A stretch of 64,000 nucleotides of DNA from an uncultured Bacilli bacterium (lineage in GTDB: Bacteria > Bacillota_I > Bacilli_A > RF39 > UBA660). The notes beneath the pieces were generated by a model. The model was not told where the DNA came from. It searched no databases and was given only the letters and a program-made list of their open reading frames with translations. Positions 1 through 64,000 of the stretch are shown in pieces. How positions within the stretch are numbered: position 1 is the stretch's first letter; every line of letters starts with the position of its first letter. The position numbers and the translations under genes are program-made. The stretch lies in the NCBI GenBank assembly GCA_947581835.1, contig CANPVV010000001.1, positions 9,685 to 73,684 on the forward strand. The letters are read 5' to 3'.

Positions 1-737
1 AAAAGAGGTGCCACAAAATCATTATCTAAAGTTCTACTATATCTAATCGGATAATATCCTTTATTAACCATTTCTTCACATTTACTATCCACCATATAAT
101 TTTCACCACAAGAATAAACATCAGGTTTATAATCATTTTGAACTCTGATATAAGATTTACTATCACTATTAACTGTAAAATATAAATTAGATACTTTAAC
201 AAATGGAAACAAACATAATACAATTAAAACAACTACTATTGTTCCCATAAAATTACCCGCTAAACTAATTCCTAATACACTTAACAAAAACACAAAAACA
301 TAAGCTACTAAGAAAAAGATAAAATAGTCTATTATTAAAGGAAAAGGTATTACTAAACTACTAAATATATTAAATAAGAAAAAGATAAATGAATTAAGTA
401 AAATAAACAATGTTAATACTCCCATTCCTCCTAATATATTTGTAATATATATCGTTTTTCTGGAAATTGGTTTAGCTAAAACAAAATCTACACTCTTTCT
501 TTTATATACAAATCCTAACAATGTTAAAGCAAGTAACACTGGAATCACATACATTCCTAAAAAAGTAACTACACTTATATTCTGAAAATCTAAAACGGCA
601 ATATCTCCTTTAAGATCTATTAAACCAACAATTAATACTAAAATATTAATTAAAGGTATAACCCCTAAAAAGAAAGCTAATAAACCCTTTGATTTTCGTA
701 AATTTTCTTTAAAATAATCTTTATTAAATAATTTCAT
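1..737 (-). CDS. ABC-2-type transporter permease; N-terminal part only, the 3' end lies beyond the left window edge
   Basis: This ORF is absent from the ORF track because it has no stop inside the window. I checked every reverse-strand codon from ATG 737-735 down to position 3 and found no stop. The translation begins MKLFNKDYFKENLRKSKGLLAFFLGVIPLINILVLIVG and contains several long hydrophobic segments. The start overlaps the last 14 nt of the ABC ATPase gene. Confidence 0.6.
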   Translation of the reverse strand, partial: MKLFNKDYFKENLRKSKGLLAFFLGVIPLINILVLIVGLIDLKGDIAVLDFQNISVVTFLGMYVIPVLLALTLLGFVYKRKSVDFVLAKPISRKTIYITNILGGMGVLTLFILLNSFIFFLFNIFSSLVIPFPLIIDYFIFFLVAYVFVFLLSVLGISLAGNFMGTIVVVLIVLCLFPFVKVSNLYFTVNSDSKSYIRVQNDYKPDVYSCGENYMVDSKCEEMVNKGYYPIRYSRTLDNDFVAPL

Positions 738-1623
738 TAAACTCATAACCTAAGGCCTCCATTTGATATATAAATACTTCTTCTAAAGTAAGAGGTAAAT
801 AATCTAATATAATAGGTTTTAAACTCTCTAAAACTTTTCTACTATCTTTTTCATTTTCTTCAATAATTAATGTTGCAATACTTCCAATCTTCTTATAAGA
901 AAGAATTTTTAACCCCTTAAATGTTTGTTTATTAAAATCTCCTTTTAAACTAATCTGAACTTTAAACATATTAGTTTTTAAAGTATCTATATCACTTTCA
1001 AATAATATTTTCCCTTTATAAAGTAAACCTAAATTATCACATATATCTTCTAATTCTCTTAAATTATGACTAGTCATAATAATTGTTGTTTTATTTTTCT
1101 CCATCATATCCGCTAATAAACTTTTAAAAAACTTTCTAACAACTGGATCTAATCCATCAAAAGTTTCATCAAAAAGCATATATTTAGCCTTTGTTGCTAA
1201 AGCAACAATTAAAGCACACTGTCTTTTCATTCCTTTAGAAAAAGAACTAAGTTTAGCATTTATATCAAGCTTTAATTTATTAGCTACATTTATGACATAG
1301 TTTATATCAAACTTTTTATATAAACTCTCATAATAAAGTGCCATATCCATCAAACTATAATTAGGATAAAAAAATAAATCATCAGGGACAAACACTAAAT
1401 TTTGTTTTACTTTTTCATTATCAAAAGCATCCATTCCATCAATATAAATTGACCCACTATCGGGCTTATAAATACTATTAATTAATCTAAGTAATGTTGA
1501 CTTACCAGCTCCATTAGCTCCCACTAAACCATAGATATGAGCCTCATTAATTGTACAATTAAGATTTTCTAATACATACTTATTCTTAATAAAGTATTTA
1601 CTTAAATTTTTAATTTCAATCAT
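724..1623 (-). CDS. ABC transporter ATP-binding protein
   Basis: Walker A GANGAGKST, an ABC signature-like SKGMKRQ and Walker B MLFDETFDGLD. A GGAG-type RBS lies upstream of the start. Confidence 0.9.
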   Translation of the reverse strand: MIEIKNLSKYFIKNKYVLENLNCTINEAHIYGLVGANGAGKSTLLRLINSIYKPDSGSIYIDGMDAFDNEKVKQNLVFVPDDLFFYPNYSLMDMALYYESLYKKFDINYVINVANKLKLDINAKLSSFSKGMKRQCALIVALATKAKYMLFDETFDGLDPVVRKFFKSLLADMMEKNKTTIIMTSHNLRELEDICDNLGLLYKGKILFESDIDTLKTNMFKVQISLKGDFNKQTFKGLKILSYKKIGSIATLIIEENEKDSRKVLESLKPIILDYLPLTLEEVFIYQMEALGYEFNEII

Positions 1624-1642
1624 CTCTAACTCCTTTTCTATA

Positions 1643-1665
1643 TTGTACTATTTGTACTAGTACAA
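1643..1665. promoter_or_regulatory. Candidate operator: perfect 14-bp palindrome TTGTACTAGTACAA preceded by an extra TTGTACTA half-site
   Basis: The palindrome at 1652-1665 and the half-site at 1643-1650 lie about 30-40 nt upstream of the ABC ATPase start, inside its promoter/5'-UTR region. GT..AC palindromes of this kind are typical of GntR/YtrA-type operators. No regulator gene is visible nearby. Confidence 0.4.
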
Positions 1666-1748
1666 TTAAAATATATCACATATCTTAATATTATGCAAGT
1701 CTAAAAAATATATTTTAAAAAAAAGAATATTAATTTGACAATATAATA

Positions 1749-1774
1749 AAAGTAGACTTATATTTGTCTACTTT
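1749..1774 (-). terminator. Rho-independent terminator after the YbjQ-family gene
   Basis: The AAAGTAGAC / GTCTACTTT stem (9 bp) is followed on the minus strand by TTTTATTAT. Confidence 0.6.
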
Positions 1775-1780
1775 CATTAA

Positions 1781-2104
1781 TTAATTCTTACTCTTAACTT
1801 TAACTGCCGTACCATATGCGATAACCTCAGCTGCTCCACTCATAACTGCCGAAGAACCATATCTAATATTTATTACTGCATCAGCTCCTAAACTTGTAGC
1901 CTCATCTACCATTCTTTTAGTTGCTATTTGTCTTGCCATTACCAACATATCAGTATATCCAACAATTTCTCCACCTACAATTGTTTTCATTCCTGCCATA
2001 AAATCTCTTCCTATATTCTTAGACTGAACTACTGTTCCCTTAACTAACCCCAAAACCTCCGTAATTTCTTCATTTGGTAAATAATCAATATTTACAAGCT
2101 TCAT
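1781..2104 (-). CDS. YbjQ/UPF0145 family protein (putative heavy-metal-binding domain)
   Basis: At 107 aa, the pattern GxV..S....RD....K...GGE...Y......AR..A...M...A...GA.AV...R is typical of the YbjQ family. The gene overlaps the upstream MerR gene by 20 nt. Confidence 0.75.
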   Translation of the reverse strand: MKLVNIDYLPNEEITEVLGLVKGTVVQSKNIGRDFMAGMKTIVGGEIVGYTDMLVMARQIATKRMVDEATSLGADAVINIRYGSSAVMSGAAEVIAYGTAVKVKSKN

Positions 2105-2726
2105 CTTCTTCTCCTCCTCTAATCTCTTTAATTCGACTAACTAAATTAATTATAATCCCGAGTATTGGTAATAAAAGTATCATTATTAAAAATATAAATA
2201 TCACCATTGGAATATTATCACTTTGTGTAATTTGAAAATAAGTCATAATCCCAATTATAAATCCAAAAAAACTAATAAATATCAAACTGGAAATTAAAGC
2301 TCCCCTAATCTTTTCTTTATGACTCTTTTTAATATCTTCACTCATATAATTTTTATCTCCAAAACTATTAACTATCATTTGATATTCTCTAACGTCTAAT
2401 TCTTCATAATCTTTATCATCACTAGCAAGCATCTCGCAAACATTTTTAATCTTCTCATAACTTTTTTCTTTTTCTTCTATTTTTCGTAATCTCTCTTCCA
2501 TACACTCCTTCATTCTTAAATCTTTTCTCTTTAATTTTTTAATCTCTAAAACTGGTACCTCTAATTCCCTTAAAAACTTAATCAATTCTAAATTCTTAAT
2601 ATCTTCTTGATTATATTCTCGGTAATCATTACTGCATCTTTTTGGATTAAGTAACCCCATATCTTCATAATATCTAATACTTTTTTTCGTTAAACCTGTA
2701 ATTCTTGAAACCTCATGTATTTTCAT
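2085..2726 (-). CDS. MerR-family transcriptional regulator with a C-terminal membrane-spanning region
   Basis: The N-terminal MKIHEVSRITGLTKKSIRYYEDMGLL is a MerR HTH. It is followed by a coiled-coil segment and then two hydrophobic stretches (LISSLIFISFFGFIIGIMTYF and IPMVIFIFLIMILLLPILGIIINLV). Confidence 0.85.
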   Translation of the reverse strand: MKIHEVSRITGLTKKSIRYYEDMGLLNPKRCSNDYREYNQEDIKNLELIKFLRELEVPVLEIKKLKRKDLRMKECMEERLRKIEEKEKSYEKIKNVCEMLASDDKDYEELDVREYQMIVNSFGDKNYMSEDIKKSHKEKIRGALISSLIFISFFGFIIGIMTYFQITQSDNIPMVIFIFLIMILLLPILGIIINLVSRIKEIRGGEEDEACKY

Positions 2727-2746
2727 TTTTTCCTCCCTTCAATATA

Positions 2747-2777
2747 ACTATAGACTATTACCTAAGGTTAAAGTCAA
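2747..2777 (-). promoter_or_regulatory. MerR-type promoter: TTGACT, 19-bp spacer, TATAGT
   Basis: On the minus strand the sequence reads TTGACT (2777-2772), a 19-nt spacer containing the dyad ACCT-T-AGGT, then TATAGT (2752-2747). This sits about 20 nt upstream of the merR-like ATG. An over-long 19-bp spacer is the hallmark of MerR-regulated promoters. Confidence 0.5.
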
Positions 2778-2828
2778 GAAAAAAAGATAACAAATTTCCA
2801 TTTATTATCCAAATATTTATTATTAAAC

Positions 2829-3470
2829 TTATTTTTCACTTTTTTTAACTGTTTGTTCATCAAGTGGTAACTTTAAATCAATAACTCTTGTTCCTGCCAA
2901 AATATCATGTAATCCTCTTCCATTAGTATTAAATAAAATCATTAAAGTTATTATAATAGATAATATACTATCTAAATTTGAACCAATCGTATAAACTCTA
3001 TAATAAGTACTAGCTTTAAAACATATTCCTACTAATATAAATAAGTTTAATATAACGCCATAAAGAATAAATGCTCTAATAAAATAATTATACCATTTAA
3101 GTTCTTTATCCTCTTTATTACTAACTATTTTTAAACCTAACATTTTCTTTCCTAAAGTCTGCCCTTTAGTAATAGTTGTAAACACTCCAAAATATAAGAA
3201 TATTACAATTATATCTCCAATAATATATACATAACCATTTTTATTTAATTTATAACTATACTCCTTAGCTTTTTCATTAAATTCTTCAATCTCTATTTCT
3301 TTATCATAATATTTTTGAGCTACTTCTGTATATTCATCAGAATATTTTACATAATTATCATACTTTGGATTAATAAAAGATATTCTTGTCATAGCAACCG
3401 ATACTAAAGATATAACTAATAAATCAATTAAATAAGCCCCTACTCTTTTAAAAATAATTGAACCTTTCAA
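2829..3470 (-). CDS. RDD-family membrane protein
   Basis: RVGAYLIDLLV at the N-terminus, GQTLGKKMLGLKIV, and a terminal RGLHDILAGTRVI match the RDD family pattern. There are multiple TM segments. Confidence 0.7.
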   Translation of the reverse strand: MKGSIIFKRVGAYLIDLLVISLVSVAMTRISFINPKYDNYVKYSDEYTEVAQKYYDKEIEIEEFNEKAKEYSYKLNKNGYVYIIGDIIVIFLYFGVFTTITKGQTLGKKMLGLKIVSNKEDKELKWYNYFIRAFILYGVILNLFILVGICFKASTYYRVYTIGSNLDSILSIIITLMILFNTNGRGLHDILAGTRVIDLKLPLDEQTVKKSEK

Positions 3471-3520
3471 ACAATCTCATCTCCTACAATTAATTATAAT
3501 ATTTTTTTTAACTAAAGTAA

Positions 3521-3550
3521 ACAAAAAGAGCAAAGATTAAATCTTTACTC
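3521..3550 (-). terminator. Orphan minus-strand terminator hairpin with no gene upstream of it
   Basis: Read on the minus strand, the GAGTAAAG / CTTTGCTC stem is followed by TTTTTGTTT. The hairpin plus the adjacent box CTTTACTCATGTAATATA (3543-3560) recurs at 19037-19069, downstream of paralogue C. Confidence 0.45.
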
Positions 3551-3727
3551 ATGTAATATACTAATGCAAAAGAAATACTTACTCTAATTAATAAACATAG
3601 CTTACTTATCCCATTTTATTAGAAATTTATAGTATTTTTGTCTTCAATATATTATAATAATCTCGTAGATATTTATTAAGTTCCAAAACAATATATTTTA
3701 TAGTAACCTTTATAAAGGAGGAAAAAT

Positions 3728-3946
3728 ATGAAACTTATAGCTAATGATTATGAACCTAAAGAAACTTTTAAAATTATTAGAGAATGGACTAACTTAACCC
3801 AAGAAGAACTTGCCAAAGAATTACACCGCAAAAGCCGACATGGAATTAAAAATATAGAAATGGGAACTAATAAATTTTACTTTGACACAATATTAGAAAT
3901 ATGTAAAAAACATAATATAACCATTACTTTTGAAAAGAAAAGTTAA
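3728..3946 (+). CDS. Small HTH (XRE-like) protein, tandem paralogue 1
   Basis: Strong RBS AAAGGAGG. The 72-aa product contains LTQEELAKEL in an HTH-like core. It is clearly homologous along its whole length to the next ORF. Confidence 0.65.
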   Translation: MKLIANDYEPKETFKIIREWTNLTQEELAKELHRKSRHGIKNIEMGTNKFYFDTILEICKKHNITITFEKKS

Positions 3947-3987
3947 AATCATTTTTAAACACAATATTTAAAGGAGAAAAAGATTAC

Positions 3988-4200
3988 ATGAAACTAACTG
4001 CTAATGATTACGAACCAAAATATGTTTTTAAAATCTTAAGAGAATGGACTAACTTAACTCAAGAAGAACTTGCTAAAGAACTAAATATGAGTAAATTTGG
4101 TTTAAAAAAATATGAAAATGGCGAAAACCGTTTTTATTATGAGACCATCTTAAAAATCTGTAAAAAACATAATATAACTATTACTTTTGAAAAACAATAA
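3988..4200 (+). CDS. Small HTH (XRE-like) protein, tandem paralogue 2
   Basis: RBS AAAGGAGA. The 70-aa product shares MKL.ANDYEPK..FKI.REWTNLTQEELAKEL....ICKKHNITITFEK with the preceding ORF. Confidence 0.65.
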   Translation: MKLTANDYEPKYVFKILREWTNLTQEELAKELNMSKFGLKKYENGENRFYYETILKICKKHNITITFEKQ

Positions 4201-4203
4201 AAC

Positions 4204-4230
4204 CAGTATCGCTACTGATTTTTTTGTTTT
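4204..4230 (+). terminator. Weak Rho-independent terminator after the tandem HTH genes
   Basis: A CAGTA-TCGC-TACTG hairpin is followed by ATTTTTTTGTTTTT. The stem is short (5 bp). Confidence 0.4.
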
Positions 4231-4401
4231 TAATAAAATAATAAAGCGTTAAAGCTATCTACTTTATTCTCCCTAAACAGGATTTTTTTAAAGAAAGAAG
4301 TGTTATGATATTAGTGAGCTAAAATCAATTTCTAAAATAGATATCTTATAACGCTCTACTAAACTAAGTCTAACACAAAATTATAAAATTTACAATCACT
4401 T

Positions 4402-5829
4402 TTAATTATTTATTCTATGATGCATTGTAGGTGAATCCATTGTTAATGCTCTAAAAGTATAACCTCTTGCTAAAGCATAAATTATTACTTCTTCTACTGC
4501 ATTAACACTAAATCCCTTTATATCATGCTGTAAAACTACATATGTACTACCACTACCTAAACTACTTGTAATATTTTTAACAACCTGAGCCGTACTTGTA
4601 GTCTCTCCCGCATCTCCACTTGAAACATTCCAATCAAAATATCTAAACCCTTTAGCCTCCACTGCTTTTGTTAACTCACTCATAATATGAGCTCCTCCAT
4701 CATAATCCTTACTTATTGTATTAGAACTTCCTCCCGGAAATCTAATGATCATTGAAGTATAACCAGTAATTCTTTTTACTTTCTCCTGTATCGCATATAA
4801 ATCATCAAAATAAGTATCTACATTTGTATATATATTATAATTATGAGTATTAGTATGTAACCCAATTGTATGTCCTTCTTGATACGCTCTTAAAATCATT
4901 GCATCATAACCTTTAGTAAGAGCCTGATTAGTTACAAAAAATGTTGCTGGTACCTCATATTTTTTTAATACGTCTAAAAGTTTCTCAGTATAAGGTCCTG
5001 GTCCATCATCAAAAGTTAAATATATACTCTTACCTGTTGGAGCACTATAATTATTTTGTGCATAAACATATATTTTTCGCGTAACACTTTTAGTATTATC
5101 ACTACTATCACTTATCCTATAAGTTAAAGTGTATTCTCCACTTTTAGTAGTATCTACCTCTCCCTCAATTTCAATTTTACTACTTATATCTCCTTCACAA
5201 TTATCTGTTGCTTTAGCACCTAACTCCTGATATGTTCCATTAAGTTTTACATAAAGAGTTGCATCTCCATTTAATGTTATCGTGGGTTCCTCATCATCTA
5301 TAAAATTAACCTCTCTTGTAATCTTAGCCACATTTCCTGAACTATCACTTACCTTAAATAATACTTGATCTCCCTCTAAAGTCTGCTCTACTCTACTACT
5401 AATATCCCCCTCATAATCATCTATAGCCTCAACCGGAAAATTAACGTCTCTTTTATTTGGACAAACCTTAAAATCTTTATCTTCTACTGTAATTACTGGA
5501 GCCTCATTATCTTTTACTTTTACAATCTGTTCTTTAACCAAAGTTTTATCTTTATATTTATAAGTATAAATTAATTTATAATCTCCTAATTTAGAAGTAT
5601 CTACCTCTCCTGTCTTAATAACTGTTGTTTCCTTACAAGTAAACTTATTTCCAAAACAAACATTTCCCTTATCTTCTTTAAAAGTTGTATTAAAAGGTAC
5701 TTCTATAACCTCTTTAAAATCTTTTACTTGAAAATCCTTTAAAACCACAGTAAAAATAAAAACTGGTATTAAAATAATTCCTAAAACTCCTAAGCTCAAT
5801 AAAATTGTCATGGGTAACTTTTCTTTCAT
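4402..5829 (-). CDS. Membrane-anchored polysaccharide deacetylase (NodB homology domain) with Ig-like (DUF5011-type) repeats
   Basis: N-terminal TM segment, then two repeats of the pattern D.YEGDIS..V....G.Y...Y.VSDSSGN. The C-terminal part has IYLTFDDGP and GLHTNTHNY deacetylase motifs. Confidence 0.85.
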   Translation of the reverse strand: MKEKLPMTILLSLGVLGIILIPVFIFTVVLKDFQVKDFKEVIEVPFNTTFKEDKGNVCFGNKFTCKETTVIKTGEVDTSKLGDYKLIYTYKYKDKTLVKEQIVKVKDNEAPVITVEDKDFKVCPNKRDVNFPVEAIDDYEGDISSRVEQTLEGDQVLFKVSDSSGNVAKITREVNFIDDEEPTITLNGDATLYVKLNGTYQELGAKATDNCEGDISSKIEIEGEVDTTKSGEYTLTYRISDSSDNTKSVTRKIYVYAQNNYSAPTGKSIYLTFDDGPGPYTEKLLDVLKKYEVPATFFVTNQALTKGYDAMILRAYQEGHTIGLHTNTHNYNIYTNVDTYFDDLYAIQEKVKRITGYTSMIIRFPGGSSNTISKDYDGGAHIMSELTKAVEAKGFRYFDWNVSSGDAGETTSTAQVVKNITSSLGSGSTYVVLQHDIKGFSVNAVEEVIIYALARGYTFRALTMDSPTMHHRINN

Positions 5830-5918
5830 AACAATCCACCTTCAACTAAACTTATTATACTACAAATTATTTAGATATGCTATTTGAAAACTAAAAAAAT
5901 TATTCATTTAACATATAT

Positions 5919-6743
5919 TTAATTATCATAAGTATCTAAAAAACTCTGATACTCCCCATCTTTCTTAATACCTAAAACACAATTTAAATTAATATTATCC
6001 ATCGCTTTAAATATATTATAATCTATATCTTTATCTTTTTTAATTAATATATTAACTAACTCTTTAATCTCTTTTCTCTTACTTTCAATTATTTTTTCTT
6101 TATTTTCTTCGGTAAATCTACAAGCACAATTAATAAACTCTAAATTATTATAATTCATAAAATCAATTATTGCTTCTTCTTTAACTAAATAAAGTGGTCT
6201 AATAAGCTCTAACCCCTTAAAGTTTTCACTATGTAACTTTGGCAACATAGTTTTAACCTCTGCTCCATAAAACATTGATAACAAAGTAGTTTCAATAACG
6301 TCATTAAAATGATGCCCCAAAGCAATCTTATTACAACCCAACTCTTGAGCTTTATTATATAAATGTCCTCTTCGCATTTTTGCACATAAATAACAAGCTT
6401 TCTTTGTATCTATATTCTTAACTATCTCAAATATATCACTTTGAAATACCTCTAAAGGAATATTTAACTTTTTAGCATTATTCTTTATTAACTCTAAATT
6501 TTCTTTATTATAACCCGGATCCATCAAAACATAATAAGCATCAAAATTAATCTTTCCATGTCTTTTTAACTCTTGAATACACTTAGCAAGCAAAAAAGAA
6601 TCTTTACCTCCACTTATACATACCATTATTCTATCATTTTCTTTTATTAACTCATAATCATTTACAGCTTTAATAAACCTACTCCAAATAGTTTTTCTAA
6701 ACTTTTTAATAATACTTCTTTCTATTTCTTGATACTGTTCCAC
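5919..6743 (-). CDS. PP-loop ATPase, tRNA 2-thiocytidine synthase (TtcA)-like
   Basis: SGGKDS PP-loop and cysteine motifs (CYLCAKMRRG, CAC). Apparent GTG start. Confidence 0.75.
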   Translation of the reverse strand: MEQYQEIERSIIKKFRKTIWSRFIKAVNDYELIKENDRIMVCISGGKDSFLLAKCIQELKRHGKINFDAYYVLMDPGYNKENLELIKNNAKKLNIPLEVFQSDIFEIVKNIDTKKACYLCAKMRRGHLYNKAQELGCNKIALGHHFNDVIETTLLSMFYGAEVKTMLPKLHSENFKGLELIRPLYLVKEEAIIDFMNYNNLEFINCACRFTEENKEKIIESKRKEIKELVNILIKKDKDIDYNIFKAMDNINLNCVLGIKKDGEYQSFLDTYDN

Positions 6744-6853
6744 AATCTATCACTCCTACTTATTATTACCAGTTAAACACGAAATCTTCTTGTTTATTTA
6801 TCTATTTCTCTAATTTATTTTTTCAAGTACACTCCAATTTTTATAATAATCTC

Positions 6854-7147
6854 TTATTTCATTCTCCCAATCAAATCCATAATTTCCTCAACTATTTCTT
6901 CATTACCAGCTTTTATTTCTTCTCCAACACACGTAGATAAATGCTCTTTTAAAATATTATTAGCAATACTTCCCAAAGAATTTTTAATCGCTGCAATCTG
7001 AATTAATAAATCATCACAATATCGATCACAACTTATCATATTAGCAACCCCTCTTACTTGCCCCTCAATTACTTTTAATCTCTTAATTAAATAAGCCTTT
7101 TCTTCTTCATTTCTTTTCTTTGCTCTAACACACGTTTTTGAATTCAT
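6854..7147 (-). CDS. CsoR/RcnR/FrmR-family metal-sensing transcriptional repressor
   Basis: At 97 aa, RLKVIEGQVRGVANM....C.D.L.Q..A...........L..H...C is the typical DUF156/CsoR pattern. Confidence 0.85.
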   Translation of the reverse strand: MNSKTCVRAKKRNEEEKAYLIKRLKVIEGQVRGVANMISCDRYCDDLLIQIAAIKNSLGSIANNILKEHLSTCVGEEIKAGNEEIVEEIMDLIGRMK

Positions 7148-7174
7148 TTCTCATCACCTAAATATCATTATAAC

Positions 7175-7187
7175 ACCCCTATGGGGT
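7175..7187. promoter_or_regulatory. CsoR-box-like GC-rich dyad ACCCC-TAT-GGGGT
   Basis: This is the only GC-rich dyad in the 80-bp region upstream of the CsoR-family gene. On the minus strand it is immediately followed by GTTATAATG, a -10 element. It resembles known CsoR operators, which are C4-5/G4-5 dyads. Confidence 0.5.
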
Positions 7188-7226
7188 ATAGTCAAATAAA
7201 AAATAACCCATAAAAAAAGATTATTT

Positions 7227-8111
7227 CTAATCTATTTCAATTAGTTCATAATCTCTTGTACCAATATTTAAACTATCACTTGCATATACCGTTATATATC
7301 GGCCATTCTGTCTTTCTATCCTCTCTACTAAATGATCCCGTCCTTTATCTTTGGAATTATAAACCAAATCTAAACAAGCCTCATCTACTGCCACTGGATC
7401 TAAACTAGCCAAAACACCTATATCTTCCATGCATGGATCTTCGGGATTTGAATCACAATCACAATCAACTGATAAATTATTCATAACATTTATATAAACA
7501 ATATTATTATGCATAAAGTCCATTACACTGCTTGATGCCTCAGCCATAGACTCTAAAAATGCATTCTGTTCTGGTAAATTACCCCATAATTCATTTGGAC
7601 TATCTACTTTATTTGCCGTATGAATTCTTGTTTTTCCCGCACTTGATGCCACTCCAATACTCATATTTTTTAATGCTCCTCCAAAGCCACCCATCGCATG
7701 ACCTTTAAAATGGGAAAGCATAACCATACTATCATAATTAGCTAAATCTTTACCTACTAAATTCTCTTTCAAATGTTTTCCATTTCTAACCGGTATTCCT
7801 AAACTTCCATCTCTATCCATTATATCAACATTAGCAATATCATAAAAACCATGAGCTTTAATAGTTTTCTCGTGTTCCTCTGTTGTATTTCTCTTTCCAG
7901 CATAAGCTGTATTACACTCTACAATTGTTCCATTTAATTTTTCTACTAAATCTTTAATTAATTCTGGTTTTAAATAATTATGTCCTCCCATTTCTCCTGT
8001 CGAAATCTTAATAGCTACCTTTCCCTCCAACGGTTTATTTAAAATCTCATACATTTTAACTAAACTCTTTGGACTAATTTCTTTTGTAAAATATACTTTT
8101 GCTTTTTCCAT
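7227..8111 (-). CDS. DUF362-domain protein (putative Fe-S protein)
   Basis: VAIKISTGE..G.NYL.P and SHFKGHAMGGFGGALKNMSIG match my recollection of DUF362. A Cys-rich CDCDSNPEDPC stretch is present. Confidence 0.6.
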   Translation of the reverse strand: MEKAKVYFTKEISPKSLVKMYEILNKPLEGKVAIKISTGEMGGHNYLKPELIKDLVEKLNGTIVECNTAYAGKRNTTEEHEKTIKAHGFYDIANVDIMDRDGSLGIPVRNGKHLKENLVGKDLANYDSMVMLSHFKGHAMGGFGGALKNMSIGVASSAGKTRIHTANKVDSPNELWGNLPEQNAFLESMAEASSSVMDFMHNNIVYINVMNNLSVDCDCDSNPEDPCMEDIGVLASLDPVAVDEACLDLVYNSKDKGRDHLVERIERQNGRYITVYASDSLNIGTRDYELIEID

Positions 8112-8163
8112 ATATCATTTCTCCTTATATATTTATTATATCAATTTTATACTAAAAAACCAA

Positions 8164-8616
8164 CTAAAAATTACCTTCTAACTCTAATAATCTAATTTTC
8201 ATATCTAAACCACCTCGAAAACCCCCTAAACTATTTACTCCTATAACTCGGTGGCAAGGAATCACTATTAGTATTTTATTATTATGACATACCTGTCCTA
8301 TTGCTCTAAAAGCTAAAGGACTATTAACCCTTAAAGCTAAAGTTTTATAACTAATCGTTTTTCCATAAGAAATATTCCTCATTTCTTCCCATACTCTTTT
8401 CTGAAAATCTGTTCCTTTTAATTTTATTGGTAAATCAAACTCTTTTCTTTTTCCTAAAAAATACTCCTCTAATTCCACTTTAGCCCTCTTTATTACTAAT
8501 GTTTCCTTTAACTCATAACCATTTATCTTATCAAGAGTAATATAAGTTATAAAACCATTTTCTTCTCCAATAAAGAATATATATTTATCTATTTTATATT
8601 TATAAAAAAAGCTCAT
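8164..8616 (-). CDS. ogt: Methylated-DNA--protein-cysteine methyltransferase
   Basis: IPCHRVIG active-site motif and a typical C-terminal DNA-binding domain. Confidence 0.85.
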   Translation of the reverse strand: MSFFYKYKIDKYIFFIGEENGFITYITLDKINGYELKETLVIKRAKVELEEYFLGKRKEFDLPIKLKGTDFQKRVWEEMRNISYGKTISYKTLALRVNSPLAFRAIGQVCHNNKILIVIPCHRVIGVNSLGGFRGGLDMKIRLLELEGNF

Positions 8617-8619
8617 TAT

Positions 8620-11600
8620 TTAAGCTCTCTTTATATCTATATTAACAACATGACCATTTATATCCATCTCATTACTAATCTCTGATTTTTCATTAATCTC
8701 TATTGCTAATACCTCATTCATAACATAATCTCTAAACTCTTTAAGCATCTCTTTAATATCATCATCTCCATTATAATCAATAATAATTCTATCACTTACA
8801 TTAAATGATGCATTCTTTCGCATATTTTGAACTTTAGAAACAAATTCTCTTGCTAATCCTTCTAAAATCAATTCTTTAGTAAGTAAAGTATTTAAAATAA
8901 TAAAATTATTATCTTCCATACCTACATTAAATCCTTCTTTAGCATTTATTCTAATATCTACCATCTCTTTAGTTATTTCATATTCTTGCTTATCAATATC
9001 CATTTTAATAGTCATATTATTATTTAATTTAGCAATTTCTTCACTATTAAGCTCTTCTAACTTTGCTGCAAAATCTTTAATCTTTGGTCCAAATATTTTT
9101 CCTACTACTTTAAAATTTGGTTTAACTAAGAAATTCATATAAGTACTTAAATCATCTACAAAAACTATTTCCTTAACATTTAATTCTTCTTTAATTAAAC
9201 TTGCTAAATCACTTAATACTTCCTTATTTTTTCCATCAATTAAAGCCTCGCTAAGTGGTTGTCTAACCTTTATTTTAGCCTCTTCTCTAATCATTCTTCC
9301 AACACTTATTAAAGACCTTACTAAATCCATTTTATTTTCTATTGCATCATTTATTAATTCTTCTCTAACCTCTGGATAATTCTCTAAATGAACAGATTCT
9401 AAACCTGTTAAATTTCGATATATTTCTTCGCTTAAAAAAGGAATAATTGGTGCACATAATTTTGCTAAACCTACTAATACCTCATAAGTAGTTATATAAA
9501 CTGCTTTTTTAGATAAATTAAATTCACTTCCCCAAAAACGATTTCTATTTCTTCTAATATACCAATTAGATAAATCATCAGAAACAAAACTAGTTAACAG
9601 TCTTACTACTTTATTTAAATCATATTCTTCAAAACCATTTGTTACATTTTTAACTAAATTATTATATTTAGATAATAACCATTTATCTATTTCTTCTCTT
9701 TTCTCATAATCAACTTGACATAAATCTATATCAATTTCATCCACATTCGCATACATAACAAAGAAACTATAAGCATTACGAAGAGGATTAAAAAATTTAG
9801 AATAAACCTCTTTTAAACCTTCTATATCAAACTTTAAAGGTGTCCAAACTGGTGAAACATAAGGAAGATAAAATCTTACTGTATCTGCTCCATACTCTTT
9901 AATAGTAGTAAATGGTTCTACAATATTTCCTCTACTCTTACTCATCTTTTTACCTTCATGATCTAAAAGTAAATCATTAACTAAAACATTTTTAAAAGGA
10001 CTACAACCTTTAACAAATACTGATATAACCATTAAAGTATAAAACCAACCTCTTGTCTGATCTATTCCTTCACATATAAAATCTGCTGGGAATTGGGTTT
10101 CAAATAAATCTTGATTTTCAAATGGATAATGATACTGAGCAAAAGGCATTGAACCTGAATCAAACCAACAATCTAAAACATCTGGTATTCTCTTCATTTC
10201 TTTTCCACATTTAGGACATTTTAAATAAACATTATCAATATATGGTTTATGTAAATCTAAATCAATTGGTAATTCTTCTACTGCCATCTCTCTTAATTCT
10301 TGAATACTACCAACCATATGAGTATAACCACATTCACACTTAAAATAAGGAATTGGACTACCCCAATAACGACTTCGAGAAATATTCCAATCTTTCGCAT
10401 TAGCTATCCAATTAGCAAATCTCTTTTCTCCTACATAAGCTGGATACCAATTTACCTTTTTATTAGCATCCACCATTTTATCTCTAAATGCACTTACTCT
10501 TATATAATAACTAGGCATAGAATAATATATAAGTGGAGTATGGCATCTCCAACAATGAGGATAATCATGCATAATCTTTTGTTTTTTAAATAACTTATCA
10601 TTTTCTTTTAAGTAATTTACGACGTCATTATTAGCATCAAAAACAAATTTACCTTCCCAAGGTCCTACATTATAACAACCATCTTTACCTACAGGATTTA
10701 ATAAAGGTAAATCATATTTTTTAGCTGCCTCAGCATCTTCCTCCCCAAAAGCCGGAGCAATATGCACAATTCCTGTTCCATCTTCCATCGTAACATATTC
10801 ATCACATATTACATAAAAAGCTTTCTTATCCGGTTTTATTTCGGGAATTAATTGTTCATATTCTGTATACTCTAATTCTTTTCCTTTAAAAGTTTCTAAA
10901 ATTGTTGCTTCTTCTCCTAAAACTGTTGCAACCAAAGAAGATGCTAAAATAAACTTTGTACCCTTAGACATAACTAAAGCATAATCTTCATTTGGATTAA
11001 CACATAAACCTACATTAGCAAGTAGTGTCCAAGGTGTTGTTGTCCAAACTAAAAAATAAATATCTTCATCTTTCTTTTTAAATGGTACATATACTGTTGT
11101 AACAGATTCATTAACATATTCTTGAGCTACCTCATGCGTTGCTAAACCTGTTCCACAATGAGGACAATAAGGTACTACTCTTGTTCCTTCATAAAACATA
11201 TCTTCTTGAAAAAACTTCTTTAAAATCCACCATTCTGTTTCTATATATTCATTTTTATAAGTTAAATAAGGATTTTCAACATCTATAAATTGTCCCATTT
11301 TACTTGTTAAATCAGTAAAAGCCTCTTCATTTTCTCTAACACTTTTCCGACACTCATAATTAAACTTATCTATTCCTAAAGCTTCTATCTCTTTTTTAGA
11401 AGAAATACCTAACTTCTTTTCTACATGATTTTCAATTGGTAATCCATGAGTATCCCATCCTACTTTTCTTGTTACTTTATAACCTTTCATAACTTTATAT
11501 TTACAAAAAGCATCTTTTAAATTTTTAGCTACCATATGATGAAGTCCTGGAAAACCATTAGCAAATGCTGGTCCATCATAAAATACAAATCTCTTATTAT

Positions 11601-11715
11601 CGCATCTATTTTCAATTTGTCTTTTATTAATTGTATTTATTCCTCCCCAAGACTCTAAAATATCGGCCTCTACCTCTGGATAAGGTCTTTTATCAAGTTC
11701 TTTAAAATTTTTCAT
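8620..11715 (-). CDS. ileS: Isoleucine--tRNA ligase (long, type-2-like form, 1031 aa)
   Basis: HIGH-region variant PGLHHMVAKN, KMSKS, a CP1 editing domain and a C-terminal Zn-less extension. A T-box leader lies upstream. Confidence 0.95.
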   Translation of the reverse strand: MKNFKELDKRPYPEVEADILESWGGINTINKRQIENRCDNKRFVFYDGPAFANGFPGLHHMVAKNLKDAFCKYKVMKGYKVTRKVGWDTHGLPIENHVEKKLGISSKKEIEALGIDKFNYECRKSVRENEEAFTDLTSKMGQFIDVENPYLTYKNEYIETEWWILKKFFQEDMFYEGTRVVPYCPHCGTGLATHEVAQEYVNESVTTVYVPFKKKDEDIYFLVWTTTPWTLLANVGLCVNPNEDYALVMSKGTKFILASSLVATVLGEEATILETFKGKELEYTEYEQLIPEIKPDKKAFYVICDEYVTMEDGTGIVHIAPAFGEEDAEAAKKYDLPLLNPVGKDGCYNVGPWEGKFVFDANNDVVNYLKENDKLFKKQKIMHDYPHCWRCHTPLIYYSMPSYYIRVSAFRDKMVDANKKVNWYPAYVGEKRFANWIANAKDWNISRSRYWGSPIPYFKCECGYTHMVGSIQELREMAVEELPIDLDLHKPYIDNVYLKCPKCGKEMKRIPDVLDCWFDSGSMPFAQYHYPFENQDLFETQFPADFICEGIDQTRGWFYTLMVISVFVKGCSPFKNVLVNDLLLDHEGKKMSKSRGNIVEPFTTIKEYGADTVRFYLPYVSPVWTPLKFDIEGLKEVYSKFFNPLRNAYSFFVMYANVDEIDIDLCQVDYEKREEIDKWLLSKYNNLVKNVTNGFEEYDLNKVVRLLTSFVSDDLSNWYIRRNRNRFWGSEFNLSKKAVYITTYEVLVGLAKLCAPIIPFLSEEIYRNLTGLESVHLENYPEVREELINDAIENKMDLVRSLISVGRMIREEAKIKVRQPLSEALIDGKNKEVLSDLASLIKEELNVKEIVFVDDLSTYMNFLVKPNFKVVGKIFGPKIKDFAAKLEELNSEEIAKLNNNMTIKMDIDKQEYEITKEMVDIRINAKEGFNVGMEDNNFIILNTLLTKELILEGLAREFVSKVQNMRKNASFNVSDRIIIDYNGDDDIKEMLKEFRDYVMNEVLAIEINEKSEISNEMDINGHVVNIDIKRA

Positions 11716-11747
11716 ATAATCAATTCCTTTCTTAATTTTAAATACTT

Positions 11748-11930
11748 AAATATAAAAAAGGTGTATACCAAAGGGCGAATAAATCGCGGTACCACCTTAA
11801 TTTCTAACTTTAACTCTTAACGCGAGCTACGTAATATTCTACTTAATTTCAAACATTAAACTCCCAAGCGATATCTTAAAAGCATCTTTATTAACTTCCA
11901 CCAACCGTTAACTCTCTTTAAAAGAATTTC
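11748..11930 (-). ncRNA. T-box leader (Ile) of ileS
   Basis: The minus strand carries the T-box core GGTGGTACCGCG (11796-11785), overlapping a terminator that ends in TTTTTTATATTT. An AUC-containing bulge (AGATATCGCTTGGGAG) lies further upstream. The boundaries are approximate. Confidence 0.8.
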
Positions 11931-11932
11931 TT

Positions 11933-12202
11933 TTAAGCAACTTGTTCATTGTCTTTACTTTCATTTAAATAATTATTAGTAAATAAAGAAACTAATACTT
12001 TTAACAAAGTTTCATCTTTAACTTCTTCTACACTTACCTCTTCATTATCTAAAAACACTTTAAAATACTTATATTCATCTGTCGGTATTTCTTCTTCATC
12101 TATTCTAACTGTATATATATACTTATTATTACTAAAGTCTGTTATATCTAATATCAAATATTCTTTATTATCCCCAAAAGTTATAACATCATTTACATCC
12201 AT
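11933..12202 (-). CDS. DUF1292-family small acidic protein
   Basis: At 89 aa, the ITF.D..G.E..Y.IL................DEE pattern is typical of DUF1292. The ATG overlaps the TAA of the upstream gene (TAATG). Confidence 0.65.
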   Translation of the reverse strand: MDVNDVITFGDNKEYLILDITDFSNNKYIYTVRIDEEEIPTDEYKYFKVFLDNEEVSVEEVKDETLLKVLVSLFTNNYLNESKDNEQVA

Positions 12203-15200
12203 TATAAGCTCCTTCCCCTTCTTATTTCACTATAATTTTTCTGTAATCTATCTAAATCTTTTTTAACTTGATAAGCATCAAAATTATTTGTCTTACTATC
12301 AAATAATGTTTGTAATTCAACTATTTTATCTTCCATTTTATTTATTAATTCATCTTTATCTAAACCATCAGGCACAATACCATCTAAATAATTATCTGAT
12401 AGTGCAATTAACATTTCAGTTGAATCACTTGCAAGTATTTCATCGTCTTCTTCTCCCACTGTCCCAAACAAGTCTTTATTCTGTGCTGTAAACTCTTGAA
12501 CTCGCTTCGCAATACGTGCTTGGGTATCTTTATCATCCGCTATAATTCTATCATTTTCTTCATCTTGTGCAAATGGGTCTCCAATATCATGAATTTCTTC
12601 ATAAGGAGCATCAAATACCTGACTACCAGCCTTAAGAGGAAAAGAACTCTTTATTTTATCACTTACTACTTGACTTAAATCTTCAATTTCTGTCTTAATA
12701 TTATATACTTTATTTCTAAGTGTTTTTGATATCCCAAAAATAGTATCTTTTACTTTAGCTTTCTGTTCTTTAAGACGATAAGCTCCATCTTTTTTCTCTA
12801 AATCATATTTTTTATTAAGTTTACTTACAGTTGCAAATCCACCTTCAATTGCCACTAAAGCTCCAACACAAGTAAGTGTTGCTGTGGTTGCTTTTGTAGC
12901 TGCGGCACTTGCATTAATAATTTCTCCCGTGCTACTTAACCATGCACCATTTACAAAACTAATATTATTAACTCCGGCGATAACATTACTTAAAGTATTA
13001 AACAATCCTGCAAGTCCTGGAAAAGCCATCGCATTACAACTATTAGCAAATATCAAAACCTCAGGTAAAGACGTAATCATTAAAGTTGAAACAACTCCCA
13101 CCAAGCCCATTGCAATTAAAAGTTTTCTATGTTCTTTAATATATTCTTTAGCTTTCAAATTTTTAAGTTTTCGAACTGTTACTTTAAATCTATTATCATT
13201 ACCTTTAATAGGCTCTTCTGGTTCATCAATTATAATAGGCTCTGCTAAAGCCAAAGATTCATTTGGAGCCACTCTTTTATTTCCATCATCTCTTAAAATA
13301 GCATCTACAACTGGCTCTTTATTACTTTCGTTTATTGAATCATTATTAACTGCTGGTGCTTCTACCTCTTCAATTACCAGTTTTTCTTGAGCTTTCTTAT
13401 CAAATTCATCTTTTTTTAACTCTAAATTTTTCTTAATCTCTAAGATGCCTTCCTCTATCCTTTTATAATCTTCTATATAATCTGCCCCTAAATAAATATC
13501 ATTATATGCTACTGGTTCAATTCCATTATTAACTGTTTTTTCAATAAAGCTTCCGAGTAATATCAAATTATTTTTATAATCACTAAGTAAACCAGAAACT
13601 ACCTCATAAAATTCCTTATTATTTAAGGCTAAATCGGCGACTACTTTATCAAAATGTTCGCATCTTCTCTTATTTTCTTCTAATTTCTCTTTATCTGTTT
13701 TAACCCATAAAGCCTCTTCTAATAAAGGTATTGGAATAACACTTCCCTCTAAACTAATACTTTTATTTTCTTCTTGAGGTTCACTAACTTTATCTTGAAA
13801 CCCAATATCAATATTATCATTTATATCTTGAGGCGTATTATCAACATTTTTATTTATATTTTCACTATCATTACTTTTACTATCCAAACTTATACTTTCT
13901 TCTACCTTTATCTCTTTCTCTTTTCTAAGTTCTTCCAATTCTCTTAAAGTCTCTAAATATTTATCAACATAAACACTTTCAATCTTAACTCCCGCTACTT
14001 CTTTTAAATCATCACTAGTTTTAGCATGATCTAAATAACTAAGTAAAACATTCATTAAATTAAATTCTTTTAAATCTTCTTCTAAAACATAAGTATTTTT
14101 GGCTAACCTTCCATCTTTAGTTTCTCTTGCTTTAATCATTAAATTTTTTAAATCTTCTTTAATTTCTTTTATTTTAACTTCATTCGCATCAATCTTTGGT
14201 ACTTCTGCCTCAAAATATTTAGTCGCATTAACTAATTCTTTAAATTTAGTTATATTATCTACACTTACATTGGCAATATTCCAAACATTAACCATATTAT
14301 TACTTGGTTCTTTAAGTATCTTCATTATTTCAATAATTCGATTAGCTTCCAAAATATCTTCTTCTAAAACAATCCAATTCTTATCTTCTATCTTTAAGGT
14401 CATAACTATTCTTGGATTACGTCCCCCAGTATCTTGACTAATCTTTTGCCCTAATTTATCTAAATAAGCCTCTAAATCACTAATCAAGCTATTAAGTTCT
14501 TCTTCAGGATTATTAAATACATTTTCTCTTTTTTCTTCTTGAGGCATTTCTTTTTCTAATCTATTAAATACCTGAGTTTTACTTAAATAATTTCTAAACT
14601 CTTTCTCATCACTAGCATTTATACATAAAAAATCATCTAATACTACCACATTTTCTTTATGTACTTTTCCTAACAATTCTTTTAAATTAAATAAACTATC
14701 ATATTCTTCTTTATCTTTTGCTAAAATTGCTCTTCCATCTAAACCAAAATCAATCTTTGTTCCATATTTAGTCGCATGATAATCCTCTAAAAGTCTTTCC
14801 ATTTCGGCATCTATAAACTTTTCAGCTCTCTTATTTATTATCTCGACTAAACTACCTATTTTCTCATCAATTGCTTCTTTATCTTCTAAAAGAGAATTTA
14901 TTTCTTTATTTATTCTATCTAAAATAGACTTTTGCTCTAAAGTATTTCCTAAAGTTAAAGCTCTTTGTAAATCTTTAACTAACAAATTATAACTTTTATC
15001 TATCGCATTAGTATTTCCCATTAATGCTTTAAGTCTTTTTATATCTTCTTCACTAGCTTTTATAACGTCATAACTCTTAGATTCATAATACTCTCTATCT
15101 TCTAATTCTGCTTCTTTACTCAAAGTATTATAAACCTCTGTTATATAATCCATATCTTTTGTAACTAAGACATTATTTAAATGTTCAAAATAAATATAAG

Positions 15201-15339
15201 CTAAAGCTTGGAATTCTTGTTCTCTTCCCTTTTTAACCATTATCTTTGTATTAAATACGGGTTCTAAATCTTTTTCATCTAAGTTTTTAGCCTCTTTAAT
15301 AATCTCTAAAAGTGTTGTTTTTATTAAATCATAGTTCAT
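12202..15339 (-). CDS. Large (about 1045 aa) coiled-coil membrane protein of unknown function
   Basis: Long uninterrupted ORF. The preferred start is ATG 15339 (MNYDLIK), preceded by GAAAGAGGG. The ORF-track start at 15390 has no RBS. A block of hydrophobic segments lies around residues 755-860. I recognise no catalytic motif. Confidence 0.8.
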   Translation of the reverse strand: MNYDLIKTTLLEIIKEAKNLDEKDLEPVFNTKIMVKKGREQEFQALAYIYFEHLNNVLVTKDMDYITEVYNTLSKEAELEDREYYESKSYDVIKASEEDIKRLKALMGNTNAIDKSYNLLVKDLQRALTLGNTLEQKSILDRINKEINSLLEDKEAIDEKIGSLVEIINKRAEKFIDAEMERLLEDYHATKYGTKIDFGLDGRAILAKDKEEYDSLFNLKELLGKVHKENVVVLDDFLCINASDEKEFRNYLSKTQVFNRLEKEMPQEEKRENVFNNPEEELNSLISDLEAYLDKLGQKISQDTGGRNPRIVMTLKIEDKNWIVLEEDILEANRIIEIMKILKEPSNNMVNVWNIANVSVDNITKFKELVNATKYFEAEVPKIDANEVKIKEIKEDLKNLMIKARETKDGRLAKNTYVLEEDLKEFNLMNVLLSYLDHAKTSDDLKEVAGVKIESVYVDKYLETLRELEELRKEKEIKVEESISLDSKSNDSENINKNVDNTPQDINDNIDIGFQDKVSEPQEENKSISLEGSVIPIPLLEEALWVKTDKEKLEENKRRCEHFDKVVADLALNNKEFYEVVSGLLSDYKNNLILLGSFIEKTVNNGIEPVAYNDIYLGADYIEDYKRIEEGILEIKKNLELKKDEFDKKAQEKLVIEEVEAPAVNNDSINESNKEPVVDAILRDDGNKRVAPNESLALAEPIIIDEPEEPIKGNDNRFKVTVRKLKNLKAKEYIKEHRKLLIAMGLVGVVSTLMITSLPEVLIFANSCNAMAFPGLAGLFNTLSNVIAGVNNISFVNGAWLSSTGEIINASAAATKATTATLTCVGALVAIEGGFATVSKLNKKYDLEKKDGAYRLKEQKAKVKDTIFGISKTLRNKVYNIKTEIEDLSQVVSDKIKSSFPLKAGSQVFDAPYEEIHDIGDPFAQDEENDRIIADDKDTQARIAKRVQEFTAQNKDLFGTVGEEDDEILASDSTEMLIALSDNYLDGIVPDGLDKDELINKMEDKIVELQTLFDSKTNNFDAYQVKKDLDRLQKNYSEIRRGRSL

Positions 15340-15500
15340 AAAACAGCCCTCTTTCACACCTAAAAATATAATTCTTAAATATTGTAACACACTTTTATGA
15401 ATTTTACAATTTAAAATACTTGTAAAATAAATTAATTTAGAGCTACTAATAAAGACAAAAATATGGTATTATTATAATATATAGATAGAAAGAGGTTAAT

Positions 15501-16856
15501 ATGAATCCAAATATATTTAGAGAATATGATATCCGAGGAGTTTATCCTGAAACAATCAATGAAACTGTAGCTTACACGATTGGTCGAAGTTATGGTAGTT
15601 ATTTAAGAGAAAAGCTTAATCAAACAACATGTATAGTATCTCATGATAATCGTCTTTCTAGCCCTTCTCTAGCTGCCTATCTAACCAAAGGTATTACCGA
15701 TAGTGGTCTAAATGTCTACAATTATGGCTTAACTACCACTCCTATGCATTACTATGCGAGATACATTCATAATATTTATGGTATTATGATTACCGCCTCT
15801 CATAACCCCAAAGATGACAATGGCTTTAAGTTTTCTTTTGATAATTTAGCCAATGCCAGAGGCGATATGATTACTGATTTTAAAAACTATACTTTCGCGG
15901 GTAAATTCTTAACTGGAAATGGTACTGTCTCAAGTGGTAATATTACTGATAAATATGTCGAATTTATTAGATATGGTCTTGAATTTGGTCGTCGTAAAAG
16001 AAAAGTCGTAATTGATCTTGGAAATGGTACTACCTCAATTGTTGCTCGTAAGGTTTTTGAAAAAATAAATGTTGATTTTGAAATTCTTTATGAAGAAAGT
16101 GATGGTAGATTTCCAAATCACCACCCTGACCCAAGTGTTGAAGCTAATCTTGAAGCTTTAAAAAAACAAGTTTTAAAATCTAAAGCCGACTGTGGTATTG
16201 CTTTTGATGGTGATGGTGATAGATTAGGAATAGTTGATGACCAAGGTCATGTTGTACCAAGTGATCATTTCATGATTTTAATTATTCGTAATATTATCAA
16301 TAATGTTAAAAATAAAACTTTCCTTTATGACGTTAAATGTAGTAAAGCTGTTGAAGATGAAATAAAACGTCTAGGTGGTACTCCTCTTTGCTACCGTACT
16401 GGAGCTAGTTTTACCCAAGCTAAAGTAAAAGAAGATGATCTTCCTTTTGGTGGCGAATATTCTGGCCATTTCTATTTTCGTGATAAAGTTGCCGACGTTG
16501 GCAGTGGTATCTATGCTGGTTTAAGACTTTTAGAAATTCTTAGTAAAACCCCTGCTTCCTTAAGTAAATTATTAAGTGATATTCCCAAATATTATAGTAC
16601 TGCTGAAATTAAATTCCCTGCAAAAGACGAAACTAAATTTGACGTTGTAAAACAAATAATTGAATTTTGTGAAACTAAAAAATGGGTTTTAAACACAATT
16701 GATGGTGTTCGAGTAAACTTCAATAATGGTTGGGCTTTAGTAAGAGCTAGTAATACTGGTCCTAATATTATTATGAGATGCGAGGCTACAACCGAAGAAG
16801 GCTTAGAAAACTTAAAAACTATTTTCACTAATATAATTCATGCTTTTAACAAATAA
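15501..16856 (+). CDS. Alpha-D-phosphohexomutase (phosphomannomutase/phosphoglucomutase/GlmM-like)
   Basis: Active-site TASHNP, Mg site FDGDGDR and sugar loop GGEYSGH. Confidence 0.85.
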   Translation: MNPNIFREYDIRGVYPETINETVAYTIGRSYGSYLREKLNQTTCIVSHDNRLSSPSLAAYLTKGITDSGLNVYNYGLTTTPMHYYARYIHNIYGIMITASHNPKDDNGFKFSFDNLANARGDMITDFKNYTFAGKFLTGNGTVSSGNITDKYVEFIRYGLEFGRRKRKVVIDLGNGTTSIVARKVFEKINVDFEILYEESDGRFPNHHPDPSVEANLEALKKQVLKSKADCGIAFDGDGDRLGIVDDQGHVVPSDHFMILIIRNIINNVKNKTFLYDVKCSKAVEDEIKRLGGTPLCYRTGASFTQAKVKEDDLPFGGEYSGHFYFRDKVADVGSGIYAGLRLLEILSKTPASLSKLLSDIPKYYSTAEIKFPAKDETKFDVVKQIIEFCETKKWVLNTIDGVRVNFNNGWALVRASNTGPNIIMRCEATTEEGLENLKTIFTNIIHAFNK

Positions 16857-16946
16857 TTAACTAACAATCCAGTTAGTTTTTTATTTATTAAAATTTAATG
16901 TTTAAAATAATATCTTTAACCCATACTACTAACTAGGAGGAAATTT

Positions 16947-17138
16947 ATGACACAAAAAGATTTACTTTACATGGAAGATGGTATCAATCATGAAGCTAAT
17001 TTAGTTAGTATTTGTGAATATTATCTTGAAATAGCTGAAGATTCAAATCTCAAAAGTTTTATTAAAGCTCAAATTAAAAAACATTTAAACTTAAAAAACA
17101 AAATCTTAAAAACAATGGAGGATGTATCTAATGAATGA
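16947..17138 (+). CDS. Small protein, probable partner of the CotF-like spore coat protein
   Basis: RBS AGGAGG. The 63-aa ORF overlaps the next ORF by 17 nt. The function is assigned only by association. Confidence 0.5.
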   Translation: MTQKDLLYMEDGINHEANLVSICEYYLEIAEDSNLKSFIKAQIKKHLNLKNKILKTMEDVSNE

Positions 17139-17376
17139 TAAAACAATTCTTGAAAGTATTTTATTACTACTTAAAAGCACTATCGAAGTCTATGTTCATG
17201 GAACTTTAGAAAGTTCTAATAAAACTATTCAAAATACTTTAAAAAACTGTTTAGATGAAACTATAAAAATGCAATTTGAGACTTTTAATAAAATGAACGA
17301 TTATGGTTATTATAAAATAACTAATCTTGATAATAAAACCATTATTCAAACTCTTCGTAAATTAGAAAGTAAATAA
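17122..17376 (+). CDS. Spore coat protein, Coat F domain-like
   Basis: MNDKTILESILLLLKSTIEVYVHGTLESSN..IQNTLKNCL.E....Q...FN.M...G.Y resembles the Coat_F domain pattern. Confidence 0.6.
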   Translation: MYLMNDKTILESILLLLKSTIEVYVHGTLESSNKTIQNTLKNCLDETIKMQFETFNKMNDYGYYKITNLDNKTIIQTLRKLESK

Positions 17377-17377
17377 T

Positions 17378-17406
17378 TAAAGCTCCTTTAACTTAAAGGA
17401 GCTTTA
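17378..17406. terminator. Bidirectional terminator hairpin
   Basis: A TAAAGCTCCTTT-AACTT-AAAGGAGCTTTA stem sits between convergent genes. Confidence 0.6.
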
Positions 17407-17649
17407 AAGCTTTTTAGAACAATCAACATTATACTTTTGATATAATTTATCTTTATATCTATTATTTAACTCTATACAAGTTTGAATTAAATCATTAGTT
17501 GAAATATTATCTAAATTTTTTAAATATAAACCAGATACACTACCCTCTAATCCTAATTTATAACCAATTATATTTTGAATAACATATTTCCTTAATAACT
17601 CTCTTTCTTTTTTAAGTTTCTCTAAATTCTCTTTCATATAATTCCTCAT
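17404..17649 (-). CDS. Hypothetical small protein (81 aa; may start at the internal MKENLEKL)
   Basis: ORF only. It overlaps the 3' end of the RluA-family gene, and I recognise no motif. Confidence 0.4.
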   Translation of the reverse strand: MRNYMKENLEKLKKERELLRKYVIQNIIGYKLGLEGSVSGLYLKNLDNISTNDLIQTCIELNNRYKDKLYQKYNVDCSKKL

Positions 17650-18286
17650 CTAAATATCTTCTAAATTCTTTAGGACACTTAGCAACAAATCGATACTTTT
17701 CCCCATGAATAATAATCTCTAAAACTGCTGCATGTAACCCCAACCTATTAATAGGATTACTCTTACTTTCATATTTTTTATCTCCAATTAAAGGATATCC
17801 TAAATCTTTAAGACCTACTCTTATTTGATTTTTTCTTCCTGTTATAATTTCAATTTTTAAAACTGTATTATTTTTAAGTCTATTTAAAACCTGATATCTA
17901 CTCTCGGCATAATCTCCTCTTTTATCATTTACTGCATAAACCAAATGTGTTTTAGTCTCTTTTAAATATTCTTTAATAACTCCTTTATCATTATTTATTA
18001 CTCCCTGAACTATCCCAACATAATATCTTTTAGATATATTCTGCCAATTATCTTGTAACTCTTTTTTTATTTTCTCATTTTTAGCGAAAAGAACAACTCC
18101 ACTTGTATCTTTATCTAATCTATGAACTATAAATACTTTATTACTTTTATGCTGCTTTTTAACATAACTAGATGCTTTACTATATAAAGTATTTGTAGTT
18201 TTCCCATCACTTATTGTAAGCATTTTCGCAGGTTTATTAACCACCAATATTTCTTTATTCTCAAATATAATATCTAACTTTTCCAC
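17612..18286 (-). CDS. RluA-family pseudouridine synthase
   Basis: HRLDKDTSG catalytic motif and a GRKNQIR motif. Confidence 0.85.
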   Translation of the reverse strand: MEKLDIIFENKEILVVNKPAKMLTISDGKTTNTLYSKASSYVKKQHKSNKVFIVHRLDKDTSGVVLFAKNEKIKKELQDNWQNISKRYYVGIVQGVINNDKGVIKEYLKETKTHLVYAVNDKRGDYAESRYQVLNRLKNNTVLKIEIITGRKNQIRVGLKDLGYPLIGDKKYESKSNPINRLGLHAAVLEIIIHGEKYRFVAKCPKEFRRYLDEELYEREFRET

Positions 18287-18290
18287 AAAA

Positions 18291-18998
18291 TCACTTCCTA
18301 AAACTTAATAAATATTCTTTTGTACTAGCATCTACTCTATAACTATCTCTAATCTTACTAATAGTTTTATTAATTGTAAACTTATCTAAATTATTATTCT
18401 TAAAATAATTCATAGTATTATTAGGATACTTAATAAAACACTCACATAACAACCATGCTTTAGCCATATTAATATAATATAAGTCACTCTTAATATTATC
18501 TACTCTTTTAAATATATAATCTAAATACTCTTCTAAAACATAATAATCCAATAATAAAACTAAAGCTAATCTAACTCTATATTCTTTATCAGTATCAATT
18601 AACTTATCAATAACTTTTATAAAATAATCTATATTATTATTTACTATCTTTAAACTACTACAAAAGGTATCACAAATAGCCCAATTATCTATTAAATCTA
18701 AATAATCATTAAAATAACTATTAAATAAATCTATATCTTTAATATAACTTATAACTAAACCTCTAATCATAACTAATTCATAATATCTATTATCTAAAAT
18801 ATTTAAAAATGTTTTATAATCCCCATTATATATTTCTTTAGCAATTCTTCTTAAAACTGGTATCTTAATACCTAACATATCATATTTAGTATTTATTATT
18901 TTTTTATTAAACTCTTGATATTTATTATCTTTAATCTCTATTAAATAATTAATAAACTTATCATAATCTTCATTCCAATTAATAATTTTTAAATCCAT
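18291..18998 (-). CDS. DNA alkylation repair protein (AlkD-like HEAT-repeat family)
   Basis: The length and the pattern ...GIKIPVLRRIAKEI...WAICDTFC... are typical of the DNA_alkylation family. Confidence 0.7.
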   Translation of the reverse strand: MDLKIINWNEDYDKFINYLIEIKDNKYQEFNKKIINTKYDMLGIKIPVLRRIAKEIYNGDYKTFLNILDNRYYELVMIRGLVISYIKDIDLFNSYFNDYLDLIDNWAICDTFCSSLKIVNNNIDYFIKVIDKLIDTDKEYRVRLALVLLLDYYVLEEYLDYIFKRVDNIKSDLYYINMAKAWLLCECFIKYPNNTMNYFKNNNLDKFTINKTISKIRDSYRVDASTKEYLLSFRK

Positions 18999-19025
18999 TT
19001 AATTCACCTATCTAAGTATAACATT

Positions 19026-19059
19026 AAAAAAAAATTGAGTAAAGAATAAAACTTTACTC
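19026..19059 (-). terminator. Rho-independent terminator of paralogue C
   Basis: On the minus strand a GAGTAAAG / CTTTACTC stem is followed by a T9 run. Another hairpin (CTTGCCCATAT...ATATGGGCAAG, 19095-19127) lies directly after the stop codon. Confidence 0.6.
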
Positions 19060-19133
19060 ATGTAATATATTAAAAGGCCGTAAAGGGTTGGCCTCTTGCC
19101 CATATATGATATAGCAATATGGGCAAGATTTTT

Positions 19134-21008
19134 TTAATTTATATCAACTATATATGGATAATATATTGTGCCAAATCCTCCGGCTTTAAACTTTGTATCA
19201 GCCTTTAAATTTATAACTGGTCGAATACCACGACTTACATCTACATTACTAGTTGTAATAAGACCAGATGCATCTATAACAACCATGTACCCACTACTGC
19301 CACCAGCAAACAAACATGGAGACATTGTCCAATAAGCTTGTCCATTATATAACCAATATTTATGATTATATCGTCCTGCATATCCACCAGCAAATACTAC
19401 TTCATCAGCAGTTATAAGGCCAACTGGTTTATCTAAATTTCCAATATCTACTGAATATTTATCTGAAACATAACATTTAAATGATGGCTTTTGAACGCTT
19501 GTTCCCAATGTTGAACCTTGCCCAAGCGTTCTTGTATATGCTCCGTAATATGTTGTATTTGTTCCTATTCCACTTCCATCACCTACCTCAGTTCCTGGAA
19601 TTTCTCCTTTTTTATCTACATAATGTGTTCTATCATTGCAAAATGTTGCACTAGTGCTTATATATTTACCATAATCTTTTTCTAAGTTCTCAATATACCA
19701 TTGCTCTAATTGCTGCATTGCATTACTTTTAATTGCTGTTTTATAATTACCAGGTCTTACTTTTCCATCTTCCCATGAAAACCCAAAATATTTATTATCT
19801 CTTTTCTCTGATGAAGCTAATTTGTACCATTGTTGATTCATCATTGCAATACTATCTGTTGTAATTTCTCCATTTTCATGAATAGTTGTTCCATCATAAA
19901 TTAATCTAATTGTTCCATCACCATTTATTCGGATTATCCGCCAATACATTTCTTTTCCATCTTTATTTGTTCCAAATTGAACATAATTATTATTGACTGT
20001 TCCTCTAAAATAATATGTTGGTCCATCATCGTCTGTTCCTTTATACAAATCATTTTGTTTTAATGTACATCCACTATCACATGATGATCCTATAAAGCCC
20101 TCAGTTAATTCTTTTACATTATCCGCTAATATAATATCATCTAAAGAATTAGATTTATTAAAATATAAATAACAACTTGTTCCACTTTGTTTAAAATTTA
20201 GTATTAGTGGAGCCCAATTTTTACTATCCCATTGTACACTCGCTCCATTATTACATTTGCTTGTTTTTAATGTTAAACCACTTTCTCTTTGAGGTATTTC
20301 ACTAGTTTGGGTATATTTTCCATCTTCATTTTCTACATATACTGCCATGATATTTATATCAGCATTTGTCTCACTTTTCTCTACTGTTACCTCTCCACTA
20401 AATTCTTCTCCTATATCTTGGTTTTGATTTTCTTCTATATCTTCATTGTTTGGATATTCTATTACTACATAATAATATACTTCTTTCCCTTCTTCTGTTG
20501 AAGTTATATATTCATCTTCTGCTAATATTACTTTTGTGTTTTCTTCACTTCTTCCTATTGTTCCTGTATATATTTCTTCTCCTAATTCTTGTAAATTATT
20601 TATATTACATACCTCATGCAATAATTGTTTTCCATCTACTATTTCTTTTCTCTTTTCACAACTTGCTGTAACTTCTATTTTTTTATCACTTCTATATACT
20701 TTATAATTCAAACTTGTGTATAAACTATTTATTCCTTTCCATATTAAATTATATGGAATAAGCTCATTATTACCTGTTGCTGTTACTTTAATACTTGATA
20801 CTTTAGTATGTCCGGGATATATAAATCCATCATTAAAAAATAATTCCCCTTCTACTTCCATTTTAGTTCCATTTAAAGTTGCTGTCTTAACTGTTAAACT
20901 TGCACCACTACCAGAAGTTAGACTTCTACCTACAAAGTATGCAAAAGAAATGCTTACTCCAATTAATAATCCAAACACTACTAACAATACTTTTTTATTC
21001 TTCTTCAT
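19134..21008 (-). CDS. Secreted or anchored protein with a C-terminal DUF6273-like domain (paralogue C, about 624 aa)
   Basis: The preferred start is ATG 21008 (MKKNKKVLLVV), preceded by an AGAGGT RBS. The ORF-track start at 21056 falls on the -35 element. The N-terminal signal/anchor ends in SFAYF, reminiscent of SipW/TasA-type signal peptides. The C-terminal half shares YYFRG, WRIIRINGDGTIRLIY, FCNDRT, GLITADEV.FAGG, YWTMSP and G.RPVINLKAD with the ORFs at 41822 and 45460. Confidence 0.8.
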   Translation of the reverse strand: MKKNKKVLLVVFGLLIGVSISFAYFVGRSLTSGSGASLTVKTATLNGTKMEVEGELFFNDGFIYPGHTKVSSIKVTATGNNELIPYNLIWKGINSLYTSLNYKVYRSDKKIEVTASCEKRKEIVDGKQLLHEVCNINNLQELGEEIYTGTIGRSEENTKVILAEDEYITSTEEGKEVYYYVVIEYPNNEDIEENQNQDIGEEFSGEVTVEKSETNADINIMAVYVENEDGKYTQTSEIPQRESGLTLKTSKCNNGASVQWDSKNWAPLILNFKQSGTSCYLYFNKSNSLDDIILADNVKELTEGFIGSSCDSGCTLKQNDLYKGTDDDGPTYYFRGTVNNNYVQFGTNKDGKEMYWRIIRINGDGTIRLIYDGTTIHENGEITTDSIAMMNQQWYKLASSEKRDNKYFGFSWEDGKVRPGNYKTAIKSNAMQQLEQWYIENLEKDYGKYISTSATFCNDRTHYVDKKGEIPGTEVGDGSGIGTNTTYYGAYTRTLGQGSTLGTSVQKPSFKCYVSDKYSVDIGNLDKPVGLITADEVVFAGGYAGRYNHKYWLYNGQAYWTMSPCLFAGGSSGYMVVIDASGLITTSNVDVSRGIRPVINLKADTKFKAGGFGTIYYPYIVDIN

Positions 21009-21027
21009 ATTAACTACCTCTATGACA

Positions 21028-21056
21028 ATATTATCACATAAAAATATGTTAGTCAA
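21028..21056 (-). promoter_or_regulatory. Sigma-A-type promoter of paralogue C
   Basis: On the minus strand the sequence reads TTGACT (21056-21051), a 17-nt spacer, then TAATAT (21033-21028). Confidence 0.5.
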
Positions 21057-21060
21057 TAGT

Positions 21061-21092
21061 TCACAATGATTTTTTGTGATTTATAAAATCAC
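21061..21092. promoter_or_regulatory. Two overlapping inverted repeats (candidate XRE operators)
   Basis: TCACAA-N7-TTGTGA (21061-21079) and GTGATTT-ATA-AAATCAC (21076-21092) lie in the divergent region between paralogue C and the XRE gene. Confidence 0.45.
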
Positions 21093-21138
21093 ATATTTTT
21101 GTTAGGTGTTAGCTTACAATTATATTAGGTGATGAAAA

Positions 21139-21372
21139 ATGGAACCTTTAGAATTTGATAATGATATATATAATACAATTAGAAAAAACATAAAAAAATA
21201 TCGCAAAGAAAAAGGAATAACGGCAGCCCAATTAGCCGAAATGGTAGACCTATCTCATGATTTTATTAGACAAATTGAAAGTGAAAAAGTTGCTAATACC
21301 TTTTCAGTTGAAACTCTATATCGAATTTCTGTTGCGTTAAATACCAGCCTCGATAAATTAATCCAAAAATAA
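21139..21372 (+). CDS. XRE-family HTH transcriptional regulator (77 aa)
   Basis: IRKNIKKYRKEKGITAAQLAEMVDLSHDFIRQIE is a classic HTH_3/Cro-C1 motif. Confidence 0.85.
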   Translation: MEPLEFDNDIYNTIRKNIKKYRKEKGITAAQLAEMVDLSHDFIRQIESEKVANTFSVETLYRISVALNTSLDKLIQK

Positions 21373-21404
21373 ATGATAAACTCTTATGAGTTTATCACTT
21401 AAGC

Positions 21405-21773
21405 TTATTTTAAAGAATTAATTTCTTTTAAAGATAAGCCAGTACATTCTGATATGATATCAATAGATATTTGTTTATTTAGCATTTGTTTAGCAATTTC
21501 TAAAGCTTTTTCTTGAGATCCTTTATCTTCAGCAATCTTTTCTGCCCATTTCCCAAATATCTCTTGGGTTTCAAGATCATTTACATACATTTCAAGATTT
21601 TTATCTAATTCCATTAATAATTCATCTCCTTTGGCTGCTTCTGTTCGCTCTTCCGCAGTCTTTGCTCCAATGAACTTTAACCATTGAAACTTTTTGTTAC
21701 CTAAATTGTACTTTATGCTTCTAGCTTTGTCAAGTTTAAAGTTTTTGCTTATAAATTTAAAAGCTCTTACCAA
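21405..21773 (-). pseudogene. Tandem duplicate of the C-terminal third of the adjacent Rpn gene (a gene fragment or a stand-alone small ORF)
   Basis: DNA at 21405-21740 is about 90 % identical by eye to 21800-22158. The ORF starts at TTG with no visible RBS. The product matches residues ~166-283 of the full-length protein, lacking an IEQGIEQG insertion and with a diverged last ~25 aa. Confidence 0.55.
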
Positions 21774-21799
21774 TACTTGATAAGAACTTTTATTTTAAC

Positions 21800-22651
21800 C
21801 TATTTTAAAGAATTAATTTCTTTTAAAGATAGACCTGTATATTTGGCTATACTTTTTAAAGGTAATGAATCTTTAAGCATTTGCTTAGCAATTTCTAAAG
21901 CTTTTTCTTGAGATCCTTGCTCTATTCCTTGCTCAATACCTTTATCTTCGGCAATTTTTTCTGCCCATTTTCCAAATATCTCTTGAGTTTCAAGATCATT
22001 TACATACATTTCGAGATTTTTATCTAATTCCATTAATAATTCATCTCCTTTGGCTGCTTCTTTTCTTTCTTCAGCAGTCTTGGCTCCAATGAACTTTAAC
22101 CATTGAAGCTTTTTGTTACCTAAATTGTACTTTATGTGTCTTGCTTTGTCAAGTCTAAAACATTTGATAACAAATTCATCTGATAAAACTGTATCTTCTA
22201 AGTTTTTAGTATTAACTAACTTATAAGCAAATTCTAATTCATCAGGAAAAGAAGAAGAAACATTATCAATGAAGTTTAGTTGAATGACACTTTCACAAAT
22301 ATCATAAGAATTAGAGCCCCGAGAGTTTTGAGTTGAGAAGATACGCATAACATAAGTAGCACTCTTTTTAAAAGAGGCATCATTAAAACGAGAATAACAT
22401 TCAAGATTAATCTTATAATTAGCAAATTCAATAACAACATCACCACGATAAGCTTTATCAAAATATTTAGTTTTATTAAAAATACTTTCATATTTAACAC
22501 TGATATTAACATTAGATAGAAAATCTAGTGAAAAGTCAGTAAAACAAGAAAGAAAATAGACTAAAAATTTACGATTAGAGATATTAGAGAAGGTTTCTTT
22601 AAATAATAAATCATCACTCAAACTAATAAAAATTTTTTCTTTTGTTGGCAT
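21800..22651 (-). CDS. Rpn-family recombination-promoting nuclease / putative transposase (YhgA-like, PD-(D/E)XK)
   Basis: The N-terminal LSDDLLFKETFSN, then RGDVVIEF...INLECYS, and the 283-aa length resemble the PDDEXK_2/Transposase_31 (TIGR01784-type) family. This is from memory. Confidence 0.7.
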   Translation of the reverse strand: MPTKEKIFISLSDDLLFKETFSNISNRKFLVYFLSCFTDFSLDFLSNVNISVKYESIFNKTKYFDKAYRGDVVIEFANYKINLECYSRFNDASFKKSATYVMRIFSTQNSRGSNSYDICESVIQLNFIDNVSSSFPDELEFAYKLVNTKNLEDTVLSDEFVIKCFRLDKARHIKYNLGNKKLQWLKFIGAKTAEERKEAAKGDELLMELDKNLEMYVNDLETQEIFGKWAEKIAEDKGIEQGIEQGSQEKALEIAKQMLKDSLPLKSIAKYTGLSLKEINSLK

Positions 22652-22712
22652 AAAAACTCCTTTCTAATTTCTTTTAAATAAAAGAAATGCCTTTACTATA
22701 ACATAAGTCCAA

Positions 22713-22790
22713 GTCGAAAAATGTCGAACCGTGTCGACGATATTAAAAAAATTTAAAAAAATTTAAAAAAACTTAAAAAAAACTACATTT
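22713..22790. repeat. Tract with 10-bp periodicity: 3 x GTCGA followed by 4-5 phased A6-8 tracts
   Basis: GTCGA occurs at 22713, 22723 and 22733. A-tracts start at about 22745, 22755, 22765 and 22775 (aaaaaaattt aaaaaaattt aaaaaaactt aaaaaaaac). Confidence 0.8.
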
Positions 22791-22914
22791 ATTAAAAAAA
22801 TATCCATAAAAACACCTAAAATACTAAAATCTTATTTTAAGAATGTCCAAACAATATTCTTTTTTTATTATAAATTTTTTTAATATTACCATATTAATAA
22901 TGGTGAACTATTAT

Positions 22915-24180
22915 ATGAACGATTTTAATAAAGAACTATTAGAATTTTTAAAAACTGGTACCTGTGCCTATACCTGTATAAAAAAAATAAAAGAAATATT
23001 ACTTGCTAATAATTATAACGAACTACGCGAAAACACTTCTTGGAACATTACTCCGGGTAAATATTTTGTAATTCGAAATGATGCATCCATCATCGCTTTT
23101 AATATTGACCCAAATTATGAAAACGCTTTTAATATCATCTGTACTCACTCAGATACTCCCACCTTTATAATTAAACCTAATCCTGATTACTATGAAAATG
23201 GCTATTTAAAATTAAGTATTGCTCCTTATGGAGGTATCTTAAACTATGGTTTTATGGACCGTCCCCTAAGTATTGCTGGTCGATTAATTATTAAAAATAA
23301 AAACCATTTAGAAAAGAAAATAATCGACTTAAAAGAAACTGTCGCGGTTATCCCTAGCCTTGCCATCCATCAAAATGACACTGCTAATACCAATCTCGAT
23401 TTAAACGTTCATGATGATTTAATACCCATCATTTCTCTAAACAAAGACTCCAATTTAGAATCTTTAATCAAAGAAAAAATAAATCTAAACCCTCTTGAAG
23501 ATTTTGATTTATTCTTATATAACAACGAAGAAAACTATCTTATCAATAATGAATTTATTTTATCTCCAAGAATTGATAACCTAACCTGTACTTATGCCTC
23601 ACTTAAAGCTTTTCTAAACAATTTCAATTCTAAAATCAATGTTTTTGTAGCTTTTAACAGTGAAGAAATAGGCTCTAACACCTGTGAAGGAGCCGACTCT
23701 GATTTTTTAGTAGACACTCTAAAAAGAATCTGCTGTGACCTAAAACTATCTAGCTATGAAACCTTAGCTAACTCATTTATCATTAGTGCCGATAACACTC
23801 ACGCCAAACACCCCTCTCACAATGAAAAATCTGATTACACCAATACTCCACCTTTAAATGGTGGTCTGTTAATTATAAGAGAAACCAATGGTACTACTAC
23901 TAGTATTACCTCTTCAATATTTCGCTTTATCTGTGAAAAACTAAATCTTAACTGGTCTTATTACACCTCCCGTAATGACTTAAGTACTGGTTCTACTCAA
24001 GCTGGAGCTAGTCTTAAACACTTAAGTATTAACTCTCTTGATATTGGTCTACCTATGTTAGCCATGCACTCAAGTATGGAATTAATTGGTATAAAAGATA
24101 CTTATCTTTTGTATCAAGCCATCCAAGAATTTTATCAAATAAAATTTTCTATTACCGAGAATAAAATAATCTTCAAATAA
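22915..24180 (+). CDS. M18-family aminopeptidase (aspartyl aminopeptidase-like)
   Basis: THSDTP, NSEEIGS and C-terminal MHS..E motifs. The preferred start is ATG 22915 (MNDFNKELLEF). The ORF-track N-terminus is a low-complexity extension. Confidence 0.8.
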   Translation: MNDFNKELLEFLKTGTCAYTCIKKIKEILLANNYNELRENTSWNITPGKYFVIRNDASIIAFNIDPNYENAFNIICTHSDTPTFIIKPNPDYYENGYLKLSIAPYGGILNYGFMDRPLSIAGRLIIKNKNHLEKKIIDLKETVAVIPSLAIHQNDTANTNLDLNVHDDLIPIISLNKDSNLESLIKEKINLNPLEDFDLFLYNNEENYLINNEFILSPRIDNLTCTYASLKAFLNNFNSKINVFVAFNSEEIGSNTCEGADSDFLVDTLKRICCDLKLSSYETLANSFIISADNTHAKHPSHNEKSDYTNTPPLNGGLLIIRETNGTTTSITSSIFRFICEKLNLNWSYYTSRNDLSTGSTQAGASLKHLSINSLDIGLPMLAMHSSMELIGIKDTYLLYQAIQEFYQIKFSITENKIIFK

Positions 24181-24191
24181 TATAATTTAAT

Positions 24192-25223
24192 ATGAATATT
24201 ATAAATTATATTGAAAAACATAAAAATGAAGATTTCAAAACTTTTAAATTTACTGAAGTAGATAATTTAATTCTAGCATTAATACCCTATTTAAATCTTA
24301 CTAATATCATTCCCTCTCATAAAAAGAAAATAACTTTAAATACCATGGTCGAAAAACTAAATTTAAATAAAAAAAATTTAGATTTTTTTATTGGTAACAC
24401 TTATAAAATGGTTAATATTATGAAAAATACTAAAAGATATGGTAATATCTTACTTTATAACTATCACAATATAAAAAGCCCTGAAATGCAATTTGGGGCT
24501 TTAACTATGAAATTAGATGACAAAAGTATTTATATTGCTTTCGCCGGTACTGATACCTCTATAATTGGTTGGAAAGAAAATTTTAAAATGATTTATCACT
24601 ATCCAAATTTAAGTCAAAAATATGCTGGTACTTATCTTAATAAAACTATTCGTTTCTTTAATAAAAATATATATGTTGGAGGTCACTCTAAAGGTGGTAA
24701 CTTAGCTATAACCGCAGCAATGCAAACTAAAAATCTAAATAAACTCAAAATAAAAGCTATTTATAACAATGATGGTCCCGGTCTATTAAAAGAACAAGTA
24801 GAATCTTCTGCTTATAAAAAAATTGAAAATAAAATAAAAATGTTTGTTCCTGAAGAAAGTATAATTGGCATGATTTTATATCACACTAACAATTATACTG
24901 TTGTTAAAGCTAAAAGTTTTAATATTCTTGAACATAATGCTTTTAATTGGCTTTGTACTAATAATGAATTTCTAAAAGCTAAACAAACCAAAAGAAGTAA
25001 ACAATTAGAAAATAAATTAACTAAAAAATTAGAAAAACTCCCAATTCCTAAAAGAGTTAAATTAATAGAAGATTTATTTTCTTTATTTGAAACTAATAAT
25101 ATTAAAGATGTAAGAGAAGTTCACCTAAAAGAAATATTTATTCTTATTAAAAGTTTTCATAAAATTGATAAAGAAACTCAAAACCTTTTATTAGAACTTA
25201 TACTAACTATTTTTATTAAGTAA
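24192..25223 (+). CDS. DUF2974 (Mbeg1-like) alpha/beta-hydrolase-fold protein
   Basis: GGHSKGGNLA nucleophile elbow and the FAGTD...GW.EN pattern. Confidence 0.7.
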   Translation: MNIINYIEKHKNEDFKTFKFTEVDNLILALIPYLNLTNIIPSHKKKITLNTMVEKLNLNKKNLDFFIGNTYKMVNIMKNTKRYGNILLYNYHNIKSPEMQFGALTMKLDDKSIYIAFAGTDTSIIGWKENFKMIYHYPNLSQKYAGTYLNKTIRFFNKNIYVGGHSKGGNLAITAAMQTKNLNKLKIKAIYNNDGPGLLKEQVESSAYKKIENKIKMFVPEESIIGMILYHTNNYTVVKAKSFNILEHNAFNWLCTNNEFLKAKQTKRSKQLENKLTKKLEKLPIPKRVKLIEDLFSLFETNNIKDVREVHLKEIFILIKSFHKIDKETQNLLLELILTIFIK

Positions 25224-25256
25224 AAAAGCCTTTTATTACAATTTTAAAAGGCTTTT
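25224..25256. terminator. Bidirectional terminator between convergent genes
   Basis: AAAAGCCTTTT ... AAAAGGCTTTT forms an 11-bp stem that overlaps the stop of the M23 gene. Confidence 0.6.
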
Positions 25257-26000
25257 CCATGTATATTTCTTAGCTGTAATAATTCCATCTATCAATTTAT
25301 CTGATAACTTAACTACCTCTTTTTGATATTGTTTAACTATTTTCTCCATTTGAGGCCCAAATACTCCATCTATTCCATAACTTCCTAAATCATAACCTAA
25401 TTCTTGGAAATATATTTGTAACACTTTTACTAATCCATTTTTTCTATTTATATTTTTCGATATTGTAATAGTATTATTTAAAGTATCTTCTCCGGCAATT
25501 CCTGAAACTTCCACTCCCACCAGAGCTTGAACACTCTTAACAAATGTTGTATAGAAATCATCTAAAACAGTGCATCCCTTTATATTAAAAGGATCATCAT
25601 TCATTAAATAAGGTAATGGATCTACATAACCATTTTTATATATTGCAAAATGAACATTATAACCTGTCGCATTTCCTGTTTCCCCCATTGTAGCAATTAC
25701 TTCACCCTTTTTAACTTTATCATTTACTTTAACTTTAGTAGTATTATTTGCTAAATGAAAATATCTATGCTCTATCCCATTTGTTTTAATACTTATCCAA
25801 TTACCTCCTCCTCCTTTATCATATCCTACATAATTTACTACTCCATCTTCTATTGCCACTATATCATCTTGTTTTACTGAGCCTACAAAATCCATACCAT
25901 TATGAGTACTTCTATTTTCATTTCTACTTTTATAATCACTAGTTAGATAATGAACTCCCCTCTTTAGAATCTTGTTTTTCACTAAGAGTTTCTTCGCCAT
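25236..26000 (-). CDS. M23 (LytM-type) peptidase with a C-terminal peptidoglycan-binding domain
   Basis: HNGMDF (HxxxD), GNATGYNVHFAI (HxH-type) and a C-terminal LGYDLGSYGIDGVFGPQMEKIVKQYQ (PG_binding_1-like). Strong RBS AAGGAGGA. There is no signal peptide. Confidence 0.8.
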   Translation of the reverse strand: MAKKLLVKNKILKRGVHYLTSDYKSRNENRSTHNGMDFVGSVKQDDIVAIEDGVVNYVGYDKGGGGNWISIKTNGIEHRYFHLANNTTKVKVNDKVKKGEVIATMGETGNATGYNVHFAIYKNGYVDPLPYLMNDDPFNIKGCTVLDDFYTTFVKSVQALVGVEVSGIAGEDTLNNTITISKNINRKNGLVKVLQIYFQELGYDLGSYGIDGVFGPQMEKIVKQYQKEVVKLSDKLIDGIITAKKYTWKSLLKL

Positions 26001-26364
26001 CTTCTTCCTCCTTCAACTCTTTTAAAACACTAAACATTTTATGAGGAAGTGCAATGCCTATTTTCGCCCATGCTTCCATAACATTAATTCCAATACTAGC
26101 AACAAAAAAATAAACTATCATTTGCCGCATCATACTTTCTTTAACTAAAATCTTATCAATTACTTCAGCAAAGACTAATATTAAAAAATATCCTCCAACT
26201 TTAATAAAATACTTTAAATTAATAATTTTACTATTCTTCTTTTGATAAATATTAACACATATATTAGTTAAAAAATCTATTATTAAAACAATTACCAAAA
26301 CAAAAAAGGTTTCATCAAATCCCCCTATAATATAAGATAGAATATTTATAATACCTTTAAGCAT
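25939..26364 (-). CDS. Holin (phage_holin_4_1 / toxin-secretion holin-like)
   Basis: At 141 aa, it has three hydrophobic segments and a charged acidic tail. IIDFLTNI and VASIGINVMEAWAKIG resemble holin family 4. The gene overlaps the M23 gene by 62 nt in another frame. Confidence 0.7.
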   Translation of the reverse strand: MLKGIINILSYIIGGFDETFFVLVIVLIIDFLTNICVNIYQKKNSKIINLKYFIKVGGYFLILVFAEVIDKILVKESMMRQMIVYFFVASIGINVMEAWAKIGIALPHKMFSVLKELKEEEDGEETLSEKQDSKEGSSLSN

Positions 26365-26424
26365 ATCATATCACTTCCTACTTATAATTTATGTTGAAAT
26401 TCTAAGAAACCTCATAATAGAAAC

Positions 26425-27429
26425 CTAAATATATCTTTTCCTAATATATAAAATAATAAATACGCCTCCAAACATTCCCCCTATAACTAAATAATTCTTA
26501 TAATTTTTACTAACATTTATAATTACTTCTCTTTTATCGGGTATAGCATCTTTAATTTCTATATCATCAATTGGCTCTTCTTCAACTATATAATTACTAT
26601 CCATATAATCAATAATTGTCAAATGATCTTTTAAATTATAAAATTCATCTCTAATATAAGGAGCATTTATTGTAATAATTAATATCTCTTCATTTCCAAC
26701 ATTTACTAATGAGGCTAAACAAAGACCCGCATAATCTGTAAAACCTGTTTTACTTCCTAAAATTCTTCCTGCATCTATCTCTAATTTTTGCTCATAACCA
26801 CTTATAGTTGATAAAACTTCTAATCCATTAGTTAAAACATAACTTTTAGTAGTAAAAACCTCTCTAAAAGTTTCATTATCTAAAGCATACTTAAGCAATT
26901 TTAAAACATCGTTGGCCGTACTATACTGTCCTGTAATATCTAAACCTGAAGTATTTTTAAAATAAGAATTATTCATTCCAATTTTTTTCGCCATATTATT
27001 CATTTCTAAAACAAAATTATCAATAGAACCACACAAAGATATAGCTAAACTTTGAGTTGCATCGGCTCCACTTGGAAGCAAAGAAGCATAAAGTAAATCT
27101 AAATAAGTTACCTCATCTCCTTCTTTTAAACCTGCGACTGATGCATTAAAATGTATTCCCTTAAGCATTTCTTTAGTAATAACTACCTTTTCATCTAAAT
27201 TATTTATTTTTTCTATCGCTGTAATAGAAGTAAGTATTTTTGTAAGGGAGGCAATTGGTGTCTTCTCATCAATATTTCTAGCATATAATACCTCATCTTG
27301 TGTTAAATCATAAACTAACGCATACTTAGAATAAAGTTCTGGTAAATCTAATTCTATTGCTTTAACTTTTATAGGTATCAATAATACTAAAAATATCCCT
27401 ATTAATACCATTTTCCTAACACTATTCAC
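26425..27429 (-). CDS. Serine-type D-Ala-D-Ala carboxypeptidase (PBP5/DacB-like) with a C-terminal anchor
   Basis: Signal peptide, SLTK (SxxK), a SGAD motif and KTGFT (KTG). Confidence 0.85.
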   Translation of the reverse strand: MNSVRKMVLIGIFLVLLIPIKVKAIELDLPELYSKYALVYDLTQDEVLYARNIDEKTPIASLTKILTSITAIEKINNLDEKVVITKEMLKGIHFNASVAGLKEGDEVTYLDLLYASLLPSGADATQSLAISLCGSIDNFVLEMNNMAKKIGMNNSYFKNTSGLDITGQYSTANDVLKLLKYALDNETFREVFTTKSYVLTNGLEVLSTISGYEQKLEIDAGRILGSKTGFTDYAGLCLASLVNVGNEEILIITINAPYIRDEFYNLKDHLTIIDYMDSNYIVEEEPIDDIEIKDAIPDKREVIINVSKNYKNYLVIGGMFGGVFIILYIRKRYI

Positions 27430-27505
27430 TACTAATCACCTATTTGAATAATTATATCATAAAAATTTATTAAAAAAAACTATAATATTTTTCTTAATTA
27501 TAGTT

Positions 27506-30007
27506 TTATATTTTAAAATCATCTAAAAAGTCTTCCATCGATAAAGCCTTTATCTCTCCTTCTTTTTCCTTTATAACTTTATCTTTTTCTTCACTATCTT
27601 TATCACTTTTTAAATTAAACTTTTCCATCATTGCAACTAAACTAGCTAAATCTAATTTATATTTACTAATATTTGAACCAGTTGATGCTAAATCCATAAT
27701 AGCTATATCACTATTTTTAATTATATTTATTTCATTATCTGCTTTAGTTAAAACCAAATCTTTACTATTACTTACAAAAGCTCTTAAAACTTGATAAGTA
27801 ACTGTTTTAGTTTTCTTTAAAAGTAAACTTCCTTTTTTAGCTCGACTATGAATATCTAATTCACTAATTTTTATTCTTTTAGCTGTTTTATTATTAGTAA
27901 ATACTGTTAAATATTCACTTGCCTCATTATAACTATCCATACTAACTAATTCGTCATCTTTTAAACTAATGCCTTTAACTCCTCCTGCTTTTGCACCCAC
28001 GATTGGTAATTCTTCACTTTTATAATTTAAATAATAACCATTTGCACTAACCATTAAAACATTGCCTAAATCTTTAGTAACTTGTACTAACTCATCATTT
28101 TCTTTTAATTTCATACCCACGATTGGTTTAGTGCATCTACTAACTTCATAATCTTTCATTAAAGTTCTCTTAGCCATTCCTGCTTTAGTTGCTAATATTA
28201 AAGTCTCATGAGGATTATACATTAAAGAGGCAATAACTTTTTCATTCGTATTAAGCATAATTATATTACTTACATGTTTACCTAAATCTTTCCACTTAAC
28301 ATCTGGAATCTTATAAACTGGAATAAATAAATAATTACCAAAATTCGTAAATATAACTATTGTATCTAAGGTATTACACTCATATAAACTGGTAATAAAA
28401 TCTCCTGGTTTTAAAGTAGTATCTTCATTTGATGCCGCATAACTCTTAGCACTTACTCTTTTTATATAACCCTCATTAGTTACAACTACTACCACATTTT
28501 CTTTAGGTATCATTTCTTTCATATCTAATTTTATTTCTTGAGCTACTTCTAAAATCTCTGTTTTTCTTGGAGTTGCATACTCTTTCTTAATCATTCTAAG
28601 TTCTTTTTTCATCACATATTTTAAAGCTTCTTCATCACTTAATATCGCTTTTAATCCCTCAATCAGTTTTTTTAACTTCTCCATTTCTTCTTCAAGTTCC
28701 ACAACGTCTGTATTAGTAAGTCTATATAACTGTAACATTACAATTGCTTTTGCTTGTTCCATTGTAAAATCAAATTCTTTTACTAAATTAGCTTCGGCAT
28801 CACTCTTATTTTTACTTGCTCTAATAACCCTTATAACTTCATCTAATATTGATAAACATTTAATTAAACCCAAAACTATATGTTCTCTGGCCTCATATGT
28901 TGCTAAATCAAACTTACTTCTTAAAGTTATAACTTCCTTTTGATGAGCAATGTAAGCATCAAGTATTTCTAATATTCCTAAAGTTTTAGGTACTCGATTA
29001 ACTATTGCCACCATATTATAATTATAAGATATTTGTAAATCTGTATTTTTAAATAAATAATTAAGTATTAAATCACTATTAGCTCCTGCCTTTAAATCAA
29101 TTACAATTCTAAGTCCTTCTCTATCTGATTCATCTCTAACTTCAGCCATACCATCTATTTTTTTATCAATTCTAATCGCATCAATTCGGTTAACTAATAA
29201 AGCTTTATTAACGTCAAAAGGAATTTCAGAAATAACTATTTTTTCTTTACCCTTTTCTTTTACTATTTCATATTTAGATTTAACAATAACTCTACCCTTA
29301 CCTGTTTTAAAAGCTTCTCTAATTCCTTCAATTCCACAAGCTATACCTCCCGTTGGAAAATCTGGACCTTTAACAATTTCTAAAATTGTATCTAACTTAC
29401 AATTAGGCACTTCTATTCTTTTAACAGTCGCATCTATTATTTCTCCTAAATTATGAGGTGGTATATTGGTGGCATATCCAGCACTTATTCCCATTGTTCC
29501 ATTAACAAGTAAATTTGGAAACTTGGCGGGTAGTACTGTTGGTTCTAACAATCTATCATCAAAATTAGGGGCAAATTTTACAGTATTCTTATCTAAATCT
29601 CCCAATAATTCTTCACTAATTTTAGATAAACGTGCTTCTGTATAACGATAAGCTGCCGCTGGGTCTCCATCCATTGACCCATTATTACCTTTCATATCTA
29701 CTAAAATTGTACTTTGTTTCCACCACTGGCTCATTCTAACCATCGCATCATACACCGAAGAATCTCCATGAGGATGATATTTACCTAAAACGTCTCCAAC
29801 AGTCGCAGCACTCTTAATATACTTTTTATCATACGTATTTCCTGCTTTATACATAGCAAATAAAATTCTTCTTTGTACTGGTTTAAGCCCATCTCTAACG
29901 TCAGGAATAGCTCTATCTTGAATAATTTCTTTCGCATAAGAACCAAATCTTAAACCCATTATTTCTTCTAAAGCATAATCTTCTATTTTCTTTAATATTT
30001 CTTGCAT
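27506..30007 (-). CDS. parC: DNA topoisomerase IV subunit A
   Basis: [52 protein letters not shown] and [14 protein letters not shown] are ParC-type motifs; GyrA has PVHRR and GIAVGMAT. I see no GyrA-box (QRRGGKG). Confidence 0.8.
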
Positions 30008-30035
30008 ATCAATTCACCTAATTCTAATATTAAAA

Positions 30036-31946
30036 TTATCCTACTTGATAATCATCTTCCATTGTAAATATAATATTTTCCTCTATCCATTCCTTACGTG
30101 GTTCAACTTTATCTCCCATTAAAACTGAAACTCTTTTCTCCGCTAAAGCTGCATCATATATATTTACTCTAATTAAACTTCTAGTATCAGGATTCATTGT
30201 AGTATCCCAAAGTTCCTCAGCATTCATCTCCCCTAAACCTTTATTCCGTGATATATCTGGCTTTCCAGCATTATCATTAACAATTTGAAATCTCTCTTCA
30301 TCAGAATATGCATAAAAATGTTTTTTACCATAATCAATTTTATATAAAGGTGGTTTAGCAATATAAAGTTTTCCCGCCTCAATTAAAGGTCGCATAAACC
30401 GATAAAAGAAAGTTAATAATAAAATTTGAATATGTGAACCATCAACATCGGCATCAGTCATAATTATAACTTTATCATAATTAGAATCTTTGGCCTCAAA
30501 CTCAGGACCAACTCCCGCTCCAATTGTATGTATAATAGTATTTATCTCTTCATTTTTAAGTATATCTGCAACATTTGCTTTCTCGGAATTAATAACTTTA
30601 CCTCTTAATGGTAATATAGCTTGAAATCTTCTATTTCTACCCCCCTTTGCTGAACCTCCAGCCGAATCTCCCTCGACTAAAAAAAGTTCATTAATCTTTG
30701 GATTTTTTGTTGATGCTGGAGCAAATTTTCCAGATAAATTTTTTTCTAACTTAGCTTTTCCTTTTCCATTTCTTGCTTCTTCTCTAGCTTTTCTAGCCGC
30801 TTCTCTAGCAAGTTTACTTTTACTTGCTTTATCTATTATATTTAAAGCAATTTCTTTATTCTCTTCTAAGAAAAACTTTAAATTCTCATAAGTTATAGCT
30901 TCCGTTATACTTCTTGCCTCCGGTGTTCCAAGTTTACCTTTAGTCTGTCCTTCAAATTGGAGTAATGCCTCAGGTATCTTTAAATTAATAACTGCACTTA
31001 AACCTTCTCTAACGTCTGTTCCTTCAAAAGTTGCATCTTTCCCCTTTAAAATATTATTATTTTTAACATAATCATTAAAAGCTTTAGTAATACCTGTTTT
31101 AAATCCTACTTCATGCGTTCCTCCATCAATAGTTTTAACATTATTTACAAATGATAAAATATTTTCATTATAAGTATCTGTATACTGCATCGCCACGTCA
31201 ACTTCAATATTTCCTTTAGTTGATGCAAAATTAATAACTTTATGTAAAGCCTCTTTATCTTCATTAATATATTCTACAAAATTAACTAACCCATTCTCAT
31301 AATGATATTTAACTTGTCTATTATTATCTTCATCAATAACCTCAATTGTTACACTAGGAATTAAAAAAGCACTTTCCTGCATTCTCTCTGTAATAGTTGT
31401 ATAAGAAAAAGCACAATTTTTAAATACATCATAATCTGGTAAAAAGGTTACAATCGTACCTGTTTTATTCGTAGTACCAATCTTTTTTAAAGGACTTTCT
31501 ACTTTTCCTCCATCACAAAACCGAATATTACTAATTTCTCCATCACGGTAAATTATAACGTCCATTTTCTTTGATAAAGCATTAACAACCGAACCACCTA
31601 CCCCGTGTAATCCTCCACTTACTTTATAATTTCCTTCTTCAAACTTTCCTCCTGCATGCAAAACTGTATAAATAACCTCTGGGGTAGTTTTCCCAGATTC
31701 ATGCATACCAGTTGGAACTCCTCGTCCATTATCCGCGATAGTTATTGACCCATCTTTATGCATCACTATTTTTATATAATTACCATGTCCATTAATAATC
31801 TCATCAATTGAATTATCAACAATTTCCCAAACTAAATGATGAAGACCTCTTTTATCAGTTGAACCAATATACATACCTGGTCTTTTTCTAACTGCTTCTA
31901 ATCCTTCTAAGATTTTTATTGATGATGCATCATATTTATCTTTCAT
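30036..31946 (-). CDS. parE: DNA topoisomerase IV subunit B
   Basis: GHKL ATPase motifs, EGDSAGG and PLRGKVIN. The assignment as ParE follows from its pairing with the ParC-type subunit. Confidence 0.75.
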   Translation of the reverse strand: MKDKYDASSIKILEGLEAVRKRPGMYIGSTDKRGLHHLVWEIVDNSIDEIINGHGNYIKIVMHKDGSITIADNGRGVPTGMHESGKTTPEVIYTVLHAGGKFEEGNYKVSGGLHGVGGSVVNALSKKMDVIIYRDGEISNIRFCDGGKVESPLKKIGTTNKTGTIVTFLPDYDVFKNCAFSYTTITERMQESAFLIPSVTIEVIDEDNNRQVKYHYENGLVNFVEYINEDKEALHKVINFASTKGNIEVDVAMQYTDTYNENILSFVNNVKTIDGGTHEVGFKTGITKAFNDYVKNNNILKGKDATFEGTDVREGLSAVINLKIPEALLQFEGQTKGKLGTPEARSITEAITYENLKFFLEENKEIALNIIDKASKSKLAREAARKAREEARNGKGKAKLEKNLSGKFAPASTKNPKINELFLVEGDSAGGSAKGGRNRRFQAILPLRGKVINSEKANVADILKNEEINTIIHTIGAGVGPEFEAKDSNYDKVIIMTDADVDGSHIQILLLTFFYRFMRPLIEAGKLYIAKPPLYKIDYGKKHFYAYSDEERFQIVNDNAGKPDISRNKGLGEMNAEELWDTTMNPDTRSLIRVNIYDAALAEKRVSVLMGDKVEPRKEWIEENIIFTMEDDYQVG

Positions 31947-32014
31947 CTTTATTATTCACCCTATCATTCATTATACCAAAATCCTTAAAAAATGTAAAAT
32001 AACTTAACATTATT

Positions 32015-33373
32015 TTACATTTTAGTTTTTGGATATATCACTTCTAATTTTTTATTATCATCTATTTTTTTCTTTAAACTTAACACCAGTGGCTTAAATT
32101 TCTCTTCTTCTTCCCCACTAAGTAAAGCACTCTTTTCCCCCTTAATCAAATAAGTTCCATACAAAGTACATAAATCTATATATTGATTATCTTTATATAC
32201 TTGAAAAACCTTTATTCTTTCTTCTTCAGAAAAATCATAATTTTCTAATATCTGTCTAACATATCTTGAGCCCTTAAGTAAAAATCCATATATTTCTTCT
32301 TTACTTAACTTATAACTACAAGTATAAGCCAAAAATAAAATTTTATCCATAACATTTTGATCAAAAAGATTATAATGATCTGAAATATACTGCTTAAATT
32401 TCTGTTTTTCTAATTTAGACTTACCCATCAATATTCTTGTTGTAATATAATTAATATATGATTTATCAAACGCATTAAACAAAACTGGTAAATTATCATA
32501 ATCTAACATTATTTTATCTAAGATCTGATAATTATAAGAACATAAACTATTAGAAACCCAAACTATTAAAGCCTCTTTATTATTAGCATCTTCAATTTTT
32601 TTAGCAATATAATTTAAATCTTCTTTAGTAAAAAAATCATTATTATTTAAATCATTAAATATACTTTGAAGAAACTCTACTATATCACTTTTAGAATTTT
32701 TATTCGCATCATTAAGCCCCATCTCTCTTGACTTAGCAACAACTATATCTGAGATAGCCTCTAAAATATCCTCTTTAGATGCAAATCCTCTGCAATTTGT
32801 TAAAACTTTAATTACCTCATGATTATGATTACTATAATTTAATAAATAAGTTTTAATATCTTCAAAAGAATAATAATCAGTTATATCTGCATTTAAATAA
32901 TCTTGTAAATAATACCAATAATCTTTACTTTCCAAAATTAAATCTATACTCTCAACTTGAAGTAATTTATAAGCAACCGTTGATGCATTAGATGCCATAA
33001 CATAATCTCTTACTAAATCTTTTAAAGCATCTATATTAGAAATATTATTTATAATTTCATTAATAAAAGCCTCATCACCAAAAGAACTTAAATAAGCATC
33101 AATTAAATCTACTCGTCCTTTATCACTCATAGTCTTAAAAAACTTACTTGGCCTAATTAACTCCGCATAAAATTCTCCCGTAGTTTTACTATCATCTAAA
33201 TAATTTAAAAAAGCAAAATTATTATCTCTTTCTTGATATTCATGATCTAAATATTTTCTAATAAATCTCACTGTTTGACTATAAGACTTATTCTCAAAAT
33301 ACCCTTCATGTTTAGCTAAAAAACTATCTACCCCTTCAATTCCTTTAAACTTTAATATTAAACTTGCTATCAT
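32015..33373 (-). CDS. Hypothetical protein (452 aa)
   Basis: Long ORF with coding-like composition and no recognisable motif. Confidence 0.6.
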   Translation of the reverse strand: MIASLILKFKGIEGVDSFLAKHEGYFENKSYSQTVRFIRKYLDHEYQERDNNFAFLNYLDDSKTTGEFYAELIRPSKFFKTMSDKGRVDLIDAYLSSFGDEAFINEIINNISNIDALKDLVRDYVMASNASTVAYKLLQVESIDLILESKDYWYYLQDYLNADITDYYSFEDIKTYLLNYSNHNHEVIKVLTNCRGFASKEDILEAISDIVVAKSREMGLNDANKNSKSDIVEFLQSIFNDLNNNDFFTKEDLNYIAKKIEDANNKEALIVWVSNSLCSYNYQILDKIMLDYDNLPVLFNAFDKSYINYITTRILMGKSKLEKQKFKQYISDHYNLFDQNVMDKILFLAYTCSYKLSKEEIYGFLLKGSRYVRQILENYDFSEEERIKVFQVYKDNQYIDLCTLYGTYLIKGEKSALLSGEEEEKFKPLVLSLKKKIDDNKKLEVIYPKTKM

Positions 33374-33477
33374 AATAATAACCTTTCTTCTTTAATTCTA
33401 TCACTTTACTTAAAATCGTGCAAGAACTTCTTGAAATTATAATAAATTTTATATATAATAATATCGAGGTAATTTTT

Positions 33478-34065
33478 ATGGAAAAAATTAAAAAAAATAT
33501 TGTTCCAATTACACTTGGAATACTTTTAATCTTAACTGTTGTTGCTAGTGCTTTATACTACAATAACCAAAAAAATCGTGATTTTAAAGAACCAACTGAA
33601 ACTAACACCGAGGCTCAAAGCGAATATGATAAACAAAAAGAACTGTTAACTACTGTTGATAAAGACGATGCTAACAATGCTAAAAATATTGTTACTGTCT
33701 ATCTTCTTCATGCTAGTTACTGTCCTCATTGTAAAAAAGCTCATACTTGGCTTCAAGATTTAGTAAATGATTATGATTATCTATCTGTTAAAGCTTATGA
33801 AATATCTGATGATGATAGTAAAGATAATCGTAAATTATATCAAGCCGTAGGTAAATATTTTAATGATGACGTTAGATATATACCTTACATTATTGTTGGT
33901 GATATCTATCATGATACTGGTTTTGGTACTTCTAAACAAGAATTAATTAAACTAGCCATTGAAAAATCTCATACTAGTACTAAATATCATGACGTTGTTT
34001 CTGAGGTAATTGCTACTAATAAAGATTTAGATTTAAATGAAGAGGCAATTGAAAGAGCTGAATAG
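33478..34065 (+). CDS. Membrane-anchored thioredoxin-fold protein (CPHC motif)
   Basis: The preferred start is ATG 33478 (MEKIKKNIVPITLG), preceded by a GAGGT RBS. It has a TM anchor, and YLLHASYCPHCKKAHTWL is a CxxC thiol-disulfide oxidoreductase motif. Confidence 0.7.
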   Translation: MEKIKKNIVPITLGILLILTVVASALYYNNQKNRDFKEPTETNTEAQSEYDKQKELLTTVDKDDANNAKNIVTVYLLHASYCPHCKKAHTWLQDLVNDYDYLSVKAYEISDDDSKDNRKLYQAVGKYFNDDVRYIPYIIVGDIYHDTGFGTSKQELIKLAIEKSHTSTKYHDVVSEVIATNKDLDLNEEAIERAE

Positions 34066-34072
34066 CTCTTTT

Positions 34073-34960
34073 TTAATGTCTTTTATTAACGCTTATAAGT
34101 TCCATATCTTCTGTAAGTTGTTTAATTCTCTCAATTATTCTTTTAGCTTTTAACTTATCAACATTATTTTTAGTTGTAGCTAAATGATTTTCTAATTCTT
34201 CAATAGTTAAATTCGAAGTAAAAAAAGTAGTTAATTCATTATTCATTCTATTTTGAAGAATTGTTCCTAAAACTTCATCACGTCCCCAATCACTTACTGT
34301 CTCTGCTCCAATATCATCTAATAAAAGAATTGGAACTGTACTATATAAATTAATCTTTTCATTGTAAGTATCCCAGTCATCTTTTAAAGTTCTAAGTACT
34401 TCTGGAAAATATAAAGCTACATAATCTACCCTTTTATTTTTCTTAAGTTCATTTAATAAAGCATAAATTAAATAAGTTTTCCCAGCCCCAAAAGAACCAT
34501 GCAAATATAATCCTTTCATACCGGTTATACCATCATATTTATCAAAAAAATTCTTTAACCATTTAATAACTAAAACTCTTTTTTTATCATCTACAATAAT
34601 ATCTTTAAAATATGCATTAGCAAGTTCTTTAGCATTTGTTTTTCTATTCTCCATCAATTTTTCTTGTTCTATCTTATACTTACAAGCTTTATAACCTATA
34701 TCAACATTATTATCTACAACTTTTGGATACATTGTATAACCCATAACTTTATTGGCACATAAAAATAATCCTTTACAATTTGTACAATGCTCTAATTCCA
34801 AAGCTGAATCCATTATTCTTGAATTATTAACCATCCCAACTTCTGGCTTAATCTTTAACTTAACCACTAATTCCCGAAATATAGGATTTTCTAAACTATT
34901 TTTATATTCCTTTTTTAAATCTATATCTATTTTTTCTTTTAAATTTTTAACTGCTTGCAT
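34073..34960 (-). CDS. dnaI: Primosomal helicase loader DnaI
   Basis: N-terminal Cys-rich Zn module (CTNCKGLFLC), AAA+ Walker A GSFGAGKTYL and Walker B LLLDDIG. It lies directly downstream of dnaB. Confidence 0.85.
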   Translation of the reverse strand: MQAVKNLKEKIDIDLKKEYKNSLENPIFRELVVKLKIKPEVGMVNNSRIMDSALELEHCTNCKGLFLCANKVMGYTMYPKVVDNNVDIGYKACKYKIEQEKLMENRKTNAKELANAYFKDIIVDDKKRVLVIKWLKNFFDKYDGITGMKGLYLHGSFGAGKTYLIYALLNELKKNKRVDYVALYFPEVLRTLKDDWDTYNEKINLYSTVPILLLDDIGAETVSDWGRDEVLGTILQNRMNNELTTFFTSNLTIEELENHLATTKNNVDKLKAKRIIERIKQLTEDMELISVNKRH

Positions 34961-34969
34961 TCTAACCTC

Positions 34970-36241
34970 CTACAAATTTTTAAGTAATTCTTCTAACTCT
35001 TTCTTTTCTTCTTCACTTACTTCTTCACTTTCTATTTTTTTATCAAACCAAACTGGCACTTGCCTCTCCTTAACTAAATCTTTCTTCGTCTTATTACCTT
35101 TTTGAAGTTTCTTATGCTCTTTTTCGGCAAATTCCATTGCTTCTCTTGCTGTCTTAAGTCCCGCTCTTTTCCATTGTCCTGCTAAAGTTTCTACATAACT
35201 ACTATTAAGCCGATTATTATTCTTTCTTAAAATATAATCAATTAACACATTAACAACTGCTGGATTTAATTCTAAATCAATAATTAAAGACTCTAATAAC
35301 TTTAAATCTCTAGGTGTCGGTGTCGCTCCTTTATATTTACTCTTTAAAAAATCATATGGACTAGTATTTTCAAAAACAGCAATAATTCTCCCTCTTTTAG
35401 AATTATCTCCCATTGGCATCTTAAGATAATCAGGTTGGGTTCTATATACTAAAGTTGGCAAAGTTCCATTATTAAATTGATAATATTTTCTTGTATTTTT
35501 TCTTAAACTTTCTTTATCAATAAACCCTTGTTCATTAATACTTGTTCTAATAAGTTCTACTAATTTTAAATTATCTAAATCATATATAAAACTTAAATTA
35601 ACAATTAATTCTCTAACCTTTTTATTAAATGCCTTAGGATTGATTATTCCTTTTGGAATACTACTAATTAAAAAATCAAAATCAATTTCACTAGTAATAT
35701 TAAGAGGTAAAGTCTCTCTTGCTCTAGCCTCTACTACTGGCATACTTGTTGCCTCAAATGTCTCATTAAGGGACTGAGTAATATCTACAAATTCTTTTAA
35801 ATCAAGATTAATTTTCCGATACATTTTTTTTAAATCATTATATTCTTTCTCCCCTATATTATTATATAAAACAATATTTAAAATCGGATTATTAAAAAAT
35901 TCTAAAGCACTCAAAGGCGAATAAAGCTCATAAACATATGAATTAATATCTCCCTCTTTTACATAAGTTTTCATTAATCCTACTGCTTCTAAAGCATTTC
36001 TTGCGTGTTTAATTGTCTCTAAATCACACTTTAAAATACTCATTAAATGATGATGATTAAAATCTTTACTAATTAGCTCTAATCTATCTAAATCACTCCA
36101 TAAAGTAAGATATAAACTAACTGCCCCAAACCCAATAATAGGTTCATATAAATTAATTAAGTTTTTCTTATCTATTTCTGTTAGGATACTTTTATTAACT
36201 ACTAAATATTGGTCTGCTGGTAAAAGAGTAATTAATTTCAT
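34970..36241 (-). CDS. dnaB: Replication initiation and membrane attachment protein DnaB (DnaD-like domains)
   Basis: The C-terminal LNSSYVETLAGQWKRAGLKTAREAMEFAE is the DnaB_2/DnaD C-terminal signature. Synteny with dnaI supports the call. Confidence 0.8.
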   Translation of the reverse strand: MKLITLLPADQYLVVNKSILTEIDKKNLINLYEPIIGFGAVSLYLTLWSDLDRLELISKDFNHHHLMSILKCDLETIKHARNALEAVGLMKTYVKEGDINSYVYELYSPLSALEFFNNPILNIVLYNNIGEKEYNDLKKMYRKINLDLKEFVDITQSLNETFEATSMPVVEARARETLPLNITSEIDFDFLISSIPKGIINPKAFNKKVRELIVNLSFIYDLDNLKLVELIRTSINEQGFIDKESLRKNTRKYYQFNNGTLPTLVYRTQPDYLKMPMGDNSKRGRIIAVFENTSPYDFLKSKYKGATPTPRDLKLLESLIIDLELNPAVVNVLIDYILRKNNNRLNSSYVETLAGQWKRAGLKTAREAMEFAEKEHKKLQKGNKTKKDLVKERQVPVWFDKKIESEEVSEEEKKELEELLKNL

Positions 36242-36353
36242 AGTATCCCTCCTAATATGTACTAATATTATAAAATATATTTTTATTTAAAACAATAAGA
36301 TAACTTTAAGTTTATACCATAAAAAATAGAAAACTCCAAATAAAGAATTTTCT

Positions 36354-36449
36354 AACATTTACCTTCGGAATCATTTATCACCCGCGCCATCCGTAAGCGA
36401 GAACATTTACCTTCGGAATCATTTATCACCCGCACCATCCGTAAGCGAG
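36354..36449. repeat. Tandem direct repeat, 2 x 48 bp (47/48 identical), GC-rich relative to its surroundings
   Basis: The unit is AACATTTACCTTCGGAATCATTTATCACCCGC(G/A)CCATCCGTAAGCGAG, at 36354-36401 and 36402-36449. It lies between the metK stop and the dnaB start. Confidence 0.9.
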
Positions 36450-36477
36450 TCTTTTACAAATTAATATTACAATATTT

Positions 36478-37617
36478 TTAACTAGTTGTCAAATACTTTT
36501 TAATTATTTCAACCTTATCTAATTTCTCCCATGTTAAATTATCTTTCCCAAAATGCGAATATAAAGTAGTATCAGTATATCTAACATTTTTTAAATCTAA
36601 TTCTTTAATAATATTTTGACAACTAAAATCAAATACTTTATTTACTATCTCTAATATTTTATCTTCCTCTAATTTTCCCGTACCCATTGTATCAATCTGA
36701 ACCATAAGAGGCTTCGTAACTCCAATCGCATAAGCAACACTTATTAAACATTTACTTGCAAGCCCACTTGCAACAATATTTTTAGCTACATATCTAGCAT
36801 AATAAGCTCCACTTCTATCAACCTTTGTATAATCCTTTCCACTAAAAGCTCCTCCTCCATGAGCTACTATTCCCCCATAAGTATCAACTTCTACTTTTCT
36901 TCCCGTTAAACCTGAATCTGAAGCAGGCCCTCCAATTACAAACCTACCTGTAGGATTTATCAATATTTTTACCTCATCATCAAGCATTTCTGGTGGTATA
37001 ACTTTTAAAATAACCTCTTTTTTTATTTCTTCTCTTAATTTTTCTAAGTCTTTATCATCATCATGGCAACATGAGACAACGACTGCTTTAACCTTTCTTT
37101 TATCGCCATCTTCCTCTAAAGTAACCTGAACTTTTCCATCTACTCTTAATCCCTTAACAATCTTTTTTACTCGCACTATCTCCAGTCTCTTAGCCAAACT
37201 ACAACTTAAATTATGAACTAAAGGCATATAATTTTTACTCTCATCTGTTGCATACCCATACATAATTCCCTGGTCTCCTGCCCCTACTTCTTTTTTATTT
37301 ACTACTCTTGCTATATCTAAAGACTGTTTATTTATATCAACAATAATCTCTACTGTATCTCCATTAAATAACAATGCATCTTTATCATAACCAATTTCTT
37401 TAATAGTTTTTCTAACTATACTTTGAATATCAACTTCACCCTTACTTGTAATTTCTCCCATTACCAATACTTTATTTTTACTAATAGCAACCTCACAAGC
37501 GCATCTCGCATTTTTATCAATTGCCAAATAAGCATCTAAAATACTATCTGCGATTAAATCTGCCATTTTATCTGGATGTCCTGCCAAAACTGCCTCTGTT
37601 GTAAATAATTTTTTCAT
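36478..37617 (-). CDS. metK: S-adenosylmethionine synthase
   Basis: GHPDKMADLIAD, GAGDQGIMYGYA and GGGAFSGKDYTKVDRS. Confidence 0.95.
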   Translation of the reverse strand: MKKLFTTEAVLAGHPDKMADLIADSILDAYLAIDKNARCACEVAISKNKVLVMGEITSKGEVDIQSIVRKTIKEIGYDKDALLFNGDTVEIIVDINKQSLDIARVVNKKEVGAGDQGIMYGYATDESKNYMPLVHNLSCSLAKRLEIVRVKKIVKGLRVDGKVQVTLEEDGDKRKVKAVVVSCCHDDDKDLEKLREEIKKEVILKVIPPEMLDDEVKILINPTGRFVIGGPASDSGLTGRKVEVDTYGGIVAHGGGAFSGKDYTKVDRSGAYYARYVAKNIVASGLASKCLISVAYAIGVTKPLMVQIDTMGTGKLEEDKILEIVNKVFDFSCQNIIKELDLKNVRYTDTTLYSHFGKDNLTWEKLDKVEIIKKYLTTS

Positions 37618-37643
37618 CTAAATTCCTCCTTTTAATTTACCTT

Positions 37644-37790
37644 AAAAAGAAGAAAAACACCTAAAGATAATCTTTAAGTGTCAAACTATCCTCATCTTTC
37701 GGTTACCATAACCGTAGGATTTAGCACCTAATTAAATAGGTTGCTGGACTTCACTGGGCCTATTCCCTCCATCACTCTTAATAAGGTAAA
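37644..37790 (-). ncRNA. SAM-I (S-box) riboswitch with a terminator, leader of metK
   Basis: The minus strand reads CTTATTAAGAGTGATGGAGGGAATAGGCCCAGTGAAGTCCAGCAACC...GGTGCTAAATCCTACGG...AGATGAGGATAG. This is followed by the hairpin ACACTTAAAGATTATCTTTAGGTGT and a T-run. Confidence 0.9.
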
Positions 37791-37933
37791 TATCTAAAAT
37801 TATTTATAAACTAATTATATCTAATTTCTATCAAATTGTAAACTTCTAATTCTTCATTTTTTAAATTTTATTTATTATCATTTGAAATTCCTTCTTTATA
37901 AAAAACTCCAATAAATCTAACTATATATAACTT

Positions 37934-39310
37934 TTAAAAATCAATTACATTTTCTATATAATCTTTTAATTCCTCTATCTTTAAAGTAACCTGTTCCATT
38001 GTATCTCTATTTCTCACTGTAACTGTTCCATTATTAATAGTTTCATCATCAACCGTTACACATAAAGGTGTCCCTACTGCATCACTTCTTCTATATCTTT
38101 TTCCAATTGAACCCGCCATATCTATACTACACATAAAATTCTTTGATAATTCTCCATATAAATCCATTGCTTTATCCCCATGCACTTTTTTAATCAAAGG
38201 CAAAATTGTAACTTTTATAGGGGCTAAATAAGGATGTAATTTTAAAACCTGTCTTTCTTCATTATTCTCTAAAATATCTACATGATAAGCATCTGTAATT
38301 ATAGCAAATAATAATCTATCTAATCCCACACTAGGTTCAATAACATATGGTAAATATCTTTCATTAGTATCTGGATCTAAATAACTAAGTGAGGTATTTG
38401 AGTGTTCTTGATGCACTGTTAAATCATAATCTGTTCTATCCGCTATACCCCAAAGCTCTCCCCAACCCATTGGAAACTTATATTCAATATCTGTAGTTGC
38501 TTTACTATAAAAAGATAATTCTTCTTTCGAATGGTCTCTATATCTTAAATTATCTTTATCTAAACCTAAAGACTTTAAAAAATCTAAACAAAAATTCTTC
38601 CAATAACCAAACCATTCTAAATCATCACCAGGTTTACAGAAAAACTCTAATTCCATTTGTTCAAATTCTCTTGTTCTAAAAATAAAATTTCCTGGTGTAA
38701 TTTCATTTCTAAAACTTTTACCTGTCTGACAAACTCCAAAAGGAACTTTAAGTCTCATACTTCTTTGAACATTTAAGAAATTAACAAATATACCTTGAGC
38801 TGTTTCTCCTCTTAAATATACTTTAGCTTTAGCATCTTCTGTTACTCCCATATGAGTTTCAAATAATAAATTAAACTTTCTAATTGGAGTAAAATCACTC
38901 TTTCCACACCTAGGACAAACAATTTTATTATCACTTATATATTTTTCTAATTCTTCATTACTCCAACCATCACCAGTTATTTTACCTTTAGTAAAATCTT
39001 CAATTAATTTATCCGCTCTATGTCTTGCTTTACAAGCCTTACAATCTATTAATGGATCATTAAAATTTGTTACATGACCACTTGCAACCCACACCTCTGG
39101 ATTCATTAAAATAGCACTATCAAGCCCATAATTATAAGGATTTTCTTGAACAAACTTCTTCCACCAAGCTTTTCTTAAATTATTTTTAAGTTCTACTCCT
39201 AAAGGACCATAATCCCATGTATTAGCAAGCCCTCCATATATTTCACTACCCTGAAATATAAAACCATATTGTTTACAATAATTTACTAATTCATCTTGTG
39301 TTACTTTCAT
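37934..39310 (-). CDS. glyQS: Glycine--tRNA ligase (homodimeric GlyQS type)
   Basis: At 458 aa it has class II motifs (FRNEITPGNFIFRTREFEQME, GLDRL). A T-box leader lies upstream. Confidence 0.95.
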   Translation of the reverse strand: MKVTQDELVNYCKQYGFIFQGSEIYGGLANTWDYGPLGVELKNNLRKAWWKKFVQENPYNYGLDSAILMNPEVWVASGHVTNFNDPLIDCKACKARHRADKLIEDFTKGKITGDGWSNEELEKYISDNKIVCPRCGKSDFTPIRKFNLLFETHMGVTEDAKAKVYLRGETAQGIFVNFLNVQRSMRLKVPFGVCQTGKSFRNEITPGNFIFRTREFEQMELEFFCKPGDDLEWFGYWKNFCLDFLKSLGLDKDNLRYRDHSKEELSFYSKATTDIEYKFPMGWGELWGIADRTDYDLTVHQEHSNTSLSYLDPDTNERYLPYVIEPSVGLDRLLFAIITDAYHVDILENNEERQVLKLHPYLAPIKVTILPLIKKVHGDKAMDLYGELSKNFMCSIDMAGSIGKRYRRSDAVGTPLCVTVDDETINNGTVTVRNRDTMEQVTLKIEELKDYIENVIDF

Positions 39311-39470
39311 TTTTTCTCCTCCTAAAAAAAACTCTAAAAGAAACTATAGGGACGAATTATTTTTCGCGGTTCCACCCTACTTATTTCCTTTAGAGAAATC
39401 ACCTTATTTTTTATATAGCTCCAGATTTGCCAAATCCTTCATCACTTGTATGTACATATTATATGCTAAA
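39311..39470 (-). ncRNA. T-box leader (Gly) of glyQS
   Basis: The minus strand has the T-box core GGGTGGAACCGCG (39377-39365) and a candidate GGC specifier in GGATTTGGCAAATCTGG. The boundaries are approximate. Confidence 0.75.
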
Positions 39471-39489
39471 AATATAATTTTCGCAAGTC

Positions 39490-40761
39490 TTATTTTTTAA
39501 AAGTATATGTATCTGTATAAGTTTTACCTTTTTCTACAACTGATGCCGTAAATTCATAACTATATCCTTTTGTAGGATTAAGAAGTAAACAACCAACTAC
39601 ATTATCAACTTCATTAACAAGCATTTCTTTAGAAGTTTTAAATTTAGGATCATCACTATCTTTAAGATCTATTGTTACTTCATCAAAAACTCCATCTCCC
39701 CCTAAACCTTCAACACATACTAATTGATAAGTTACGCCATCTCCATCTAATGGTTCACTTGTAATTTCTATATCTTCTAATTCTTCTGGATACTTCAAAT
39801 TAAGTGTTAAATACTCTTCTCCAGTAACATTATTTTCTTTATCTACTACTCGCATATAAATATAATATTTACCTTCCTCAAATTCATAAGAAAAATCATA
39901 ATTTATTCCTGTTATATCTTTATCTATTACTTTTAAATATAAATCACTATCTAAATTACTTGTATCTTTTATTTCTTTATCACTTATAATTAAAGTAACT
40001 CTATATTTAGTACTTCCCATAAATATTGATGATATCTTTAAAGTACTATCCCAACCTAAAGTAATATCTTTATCTGTACTCATTTTAAGATTATTATTAG
40101 AAAGTTTATGACTAAGATTAAGTAATCCTGTTGTTTTAAAATCCCATTCAAATTTTTTATCTTTATTTAATTCTTCGGTATTATTAGGCACAACCTCTAT
40201 ATTTTTACTTACCTTTACTTTAAGGGTTGCAACTCCTTCATTATCTGAACTATCTTTAACTTTATAAATAACCTCATATTCCCCTTCTTTTTTATTATCT
40301 ACTTGACTATCTATTAAAATATCTTCAACACTCAAAGTATCATAATTATCTGTTACCTCTTCTATATAATCCTCTGGCTTAAACTCTTCATTAGGTTTTA
40401 TAATCTCTACTAAATTTTTCAAAGTAATTTTCGGAGATTCTCTATCTACTACTTCTACCTTAAATGTTTTATTATACTCTTTTCCATCATATTTTATATT
40501 TAAAGTAATATCTTGTTTCCCTAAAGTATCTACTTCACTAAAACTATAAACAACTTCTTTTTTCTTATAAGTACAACCTTTACTATTACAAGCTATATCT
40601 TGCACCACAAAATCATTAATATTATAATCATTATAATCAACTTTAACTACATTTTTATACTTAAAAGCATCAGTATTCATATTTTTAATTAAAAAATATC
40701 CCCCAATACCAAAACCAATAACCACTACTAAAAAAACTAACCATCCAATAAAATACTTCAT
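39490..40761 (-). CDS. Membrane-anchored protein with an Ig-like (DUF5011-type) repeat; unknown function
   Basis: It has an N-terminal TM segment. The N-terminal ~190 aa are collinear with the N-terminus of the deacetylase at 4402-5829 (EVDT..G, V.D.E.P.IT, G.Y.V.Y.V.DSS.N). Confidence 0.7.
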   Translation of the reverse strand: MKYFIGWLVFLVVVIGFGIGGYFLIKNMNTDAFKYKNVVKVDYNDYNINDFVVQDIACNSKGCTYKKKEVVYSFSEVDTLGKQDITLNIKYDGKEYNKTFKVEVVDRESPKITLKNLVEIIKPNEEFKPEDYIEEVTDNYDTLSVEDILIDSQVDNKKEGEYEVIYKVKDSSDNEGVATLKVKVSKNIEVVPNNTEELNKDKKFEWDFKTTGLLNLSHKLSNNNLKMSTDKDITLGWDSTLKISSIFMGSTKYRVTLIISDKEIKDTSNLDSDLYLKVIDKDITGINYDFSYEFEEGKYYIYMRVVDKENNVTGEEYLTLNLKYPEELEDIEITSEPLDGDGVTYQLVCVEGLGGDGVFDEVTIDLKDSDDPKFKTSKEMLVNEVDNVVGCLLLNPTKGYSYEFTASVVEKGKTYTDTYTFKK

Positions 40762-40809
40762 AAAACACCTCTACTATAATAGAAGTATACCATATATTTT
40801 ATTTTAAGT

Positions 40810-41655
40810 CTATCTTGCCCAAGCAATTTGATTTTTAATATTCTCTAATACTAAAGACATATCACTAAATAATTTCTTAACCTCTATACTTGTCATATCA
40901 CTTTCCATAATACTCATAACGTCATCATATATAAGTGATAATGTATCTACTTCACATAAAGTAAGTCTTGCAAAAATATTAATAATATATATAAGTACTC
41001 TTGCAACAGCATCACTACTACCAAGCTCATTTTCTTCAGTTATACTATACATATCATCTATACTTTCTAATACTAAAATACTTTTATCTATATAGGAATA
41101 TGCTGGTAAATCTCCTGTTCTATAACTATCTGTTTTTAAACTTAAAGAACTATTAAGATTTCCCATAATAAAATCATCTTCTACTTGTGCATTCATAAAT
41201 ATTAAATTATATTTATATAAAACTAAACTTTGTTTTATATCTTTATAATAAGGATTATTTATTAAATAATCTAAAAACTTTAAAATAATATTACTTATAT
41301 CTGTTCTAAGAACACTTGCATAATCTAAATAATCATCTCCACTCATATCATCTAACATATGTAATATCCGGTAATTATAAGCATCAGTTAAATATCCTAA
41401 AGATATAAGTAATTCTTTCTTTGAATATTTATTCTTTAAAACAACTTTTTTAATTTCACTATTAGAATACTCACTACCCATATTAACCAATATTTGTTTT
41501 TCTCTTCCCATTAAATTAATTAGTTCTTGAAAATAATACTCATAATCATTAGTTAACTGTAAATCCCGAGTTTCTAATTCTGAAAGTTTTAAATAAACTT
41601 CCTCAATTTGTTCTTCTATTTCTTTTAAATTTAATAAATAACTTTTTAATTTCAT
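40810..41655 (-). CDS. Hypothetical protein (281 aa)
   Basis: ORF with coding-like composition and no recognisable motif. Confidence 0.6.
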   Translation of the reverse strand: MKLKSYLLNLKEIEEQIEEVYLKLSELETRDLQLTNDYEYYFQELINLMGREKQILVNMGSEYSNSEIKKVVLKNKYSKKELLISLGYLTDAYNYRILHMLDDMSGDDYLDYASVLRTDISNIILKFLDYLINNPYYKDIKQSLVLYKYNLIFMNAQVEDDFIMGNLNSSLSLKTDSYRTGDLPAYSYIDKSILVLESIDDMYSITEENELGSSDAVARVLIYIINIFARLTLCEVDTLSLIYDDVMSIMESDMTSIEVKKLFSDMSLVLENIKNQIAWAR

Positions 41656-41773
41656 AACCTAAACCACCCTCAAAAAAAGTATAGCATAAACAACCATCTA
41701 ATAAAAGTGTTTATTATTAAAAACTAAAAGATAGCCTTAAAAAATAAGACTATCCAATATAAAAATATAAAAA

Positions 41774-41815
41774 CTTGCCTCTAGTTAGAGATAATAGAAA
41801 AGCACTAAAGGCAAG
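41774..41815 (-). terminator. Terminator of paralogue A, inside the 96-bp repeated 3' flank 41726-41821
   Basis: On the minus strand CTTGCCTTTAG...CTAGAGGCAAG is followed by TTTTTATATTTTT. A second hairpin (ATAGTCTTA...TAAGGCTAT) follows. Confidence 0.6.
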
Positions 41816-41821
41816 AAAATA

Positions 41822-43171
41822 TTAATTAAGTTTTACTGTAAATGGGTGTTCTGCAGAACCATCTCCACCTTCTTCAAATGGCGTATCAGCTTTTAAATTT
41901 ATTACAGGACGAACACCAAAAGTGTCAGGCACAAATGTACTGTCGAGATTGCCATTTTTAGTTACACAGTACATCATAGCATAATCATTTACAAAGTAAT
42001 ATGGAGACATAGTCCAATAGGGTTTTCCTGTGAATAAATAATAATCTGCATTTTCTCGAGATTCATATGCTCCTGCATATATCACTTCATCGGCTGTTAT
42101 TAATCCTATTGGATAATCTAAAGCTTGATTTCCAATTCCTTTGTCATTAGTTGTTGTAAATAAATCTTGTTCTTTTTGTGGACATTTAAATATTGGCTTA
42201 TGCGTTATCCATGCTCTTAGATATGGTCCATAATATGTTGTAATTCTTGCATAACCATAGGCACTTGTATCCACTATAGAAGTATTGCTACTTCCATTAT
42301 ATGGTGTTCTATCATTGCAAAAGCCTGTCGCCCCATCTAAAGCGTTTTTATATTGTTCTAAATTTTTTAAATACCAAGTATCTAACTCTTTGAGTATATG
42401 ACTTTTGTTTGTATTTTTATGAGCTTCGTCATATGAACTTGCATTAGCTGTACCATACATAAATCCTACATAGGTATTATCAGTACGAGGATTATTATAA
42501 TAAATTTCTGAGTTGGTAATATCACTTTCACTTATAACATTTTCAGAATAAATTAATCTTATTGTTCCATCACCATTTATTCGGATTATTCGCCACAATT
42601 TATCAGCAAATTTTACCCAATTCTTAATATTGGTTTTACTCCCTCTAAAGTAATAAGTATCTCCATAATCATCTTGACCTTTACAAAGTAAAGCATTAGT
42701 TGTTTCTAAACTATATATTGATGCTTCACCTGTAGCTTCATCTATTGTTGGACAACTATTTCCAGATAATTTTAAATTAGGAAATTTTGCCAACGTATCC
42801 TCTGCTGTGGGTAGTTTTACTTTCTTCAAATAAACAAAACATTTTAATCCACTACTATCTGCTTTTATATATACTTTATTATCCTTATATTCCATTGTTG
42901 TAGTTATATGTTCTGTACTATTTCCTTTTGTACAATAACTTTGTGAATCTACTTCATAATTTCCTTTAGGAATACTATCAGTTTCTTGATAATTTTCTTC
43001 TTCACTATCTTTATAAAGTATAGCAACTCCTTTACTTTCTACTTCTTCTAAATTATTACTACTATCTAACTCAAAAACTTCTTCTCTTTTATTATTTATC
43101 AATTTTATTGATAATATAATTGCAACTAAAAACACCCCTATTACTACTATACTTTTATTACTTTTTTTCAT
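41822..43171 (-). CDS. N-terminally anchored protein with a C-terminal DUF6273-like domain (paralogue A, 449 aa)
   Basis: N-terminal TM anchor MKKSNKSIVVIGVFLVAIILSIKLI. It carries YYFRG, WRIIRINGDGTIRLIY, FCNDRTPY, GLITADEVIYAG, YWTMSP and GVRPVINLKAD. Confidence 0.85.
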   Translation of the reverse strand: MKKSNKSIVVIGVFLVAIILSIKLINNKREEVFELDSSNNLEEVESKGVAILYKDSEEENYQETDSIPKGNYEVDSQSYCTKGNSTEHITTTMEYKDNKVYIKADSSGLKCFVYLKKVKLPTAEDTLAKFPNLKLSGNSCPTIDEATGEASIYSLETTNALLCKGQDDYGDTYYFRGSKTNIKNWVKFADKLWRIIRINGDGTIRLIYSENVISESDITNSEIYYNNPRTDNTYVGFMYGTANASSYDEAHKNTNKSHILKELDTWYLKNLEQYKNALDGATGFCNDRTPYNGSSNTSIVDTSAYGYARITTYYGPYLRAWITHKPIFKCPQKEQDLFTTTNDKGIGNQALDYPIGLITADEVIYAGAYESRENADYYLFTGKPYWTMSPYYFVNDYAMMYCVTKNGNLDSTFVPDTFGVRPVINLKADTPFEEGGDGSAEHPFTVKLN

Positions 43172-43211
43172 TTTTCTTCTCCTATCATAGAAATTCCTAG
43201 TTTATAAATAA

Positions 43212-43240
43212 ATTATAATCTGTGATAGTCTAAAAGTCAA
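43212..43240 (-). promoter_or_regulatory. Near-consensus sigma-A promoter of paralogue A, flanked by a 9-bp inverted repeat
   Basis: On the minus strand the sequence reads TTGACT (43240-43235), a 17-nt spacer, then TATAAT (43217-43212). The -10 is part of the palindrome ATTATAAT (43212-43219), which also reads TATAAT on the plus strand. The inverted-repeat arms are CTATCATAG (43182-43190) and CTGTGATAG (43220-43228). Confidence 0.6.
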
Positions 43241-43313
43241 GTAAAAGTTCGGCATTTAGAGCATATAATTTTCTTAAAACTAAATAAATGAGACAATACT
43301 TCTGGTGAAATAT

Positions 43314-43772
43314 ATGAATTATGGAGAAAAAATGAAACAAATAAGAGAAACAAATAATGTTTCTCAAGAACAAATTGCTAACATATTAAATATAAAAAGA
43401 TCTACTTATGGTCATTATGAAACAGAATACCAAACTATTCCTATAAACCATTTAATAAACTTTTGTAAATATTTTAAAATATCAATTGATTATCTTTTTA
43501 ATTTTACTGAAAATCAAACTTCCACAAATTATCAAGACATTAATAATGAAAAAGCTAGCATTCGTCTAAAAGAATTTCGAAAAGAAAATGACTTAACCCA
43601 AAAAGCTTTAGGCATAGACCTAAATACTACTAAAACTGTTATAAGTGGCTATGAACATGGAAGATATTTGATTGCTACTCCATTTCTTTATACTATCTGT
43701 AAAAAATACAACTATTCTGCTGACTATCTCTTAGGTTTAACTGATAAACCTAAATATATCAAACTAAAATAA
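43314..43772 (+). CDS. XRE-family regulator with two HTH domains
   Basis: It has two Cro/C1-type HTH modules (KQIRETNNVSQEQIANILNIKRSTYGHYE and LKEFRKENDLTQKALGIDLNTTKTVISGYE). The preferred start is ATG 43314, preceded by GGTGA. The ORF track starts at GTG 43305. Confidence 0.85.
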   Translation: MNYGEKMKQIRETNNVSQEQIANILNIKRSTYGHYETEYQTIPINHLINFCKYFKISIDYLFNFTENQTSTNYQDINNEKASIRLKEFRKENDLTQKALGIDLNTTKTVISGYEHGRYLIATPFLYTICKKYNYSADYLLGLTDKPKYIKLK

Positions 43773-43774
43773 AA

Positions 43775-44293
43775 TTAATTAACTATAACTGAATCTTTTT
43801 CTATTTTCTCTATTAAACTATCAATTGCATCTTTAGGTATTCTAGTTGATGAATTATTTTTTAAAAGATTACACGCTTTAACTGCTATATCACTTGCAAT
43901 AATCTTATTTTCATACATTAATTCAACTATCCTCAAAGTTCTTATAACCTCTATTCCATGCTTTTCTGAATATACCTTTAAATCATTATCTCCTGTAGCC
44001 AAAATACAATCATTATCTCTAGCAATTATATAATTTAGTGCATCATATATAGATAACCTTGGCTTTTCTAATCTAACTGAATTTATCTCTAATAATTGTT
44101 TTTCTGTTGCTTCAATTACTTTAAACTTATCAATAACTTTTATATCTCCAGTATCAGAATTAATTTCATCATACTTTAATAAATCACTTATAAATACATT
44201 ATCTAATTCTACAAATTGTGCTAAAATTTTAGCATTATTTAAATCTGTAATTATATTAGTATCCGTAATTATTATTTTCGCTGTTATATTCAT
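43775..44293 (-). CDS. PIN-domain (DUF4411-like) putative nuclease
   Basis: Acidic residues lie in PIN-like positions (IIITDTN..., ...IYDALNYIIA..., ...LATGDNDL). The product is 172 aa. The gene overlaps the upstream HTH-ImmA gene by 38 nt. Confidence 0.65.
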   Translation of the reverse strand: MNITAKIIITDTNIITDLNNAKILAQFVELDNVFISDLLKYDEINSDTGDIKVIDKFKVIEATEKQLLEINSVRLEKPRLSIYDALNYIIARDNDCILATGDNDLKVYSEKHGIEVIRTLRIVELMYENKIIASDIAVKACNLLKNNSSTRIPKDAIDSLIEKIEKDSVIVN

Positions 44294-45305
44294 TTGCTGT
44301 TACTCCTAAAAATTCACAAGCTTTATTAAGTGATATAATATTATCTATCTCTAATTTATGCACAATTCTTTTAAATTGATAAGTTTCTTCTGGAACTATT
44401 AATATTGGTTCCTCTTTTTTACCAAATATTTTATTCAAACTAATATTTAAATTTCTATAAGTATATTCAGTTATTATATTTAAATCCTTCAATCTATAAA
44501 TTGTAGCTGCCATACTAACTTTATATTCTCTTTTAAAAGCCATAAGTTCATATAAACTAATATTATTTCTTGAAACCCCAAATTCATTTATTACTGCATC
44601 TTTTGGCATTAACAAACTACTAGCAAATCTATTACATAATTTTTCTTCATCTAAATCATCATTACTAAAATTTAATATTAAATGTCCAAGTTCATGAGCA
44701 ATCGTAAATCTTTGTCTAGCACCATCACTAATCCCATCTAATAAAACAATAACTGGTATATTATTAACAAATTCACTTAACCCATCAAAATCATTAAACA
44801 TACCATTTTGATTATTTATTTTAATTATAATTATACCTAAATTTTCTAAAGTATTAATTAAATCTGATATAGGTAATAACATTGAATATTTTATATCATT
44901 TCTAAACTTTTCTGCTGCAAGCTCTGCTTCCTCTAAATTACTACAATTATATCTTTTAATTCTTTTATTATTACTAAAATTATTCATTTCCATAACTTCT
45001 AAATACTTTGCTACTTCATTTTGAATAACTTCTTTTAATAACTCTAAATTTTGTCCTTTAAGTCTCTTTCTTTTTCTAAAAGAAGTAAACTTCATATTGG
45101 GAACTTGATATGATTTTAAAAGTTCAATAACTTTTACATTATAAGCATTAGCAAATTCTATTAACTTTTTAGAATTAGGATTAATCTCCCCTTTTTCATA
45201 TTTAGCTACTGCTGGAGCTGACATATTTAATAATAATCCAACATCTTTTAAAGACAAATTTTTTAAAAGTCTAATTCTTCTCAAATTATTTCCAATTTCA
45301 TTCAT
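44256..45305 (-). CDS. Fusion of an XRE HTH domain and an ImmA/IrrE (COG2856, M78) zinc metallopeptidase
   Basis: N-terminal HTH (LRRIRLLKNLSLKDVGLLLNMSAPAVAKYEKGE) plus the HEXXH motif HELGHLIL. Confidence 0.85.
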   Translation of the reverse strand: MNEIGNNLRRIRLLKNLSLKDVGLLLNMSAPAVAKYEKGEINPNSKKLIEFANAYNVKVIELLKSYQVPNMKFTSFRKRKRLKGQNLELLKEVIQNEVAKYLEVMEMNNFSNNKRIKRYNCSNLEEAELAAEKFRNDIKYSMLLPISDLINTLENLGIIIIKINNQNGMFNDFDGLSEFVNNIPVIVLLDGISDGARQRFTIAHELGHLILNFSNDDLDEEKLCNRFASSLLMPKDAVINEFGVSRNNISLYELMAFKREYKVSMAATIYRLKDLNIITEYTYRNLNISLNKIFGKKEEPILIVPEETYQFKRIVHKLEIDNIISLNKACEFLGVTANEYNSENNNYGY

Positions 45306-45332
45306 AATTATTACTCCTTTTATTTAGTTAAT

Positions 45333-45361
45333 ATTTTAACATAAAATTTTAGAAATGTAAA
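45333..45361 (-). promoter_or_regulatory. Sigma-A-type promoter of the HTH-ImmA/PIN operon
   Basis: On the minus strand the sequence reads TTTACA (45361-45356), a 17-nt spacer ending in TGT, then TAAAAT (45338-45333). Confidence 0.45.
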
Positions 45362-45411
45362 CCAAAAAAGATAGCCTTAAATCTAAGACTATCCAATATA
45401 AAAATATAAAA

Positions 45412-45453
45412 CTTGCCTCTAGTTAGAGATAATAGAAAAGCACTAAAGGCAAG
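45412..45453 (-). terminator. Terminator of paralogue B, inside the repeated 3' flank 45366-45459
   Basis: The same hairpin and T-run are found at 41774-41815. Confidence 0.6.
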
Positions 45454-45459
45454 ATAATA

Positions 45460-46875
45460 TTAATCTAGTTTTACTGTAAATGGTTTAGAAGAAGTACCAT
45501 CTCCACCTTCTTCAAATGTAACATTAGCTTTTAAATTTATTACCGGACGGACACCACGAGTATCATTAACATAACCATGTTCAAGCCAACCTTCATCACT
45601 TATATAAGAAACATAAGCATGACCATTATAACAATTTGGAGTCATAGCCCAATAATTATAAGCATTGTACAAATAATAAGCATAATTGTCTGTGCCATAT
45701 ATGCCTCCAGCAAACATTATTTCATCAGCTGTGATTAACCCTACAGGAATAGGTAACTTTTCATTTCCTCTTTTACTTCCAAAAATAGTATATAAATCTT
45801 GTTCTTTTTGTGGACACTTAAATGTTGCTTTTTTACTATGCATCACTCGTATATTTCCTTCATAATAAGTGGTCCCATTACTTTCAACATTACCATAACC
45901 CTTATTTACTCTATCTGGAATTCCTCCTGTAGATTCTGCATATGGTGTCCTATCTCCGCAAAATCCTGTATTTCCATCAAGATATTTTCTTACAATTTCA
46001 GATAAAAATTTAGAGTTAGTATACCAATAATTTATTTTTTCTAAAATATCACTGTTCGTTAAATTAGCATGAGTTGCTTTATAAGCAGCATCATCATCAG
46101 TAATTTTTATTTGACCTGGTATCCCATACATATAACCTACATATGCATTATCATCATAATTTAAATTATATGCAACATTTTCATTATTTCCACTACCTGA
46201 ATCGTAAAATAGCATTGTATCCTTACCAACTTTATTTGTTGTATTTCCATTATATATTAATCTTATAGAACCATTCCCATTTATCCTGATTATTCGCCAA
46301 TAGATATTATCTATTAATACCCAGTTATTTGGTGCTTGACCTCTAAAATAGTAAGTTTCGCCATCATCATCAACGCCTCTACATAATAATGTATTAGGTT
46401 CAATACTTCTGGTTTTTATAGATGCATATCCATTTTCATCAAAAATAGGACATTTACTACTATCATCACTTACAACTAAACCTGATAATTTTGCTAAAGT
46501 ATCTTCTGCTGTTGGTTCTTTTATTTTCTTTAAATAAACAAAACATTTTAATCCACTACTATCTGCTTTTATATATACTTTATTATCTCTATATTCCATT
46601 GTAGTTTGTATATGTTCTTTACTTTCTCCCTTTGTACAATAACTATCTTCTGTTACTTCATAATTTCCAACAGGAACATTATCTGTATCTTTATATTCCT
46701 CATTATCACTATCTTTATAAAGTATAGCAACTCTTTTACCCTCTACCTCTTTTAAATTATTACTACTATCTAACTCATATACTTCTTCTCTTTTATTATT
46801 TATCAATCTTATTGATAATAAAATTGCAACTAAAAACACCCCTATTACTACTATACTTTTATTACTTTTTTTCAT
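45460..46875 (-). CDS. N-terminally anchored protein with a C-terminal DUF6273-like domain (paralogue B, 471 aa)
   Basis: The first ~130 aa are about 80 % identical by eye to paralogue A. The C-terminal part is much more diverged but keeps YYFRG, WRIIRINGNGSIRLIY, FCGDRTPY, GLITADEIMFAGG, YWAMTP and GVRPVINLKAN. Confidence 0.85.
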   Translation of the reverse strand: MKKSNKSIVVIGVFLVAILLSIRLINNKREEVYELDSSNNLKEVEGKRVAILYKDSDNEEYKDTDNVPVGNYEVTEDSYCTKGESKEHIQTTMEYRDNKVYIKADSSGLKCFVYLKKIKEPTAEDTLAKLSGLVVSDDSSKCPIFDENGYASIKTRSIEPNTLLCRGVDDDGETYYFRGQAPNNWVLIDNIYWRIIRINGNGSIRLIYNGNTTNKVGKDTMLFYDSGSGNNENVAYNLNYDDNAYVGYMYGIPGQIKITDDDAAYKATHANLTNSDILEKINYWYTNSKFLSEIVRKYLDGNTGFCGDRTPYAESTGGIPDRVNKGYGNVESNGTTYYEGNIRVMHSKKATFKCPQKEQDLYTIFGSKRGNEKLPIPVGLITADEIMFAGGIYGTDNYAYYLYNAYNYWAMTPNCYNGHAYVSYISDEGWLEHGYVNDTRGVRPVINLKANVTFEEGGDGTSSKPFTVKLD

Positions 46876-46917
46876 TTTCCTATTCTCCTATCATAGAAAT
46901 TCCTAGTTTATAAATAA

Positions 46918-46946
46918 ATTATAATCTGTGATAGTGTAAATGTCAA
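46918..46946 (-). promoter_or_regulatory. Consensus sigma-A promoter of paralogue B with the same inverted repeat
   Basis: On the minus strand the sequence reads TTGACA (46946-46941), a 17-nt spacer, then TATAAT (46923-46918). The inverted-repeat arms are at 46888-46896 and 46926-46934. Confidence 0.6.
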
Positions 46947-47018
46947 GAAAAATCTTCCAATAACAGTCAAAATATTTTTTCAATTATTTTAAGTGAGAAA
47001 ATAGACATGGTGAAATAT

Positions 47019-47486
47019 ATGAATTATGGTGAAAAACTAAAAGAATTAAGAGAATATAATAATATAAATAGACGAGTTAGTCAAAAAGAAGTTGCTGAAG
47101 CAATAGGTATCAAAAGAAGTTCATATAATCAATTTGAACAACAATATGATATTATTCCTATTAAAAGATTAAATCAAATTGCCAATTTTTTTAATGTTTC
47201 TATTGATTATATTTTTGATTTAACTAAAGAATTAAACTATTCAAAAGTTAACTATAATATAGATTTAGAAAAATCTAGTCAAAGGTTAAAAGAATTTCGC
47301 AAAAATAATAAACTAACTCAAATAGAACTAGCAAAAATATTAAAAGTTTCTCCTTCTGTAATAATTCATCATGAAACCAAAAGAAATCCTTTAGGTACCC
47401 CTTTTCTTTATGAGTTATGTTTTAAATATAATATCTCTGCTGATTATTTATTAGGAAGAATTGATTATCCTAAAAATTTTAAGTGA
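47019..47486 (+). CDS. XRE-family regulator with two HTH domains
   Basis: Paralogue of the gene at 43314-43772. The preferred ATG is 47019, after GGTGA. TGA stop. Confidence 0.8.
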   Translation: MNYGEKLKELREYNNINRRVSQKEVAEAIGIKRSSYNQFEQQYDIIPIKRLNQIANFFNVSIDYIFDLTKELNYSKVNYNIDLEKSSQRLKEFRKNNKLTQIELAKILKVSPSVIIHHETKRNPLGTPFLYELCFKYNISADYLLGRIDYPKNFK

Positions 47487-47503
47487 TAGATTTGGTGAAA
47501 TAT

Positions 47504-47971
47504 ATGAACTATGAAAGTAATCTAAAAAAATTAAGAGAAATAAATAATCTAACTCAAGAAGAACTTGCCGAAATTCTAAATATTAATAGAACAACCTATA
47601 ATCATTATGAAAATAACTATGTAACCATACCAATTAAACACTTAATAAAAATAAGTGAATACTTTAAAATCTCAATAAACTACTTATTAGGTTTTACCAA
47701 TGATTTAGATAAATCTACCATAACCAATAAAACAAATTTAAATATTTTTAAAGAAAGACTAAAAGAATTTAGAAAAACAGAAAATTTAAAACAAGAAAAT
47801 CTTGCTCAAATACTAAACACCACTCAAGGAGTTATAGCTAACTATGAACGAGGCAGAAACTATATTGCCACTCCCTTTTTATTTGATTTATGTAAAAAAT
47901 ACAATTATTCTGCTGACTATCTCTTAGGTTTAACTGATAAGCCTAAATATATCAAAATAAAAGAAAACTAA
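47504..47971 (+). CDS. XRE-family regulator with two HTH domains
   Basis: A paralogue of the gene at 43314-43772. A 66-nt stretch near its 3' end (47891-47956) matches 43698-43763 with 2 mismatches. The preferred ATG is 47504, after GGTGA. Confidence 0.8.
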   Translation: MNYESNLKKLREINNLTQEELAEILNINRTTYNHYENNYVTIPIKHLIKISEYFKISINYLLGFTNDLDKSTITNKTNLNIFKERLKEFRKTENLKQENLAQILNTTQGVIANYERGRNYIATPFLFDLCKKYNYSADYLLGLTDKPKYIKIKEN

Positions 47972-47982
47972 TTATTTAATTA

Positions 47983-48027
47983 AAAAATACTAGCTTTAAC
48001 TTCTTAACTTTTCTAGTATTTTTTTAT
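47983..48027. terminator. Bidirectional terminator (rpoC / HTH genes)
   Basis: The AAAAATACTAG ... CTAGTATTTTT stem is flanked by A/T runs. Confidence 0.6.
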
Positions 48028-48045
48028 ATAAAAAGAAGAAAACAA

Positions 48046-51000
48046 TTATTCTTCGTTTTCTTCTTCTAAATTCTCATCATCAGTTAAATCATCAAATGTT
48101 ATTGGAGCATTTTCTTCAATAGTCTCTTCTTCTTTTTCTTGTGTATCTATTGTTTGTTCTTCGCTATTACCTTCTTGATTATTTTCTGTATTTTCAATTG
48201 GTGCTCCATTTTCATCTAACAATTTATCTTCTAAAAATTCAGCGGCATCATTATCCATAAATTCTTTCTCAAGATAAATATCAATATCGCTATATTCTTT
48301 AGCTCCTGTACCTGCTGGAATAAGTTTTCCAATAATAACATTTTCTTTTAATCCTCGCAAGTAATCAACTCTACCTTTAATTGCTGCATCTGTTAATACT
48401 CTAGTTGTCTCTTGGAATGATGCAGCAGATAAATAACTATCAGTCTCTAAAGATGATTTAGTAATACCAAGCATTATAGGTCTACCAGTCGCTGGTATTC
48501 CCCCTCTTAATATTACTGGTTTATTACCTTCTGTAAAATCATGCATTGAAACAGTAAGGCCCTCTACAAAATCTGAATCTCCAGCATCAACAATTCTAAC
48601 TTTATTAATCATTCTCTTAACAATAATTTCTACGTGTTTATCGTTAATATCAACACCTTGTAATTTATATACTGATTGAATTTCTTTTAAGATATATTCT
48701 TCAGCAGTAAGTGGGTCAGTAACCGCTAGTAATTCTTTAGGTGCAATTGAACCTTCTGTTAATTTTTCACCAGCTACTACAGTATCCCCAACTTCAACTC
48801 TAAGTTTAGTATTATAGTTAGTTATGTGTTCTCTAACACCAGCTTCATTTTCAACTACAACTTTATGTTTTCCACCTTGATCTTCAATATGAATAACTTT
48901 ACCATTAATTTCTGATATAGTTGCTTTATATTTAGGAGTTCTAGCCTCAAATAACTCTTCAACTCTTGGAAGACCTTGAGTAATATCGTCTCCTCCCGCA
49001 ACACCACCAGTATGGAATGTTCTCATGGTAAGCTGAGTACCAGGTTCTCCAATAGATTGAGCTGCCATAATTCCGACTGCTTCTCCAGTTTCAACTAAAT
49101 TACCAGTCGCAAGATTTCTTCCATAACATTTTTGGCAAACTCCATTTTGAGTCTTACAAGTAAGTACACTTCTAATTTCAACCTTTTTAACTCCGGCTTT
49201 AATAATCTTAGCGGCGATATTTTCTGTTATTAATTCATCTTTATCTACAATCATTTCTTTAGTTTCTGGATTAATAACTTTTTTCGCTGTATATCTACCT
49301 AAAATTCTTTCACTAAGTGATTCAATTACGGAACCATCTTTATCATTAACTAAATCATATACTTCTACACCTGAGATTGTACCACAATCAAATTCTTTAA
49401 CAATTATATCTTGGGCAACATCTACTAAACGACGTGTTAAATAACCTGAATCGGCTGTTCTTAACGCTGTATCAGCTGAACCTTTTCTTGAACCATGAGT
49501 TGATAAGAAGAACTCTGATACATCTAATCCTTCAATAAAACATGAAGTAATTGGAATTTCAACTGTTGAACCATCTGGCTTAGCCATTAATCCACGCATA
49601 CCTGCAAGTTGGGTAAAATTCGAAATAGAACCACGCGCATTAGAATTCATCATCATAAATATTGGATTATCAAAATCATTTGCTGATATTTCTTGAAGTT
49701 CTTTCTTAACTTCATCATTAGCTTCTGTCCAAATCTGAATAACACTATTATAACGCTCTTCCTCAGTTATTAAACCTCTCTTAAATTGTTTATTAACCTT
49801 TTCAACTTTTTCTTGAGCATTCTTAATAATTTCACCCTTTTTACTACTTCTAACTATATCTGATACAGAAACTGTAATACCCGCAACCGTTGAATATTTA
49901 AATCCTAAATCTTTCAATTTATCAAGCATTATAGATGTTTCTGTAGTTTTATATCTCTTAAATACTTGAGCAATAATCCATTCTAAAGTTTTCTTAACAA
50001 ATGGTTTTGATAATTCCATACCCTTTATTACTTCTGGAATATTCTCTCCCATCGAAATAAAAAACTTATTAGGTGTAATCCCTTCAATATTTTCTTTAGT
50101 TCCTTCATTAACATATGGAAAACTATCTGGCAATATTTCATTAAATATAATCTTACCTACAGTTGTAACTAAATACTTATCTTGTTGTTCTTCAGTAAAT
50201 AATTTATATTTAAAAGATCTAACAGGAATAGCAATTCTTGTATGTAAAGTAACTTCTCTTCTCTCATATGCCATTAAAGCTTCATTTGTATTCTTAAATA
50301 CTTTACCCTCATTTTCTTCATTAGCTTTTTCAATTGTTAAATAACAATTTCCTAAAACCATATCTTGTGAAGGTGTAACAATAGGTTTACCATCTTTAGG
50401 ATTTAAAATATTACTTGCTGAAAGCATTAATATTCTAGCTTCCGCTTTAGCTTCTTCTGAAAGAGGTATATGAACTGCCATTTGATCTCCATCAAAATCC
50501 GCATTAAAACCTGTACAAACTAAAGGATGCAATCTTATCGCTTTACCACCAACTAATTTTGGTTCAAAAGCTTGAATACCTAATCTATGTAATGTTGGTG
50601 CTCTATTAAGTAATACAGGATGCTCAGTAATAACATCTTCTACAATATCCCAAACACATTCATCTCTTGTATCAATTAACTTTTTAGCTCCCTTAATATT
50701 ATGAGCAAGACCTCTTTCTACTAAACCATGAATAACATGAGGTTTAAATAACTCTAAAGCCATCTCTTTAGGAAGTCCACATTGATACATTTTTAAATTA
50801 GGTCCAACAACTATAACAGAACGTCCAGAATAATCAACTCTTTTACCTAATAAATTTTGACGAAAACGTCCTTGTTTACCTTTAAGCATACTAGATAAAC
50901 TCTTTAAAGGTCTATTTCCTGCCGCAGTTATAGAACGTCCTCTTCTTCCATTATCAAATAAAGAATCAACTGCTTCTTGAAGCATTCTCTTTTCATTTTG

Positions 51001-51843
51001 AACAATTATTGTTGGTGCTCCTAACTCCAATAATTTTCTTAATCTATTATTTCTATTGATAATTCTTCGATATAAATCATTTAAATCAGAAGTTGCAAAT
51101 CTTCCTCCATCAAGTTGAATCATTGGTCTTAATTCTGGTGGAATAACTGGAAGTACATCTAAAACCATCCATTCTGGTTTATTTCCTGATTCTTGAAAAG
51201 CAACTAAACAATCTAAACGCTTAACTAATCTAATTCTTTTTTGACCAGTCGCATTCTCTAATTCTTTTCTTAAATCTGCTACTTCTTTATCTATATCAAC
51301 CATACTAAGAAGCTCTTTAATAGCTTCTGCACCCATTCCAACTTTAAAGGAATTACCATATTTCTCGTAATAAGCCCGATATTCTTTATCAGATAAAGTT
51401 TGCTTTTGTTCTAAAGGTGCATTTCCAGGATCAATTACTACATATGATACAAAATATAATACTTCTTCTAAGTCTCTTGGTGACATATCAAGAACAAGCC
51501 CCATCTTTGAAGGTACACCTTTAAAGAACCAAATATGAGAGCAAGGAGCAGCAAGTTCAATATGTCCCATTCTCTCTCTTCTTACTCTTGATTTTGTAAC
51601 TTCAACCCCGCATCTATCACATATAACATTTTTATATCTTAAACGTTTATATTTCCCACAGCTACATTCATAATCTTTAGTAGGTCCAAAGATTTTTTCA
51701 CAGAATAAGCCTCCTCTTTCCGGTTTTAAAGTTCGATAATTAATTGTCTCTGGTTTTTCTACTTCCCCATAAGACCAACTTCGAATTTTCTCTGGTGATG
51801 CAATACCTATTTTAATACCTTTGAAATTATTAACATCTATCAT
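48046..51843 (-). CDS. rpoC: DNA-directed RNA polymerase subunit beta'
   Basis: NADFDGDQM catalytic motif and a zinc-binding N-terminus ([23 protein letters not shown]). The 1265-aa product has an acidic C-terminal tail. Confidence 0.97.
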
Positions 51844-51845
51844 TA

Positions 51846-54800
51846 TTACACCTCTTCCCCTAGAGTTTCATCTTCTATATCTTGTAAATCCTCATCATCT
51901 GGTTCTTCTTCATCAAAGTCATCATCGTCAAACTCATCGTCATCTTCATCAATTGAATCATAATCTTCTTCCGGCATATCTTCTAAAATATCTTCATTTT
52001 TAAGTTCTATTTCACCATCACGTATACTTGCCTCAGCATCTATTTCTTCAATTTTTAAAGTATCTTCTTTATCTTCTTCTTCCTCTAACTCTTTAAATTC
52101 AATTACTTTATCATCTTTATCAATAATTTGCATATCTAAACCTAAAGCTTGGAATTCTTTAATTAATACTCTAAATGACTCTGGCACTCCTGCTTGATTA
52201 ACTGTTTTACCTTTAACTAAAGCCTCATACACTTTAACTCTACCAATAATATCATCGGCTTTAACTGTTAAAATTTCTTGTAAAACATGTGCTGCTCCAT
52301 AAGCATATAATGCCCAAACTTCCATTTCTCCAAATCTTTGACCACCAAATTGTGCTTTACCACCAAGAGGCTGCTGTGTAACTAAAGAATAAGGTCCGGT
52401 TGCTCTCGCATGTAACTTATCATCAACCATGTGATGCAATTTAAGCATATACATAACTCCAACACTTATTCTGTGATCAAATGGTTCTCCAGTTCGACCA
52501 TTATAAAGAATAGTTTTTCCATCAGGCTCCATACCTGCGGTATCCATTTCTTCTCTTATATCTTCCCAAGTTGCACTATCAAATACTGGTGTTGCATAAT
52601 GTACTCCTTGCATTTTACCAGCCATACCTAAATGCAACTCTAAAATTTGACCGATATTCATACGAGATGGTACACCTAATGGATTAAGCATTACATCAAC
52701 TGGTCTTCCATTTGGTAAATAAGGCATATCTTCTTCTGGAAGTACCAACGAAATAACACCTTTATTACCATGACGACCTGACATTTTATCTCCAACTTGA
52801 ATTTTTCTCTTTTGAATAATATAAACTCTTATTATCTTTGAAACACCTGCTGGAAGTTCATCTGAATTTTCTTTAGTATATATTTTAACATCATGAACAA
52901 TACCCGCTGCTCCATGTTCTACTCTTAAAGAAGTATCTCTAACTTCTCTTGTCTTTTCACCAAATATCGCATGTAATAATTTTTCTTCACTCGTAAGTTC
53001 TTGAACCCCTTTAGGAGTTACTTTACCAACTAAAATATCTCCTTCTTTAACTTCTGTTCCAATTCTAACTATACCATTAGAATCTAAGTTCTTTCTTGCT
53101 TCTTCTCCTACATTTGGAATATCTCTTGTAATCTCTTCTGGTCCAAGTTTTGTATCACGACAATCAATATCATAATGCTCTAAATGTAAAGAAGTATAAA
53201 CGTCATCTTTAACTAATCTTTCATTTAAAATTACTGCATCCTCATAGTTATAGCCATTAAATGTCATGAACGCTACTGTCATATTCTTACCTAAAGCAAG
53301 TTCACCTTTTTCTGTAGAAGGTCCATCCGCAATAACTTCACCCCTGTGAACTTTATCACCTTTTCTAACAATTGGATTATGATTTAAAGCAGTAGATGCA
53401 TTAGTTCTTTCAAAATCAGCTAAATAATAAGTATCTTTACCTTTAGCATTCTTAACAATAATTTTCTTAGCATCAACATATTGAACTACTCCATCCGCTT
53501 TACAAACTACAGTTGAACCTGAATCACGAGCCGCAATATATTCTACTCCTGTTCCAACAATTGGTGCTTCACTAGTTAAAAGAGGTACTGCTTGACGTTG
53601 CATATTAGCACCCATCAAAGTACGGTTTGCATCATCATATTCTAGGAATGGAATACAACTTGTTGTAATTGCAACAATTTGACTAGGAGCAACATCAACA
53701 AAGTTAACACTTTCTCTTTTAGCCATAACATTATCGCCATTTAAACGACACAAAATTTCATCATTAATAATTCTATTTTTATCATCTAATTTAACTGTAG
53801 CTTGCGAAATATAATAATCATGTTCTTCATCAGCAGTCATATATACAACCTCATCAGTTACTACTCCATTTAAAACTTTTCTATAAGGAGTCATGATAAA
53901 GCCATATTCATTAATTTTAGCATACCCAGCAAGAGAAGTTATAAGTCCAATATTTTGACCTTCTGGAGATTCAATAGGACATATTCTTCCATAGTGAGAT
54001 GCATTAACGTCTCTAACATCCATACCCGCTCTATCTCGAGAAAGTCCTCCAGGTCCTAAACTAGATAAACGTCTTTTATCTGTAAGTTCTGCGATAGGAT
54101 TTATTTGATCCATGAATTTTGATAATTGTGAAGAACCAAAAAATTCTTTTAAAGCCGCAGTAACTGGTCTAATATTTATTAATGTTTTTGGTGTAACTGA
54201 ATCAAGCTCTTGAGTTGTCATTCTCTCTCGAATAACTCTCTCCATTCTTGACATACCAGTTCTAAAAACATTTTGGATTAATTCTCCAACTTGTCTTACA
54301 CGGCGATTTCCTAAATTATCAATCTCATCTGTACTTCCAATATTATCATGTAAATTTAAATAATAAGATATAGATGCATAAATATCCGGTATAGTTAAAC
54401 GTCTAACATCTGTTGCTTGGTCATTACCTATTATCTTAATTATTCTTTGTGGATTTTCTTTATCATATACTAAAACCTCTTGAATTTTATCATATTCATC
54501 AAGTTCTTCATTAATAATCGTTTTCTTTAAATTATACCCACCTGCAAATATAGGTTTTAAAACTTCTAAAACTTCTTTAGTAACTAAAGTTCCAGCTTTA
54601 ACTACAACCTCTTTACCATCTTTAATATCTTCTGCTAAAGTACAACCTAATAATCTATCTACTACATTTAATTTTTTATTAAATTTATAACGTCCAACTT
54701 TAGCTAAATCATAACGAAATCTATCAAAAAATCTTGTTACTAATTGGTTTTTACTACTATCAAGCGTTGCTGGTTCCCCTGGTCTTAATTTTTCATAAAT

Positions 54801-55505
54801 TTCAATTAATGCTTCATCTGTATTTCGAGTTGAATCTTTTTCAATTGTATTAGTTAAATAATCATTTTCTCCAAATACTTGATAAATATCTTCATCACTT
54901 GATAAACCAATAGCTCTTAAAAAGGTTGTAACTGGCACTTTTCTAGTTCTATCAATTCTAACATACATGATATTTCTTGCATCAACTTCATACTCTAACC
55001 AAGTACCTTTATTAGGTATTACTTCCCCACTTATTATCCTTCTACCATTTTTATCAATTTCTCTTTTAAAATAAATAGATGGACTTCTAACTAATTGAGA
55101 AACAATTACTCTTTCGGCACCATTAATAATAAATGTTCCTGAATCCGTCATAAGTGGCATATCGCCTAAGAATATTTCCTGTTCTTTAACTTCACCTGTC
55201 TCGTGAATAAATACTCTTGCTTGAACCTTTAAAGGTGCTGCATAATTTACCATTCTTTCCTTTGCTTCTTTTACAGAATATCTAGGTACATCAAAAGAAT
55301 ATTCGCCAAATTCTAGCGAAATATTACCAGTAAAAGATTCAACTGGGAATAAATCATCAAATACCTCTTTAATACCCACTTCCAAGAATTCTTGATAACT
55401 CTTTTTTTGAATTTCAAGTAAATCTTGCAACTCCATAGTGTTTCGACTTCTAGAGAAGGTTCTTCTTTCTCTATGGTCTCCAAATTTTTCAACTTTATAA
55501 GCCAC
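51846..55505 (-). CDS. rpoB: DNA-directed RNA polymerase subunit beta
   Basis: Rif-cluster region [34 protein letters not shown]. The 1219-aa product has a long acidic C-terminal tail. Confidence 0.97.
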
Positions 55506-55601
55506 GATTTCACCCCAATATCTAAATTTTTTTTAGTGCTCATTTAAAGAAAAAACAAATACGTCACCAATTTAAAATTGTAGCAACATTTCCTAAACTT
55601 G

Positions 55602-56216
55602 TCAATTATTTTTTAAAACAAAAATATAAAAACCTTTACTTTTTTCTTTAATTTCTACCTTATAAGAACAATCTAATTCCTTTAAAATACTTTTAACCCC
55701 TTGATCTTTTCTTATAACGCCCCAAACTTCACCATCTTCCCTTAAAAACTTTTTCGCACTCTTAAGTATTTCTAATACTACTTTTTTACCTGCTCTAATA
55801 GGTGGATTAGTAATTATTAAATCATACTTACCTTGAACTTTATCATATATATCACTCTCTTTAAATGAGACACTTACATTATTTAATTTAGCATTTTCGC
55901 TCGCTAACTTAATAGCTCTTTTATTTATATCTACGCCTATTCCTTCAATATTTAACTCTCTACTTAAAACAATACTTAAAAAACCATAACCACAACCCAC
56001 GTCTAAAAAATTAGTTATTTTTCTTTTATTCTTTAAATAAGTCTCTACTAATAATATACTTCCATAATCTATCTTATTTTTTGAAAATACTCCATTATCA
56101 CTTATAAATTCATAATCATAAGAATTATAATTATATTTTATAACTCTCTTCTCACTTTTAATATTTTCATTATTAATAAAATAGTGGTTCAAATTCCTAT
56201 CCCCTTTGTCGTACAC
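55602..56216 (-). CDS. Class I SAM-dependent methyltransferase (RsmC/YbxB-like small MTase)
   Basis: LDVGCGYG (motif I) and ITNPPIRAGK (NPP motif). Its position upstream of rpoB matches B. subtilis ybxB. Confidence 0.8.
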   Translation of the reverse strand: MYDKGDRNLNHYFINNENIKSEKRVIKYNYNSYDYEFISDNGVFSKNKIDYGSILLVETYLKNKRKITNFLDVGCGYGFLSIVLSRELNIEGIGVDINKRAIKLASENAKLNNVSVSFKESDIYDKVQGKYDLIITNPPIRAGKKVVLEILKSAKKFLREDGEVWGVIRKDQGVKSILKELDCSYKVEIKEKSKGFYIFVLKNN

Positions 56217-56264
56217 TTTTAGTATATCAAATTATAAAAAATAGTCAAGAAAAATCTTGACATT

Positions 56265-57200
56265 TTAAAAAGATATTTTATAGTCCATTGGATAATATTC
56301 AGTAATCATAATTTTATTTTGGTCTTTATCAATTATATTATAAACTACTTCTCCATCACTTTCTTTTTTAGCATAACTAAAAATATTTGTACTAATTCTC
56401 GCTCTAATATCATTAGCACTCTCTAAAAAAGCCTCATAAGATGGATAAATATCTTTCATCTCCTCATCTAATCTTTCATAAGCAAGTCTCGGATTAAAAT
56501 AAATTAAATTTACAAAATCACTTATATATGATGCTAATATATTTTCTTCTAAAGCACTATAAATTCTAAAAGTATTTCCCTTTTCAATTTTTTTAAATTC
56601 TAACTTATAACTAGATGCATAACTTTTAATATTTACTTCACTATTTATAGGTCGAACAACAAATCTATTTCCATCACTAATTACTAAATAATTAACATTA
56701 TCTATAAAAAGAGGATTTTCTCCTAGCATATCTGTATTCATAAAATACCCATTAACAAAATAATAAGTTAATGAACTACCCGCATTATAATATATTTCTC
56801 TTGCTAAATAAGAGGTCGAACTATAATTATTAGGAAAAAAAGTTAAAACATTATTAATAGTAATGTTATTCTCTTCTATATATTTAGAATCAAGTATATT
56901 ATATAATTTATCCTGATTAGCTAAAGTTAAAACATTATAAAAATCATTAATAGCTAATTGAACTCTAAAAAATTCTTCTCTCTTATCTAATCTTGTAATA
57001 CTTGTTTTAAAATTTTGACTTTCTTGTAAGTTTCCTGGATCAGGATCTACTTCATTAGGAAAACTTACCGCATTATTATTATTATTATTATTTCCTACCT
57101 CATCATCATTTTTAAGAAAACTTAAAATTAAAACCAAAAGTGTAATCAAAGCTAAAATTATTGCTACCAAAAAAATCATTTTCTTTTTTGCTTTATCCAT
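56265..57200 (-). CDS. Membrane-anchored hypothetical protein (311 aa)
   Basis: N-terminal TM segment and a poly-Asn linker, with no recognisable domain. The stop of the upstream hydrolase gene lies 12 nt from its start. Confidence 0.65.
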   Translation of the reverse strand: MDKAKKKMIFLVAIILALITLLVLILSFLKNDDEVGNNNNNNNAVSFPNEVDPDPGNLQESQNFKTSITRLDKREEFFRVQLAINDFYNVLTLANQDKLYNILDSKYIEENNITINNVLTFFPNNYSSTSYLAREIYYNAGSSLTYYFVNGYFMNTDMLGENPLFIDNVNYLVISDGNRFVVRPINSEVNIKSYASSYKLEFKKIEKGNTFRIYSALEENILASYISDFVNLIYFNPRLAYERLDEEMKDIYPSYEAFLESANDIRARISTNIFSYAKKESDGEVVYNIIDKDQNKIMITEYYPMDYKISF

Positions 57201-57211
57201 GAATTATCCTC

Positions 57212-60200
57212 CTATTTACAACCATTATTAACATATGTAGTATAAGTATCTAAATATAAACCAATTCTTTCTTCACAATGATATGCCGCTGGATTTTCAA
57301 ATTGAACACAAAATTGATAAGCCATATCTCTTGGTGAATGATTCTCTAACATATATTTATAAATTTCTTTATAAGTTTTAAATTCATCATAAAATCTTTG
57401 GGTTTGCATCTTTAAATCTCCAATTGAAACTTTATTTGCCTTCGCAAAATCATATAAAGCTTGTTTTCTTGACGAATAAGTCCACTGAATAAGACCATAT
57501 CCTGCTGAATCATGTACAAAACTATGCTCAGAATAAGTCCCATCATCTACTGCTTTAGTATAACTACTATCACTATAACCTAACTTATTTTCATATTTAC
57601 CTTCCAAATTTATTGGATTAAAACTACTTTCGGCTTGAATATTTACCATCATACCAATTACAGCATTTTTAGAAAAACCACTTGCAAGCATGGTATTACA
57701 TACATAATTTTTAGCATCACTTGCATTTCCCTGAGCCATAAAAGTTCCATCAACTCCAATTGGTCTTGGATTATCTGGCGAAACATAATCTAAAGGATCA
57801 ACTTTTGTTCCATTAACTCTTACCTCAAAATGTAAATGTGGTCCTGATGTATTACCCGTATTATCTGAATATGCAATAATCTGTCCTGTTACAACACTAT
57901 CTCCAACTTTTACTAATGGTTCAAGTAAATGACCATATCTCGTCTCATAACCATCACCATGATCTATAAAAACATAATTTCCTAAACGGCCTCCACAAGC
58001 ACTATCTCCTTCTTTACACCCACTGTTTACTTGAGTTACTGTTCCATTTCTAGCAGCAATAATAGGTGTACCTGTTGCAGTTCCAATATCTATTGCCCCA
58101 TGATTAGTTGATGCTCCTGGTACTGGTGCACTTCTTGGCCCAAAAGTTGATGTTACTCTAACTGAAACAGGAGTTCCCCCATAAATATTTCCTTCACTTG
58201 GATTTGCACTTCCAATCGGCCACCACCAAGCATTATAACCTGCTAAAGTATAATAAGTACAATAATCACTTAAATTATATAAACTAAGTTTTGAACTATT
58301 ACTTTTATTAACTCTTGAACTTATAATGCTAAATATATTTTTATAATCTTGATTACCATAATGAATACCTTCACTATCATAATTACTTATCGCAGTCTCT
58401 GTAAAATTTAAATTAATATACTTTAAATTTTTTATTCCCCCATTATTTATTAAAGCACCCAATTCTTTATTAAAATTATTTATTCCTTCATTATCTACAT
58501 AAACTGCTTTACTATCTAAAACTGGTCCTACCGAAACAACATAAATATTATGATTACGCCACTCATTACTTGCTAAACTAGCATATCTACTATAATAAGT
58601 ATCAGCATTATAAGTTGTATAATCATTTACTCCTAACCAAATAACTATATTATAATTACCACTTCCCATTAAACTATTAAGACCATTTATTCCCCCACTT
58701 GTCGCATTTGTTTTACTACTATCAAAGCTTCCTCTTCCCACTAACCAATCATAACCATAACCAACTCCATAAATTGTATGACTATTATTAATAACTCCAC
58801 TATTAAGTATTCCAAGCATTCTTGAATCACCTAAATAAAAAGTTTCTCTTTTATCTATACTTGTATCTTCATCTACTTTACTATTTTTAAATAAACCATC
58901 CAAAATACTTTCATAATTTTTAGTTTTAGCATCTTCTTCCATCCTACTTAAAATGGAATCTGAAAAATCTAAGGCATTATCCATACTTAAAGATGCAATT
59001 TCACTTTGATATGATTCTGCTACATAAATATAATTACTTATATCCGAATATAAATTATTTAATTTACTTATATATGAACTATCTGCCACTCCTAAAGTAG
59101 AACAACCAACCTCAGGATTACAATAAGAAACTTCTCCTGCACAGCCATCAAGTTCTATATTTTTAGAACTACTATTATAATTACCATAACTTAAAGCATT
59201 AGTCTTTATTAAAATCATAAGTGCTTTTAATGCTTCATCACTATAAGTTGCCCCTTTAGTATAATAATATGTAGAACCAATAACAAACTCTTGCAAAGTA
59301 AGTTTACTCTGATTTCCATCACAAGTATCAATATTTACAGCCGTTTCATTATAATTACAAGCATTATCAAAATAACCATTAAACGCGAAAGGATCTTTCT
59401 TTCGAGAAGAATTAATAATTATTATTAGAAAAAGAAGTAAAACAAAAATCCCCAACAATAAAGCTCCAATAATAAGCATCTTTTTAAGATTACTCTTTCC
59501 TAGTATTTCTTCTACTAGTCCACTACTTAAATTATCGCTTTTGCCTTCTTGACTTTCTGTACCTCCAGGGTTTTCTACAGTGTTATTATCTAAACCTGGA
59601 TTAACGCTTTCACTATCCAAAGAGGTTTCTACTTCATTAGTATCTATATCGTTACTACCTTCTACTTGGTTATCTAAAGTATTCTCTTCTTCCGCAATTT
59701 CACTTTCATTATTAAAAATATTTCTAATATTCCCTCGAAAACCATTTTTTGGAGTATTTTCTTTAGGACTTGCCTCGCCCTGATTACTTCGCCATCTATT
59801 AATTTTATTATGAGTACTACCTAAATTATCTAATTCATTACTATTATTTTCTTCATCACTTGAATTATTAGATTTATCTCCAACTTCCATTTCTCCATCT
59901 ATACTATTATCTTTATTACTATCTCCAACATTATAATCATTATAATTATTATTATTTTCTTCTTCTCTTCTATTTTCTGTTTTATCATTGGTGTTTAAAT
60001 TTTCTTGTTTATTTTCTCTTTCTTTTCTAACATTTCCACTCTCATTGGTAATATCTTCTATTTTATTACTAGAAGAATTTAAATTTGGTCTAAATCTTCT
60101 TCCAATTTGCTCACCCTTATTTAAAGTTTTATCAACCTTTTCTTTTGCATCATCATAATTTTTTGGAGTATCATCTGAAACTAAAGATTTTTCTTTTACT

Positions 60201-60337
60201 TCTTCATCCTTATTTAAAATATCATTAATTCTTTTTCTATTATTACGATTTTGATTATTATTAAAGTTTAAATTGGGGCGATTAGGATTATACCTATAAG
60301 CATCTAAATTCTCTTTATGATTATCATTATCGTTCAT
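57212..60337 (-). CDS. Multidomain cell-wall hydrolase: disordered N-terminus, TM, SpoIID/LytB-like (tentative), SGNH/GDSL-like, M23 peptidase and lysozyme-like (phage-tail-lysozyme-type) domains
   Basis: The order along the protein is as follows.
- An N/E/D-rich region of about 290 aa, then a TM segment (MLIIGALLLGIFVLLLFLIIII).
- EALKALMILIKTNALSYG, which is SpoIID-like.
- FYLGDSRMLGI / IWLGVNDY / EGIHY, which are SGNH blocks.
- HGAIDIG...GHL...GPHLHFEV, which is M23.
- The C-terminal VNIQAESSFNP...GYGLIQWT, which is lysozyme-like. Confidence 0.8.
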   Translation of the reverse strand: MNDNDNHKENLDAYRYNPNRPNLNFNNNQNRNNRKRINDILNKDEEVKEKSLVSDDTPKNYDDAKEKVDKTLNKGEQIGRRFRPNLNSSSNKIEDITNESGNVRKERENKQENLNTNDKTENRREEENNNNYNDYNVGDSNKDNSIDGEMEVGDKSNNSSDEENNSNELDNLGSTHNKINRWRSNQGEASPKENTPKNGFRGNIRNIFNNESEIAEEENTLDNQVEGSNDIDTNEVETSLDSESVNPGLDNNTVENPGGTESQEGKSDNLSSGLVEEILGKSNLKKMLIIGALLLGIFVLLLFLIIIINSSRKKDPFAFNGYFDNACNYNETAVNIDTCDGNQSKLTLQEFVIGSTYYYTKGATYSDEALKALMILIKTNALSYGNYNSSSKNIELDGCAGEVSYCNPEVGCSTLGVADSSYISKLNNLYSDISNYIYVAESYQSEIASLSMDNALDFSDSILSRMEEDAKTKNYESILDGLFKNSKVDEDTSIDKRETFYLGDSRMLGILNSGVINNSHTIYGVGYGYDWLVGRGSFDSSKTNATSGGINGLNSLMGSGNYNIVIWLGVNDYTTYNADTYYSRYASLASNEWRNHNIYVVSVGPVLDSKAVYVDNEGINNFNKELGALINNGGIKNLKYINLNFTETAISNYDSEGIHYGNQDYKNIFSIISSRVNKSNSSKLSLYNLSDYCTYYTLAGYNAWWWPIGSANPSEGNIYGGTPVSVRVTSTFGPRSAPVPGASTNHGAIDIGTATGTPIIAARNGTVTQVNSGCKEGDSACGGRLGNYVFIDHGDGYETRYGHLLEPLVKVGDSVVTGQIIAYSDNTGNTSGPHLHFEVRVNGTKVDPLDYVSPDNPRPIGVDGTFMAQGNASDAKNYVCNTMLASGFSKNAVIGMMVNIQAESSFNPINLEGKYENKLGYSDSSYTKAVDDGTYSEHSFVHDSAGYGLIQWTYSSRKQALYDFAKANKVSIGDLKMQTQRFYDEFKTYKEIYKYMLENHSPRDMAYQFCVQFENPAAYHCEERIGLYLDTYTTYVNNGCK

Positions 60338-60405
60338 GCTACTTCACCCGTCTTATTTTTAAATTATAACATAAAAAAACATAAAAAAAAAGGATAGAAC
60401 AAAGC

Positions 60406-60432
60406 ACTATTTTAATTATTTATCATAAATTA
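60406..60432 (+). promoter_or_regulatory. Candidate sigma-K-type (late mother-cell) promoter of the CotY/Z-like gene
   Basis: AC at 60406-60407, a 16-nt spacer, then CATAAATTA (60424-60432) matches the sigma-K pattern AC-N16-17-CATA---TA. The match is weak in such AT-rich DNA. Confidence 0.3.
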
Positions 60433-60462
60433 ATAATGAGAATACATGAAAGGGTGAATAAT

Positions 60463-60906
60463 ATGAATAATAACGGTAACAATACCTCAGGAAATTGCAT
60501 CAATGAAATATTAAGTGTTATTTTTGTTTTACAACAAAATGCTTGTCCTGAAACCTGCCTAGATGCCTGTGATAGACCTGTCTTAGGTGGCGGTCCTAAC
60601 TGTTTAATATGTAATACTAGACCTGTTATGCTTTATACCTGCAGCAGTAATGGTACTCCTTGGAGTATGCCTACTGTAAAAGATAATACTGTAACTTGTA
60701 CAGGTACTACAAGTGCCGATTGTTCTACTATCTTTAGAGTTGAAAAAATTGAAGGAAATTGCTGTACCTTTAGAGTTCTTGCCGATAATCCTGATCCAAC
60801 TAGCTTAAATCCATATGTTGCCACTAATTCTTTCTTTACTATGGACTGTGGTTGTTTATGCGCCATCAGATGTTTAAGTGACACTTATGTTGATTGTGTT
60901 TGCTAA
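60463..60906 (+). CDS. Cysteine-rich spore coat/crust protein, CotY/CotZ family
   Basis: CINEILSVIFVLQQ, FRVEKIEGNCCTFRVL and DCGCLCAIRCLS parallel B. subtilis CotY/CotZ (FFRVEKL.DCCATL, DLGCFCAIQCL). The preferred start is ATG 60463, after AAAGGGTG. The ORF track starts at 60436. Confidence 0.8.
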   Translation: MNNNGNNTSGNCINEILSVIFVLQQNACPETCLDACDRPVLGGGPNCLICNTRPVMLYTCSSNGTPWSMPTVKDNTVTCTGTTSADCSTIFRVEKIEGNCCTFRVLADNPDPTSLNPYVATNSFFTMDCGCLCAIRCLSDTYVDCVC

Positions 60907-60912
60907 AAACAT

Positions 60913-60938
60913 AAAAACCTCTATCAATGAGGTTTTTT
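60913..60938 (+). terminator. Rho-independent terminator
   Basis: AAAACCTC-TATCAAT-GAGGTTTT is followed by TTCT. Confidence 0.6.
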
Positions 60939-60945
60939 CTTGTGT

Positions 60946-61716
60946 TTAATTATTAAAACTTAATATCTCTCTTAATGTTTCTGCCTCTTCTTGAGGTATT
61001 AAAAATCTTACCAATTTATTTTCTATTTCATAACTAAAATATAATTCTTCTTGAATATCTAAAATTTTATATTTCTCTCCATCAACCATTAAAGTTTCTA
61101 AATAATTACTATCATTATTATCTGTTTCATAATTATCTCGATATTTATAAATTATTTTTCTAATCTTATCCGCCTTACTTTTCATTATATCTATAGTTAT
61201 TTTTTTATTTTCACTTTCTTTAGTATAAACAATATCACTTCTTTGACAAATATTATTTAAATTAACTAAATCCTGCCCAATATGTATATCTTTATTATCT
61301 TTAGTATTACATTTTATAACTTGCATATTATAACAATTTCTCTTTCCACATTTATCTTGATAAAAAACTAAATCCTCATCTTTATATTTATCTTTAATTT
61401 CTAAATTATCAATTATCTTATCTAATATAGTATTATCTTTATCTAACCAATTTTTAAGATTATCTTGAATACTATCTTTTTTTATTAAAATATCTTTAGC
61501 ATTATGTAAATAAATATAATTATCTCCTATACTATCATAATAATTAATCATATAAGAATTAATTCCACCACCATAATAATTAAACTTAATCTCATAATCA
61601 CCAATTTTAAAACTAGCCTTTACTTCTTTTTTTTCATCATTAAAAATTATAAATATTAAAATTCCTAAACCAATTATTACTACACCTATACCTATTTTTT
61701 TAATCATCATCTTCAC
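60946..61716 (-). CDS. Membrane-anchored hypothetical protein (third gene of the ECF sigma operon)
   Basis: N-terminal TM segment. It overlaps the upstream ORF by 17 nt, and I recognise no motif. Confidence 0.6.
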   Translation of the reverse strand: MKMMIKKIGIGVVIIGLGILIFIIFNDEKKEVKASFKIGDYEIKFNYYGGGINSYMINYYDSIGDNYIYLHNAKDILIKKDSIQDNLKNWLDKDNTILDKIIDNLEIKDKYKDEDLVFYQDKCGKRNCYNMQVIKCNTKDNKDIHIGQDLVNLNNICQRSDIVYTKESENKKITIDIMKSKADKIRKIIYKYRDNYETDNNDSNYLETLMVDGEKYKILDIQEELYFSYEIENKLVRFLIPQEEAETLREILSFNN

Positions 61717-62059
61717 CTTCCATTATTATTCCTAATATCTTTAATATATCCTCTTTTACCTTTATTTTTTTATCATTAACTGTATAATTTTTATCACTAA
61801 CACCATTAGCTTCAACTACTTCATCCGTAGGATTAATATCTTTTAAAACTACCTCTGTATCCATAACATTTTGACTTCTAACATATATTCTATAATCATT
61901 TTTATCTACTATTCCTATTCCTATAATAATACCTACAATAATTAATATTACTATAGATATCATATACTTTTCATTTCTCTTCTCAATCTTATCAATCACT
62001 TTATTATAAATATCTTCTTTATTTATTTTACTTTCATATATCCCTTTAATATCTTTCAT
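61700..62059 (-). CDS. Putative single-pass anti-sigma factor
   Basis: At 119 aa it has a central TM segment (ISIVILIIVGIIIGIGIV). It lies 4 nt downstream of the ECF sigma gene. The function is inferred from position only. Confidence 0.45.
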   Translation of the reverse strand: MKDIKGIYESKINKEDIYNKVIDKIEKRNEKYMISIVILIIVGIIIGIGIVDKNDYRIYVRSQNVMDTEVVLKDINPTDEVVEANGVSDKNYTVNDKKIKVKEDILKILGIIMEGEDDD

Positions 62060-62063
62060 AAAC

Positions 62064-62564
62064 TTACCTTTCTATATATTTATTTAACTCTTCTAAAGTT
62101 CGATAAATATAATGTTTAACATTAGATTCTGTTAAATTAAGTAAATCTGCAATTTCTCTAATCTTCATCTCTTCCATATAATATAAATAAAATATTTTAG
62201 CAATTATCACATTTTTTTTCTTCAAATATTTCCAAACTAAATTTATATCATACTTTAAAGACAAATCCAACTTTAAGTCTTTACTCTCAATTAAATCCAT
62301 ATCTTCTTTATAAACTGTATTTAAATGAAATTTATAAAAAAATCGATAATAATCTTTTATTTTCTTTTTAACAATTCCCCATATATAAGCTTTATTTATC
62401 TCTTTATTTTTTAAAATACTTTTATATACTCCCACATATATATTTTGAACTATATCTGAAACGTCACTAATATTAGCCACATTTAAAACTACATACCTAG
62501 TAATTTCGGCATAAGTATCCTCATATATTTTATTAAATAAATCTAAGGCTTCTTGACTAGTCAT
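62064..62564 (-). CDS. ECF-type sigma-70 family RNA polymerase sigma factor
   Basis: The 166-aa product has a region 2-like DIVQNIYVGVY and a region 4 HTH (IREIADLLNLTESNVKHYIYRTLEEL). Confidence 0.8.
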   Translation of the reverse strand: MTSQEALDLFNKIYEDTYAEITRYVVLNVANISDVSDIVQNIYVGVYKSILKNKEINKAYIWGIVKKKIKDYYRFFYKFHLNTVYKEDMDLIESKDLKLDLSLKYDINLVWKYLKKKNVIIAKIFYLYYMEEMKIREIADLLNLTESNVKHYIYRTLEELNKYIER

Positions 62565-62584
62565 ATCTCCACCTCAATTTTTAT

Positions 62585-62610
62585 ATCGTAAAAACATTTT
62601 AAAAAGTTCC
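62585..62610 (-). promoter_or_regulatory. ECF-type promoter GGAAC-N17-CGAT upstream of the sigma gene
   Basis: On the minus strand the sequence is TGTGGAACTTTTTAAAATGTTTTTACGATATAAAAATTGAGGTGGAGATATG. The GGAAC/CGT spacing is typical of autoregulated ECF promoters. Confidence 0.45.
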
Positions 62611-62678
62611 ACAAAACAATTTTTTTTATTATAACAAATTATTTATCGCATTAAAACCCAATACTTAACCAAAATATC

Positions 62679-62707
62679 TTGACTTTAAAACTTCTTTTTG
62701 ATATTAT
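62679..62707 (+). promoter_or_regulatory. Sigma-A promoter of the tRNA gene
   Basis: TTGACT (62679-62684), a 17-nt spacer, then TATTAT (62702-62707). The tRNA starts 11 nt downstream. Confidence 0.6.
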
Positions 62708-62717
62708 TAAAGCACAT

Positions 62718-62794
62718 GGCGATGTAGCTCAGCTGGCTAGAGCGACCGGTTCATACCCGGTAGGTCGGGGGTTCGATCCCCTCCGTCGCTACCA
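62718..62794 (+). tRNA. tRNA with anticodon CAU (elongator Met type; Ile2 via lysidine is not excluded)
   Basis: A hand-folded cloverleaf fits:
- acceptor GGCGATG/CGTCGCT
- D arm GCTC-AGCTGGCTA-GAGC
- anticodon arm ACCGG-TTCATAC-CCGGT
- T arm GGGGG-TTCGATC-CCCTC
- an encoded CCA end
There is no 1:72 mismatch and no GGG/CCC anticodon stem, so it is not an initiator tRNA. Confidence 0.9.
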
Positions 62795-62807
62795 TTTATT
62801 AGGCTTA

Positions 62808-62838
62808 AACACTAGGAATTAATCTAGTGCTTTTTATT
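62808..62838 (+). terminator. Terminator after the tRNA
   Basis: CACTAG-GAATTAAT-CTAGTG is followed by CTTTTTATTT. Confidence 0.55.
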
Positions 62839-62862
62839 TAGAAATAGTAAAAAATTAAGTGC

Positions 62863-62895
62863 GTGGCTAACAAGTGGCTAACAAGTGGCTAACAA
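62863..62895. repeat. Three perfect tandem 11-bp repeats, GTGGCTAACAA
   Basis: Direct reading gives copies at 62863-62873, 62874-62884 and 62885-62895. Confidence 0.9.
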
Positions 62896-62987
62896 TTATT
62901 CATTGCGTATTTCTAGCAAAGAAATACATTAAATGAAAATTGTAAAATTATGTAGATATTTATTTATATGTATATTATAATATTGGT

Positions 62988-63234
62988 GATGCATCTAAAT
63001 GTTAGGTGTTTTTACCTCAGTCCTGGTTTAAGAAATTAGGCTATGGAAGGAGGTGGTCCTATGAAAGGAAATTTTCTTGGATATTTTATATCTGATAGTG
63101 ATTTTAATAATCCTATCGAAAATTTACGAAAAGAAAGACTAAAAAAAGCACCTACTCAGCTGATGAATAGGTGCCTCACCGGAAAAATTTCGGACTGAGA
63201 ACACCTAACTGATATTTAGATGCATCTCTTTTTT
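62988..63234 (+). ncRNA. Orphan structured transcription unit (about 240 nt) whose 5' and 3' ends pair; it contains a 45-codon ORF
   Basis: A promoter-like TAGATA-N17-TATAAT (62953-62981) places the transcription start near 62988. The segment 62988-63023 pairs with 63192-63226 in blocks of 13 + 10 + 8 bp separated by small bulges. A TCTTTTTT run follows immediately. Confidence 0.5.
63061..63198 (+). CDS. Possible small protein (45 aa) inside the structured unit
   Basis: A strong RBS GGAAGGAGGTGG lies 5 nt before the ATG. The product is MKGNFLGYFISDSDFNNPIENLRKERLKKAPTQLMNRCLTGKISD, ending at TGA. It falls below the ORF-track size cut-off, and I recognise no homology. Confidence 0.35.
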   Translation: MKGNFLGYFISDSDFNNPIENLRKERLKKAPTQLMNRCLTGKISD

Positions 63235-63481
63235 AGTCCTATGAAATAGAAAGAAAGGAATTAATTATTTTCTTTCTATTATTATTATATACATATTTTT
63301 CTGTAAAATGCAATATAAATAAGTGCTTTTATAAAATATGTGTAATACTTATTATATACTTTTTTAATATTTTGTCAACACTAACACTATAATTGTGTTA
63401 ATCCTTTAGAAATGTCACCATATCATTAATTAAAATGTCACCACCATTATTTAATGTTTAACAAACTAATACTATAATACC

Positions 63482-63512
63482 AAAAAATCATAAAACTTAA
63501 TTATGATTTTTT
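63482..63512. terminator. Bidirectional terminator downstream of the nuclease gene
   Basis: AAAAAATCATAA-N7-TTATGATTTTTT forms a 12-bp stem. Confidence 0.6.
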
Positions 63513-63533
63513 AAATATTTAAATAAAATTACT

Positions 63534-64000
63534 CTATATAGCTTTACTCTCCCCTGTTTTATAATCAATTTCTACTCCATCCTCAACATTATAAATATAA
63601 ACATGAAATTCTACTCCTGCCCCCTCATCTTCAATTGATTTAGCTTCCATTTCAATTCCACTAGCCACCAAATTTGTCCCCTCATATATTGGTGTTACTC
63701 GGTAAAGCACATGATTTTTAGTTTCTTTTACATATTTTGCCACTTCATTTTCAAAATCAAGCATTGCTCCCGTATTAGCACTTCTAGTACAAGTAATTAA
63801 ATTCTTTTCATTCGCATTTTCCCCAGTTAATTGAAAACCAATTAAATGACAACGATTATATAAATATTTTCCATCAACAAAATCATACTTAACTGTATGC
63901 CACCCAGTTGGTTTAACTGACCCAATACTTCCCCTTTCTTCTGTAGGCATAGTCTCTATTCCAACTTTCGCTATAGCAACCCTTGCTCTTCCTAAATAAT
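63534..64000 (-). CDS. DNA/RNA non-specific endonuclease (Endonuclease_NS_2 / DNA-entry nuclease-like); C-terminal part only, the 5' end lies beyond the window
   Basis: PTGWHT...YNRCHLIGFQLTGENANEKNLITCTRSAN matches the EndA/NucA-like active-site region. The reading frame stays open upstream of the ORF-track Met to position 64000. Confidence 0.7.
   Translation of the reverse strand, partial: YLGRARVAIAKVGIETMPTEERGSIGSVKPTGWHTVKYDFVDGKYLYNRCHLIGFQLTGENANEKNLITCTRSANTGAMLDFENEVAKYVKETKNHVLYRVTPIYEGTNLVASGIEMEAKSIEDEGAGVEFHVYIYNVEDGVEIDYKTGESKAI

Follow-up and report, generated by a model that had tools for sequence, protein, structure and literature searches.

The window (the whole stretch of DNA that was analysed, 64,000 nucleotides) carries an accessory block built from two cassettes (41.7-43.8 kb and 45.4-48.0 kb), along with a diverged third cassette at 19.1-21.4 kb, and each of the three has, on the minus strand, a gene whose product is anchored at its N-terminus, with one or more divergent XRE genes facing it. 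Our best explanation, held with about even confidence, is that such cassettes supply uncultured gut Bacilli with a repertoire of surface binding proteins that recombines and is controlled by repressors; the window organism itself may belong to RF39 or to one of two related uncultured orders. What is new here is a recurring promoter with a palindromic leader, and a covarying hairpin in the 3'-UTR.

Layout, position and mosaic history of the cassettes

Every gene that an earlier note had assigned to the block was found in its place (Table 1), as was the third, diverged copy, whose product is 35% identical to large protein 1 and whose partner is a single-HTH XRE gene. Exact-sequence look-ups for the 471-aa protein and for P0004, P0005 and P0009 returned no match. 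The likeness between copies 1 and 2 varies along their length, with DNA identities of 88.8% at the 3' flank (41726-41918 versus 45366-45556) and 85.5% around the promoter and 5' end (42783-43349 versus 46487-47054), ~60% nucleotide and 46% amino-acid identity in the mid-gene region, and 2 mismatches over a 66-nt stretch at the 3' ends of the XRE genes. The description of these parts as near-identical is somewhat overstated for the promoter and 5' stretch. The values of dS follow suit (0.23 at the 5' end, 0.82 in the middle, 0.31 at the 3' end), and a fourth paralogue displays a like mosaic pattern. The proposal of a recent duplication therefore has to be amended: the middles are old (dS ~0.8), only the ends being young or homogenised (dS 0.13-0.31), and the cassette copies are mosaics, not the outcome of a simple recent duplication. 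The idea of a diversifying system has fared better, as the protein head is variable and both ends are constant. Within a genome, recombination would keep the promoter, the leader, the anchor, the stalk and the 3' end alike while the heads diverge, and alike ends with diverging heads would thus amount to a repertoire of different binding specificities.

Two familiar routes to diversity were considered and rejected. One is retroelement diversification, as there is no reverse transcriptase among the window ORFs scanned with Pfam and there are no template/variable repeats in 18-49 kb, where the repeats reflect cassette paralogy only. Another is phase variation by repeats or inversion, as the promoters lack repeats and no flanking inverted repeat looked credible.

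The accessory nature of the block is borne out by comparison of the rpoC interval. The 6.3-kb block is absent between rpoC and the gene for a 281-aa protein in L084, L086 and L087, relatives that keep this flanking gene and possess cassettes at other, different intergenic sites, and the site downstream of rpoC holds varying cargo in relatives. A pattern scan for relatives of the 281-aa flanking protein found none.

Table 1. Features of the three cassettes and of the module between the first two (positions in the window).
Feature	Position	Strand	Evidence or remark
Third cassette: 3'-UTR hairpin	19095..19127	-	covariance model R1 42.9 bits
Third paralogue, longer: 624 aa from ATG 21008, ~200 aa extra N-terminal region	19134..21008	-	
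Single-HTH XRE regulator, divergent from third paralogue	21139..21372	+	Pfam HTH_3 E = 1e-11
Intrinsic terminator, cassette 1 (second hairpin of 3' flank)	41729..41755	-	11-bp stem then T run
3'-UTR hairpin, cassette 1 (CUUGCC...loop UGCU...GGCAAG)	41774..41815	-	covariance model R1 42.8 bits, E = 9e-10
Large protein 1, 449 aa	41822..43171	-	ORF; AlphaFold pLDDT 89
Inverted repeat CTATCATAGA / TCTGTGATAG around -10 box, candidate operator	43182..43228	.	
Leader palindrome CTAGGAATTTCTAT inside cassette 1 inverted repeat, candidate operator	43187-43200		
Promoter of large gene 1, TTGACT-17-TATAAT	43212..43240	-	11/12 consensus matches
Conserved leader element or 6-codon mini-ORF (MRQYFW*)	43288..43308	+	read from sequence
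XRE regulator A, two Cro/C1 HTH domains	43314..43772	+	Pfam HTH_3 x2; AlphaFold pLDDT 93, pTM 0.87
PIN-like protein, putative toxin	43775..44293	-	Pfam PIN E = 0.0014, below cut-off
HTH + ImmA/IrrE (M78), RmrA-like antitoxin/regulator	44256..45305	-	Pfam Peptidase_M78 + HTH_3
Intrinsic terminator, cassette 2	45369..45394	-	folds as hairpin
3'-UTR hairpin, cassette 2	45412..45453	-	model R1 42.8 bits
Large protein 2, 471 aa, architecture as protein 1	45460..46875	-	ORF; 54% identical overall to protein 1
Cassette 2 copy of inverted repeat + leader palindrome	46888..46934	.	
Promoter of large gene 2, TTGACA-17-TATAAT	46918..46946	-	12/12 consensus matches
XRE regulator B, two HTH domains	47019..47486	+	Pfam
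XRE regulator C, two HTH domains	47504..47971	+	Pfam

The large proteins and their family

The AlphaFold model of large protein 1 consists of a helix (residues 7-26), a beta-sandwich (48-117) and a globular domain (~125-449), for which we propose the roles of N-terminal membrane helix, Ig-like stalk and large DUF6273-like head. The protein would stay in the membrane via its uncleaved N-terminal helix, with the stalk displaying the head. Genes in the window for a D-Ala-D-Ala carboxypeptidase and M23/PG-binding proteins point to a cell wall, and the outer surface may possibly be out of reach for a membrane-anchored protein of 450 aa.

The resemblance to DUF6273, pointed out in the earlier note from a residue pattern, has now gained backing from both profiles and structures. 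The window proteins score 20.6 and 22.3 bits against the Pfam model, just under the gathering cut-off of 23.5 bits and over only the last third of the model, while the third paralogue gives no Pfam DUF6273 match; some homologues pass the cut-off (P0014 with 32.4 bits, P0134 with 49.1 bits), and 37 of the 73 relatives match at E <= 0.01. Foldseek against BFVD returned several phage proteins labelled 'DUF6273 domain-containing' (probability 0.96-1.00, E = 2e-6 to 1e-3, TM-score up to 0.57 on target). The large proteins are thus remote, structure-supported relatives of DUF6273. Profile and sequence searches revealed no housekeeping family for them (Pfam, NCBIfam, PDB sequences), NCBIfam offered no family name for any of them, and no solved relative was found by sequence among PDB sequences. 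Of the relevant Foldseek matches in PDB, the best were with 8q4e, the C-terminal domain of Lcl (probability 0.41), and with the lectin CD23 (0.06), none at E <= 0.001.

DUF6273 (PF19789) has been reported as a C-type-lectin-like, receptor-binding, hypervariable domain of phage proteins (PMC10743442), and is known from phage receptor-binding 'tentaclins', from other DGR targets and from the N-terminal domain of the IgA protease ThomasA (PMC10743442, PMC12402451). The window proteins share with these the landmarks WRxxRxNGDG..., ...ADE..., YWxxSP and GVRPVINL, similar predicted structures and an extracellular setting. However, their domain is about twice the model length, with sub-cut-off scores, they are cellular and membrane-anchored, no reverse transcriptase is matched in any of the Pfam-scanned window ORFs, and they bring a dedicated regulator and conserved non-coding flanks.

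The family is large, with 10,714 cluster representatives at E <= 1e-3, and a single MAG supplies 13 of the best 80 loci, so that up to 13 loci or more may be present in a genome of uncultured gut Bacilli. The polar residues R197, N199, R205, D287, N348, E362 and R421 are invariant over 73 members. Three features speak for an extracellular context: two cysteine pairs are almost invariant, the DUF6273-like domain is repeated up to 16 times in giant proteins, and fusions to Listeria-Bacteroides and InlB B-repeats occur. The head most likely binds an extracellular ligand, for instance a protein or glycan carried by the host, by other microbes or by the envelope of the cell itself. A phage origin of the family was rejected, as tblastn found no match among 50,697 phage records and only 3 loci were recognized in 2.9 million viral contigs (IMG/VR).

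Regulators, promoters and the 3'-UTR hairpin

Regulators A, B and C each possess two HTH_3/HTH_19 stretches (Pfam, E = 1e-19 to 7e-27), which the AlphaFold model of regulator A places in a fixed mutual arrangement (pTM 0.87). Regulator C is nearest to regulator A, with 62% amino-acid identity overall and 85% over the last 27 codons. The listed ORF of regulator A begins at GTG 43305. Each HTH domain resembles those of P22 c2, C.BclI, C.AhdI, ImmR and SinR (structure matches, probability 1.0), PHROG matches of the phage-repressor type are recorded for the HTH regulators, and no solved structure spans both domains (TM-score on query at most 0.42). Neither Pfam nor the AlphaFold model reveals a sensor domain, and no characterised member of the double-HTH XRE proteins was found. 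Across the XRE regulators, the second HTH is far more conserved than the first. As in Cro/C1 repressors and the controller (C) proteins of restriction-modification systems, a small regulator is encoded divergently from its presumed target, with palindromes over the promoter, but in the double-HTH regulators a single chain of 150 aa combines both domains. Wmk likewise has two HTH domains (PMC12504857).

Linkage between the two genes is strong, though the strict pairing with dedicated regulators once claimed is not what gene neighbourhoods reveal. Of the 66 family genes, 42 have a divergent XRE gene no more than 500 bp away, and 16 of these regulators are of the single-HTH type; about one third of family genes have no detectable adjacent XRE gene, and pairing is therefore frequent, not strict. 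One locus carries three tandem cassettes.

The promoters of the two large genes (43240-43212 and 46946-46918) are the top two sites in the region, confirming their near-consensus nature, and this architecture recurs in 35 of 42 cassettes of other genomes, the promoter and palindromic 5' leader being found across species. With a near-perfect promoter of the sigma-70 type, the large gene should need no activator. The palindromes across the -10 box and early leader are candidate sites for XRE control. One motif in question, CTATCAYAG, is present 5 times in the window versus 0.77 expected, 4 of the 5 at the two promoters. On the other side, the conserved leader element precedes 21 of 34 double-HTH XRE genes, and in cassette 1 its mini-ORF ends in a stop codon that overlaps GGTGA, the ribosome-binding site for the XRE gene. 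The promoter of the large gene is most likely repressed by the divergently encoded XRE protein, as a rule a compact pseudo-dimer made of two Cro/C1 HTH domains in one chain, and each cassette would in that case work as an on/off unit. The idea that a regulator's recognition helix tracks its own -35/-10 spacer was rejected, because cassettes with identical spacers carry unrelated helices and very different regulators, and no covariation between XRE recognition helices and promoter spacer was found.

Each 3' flank folds two hairpins, in agreement with the twin terminators noted before (z-scores -6.6 and -6.0). The first of them is a previously undescribed, covarying, family-specific element, with 96% of cells paired and compensatory changes at 9 of 11 pairs among counted instances that were preselected for complementarity. 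It closely follows the family: 39 of 41 sense-strand matches lie directly 3' of family genes, and these comprise all 3 in the window, 35 of the 37 from cassette loci and the sole match in 1.2 Mb of control loci. At the gathering threshold the window had no match in Rfam, and 41600-48050 had none at E <= 1. Followed by the terminator, the hairpin probably acts on the mRNA, for example on its stability or processing. Pairing of its loop with the gene's own ribosome-binding region was rejected (mean -7.6 kcal/mol, versus -7.3 for the starts of other genes).

Known systems, alternative readings and significance

Mollicutes maintain multigene families of variable surface proteins, such as Vlp, Vsa and Vsp. 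The cassettes resemble them in that single genomes of AT-rich, host-associated relatives of Bacilli hold numerous paralogues, with a highly conserved 5' end (promoter, leader, anchor), a variable remainder and signs of inter-copy recombination. They differ, however, in having no lipobox cysteine (the first 79 residues are cysteine-free), no homopolymer or short-repeat tract in the promoter and no invertible segment in the window cassettes, and in that each gene is supplied with a promoter of its own and, as a rule, with an XRE regulator. A bolder and rather unlikely possibility is that these represent a new kind of surface variation, in which a paralogous network of two-domain repressors, and not inversion, slippage or a retroelement, picks the head to be displayed. 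Promoter, leader, anchor and stalk would then be constant and common to many lectin-like paralogous heads, the conserved second HTH would read the family-wide leader palindrome while the variable first HTH would read cassette-specific sites, and the 3'-UTR hairpin would add a shared post-transcriptional layer.

The wider C-type-lectin-like fold includes enzymes, such as formylglycine-generating enzyme, and the invariant polar residues across the 73 members could likewise be those of an enzyme or of a nutrient-capture module for extracellular polymers, with the XRE gene as a substrate-linked regulator and the family diversity as a substrate range, a reading that we consider unlikely. It would suit an auxotrophic cell scavenging glycans or muropeptides: incomplete de novo peptidoglycan synthesis, and therefore a need for muropeptide scavenging, has been predicted for RF39 and two related uncultured orders (PMC10868615). 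However, no enzyme family is matched in Pfam, NCBIfam or PDB sequences, the XRE proteins lack a sensor domain, and a variable head between constant ends resembles diversification more than substrate specialisation.

Phage exclusion, as suggested in the earlier note, has no direct support and seems quite improbable. The displayed receptor-binding-type domain would mask the cell's own envelope polymers or bind phage, thus blocking adsorption, with the XRE gene as a switch and the module wedged between the copies as the mark of a defence island. The nearest structural relatives are indeed DUF6273 proteins of phages, a few of them with a tail-fibre or receptor-binding annotation (PMC10743442), and varying cargo is found downstream of rpoC in relatives. 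Against this, the large proteins have no PADLOC match, the family is all but missing from phage records and viral contigs, and at least 13 loci per genome and giant multi-repeat versions suit adhesins better. The wedged module, judging by its domains, is a putative toxin-antitoxin/defence module of the RosmerTA-like kind, independent of the cassettes, that came to lie between the two copies. Its HTH-Peptidase_M78 protein matches 14 PADLOC RmrA models (best E = 2.6e-39, over full length), and its gene overlaps a small second gene, as in RosmerTA, while the PIN-like partner falls outside the PADLOC models, those of RmrT included. RmrA pairs with many unrelated toxins, and the RmrT toxins themselves are reportedly diverse (PMC10440598). 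The HTH-M78 protein also matches the NCBIfam spr1629 family below cut-off, and an identical PIN-like gene in L082 has a weak DUF3368 match. Neither ImmA nor PIN homologues occur in 80 other cassette loci, which leaves the RosmerTA-like genes unlinked to cassettes there and led us to reject ImmA as an anti-repressor of the cassette.

In integrons, attC sites have conserved outer ends and a variable inner stem. The hairpin, with its CTTGCC/GGCAAG ends, has the same kind of profile, cassettes occupy differing intergenic sites in related genomes, and an Rpn-family nuclease/transposase-like gene adjoins the third cassette, but we think it very unlikely that the hairpin is an attC-like or transposon-end-like DNA site mobilising the cassettes rather than an RNA. 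It is present at one cassette end only, always on the sense strand between stop codon and terminator, where G.U pairs are tolerated; its ends differ from the GTTRRRY cores of attC; and no integrase or HUH transposase is found among the Pfam-scanned window ORFs. Least credible of all is a set of decayed prophage or mobile-element remnants, a lysogeny-type repressor and a receptor-binding-protein gene duplicated by chance and without joint function, for which speak the phage-repressor-like HTH domains (structure matches, PHROG) and the likeness of the head to phage DUF6273 proteins, and against which speak the recurrence of the two-gene unit across many genomes with conserved promoter, leader and 3' hairpin, a membrane anchor in place of tail-fibre modules, no integrase, reverse transcriptase or phage structural gene in the Pfam-scanned window ORFs, and the near-absence of the family from viral collections.

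Overall, a recombining repertoire of surface binding proteins under repressor control remains our preferred reading of the cassettes. Their anatomy, family relations, gene linkage, varying position and mosaic make-up and the covariation of the hairpin are observed, and binding outside the cell, repression by the XRE protein and a role for the hairpin are inferred. Each cassette is a compact, testable unit, with a consensus promoter, candidate operators, a putative two-domain repressor of 150 aa with no solved counterpart, and an RNA hairpin not represented in Rfam, and thus offers reagents for heterologous assays as well as markers of strain-level variation in metagenomes. The source organisms are abundant, never-cultured gut Bacilli, and the family, which counts over 10,000 sequence clusters and can reach a dozen or more loci in a genome, is a major unstudied one that likely shapes the encounters of these cells with the host, with other microbes or with phages.

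Layout and probable control of the cassette

The repeated structure reported in the earlier note is real, and it is richer than a reading of the sequence alone could show. The gene layout described there holds for cassettes 1 and 2, each composed of a large gene and divergent XRE genes, with the ORFs in place and two HTH stretches recognized by Pfam in each XRE protein. The near-consensus promoters facing the XRE genes prove to be the region's two best promoter-like sites, pointing into the large genes, and the twin terminators of the 3' flanks correspond to two folded hairpins per flank (z-scores -6.6 and -6.0). Likewise confirmed are a 66-nt stretch with 2 mismatches shared by regulators A and C near the 3' ends of their genes, and a third, more diverged gene pair at 19.1-21.4 kb. 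When the copies are compared by BLASTN, 41726-41918 is 88.8% identical to 45366-45556 and 42783-43349 is 85.5% identical to 46487-47054, with only short patches shared between these two stretches.

Features of the cassettes and of other parts of the window
Feature	Position	Strand	Basis or remark
Large gene 1, 449 aa	41822-43171	-	ORF list
Large gene 2, 471 aa	45460-46875	-	ORF list
Third paralogue, 35% identical	19134-21008	-	Faces single-HTH XRE gene 21139-21372
XRE regulator A	43305/43314-43772	+	ORF list; Pfam HTH_3/HTH_19, two stretches
XRE regulator B	47007/47019-47486	+	ORF list; Pfam HTH_3/HTH_19, two stretches
XRE regulator C	47483/47504-47971	+	ORF list; Pfam HTH_3/HTH_19, two stretches
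HTH_3 + Peptidase_M78 protein, 349 aa	44256-45305	-	ORF list; Pfam
PIN-like protein, 172 aa	43775-44293	-	Sub-threshold Pfam PIN match; overlaps 349-aa gene
Promoter of large gene 1, TTGACT-17-TATAAT	43240 to 43212	-	Among region's two best sites
Promoter of large gene 2, TTGACA-17-TATAAT	46946 to 46918	-	Among region's two best sites
Terminator-like hairpin, cassette 1	41755-41729	-	Terminator search
Terminator-like hairpin, cassette 2	45394-45369	-	Terminator search
3' hairpin, cassette 1	41774-41815	-	Directly after large-gene stop codon
3' hairpin, cassette 2	45412-45453	-	Directly after large-gene stop codon
3' hairpin, third cassette	19095-19127	-	Directly after large-gene stop codon
SAM riboswitch, ordinary	37689-37787	-	Upstream of metK
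T-box leader	11768-11958	-	Upstream of class I tRNA synthetase gene
tRNA gene (one)	62718-62791	+	

Adjoining the third cassette are an Rpn-family (recombination-promoting nuclease/putative transposase) gene and its truncated duplicate (21405-22651, minus strand), with 238-nt repeats that are 91% identical. The spacer separating metK from the dnaB-like gene contains, at 36354-36449, a tandem 48-nt pair of 98% identity (family D11). Pfam gives no match at E <= 1e-5 for two large minus-strand ORFs, 12202-15390 (1062 aa) and 32015-33373 (452 aa).

Pairing with a dedicated regulator, taken in the earlier note to be strict, is strong, not strict. ORFs called in 80 family loci were searched with two profiles, one for the family and one for XRE proteins. 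In 66 cases the family gene is near-complete and has sufficient sequence upstream of it; an XRE gene in divergent orientation lies within 500 bp of 42 of these genes (26 of double-HTH and 16 of single-HTH size). One locus from elsewhere, L080, possesses three cassettes in tandem. The double-HTH regulators constitute a large unnamed family of their own (at least 1,516 members at E <= 1e-10), whose model is compact (pLDDT 93, pTM 0.87), each HTH domain resembling P22 c2, restriction-modification controller proteins, ImmR and SinR, with no solved chain among the structure-search matches covering both domains. The second HTH is much better conserved than the first (mean top-residue frequency 0.81 versus 0.64), its last two helices reaching 0.92.

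In cassettes 1 and 2, the -10 box is bracketed by a 10-nt inverted repeat, CTATCATAGA / TCTGTGATAG, and the early leader contains the near-palindrome CTAGGAATTTCTAT; CTATCAYAG occurs 5 times in the window versus 0.77 expected, 4 of the 5 at the promoters of these two cassettes. As to other genomes, 35 of the 42 cassette intergenic regions have a promoter whose hexamers each show no more than one mismatch, and many cassettes have in common TTTTTCTTGAC-N17-TATAAT with TATAAGTTAGAAATTTCTAAT after it; a perfect 14-bp palindrome, TTAGAAATTTCTAA, lies within TATAAGTTAGAAATTTCTAAT. Given that a consensus promoter needs no activator and that the palindromes reach across the -10 box and the start region, the simplest role for the XRE protein would be that of a repressor, acting through these palindromes on the promoter of the adjacent large gene.

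Ungapped identity of the cassette promoter regions is 0.72 within a genome versus 0.62 between genomes. Specificity of a cognate regulator for the spacer, tested directly, found no support, as cassettes with the same -35/-10 spacer encode unrelated recognition helices. A separate element, (A/G)TGAGAAAATTAnnnTGGTGA, precedes 21 of 34 double-HTH XRE genes; in the window it is found at 43288-43308 (plus strand), with weaker instances at 46992-47003 and 47483-47503. In 13 of the 21 cases it can be read as a mini-ORF of 6 codons (MRKLxW*), with a stop that overlaps the ribosome-binding site; alternatively, it could be an extended -10 promoter element.

The large proteins and their relatives

The DUF6273 likeness suspected from sequence patterns was upheld by the profile and structure searches proposed at the time, which point to DUF6273 only and to no solved relative. 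It is the sole Pfam family for large proteins 1 and 2 (20.6 and 22.3 bits, cut-off 23.5), the match being confined to the last third of the Pfam model; 37 of 73 aligned relatives match it at E <= 0.01, and some pass the cut-off. The AlphaFold model, from 73 sequences (pLDDT 89, pTM 0.82; protein 1 numbering), presents a helix at 7-26, a beta-sandwich at 48-117, and then a large globular domain extending to the C-terminus. Foldseek returned no significant match among solved structures, the best relevant one being the Legionella Lcl C-terminal domain at a probability of only 0.41, and a profile search of PDB sequences found nothing. The top predicted viral structures are repeatedly 'DUF6273 domain-containing' phage proteins (probability up to 1.00, E down to 2e-6). 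DUF6273 has been described as C-type-lectin-like and as the domain by which phage 'tentaclins' bind their receptors, hypervariable in sequence (PMC10743442); the gut IgA protease ThomasA carries it at the N-terminus (PMC12402451). All 73 members retain four cysteines, two of them in the stalk (C80/C111) and two in the head (C285/C330), the profile search uncovers giant proteins with up to 16 copies of the head domain, and in some relatives the head is fused to Listeria-Bacteroides and InlB B-repeats. Together with the DUF6273 likeness, these traits suggest that the large proteins are extracytoplasmic binding modules.

A word-indexed search recovered approximately 5,000 relatives, none of them named, and an exhaustive profile search 10,714 cluster representatives at E <= 1e-3 (3,711 at E <= 1e-30). 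Homologues P0121, P0122 and P0124, from other metagenomes, are 2,500-4,900 aa long, with 8-16 head-domain repeats each. In the set of species-representative genomes, the family concentrates in gut MAGs (rabbit, human, mouse and chicken) that bear the labels uncultured Bacilli, Tenericutes or Mycoplasma; 13 of the best 80 family loci belong to one MAG, and others contribute 6-9 each. None of 50,697 phage records gives a tblastn match, and IMG/VR yields just 3 loci, so that the family is essentially cellular.

Genomic position and mosaic evolution

The glyQS-rpoC comparison suggested by the earlier note was made with 80 loci built around close homologues of rpoC. Among the nearest relatives keeping the flanking gene, the one immediately behind rpoC is a homologue of the 281-aa gene in L084, L086 and L087, and the Ig-like gene in L090-L092 and L140; the 6.3-kb block, missing at rpoC in these relatives, is thus lineage-specific. 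L086 and L090-L092 carry an XRE and large-gene cassette between glyQS and the dnaB-like gene instead, and in other relatives the position next to rpoC is taken by unrelated cargo. This site behaves like a variable hotspot: what follows rpoC differs between L085, L088, L089, L093 and L130, being either small unrelated genes, a family gene or an ORF of 861 aa.

Membrane-anchored proteins with 'bacterial surface Ig-like' domains are encoded on the minus strand at 39490-40761, within the conserved rpoC-glyQS neighbourhood, and at 4402-5829, here with a polysaccharide deacetylase domain. A 1041-aa protein with Peptidase_M23 and phage-tail-lysozyme domains (57212-60337, minus strand) adjoins housekeeping genes.

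Between cassettes 1 and 2, 14 PADLOC RmrA models match the 349-aa HTH-ImmA protein along its whole length (best E = 2.6e-39), and no PADLOC model matches its PIN-like partner. In RosmerTA systems, which can protect against phages, RmrA serves as the HTH-ImmA antitoxin and partners many unrelated toxins (PMC10440598). Neither gene has a homologue in the other 80 cassette loci, and the arrangement is identical in one other metagenome contig; we read the pair as having inserted independently at a variable site.

The recent duplication previously proposed proves too simple on codon-level comparison of large genes 1 and 2, dS being 0.23 in codons 1-130, 0.82 in codons 131-415 and 0.31 in codons 416-449 (dN/dS ~0.6-0.7 in the head). 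A fourth paralogue, P0008, displays the same mosaic (segment amino-acid identities of 93-96%, 77-79%, 45-48% and 74-76%), and its leader and 3' hairpin match the window copies. High dS in the middle and low dS at the ends indicate old paralogues with ends held alike around diverging heads, presumably by recombination. No window ORF scanned with Pfam matches a reverse transcriptase or integrase, and the block contains no promoter repeat tracts or invertible segments.

The 3' hairpin

Straight after the stop codon of many family genes, including all in the window, is a hairpin with a conserved outer stem (CUUGCC/GGCAAG), a variable inner stem and a loop starting UGCU. Across 25 distinct instances, preselected by end complementarity, 96.4% of cells are paired, versus at most 45% in slid controls; both sides change in 9 of 11 pairs, and compensatory cells number 46 versus 12.3 +/- 3.0 in shuffles. 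The worry over preselection is largely removed by covariance-model scans, an independent check in which nearly all sites follow family genes. The 64-kb window has exactly 3 sites, one behind each of its family genes. In 0.8 Mb of cassette loci the model picks out 37 sites on the sense strand, 35 of them no more than 80 nt past a family stop codon, and in 1.2 Mb of rpoC-centred control loci a single site, also directly after a family gene. Higher scores on the sense than on the antisense strand, along with G.U pairs on the sense strand, favour action at the RNA level. The hairpin has no match in Rfam and is a new RNA element. Pairing of its loop with the start region of its own cassette was rejected, for lack of special complementarity.

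No cassette with conserved non-coding ends was found described in the literature, and its function is one that we infer; DUF6273-type binding domains, variable surface-protein families and Cro/C1 repressors are known kinds, joined here in one cassette.
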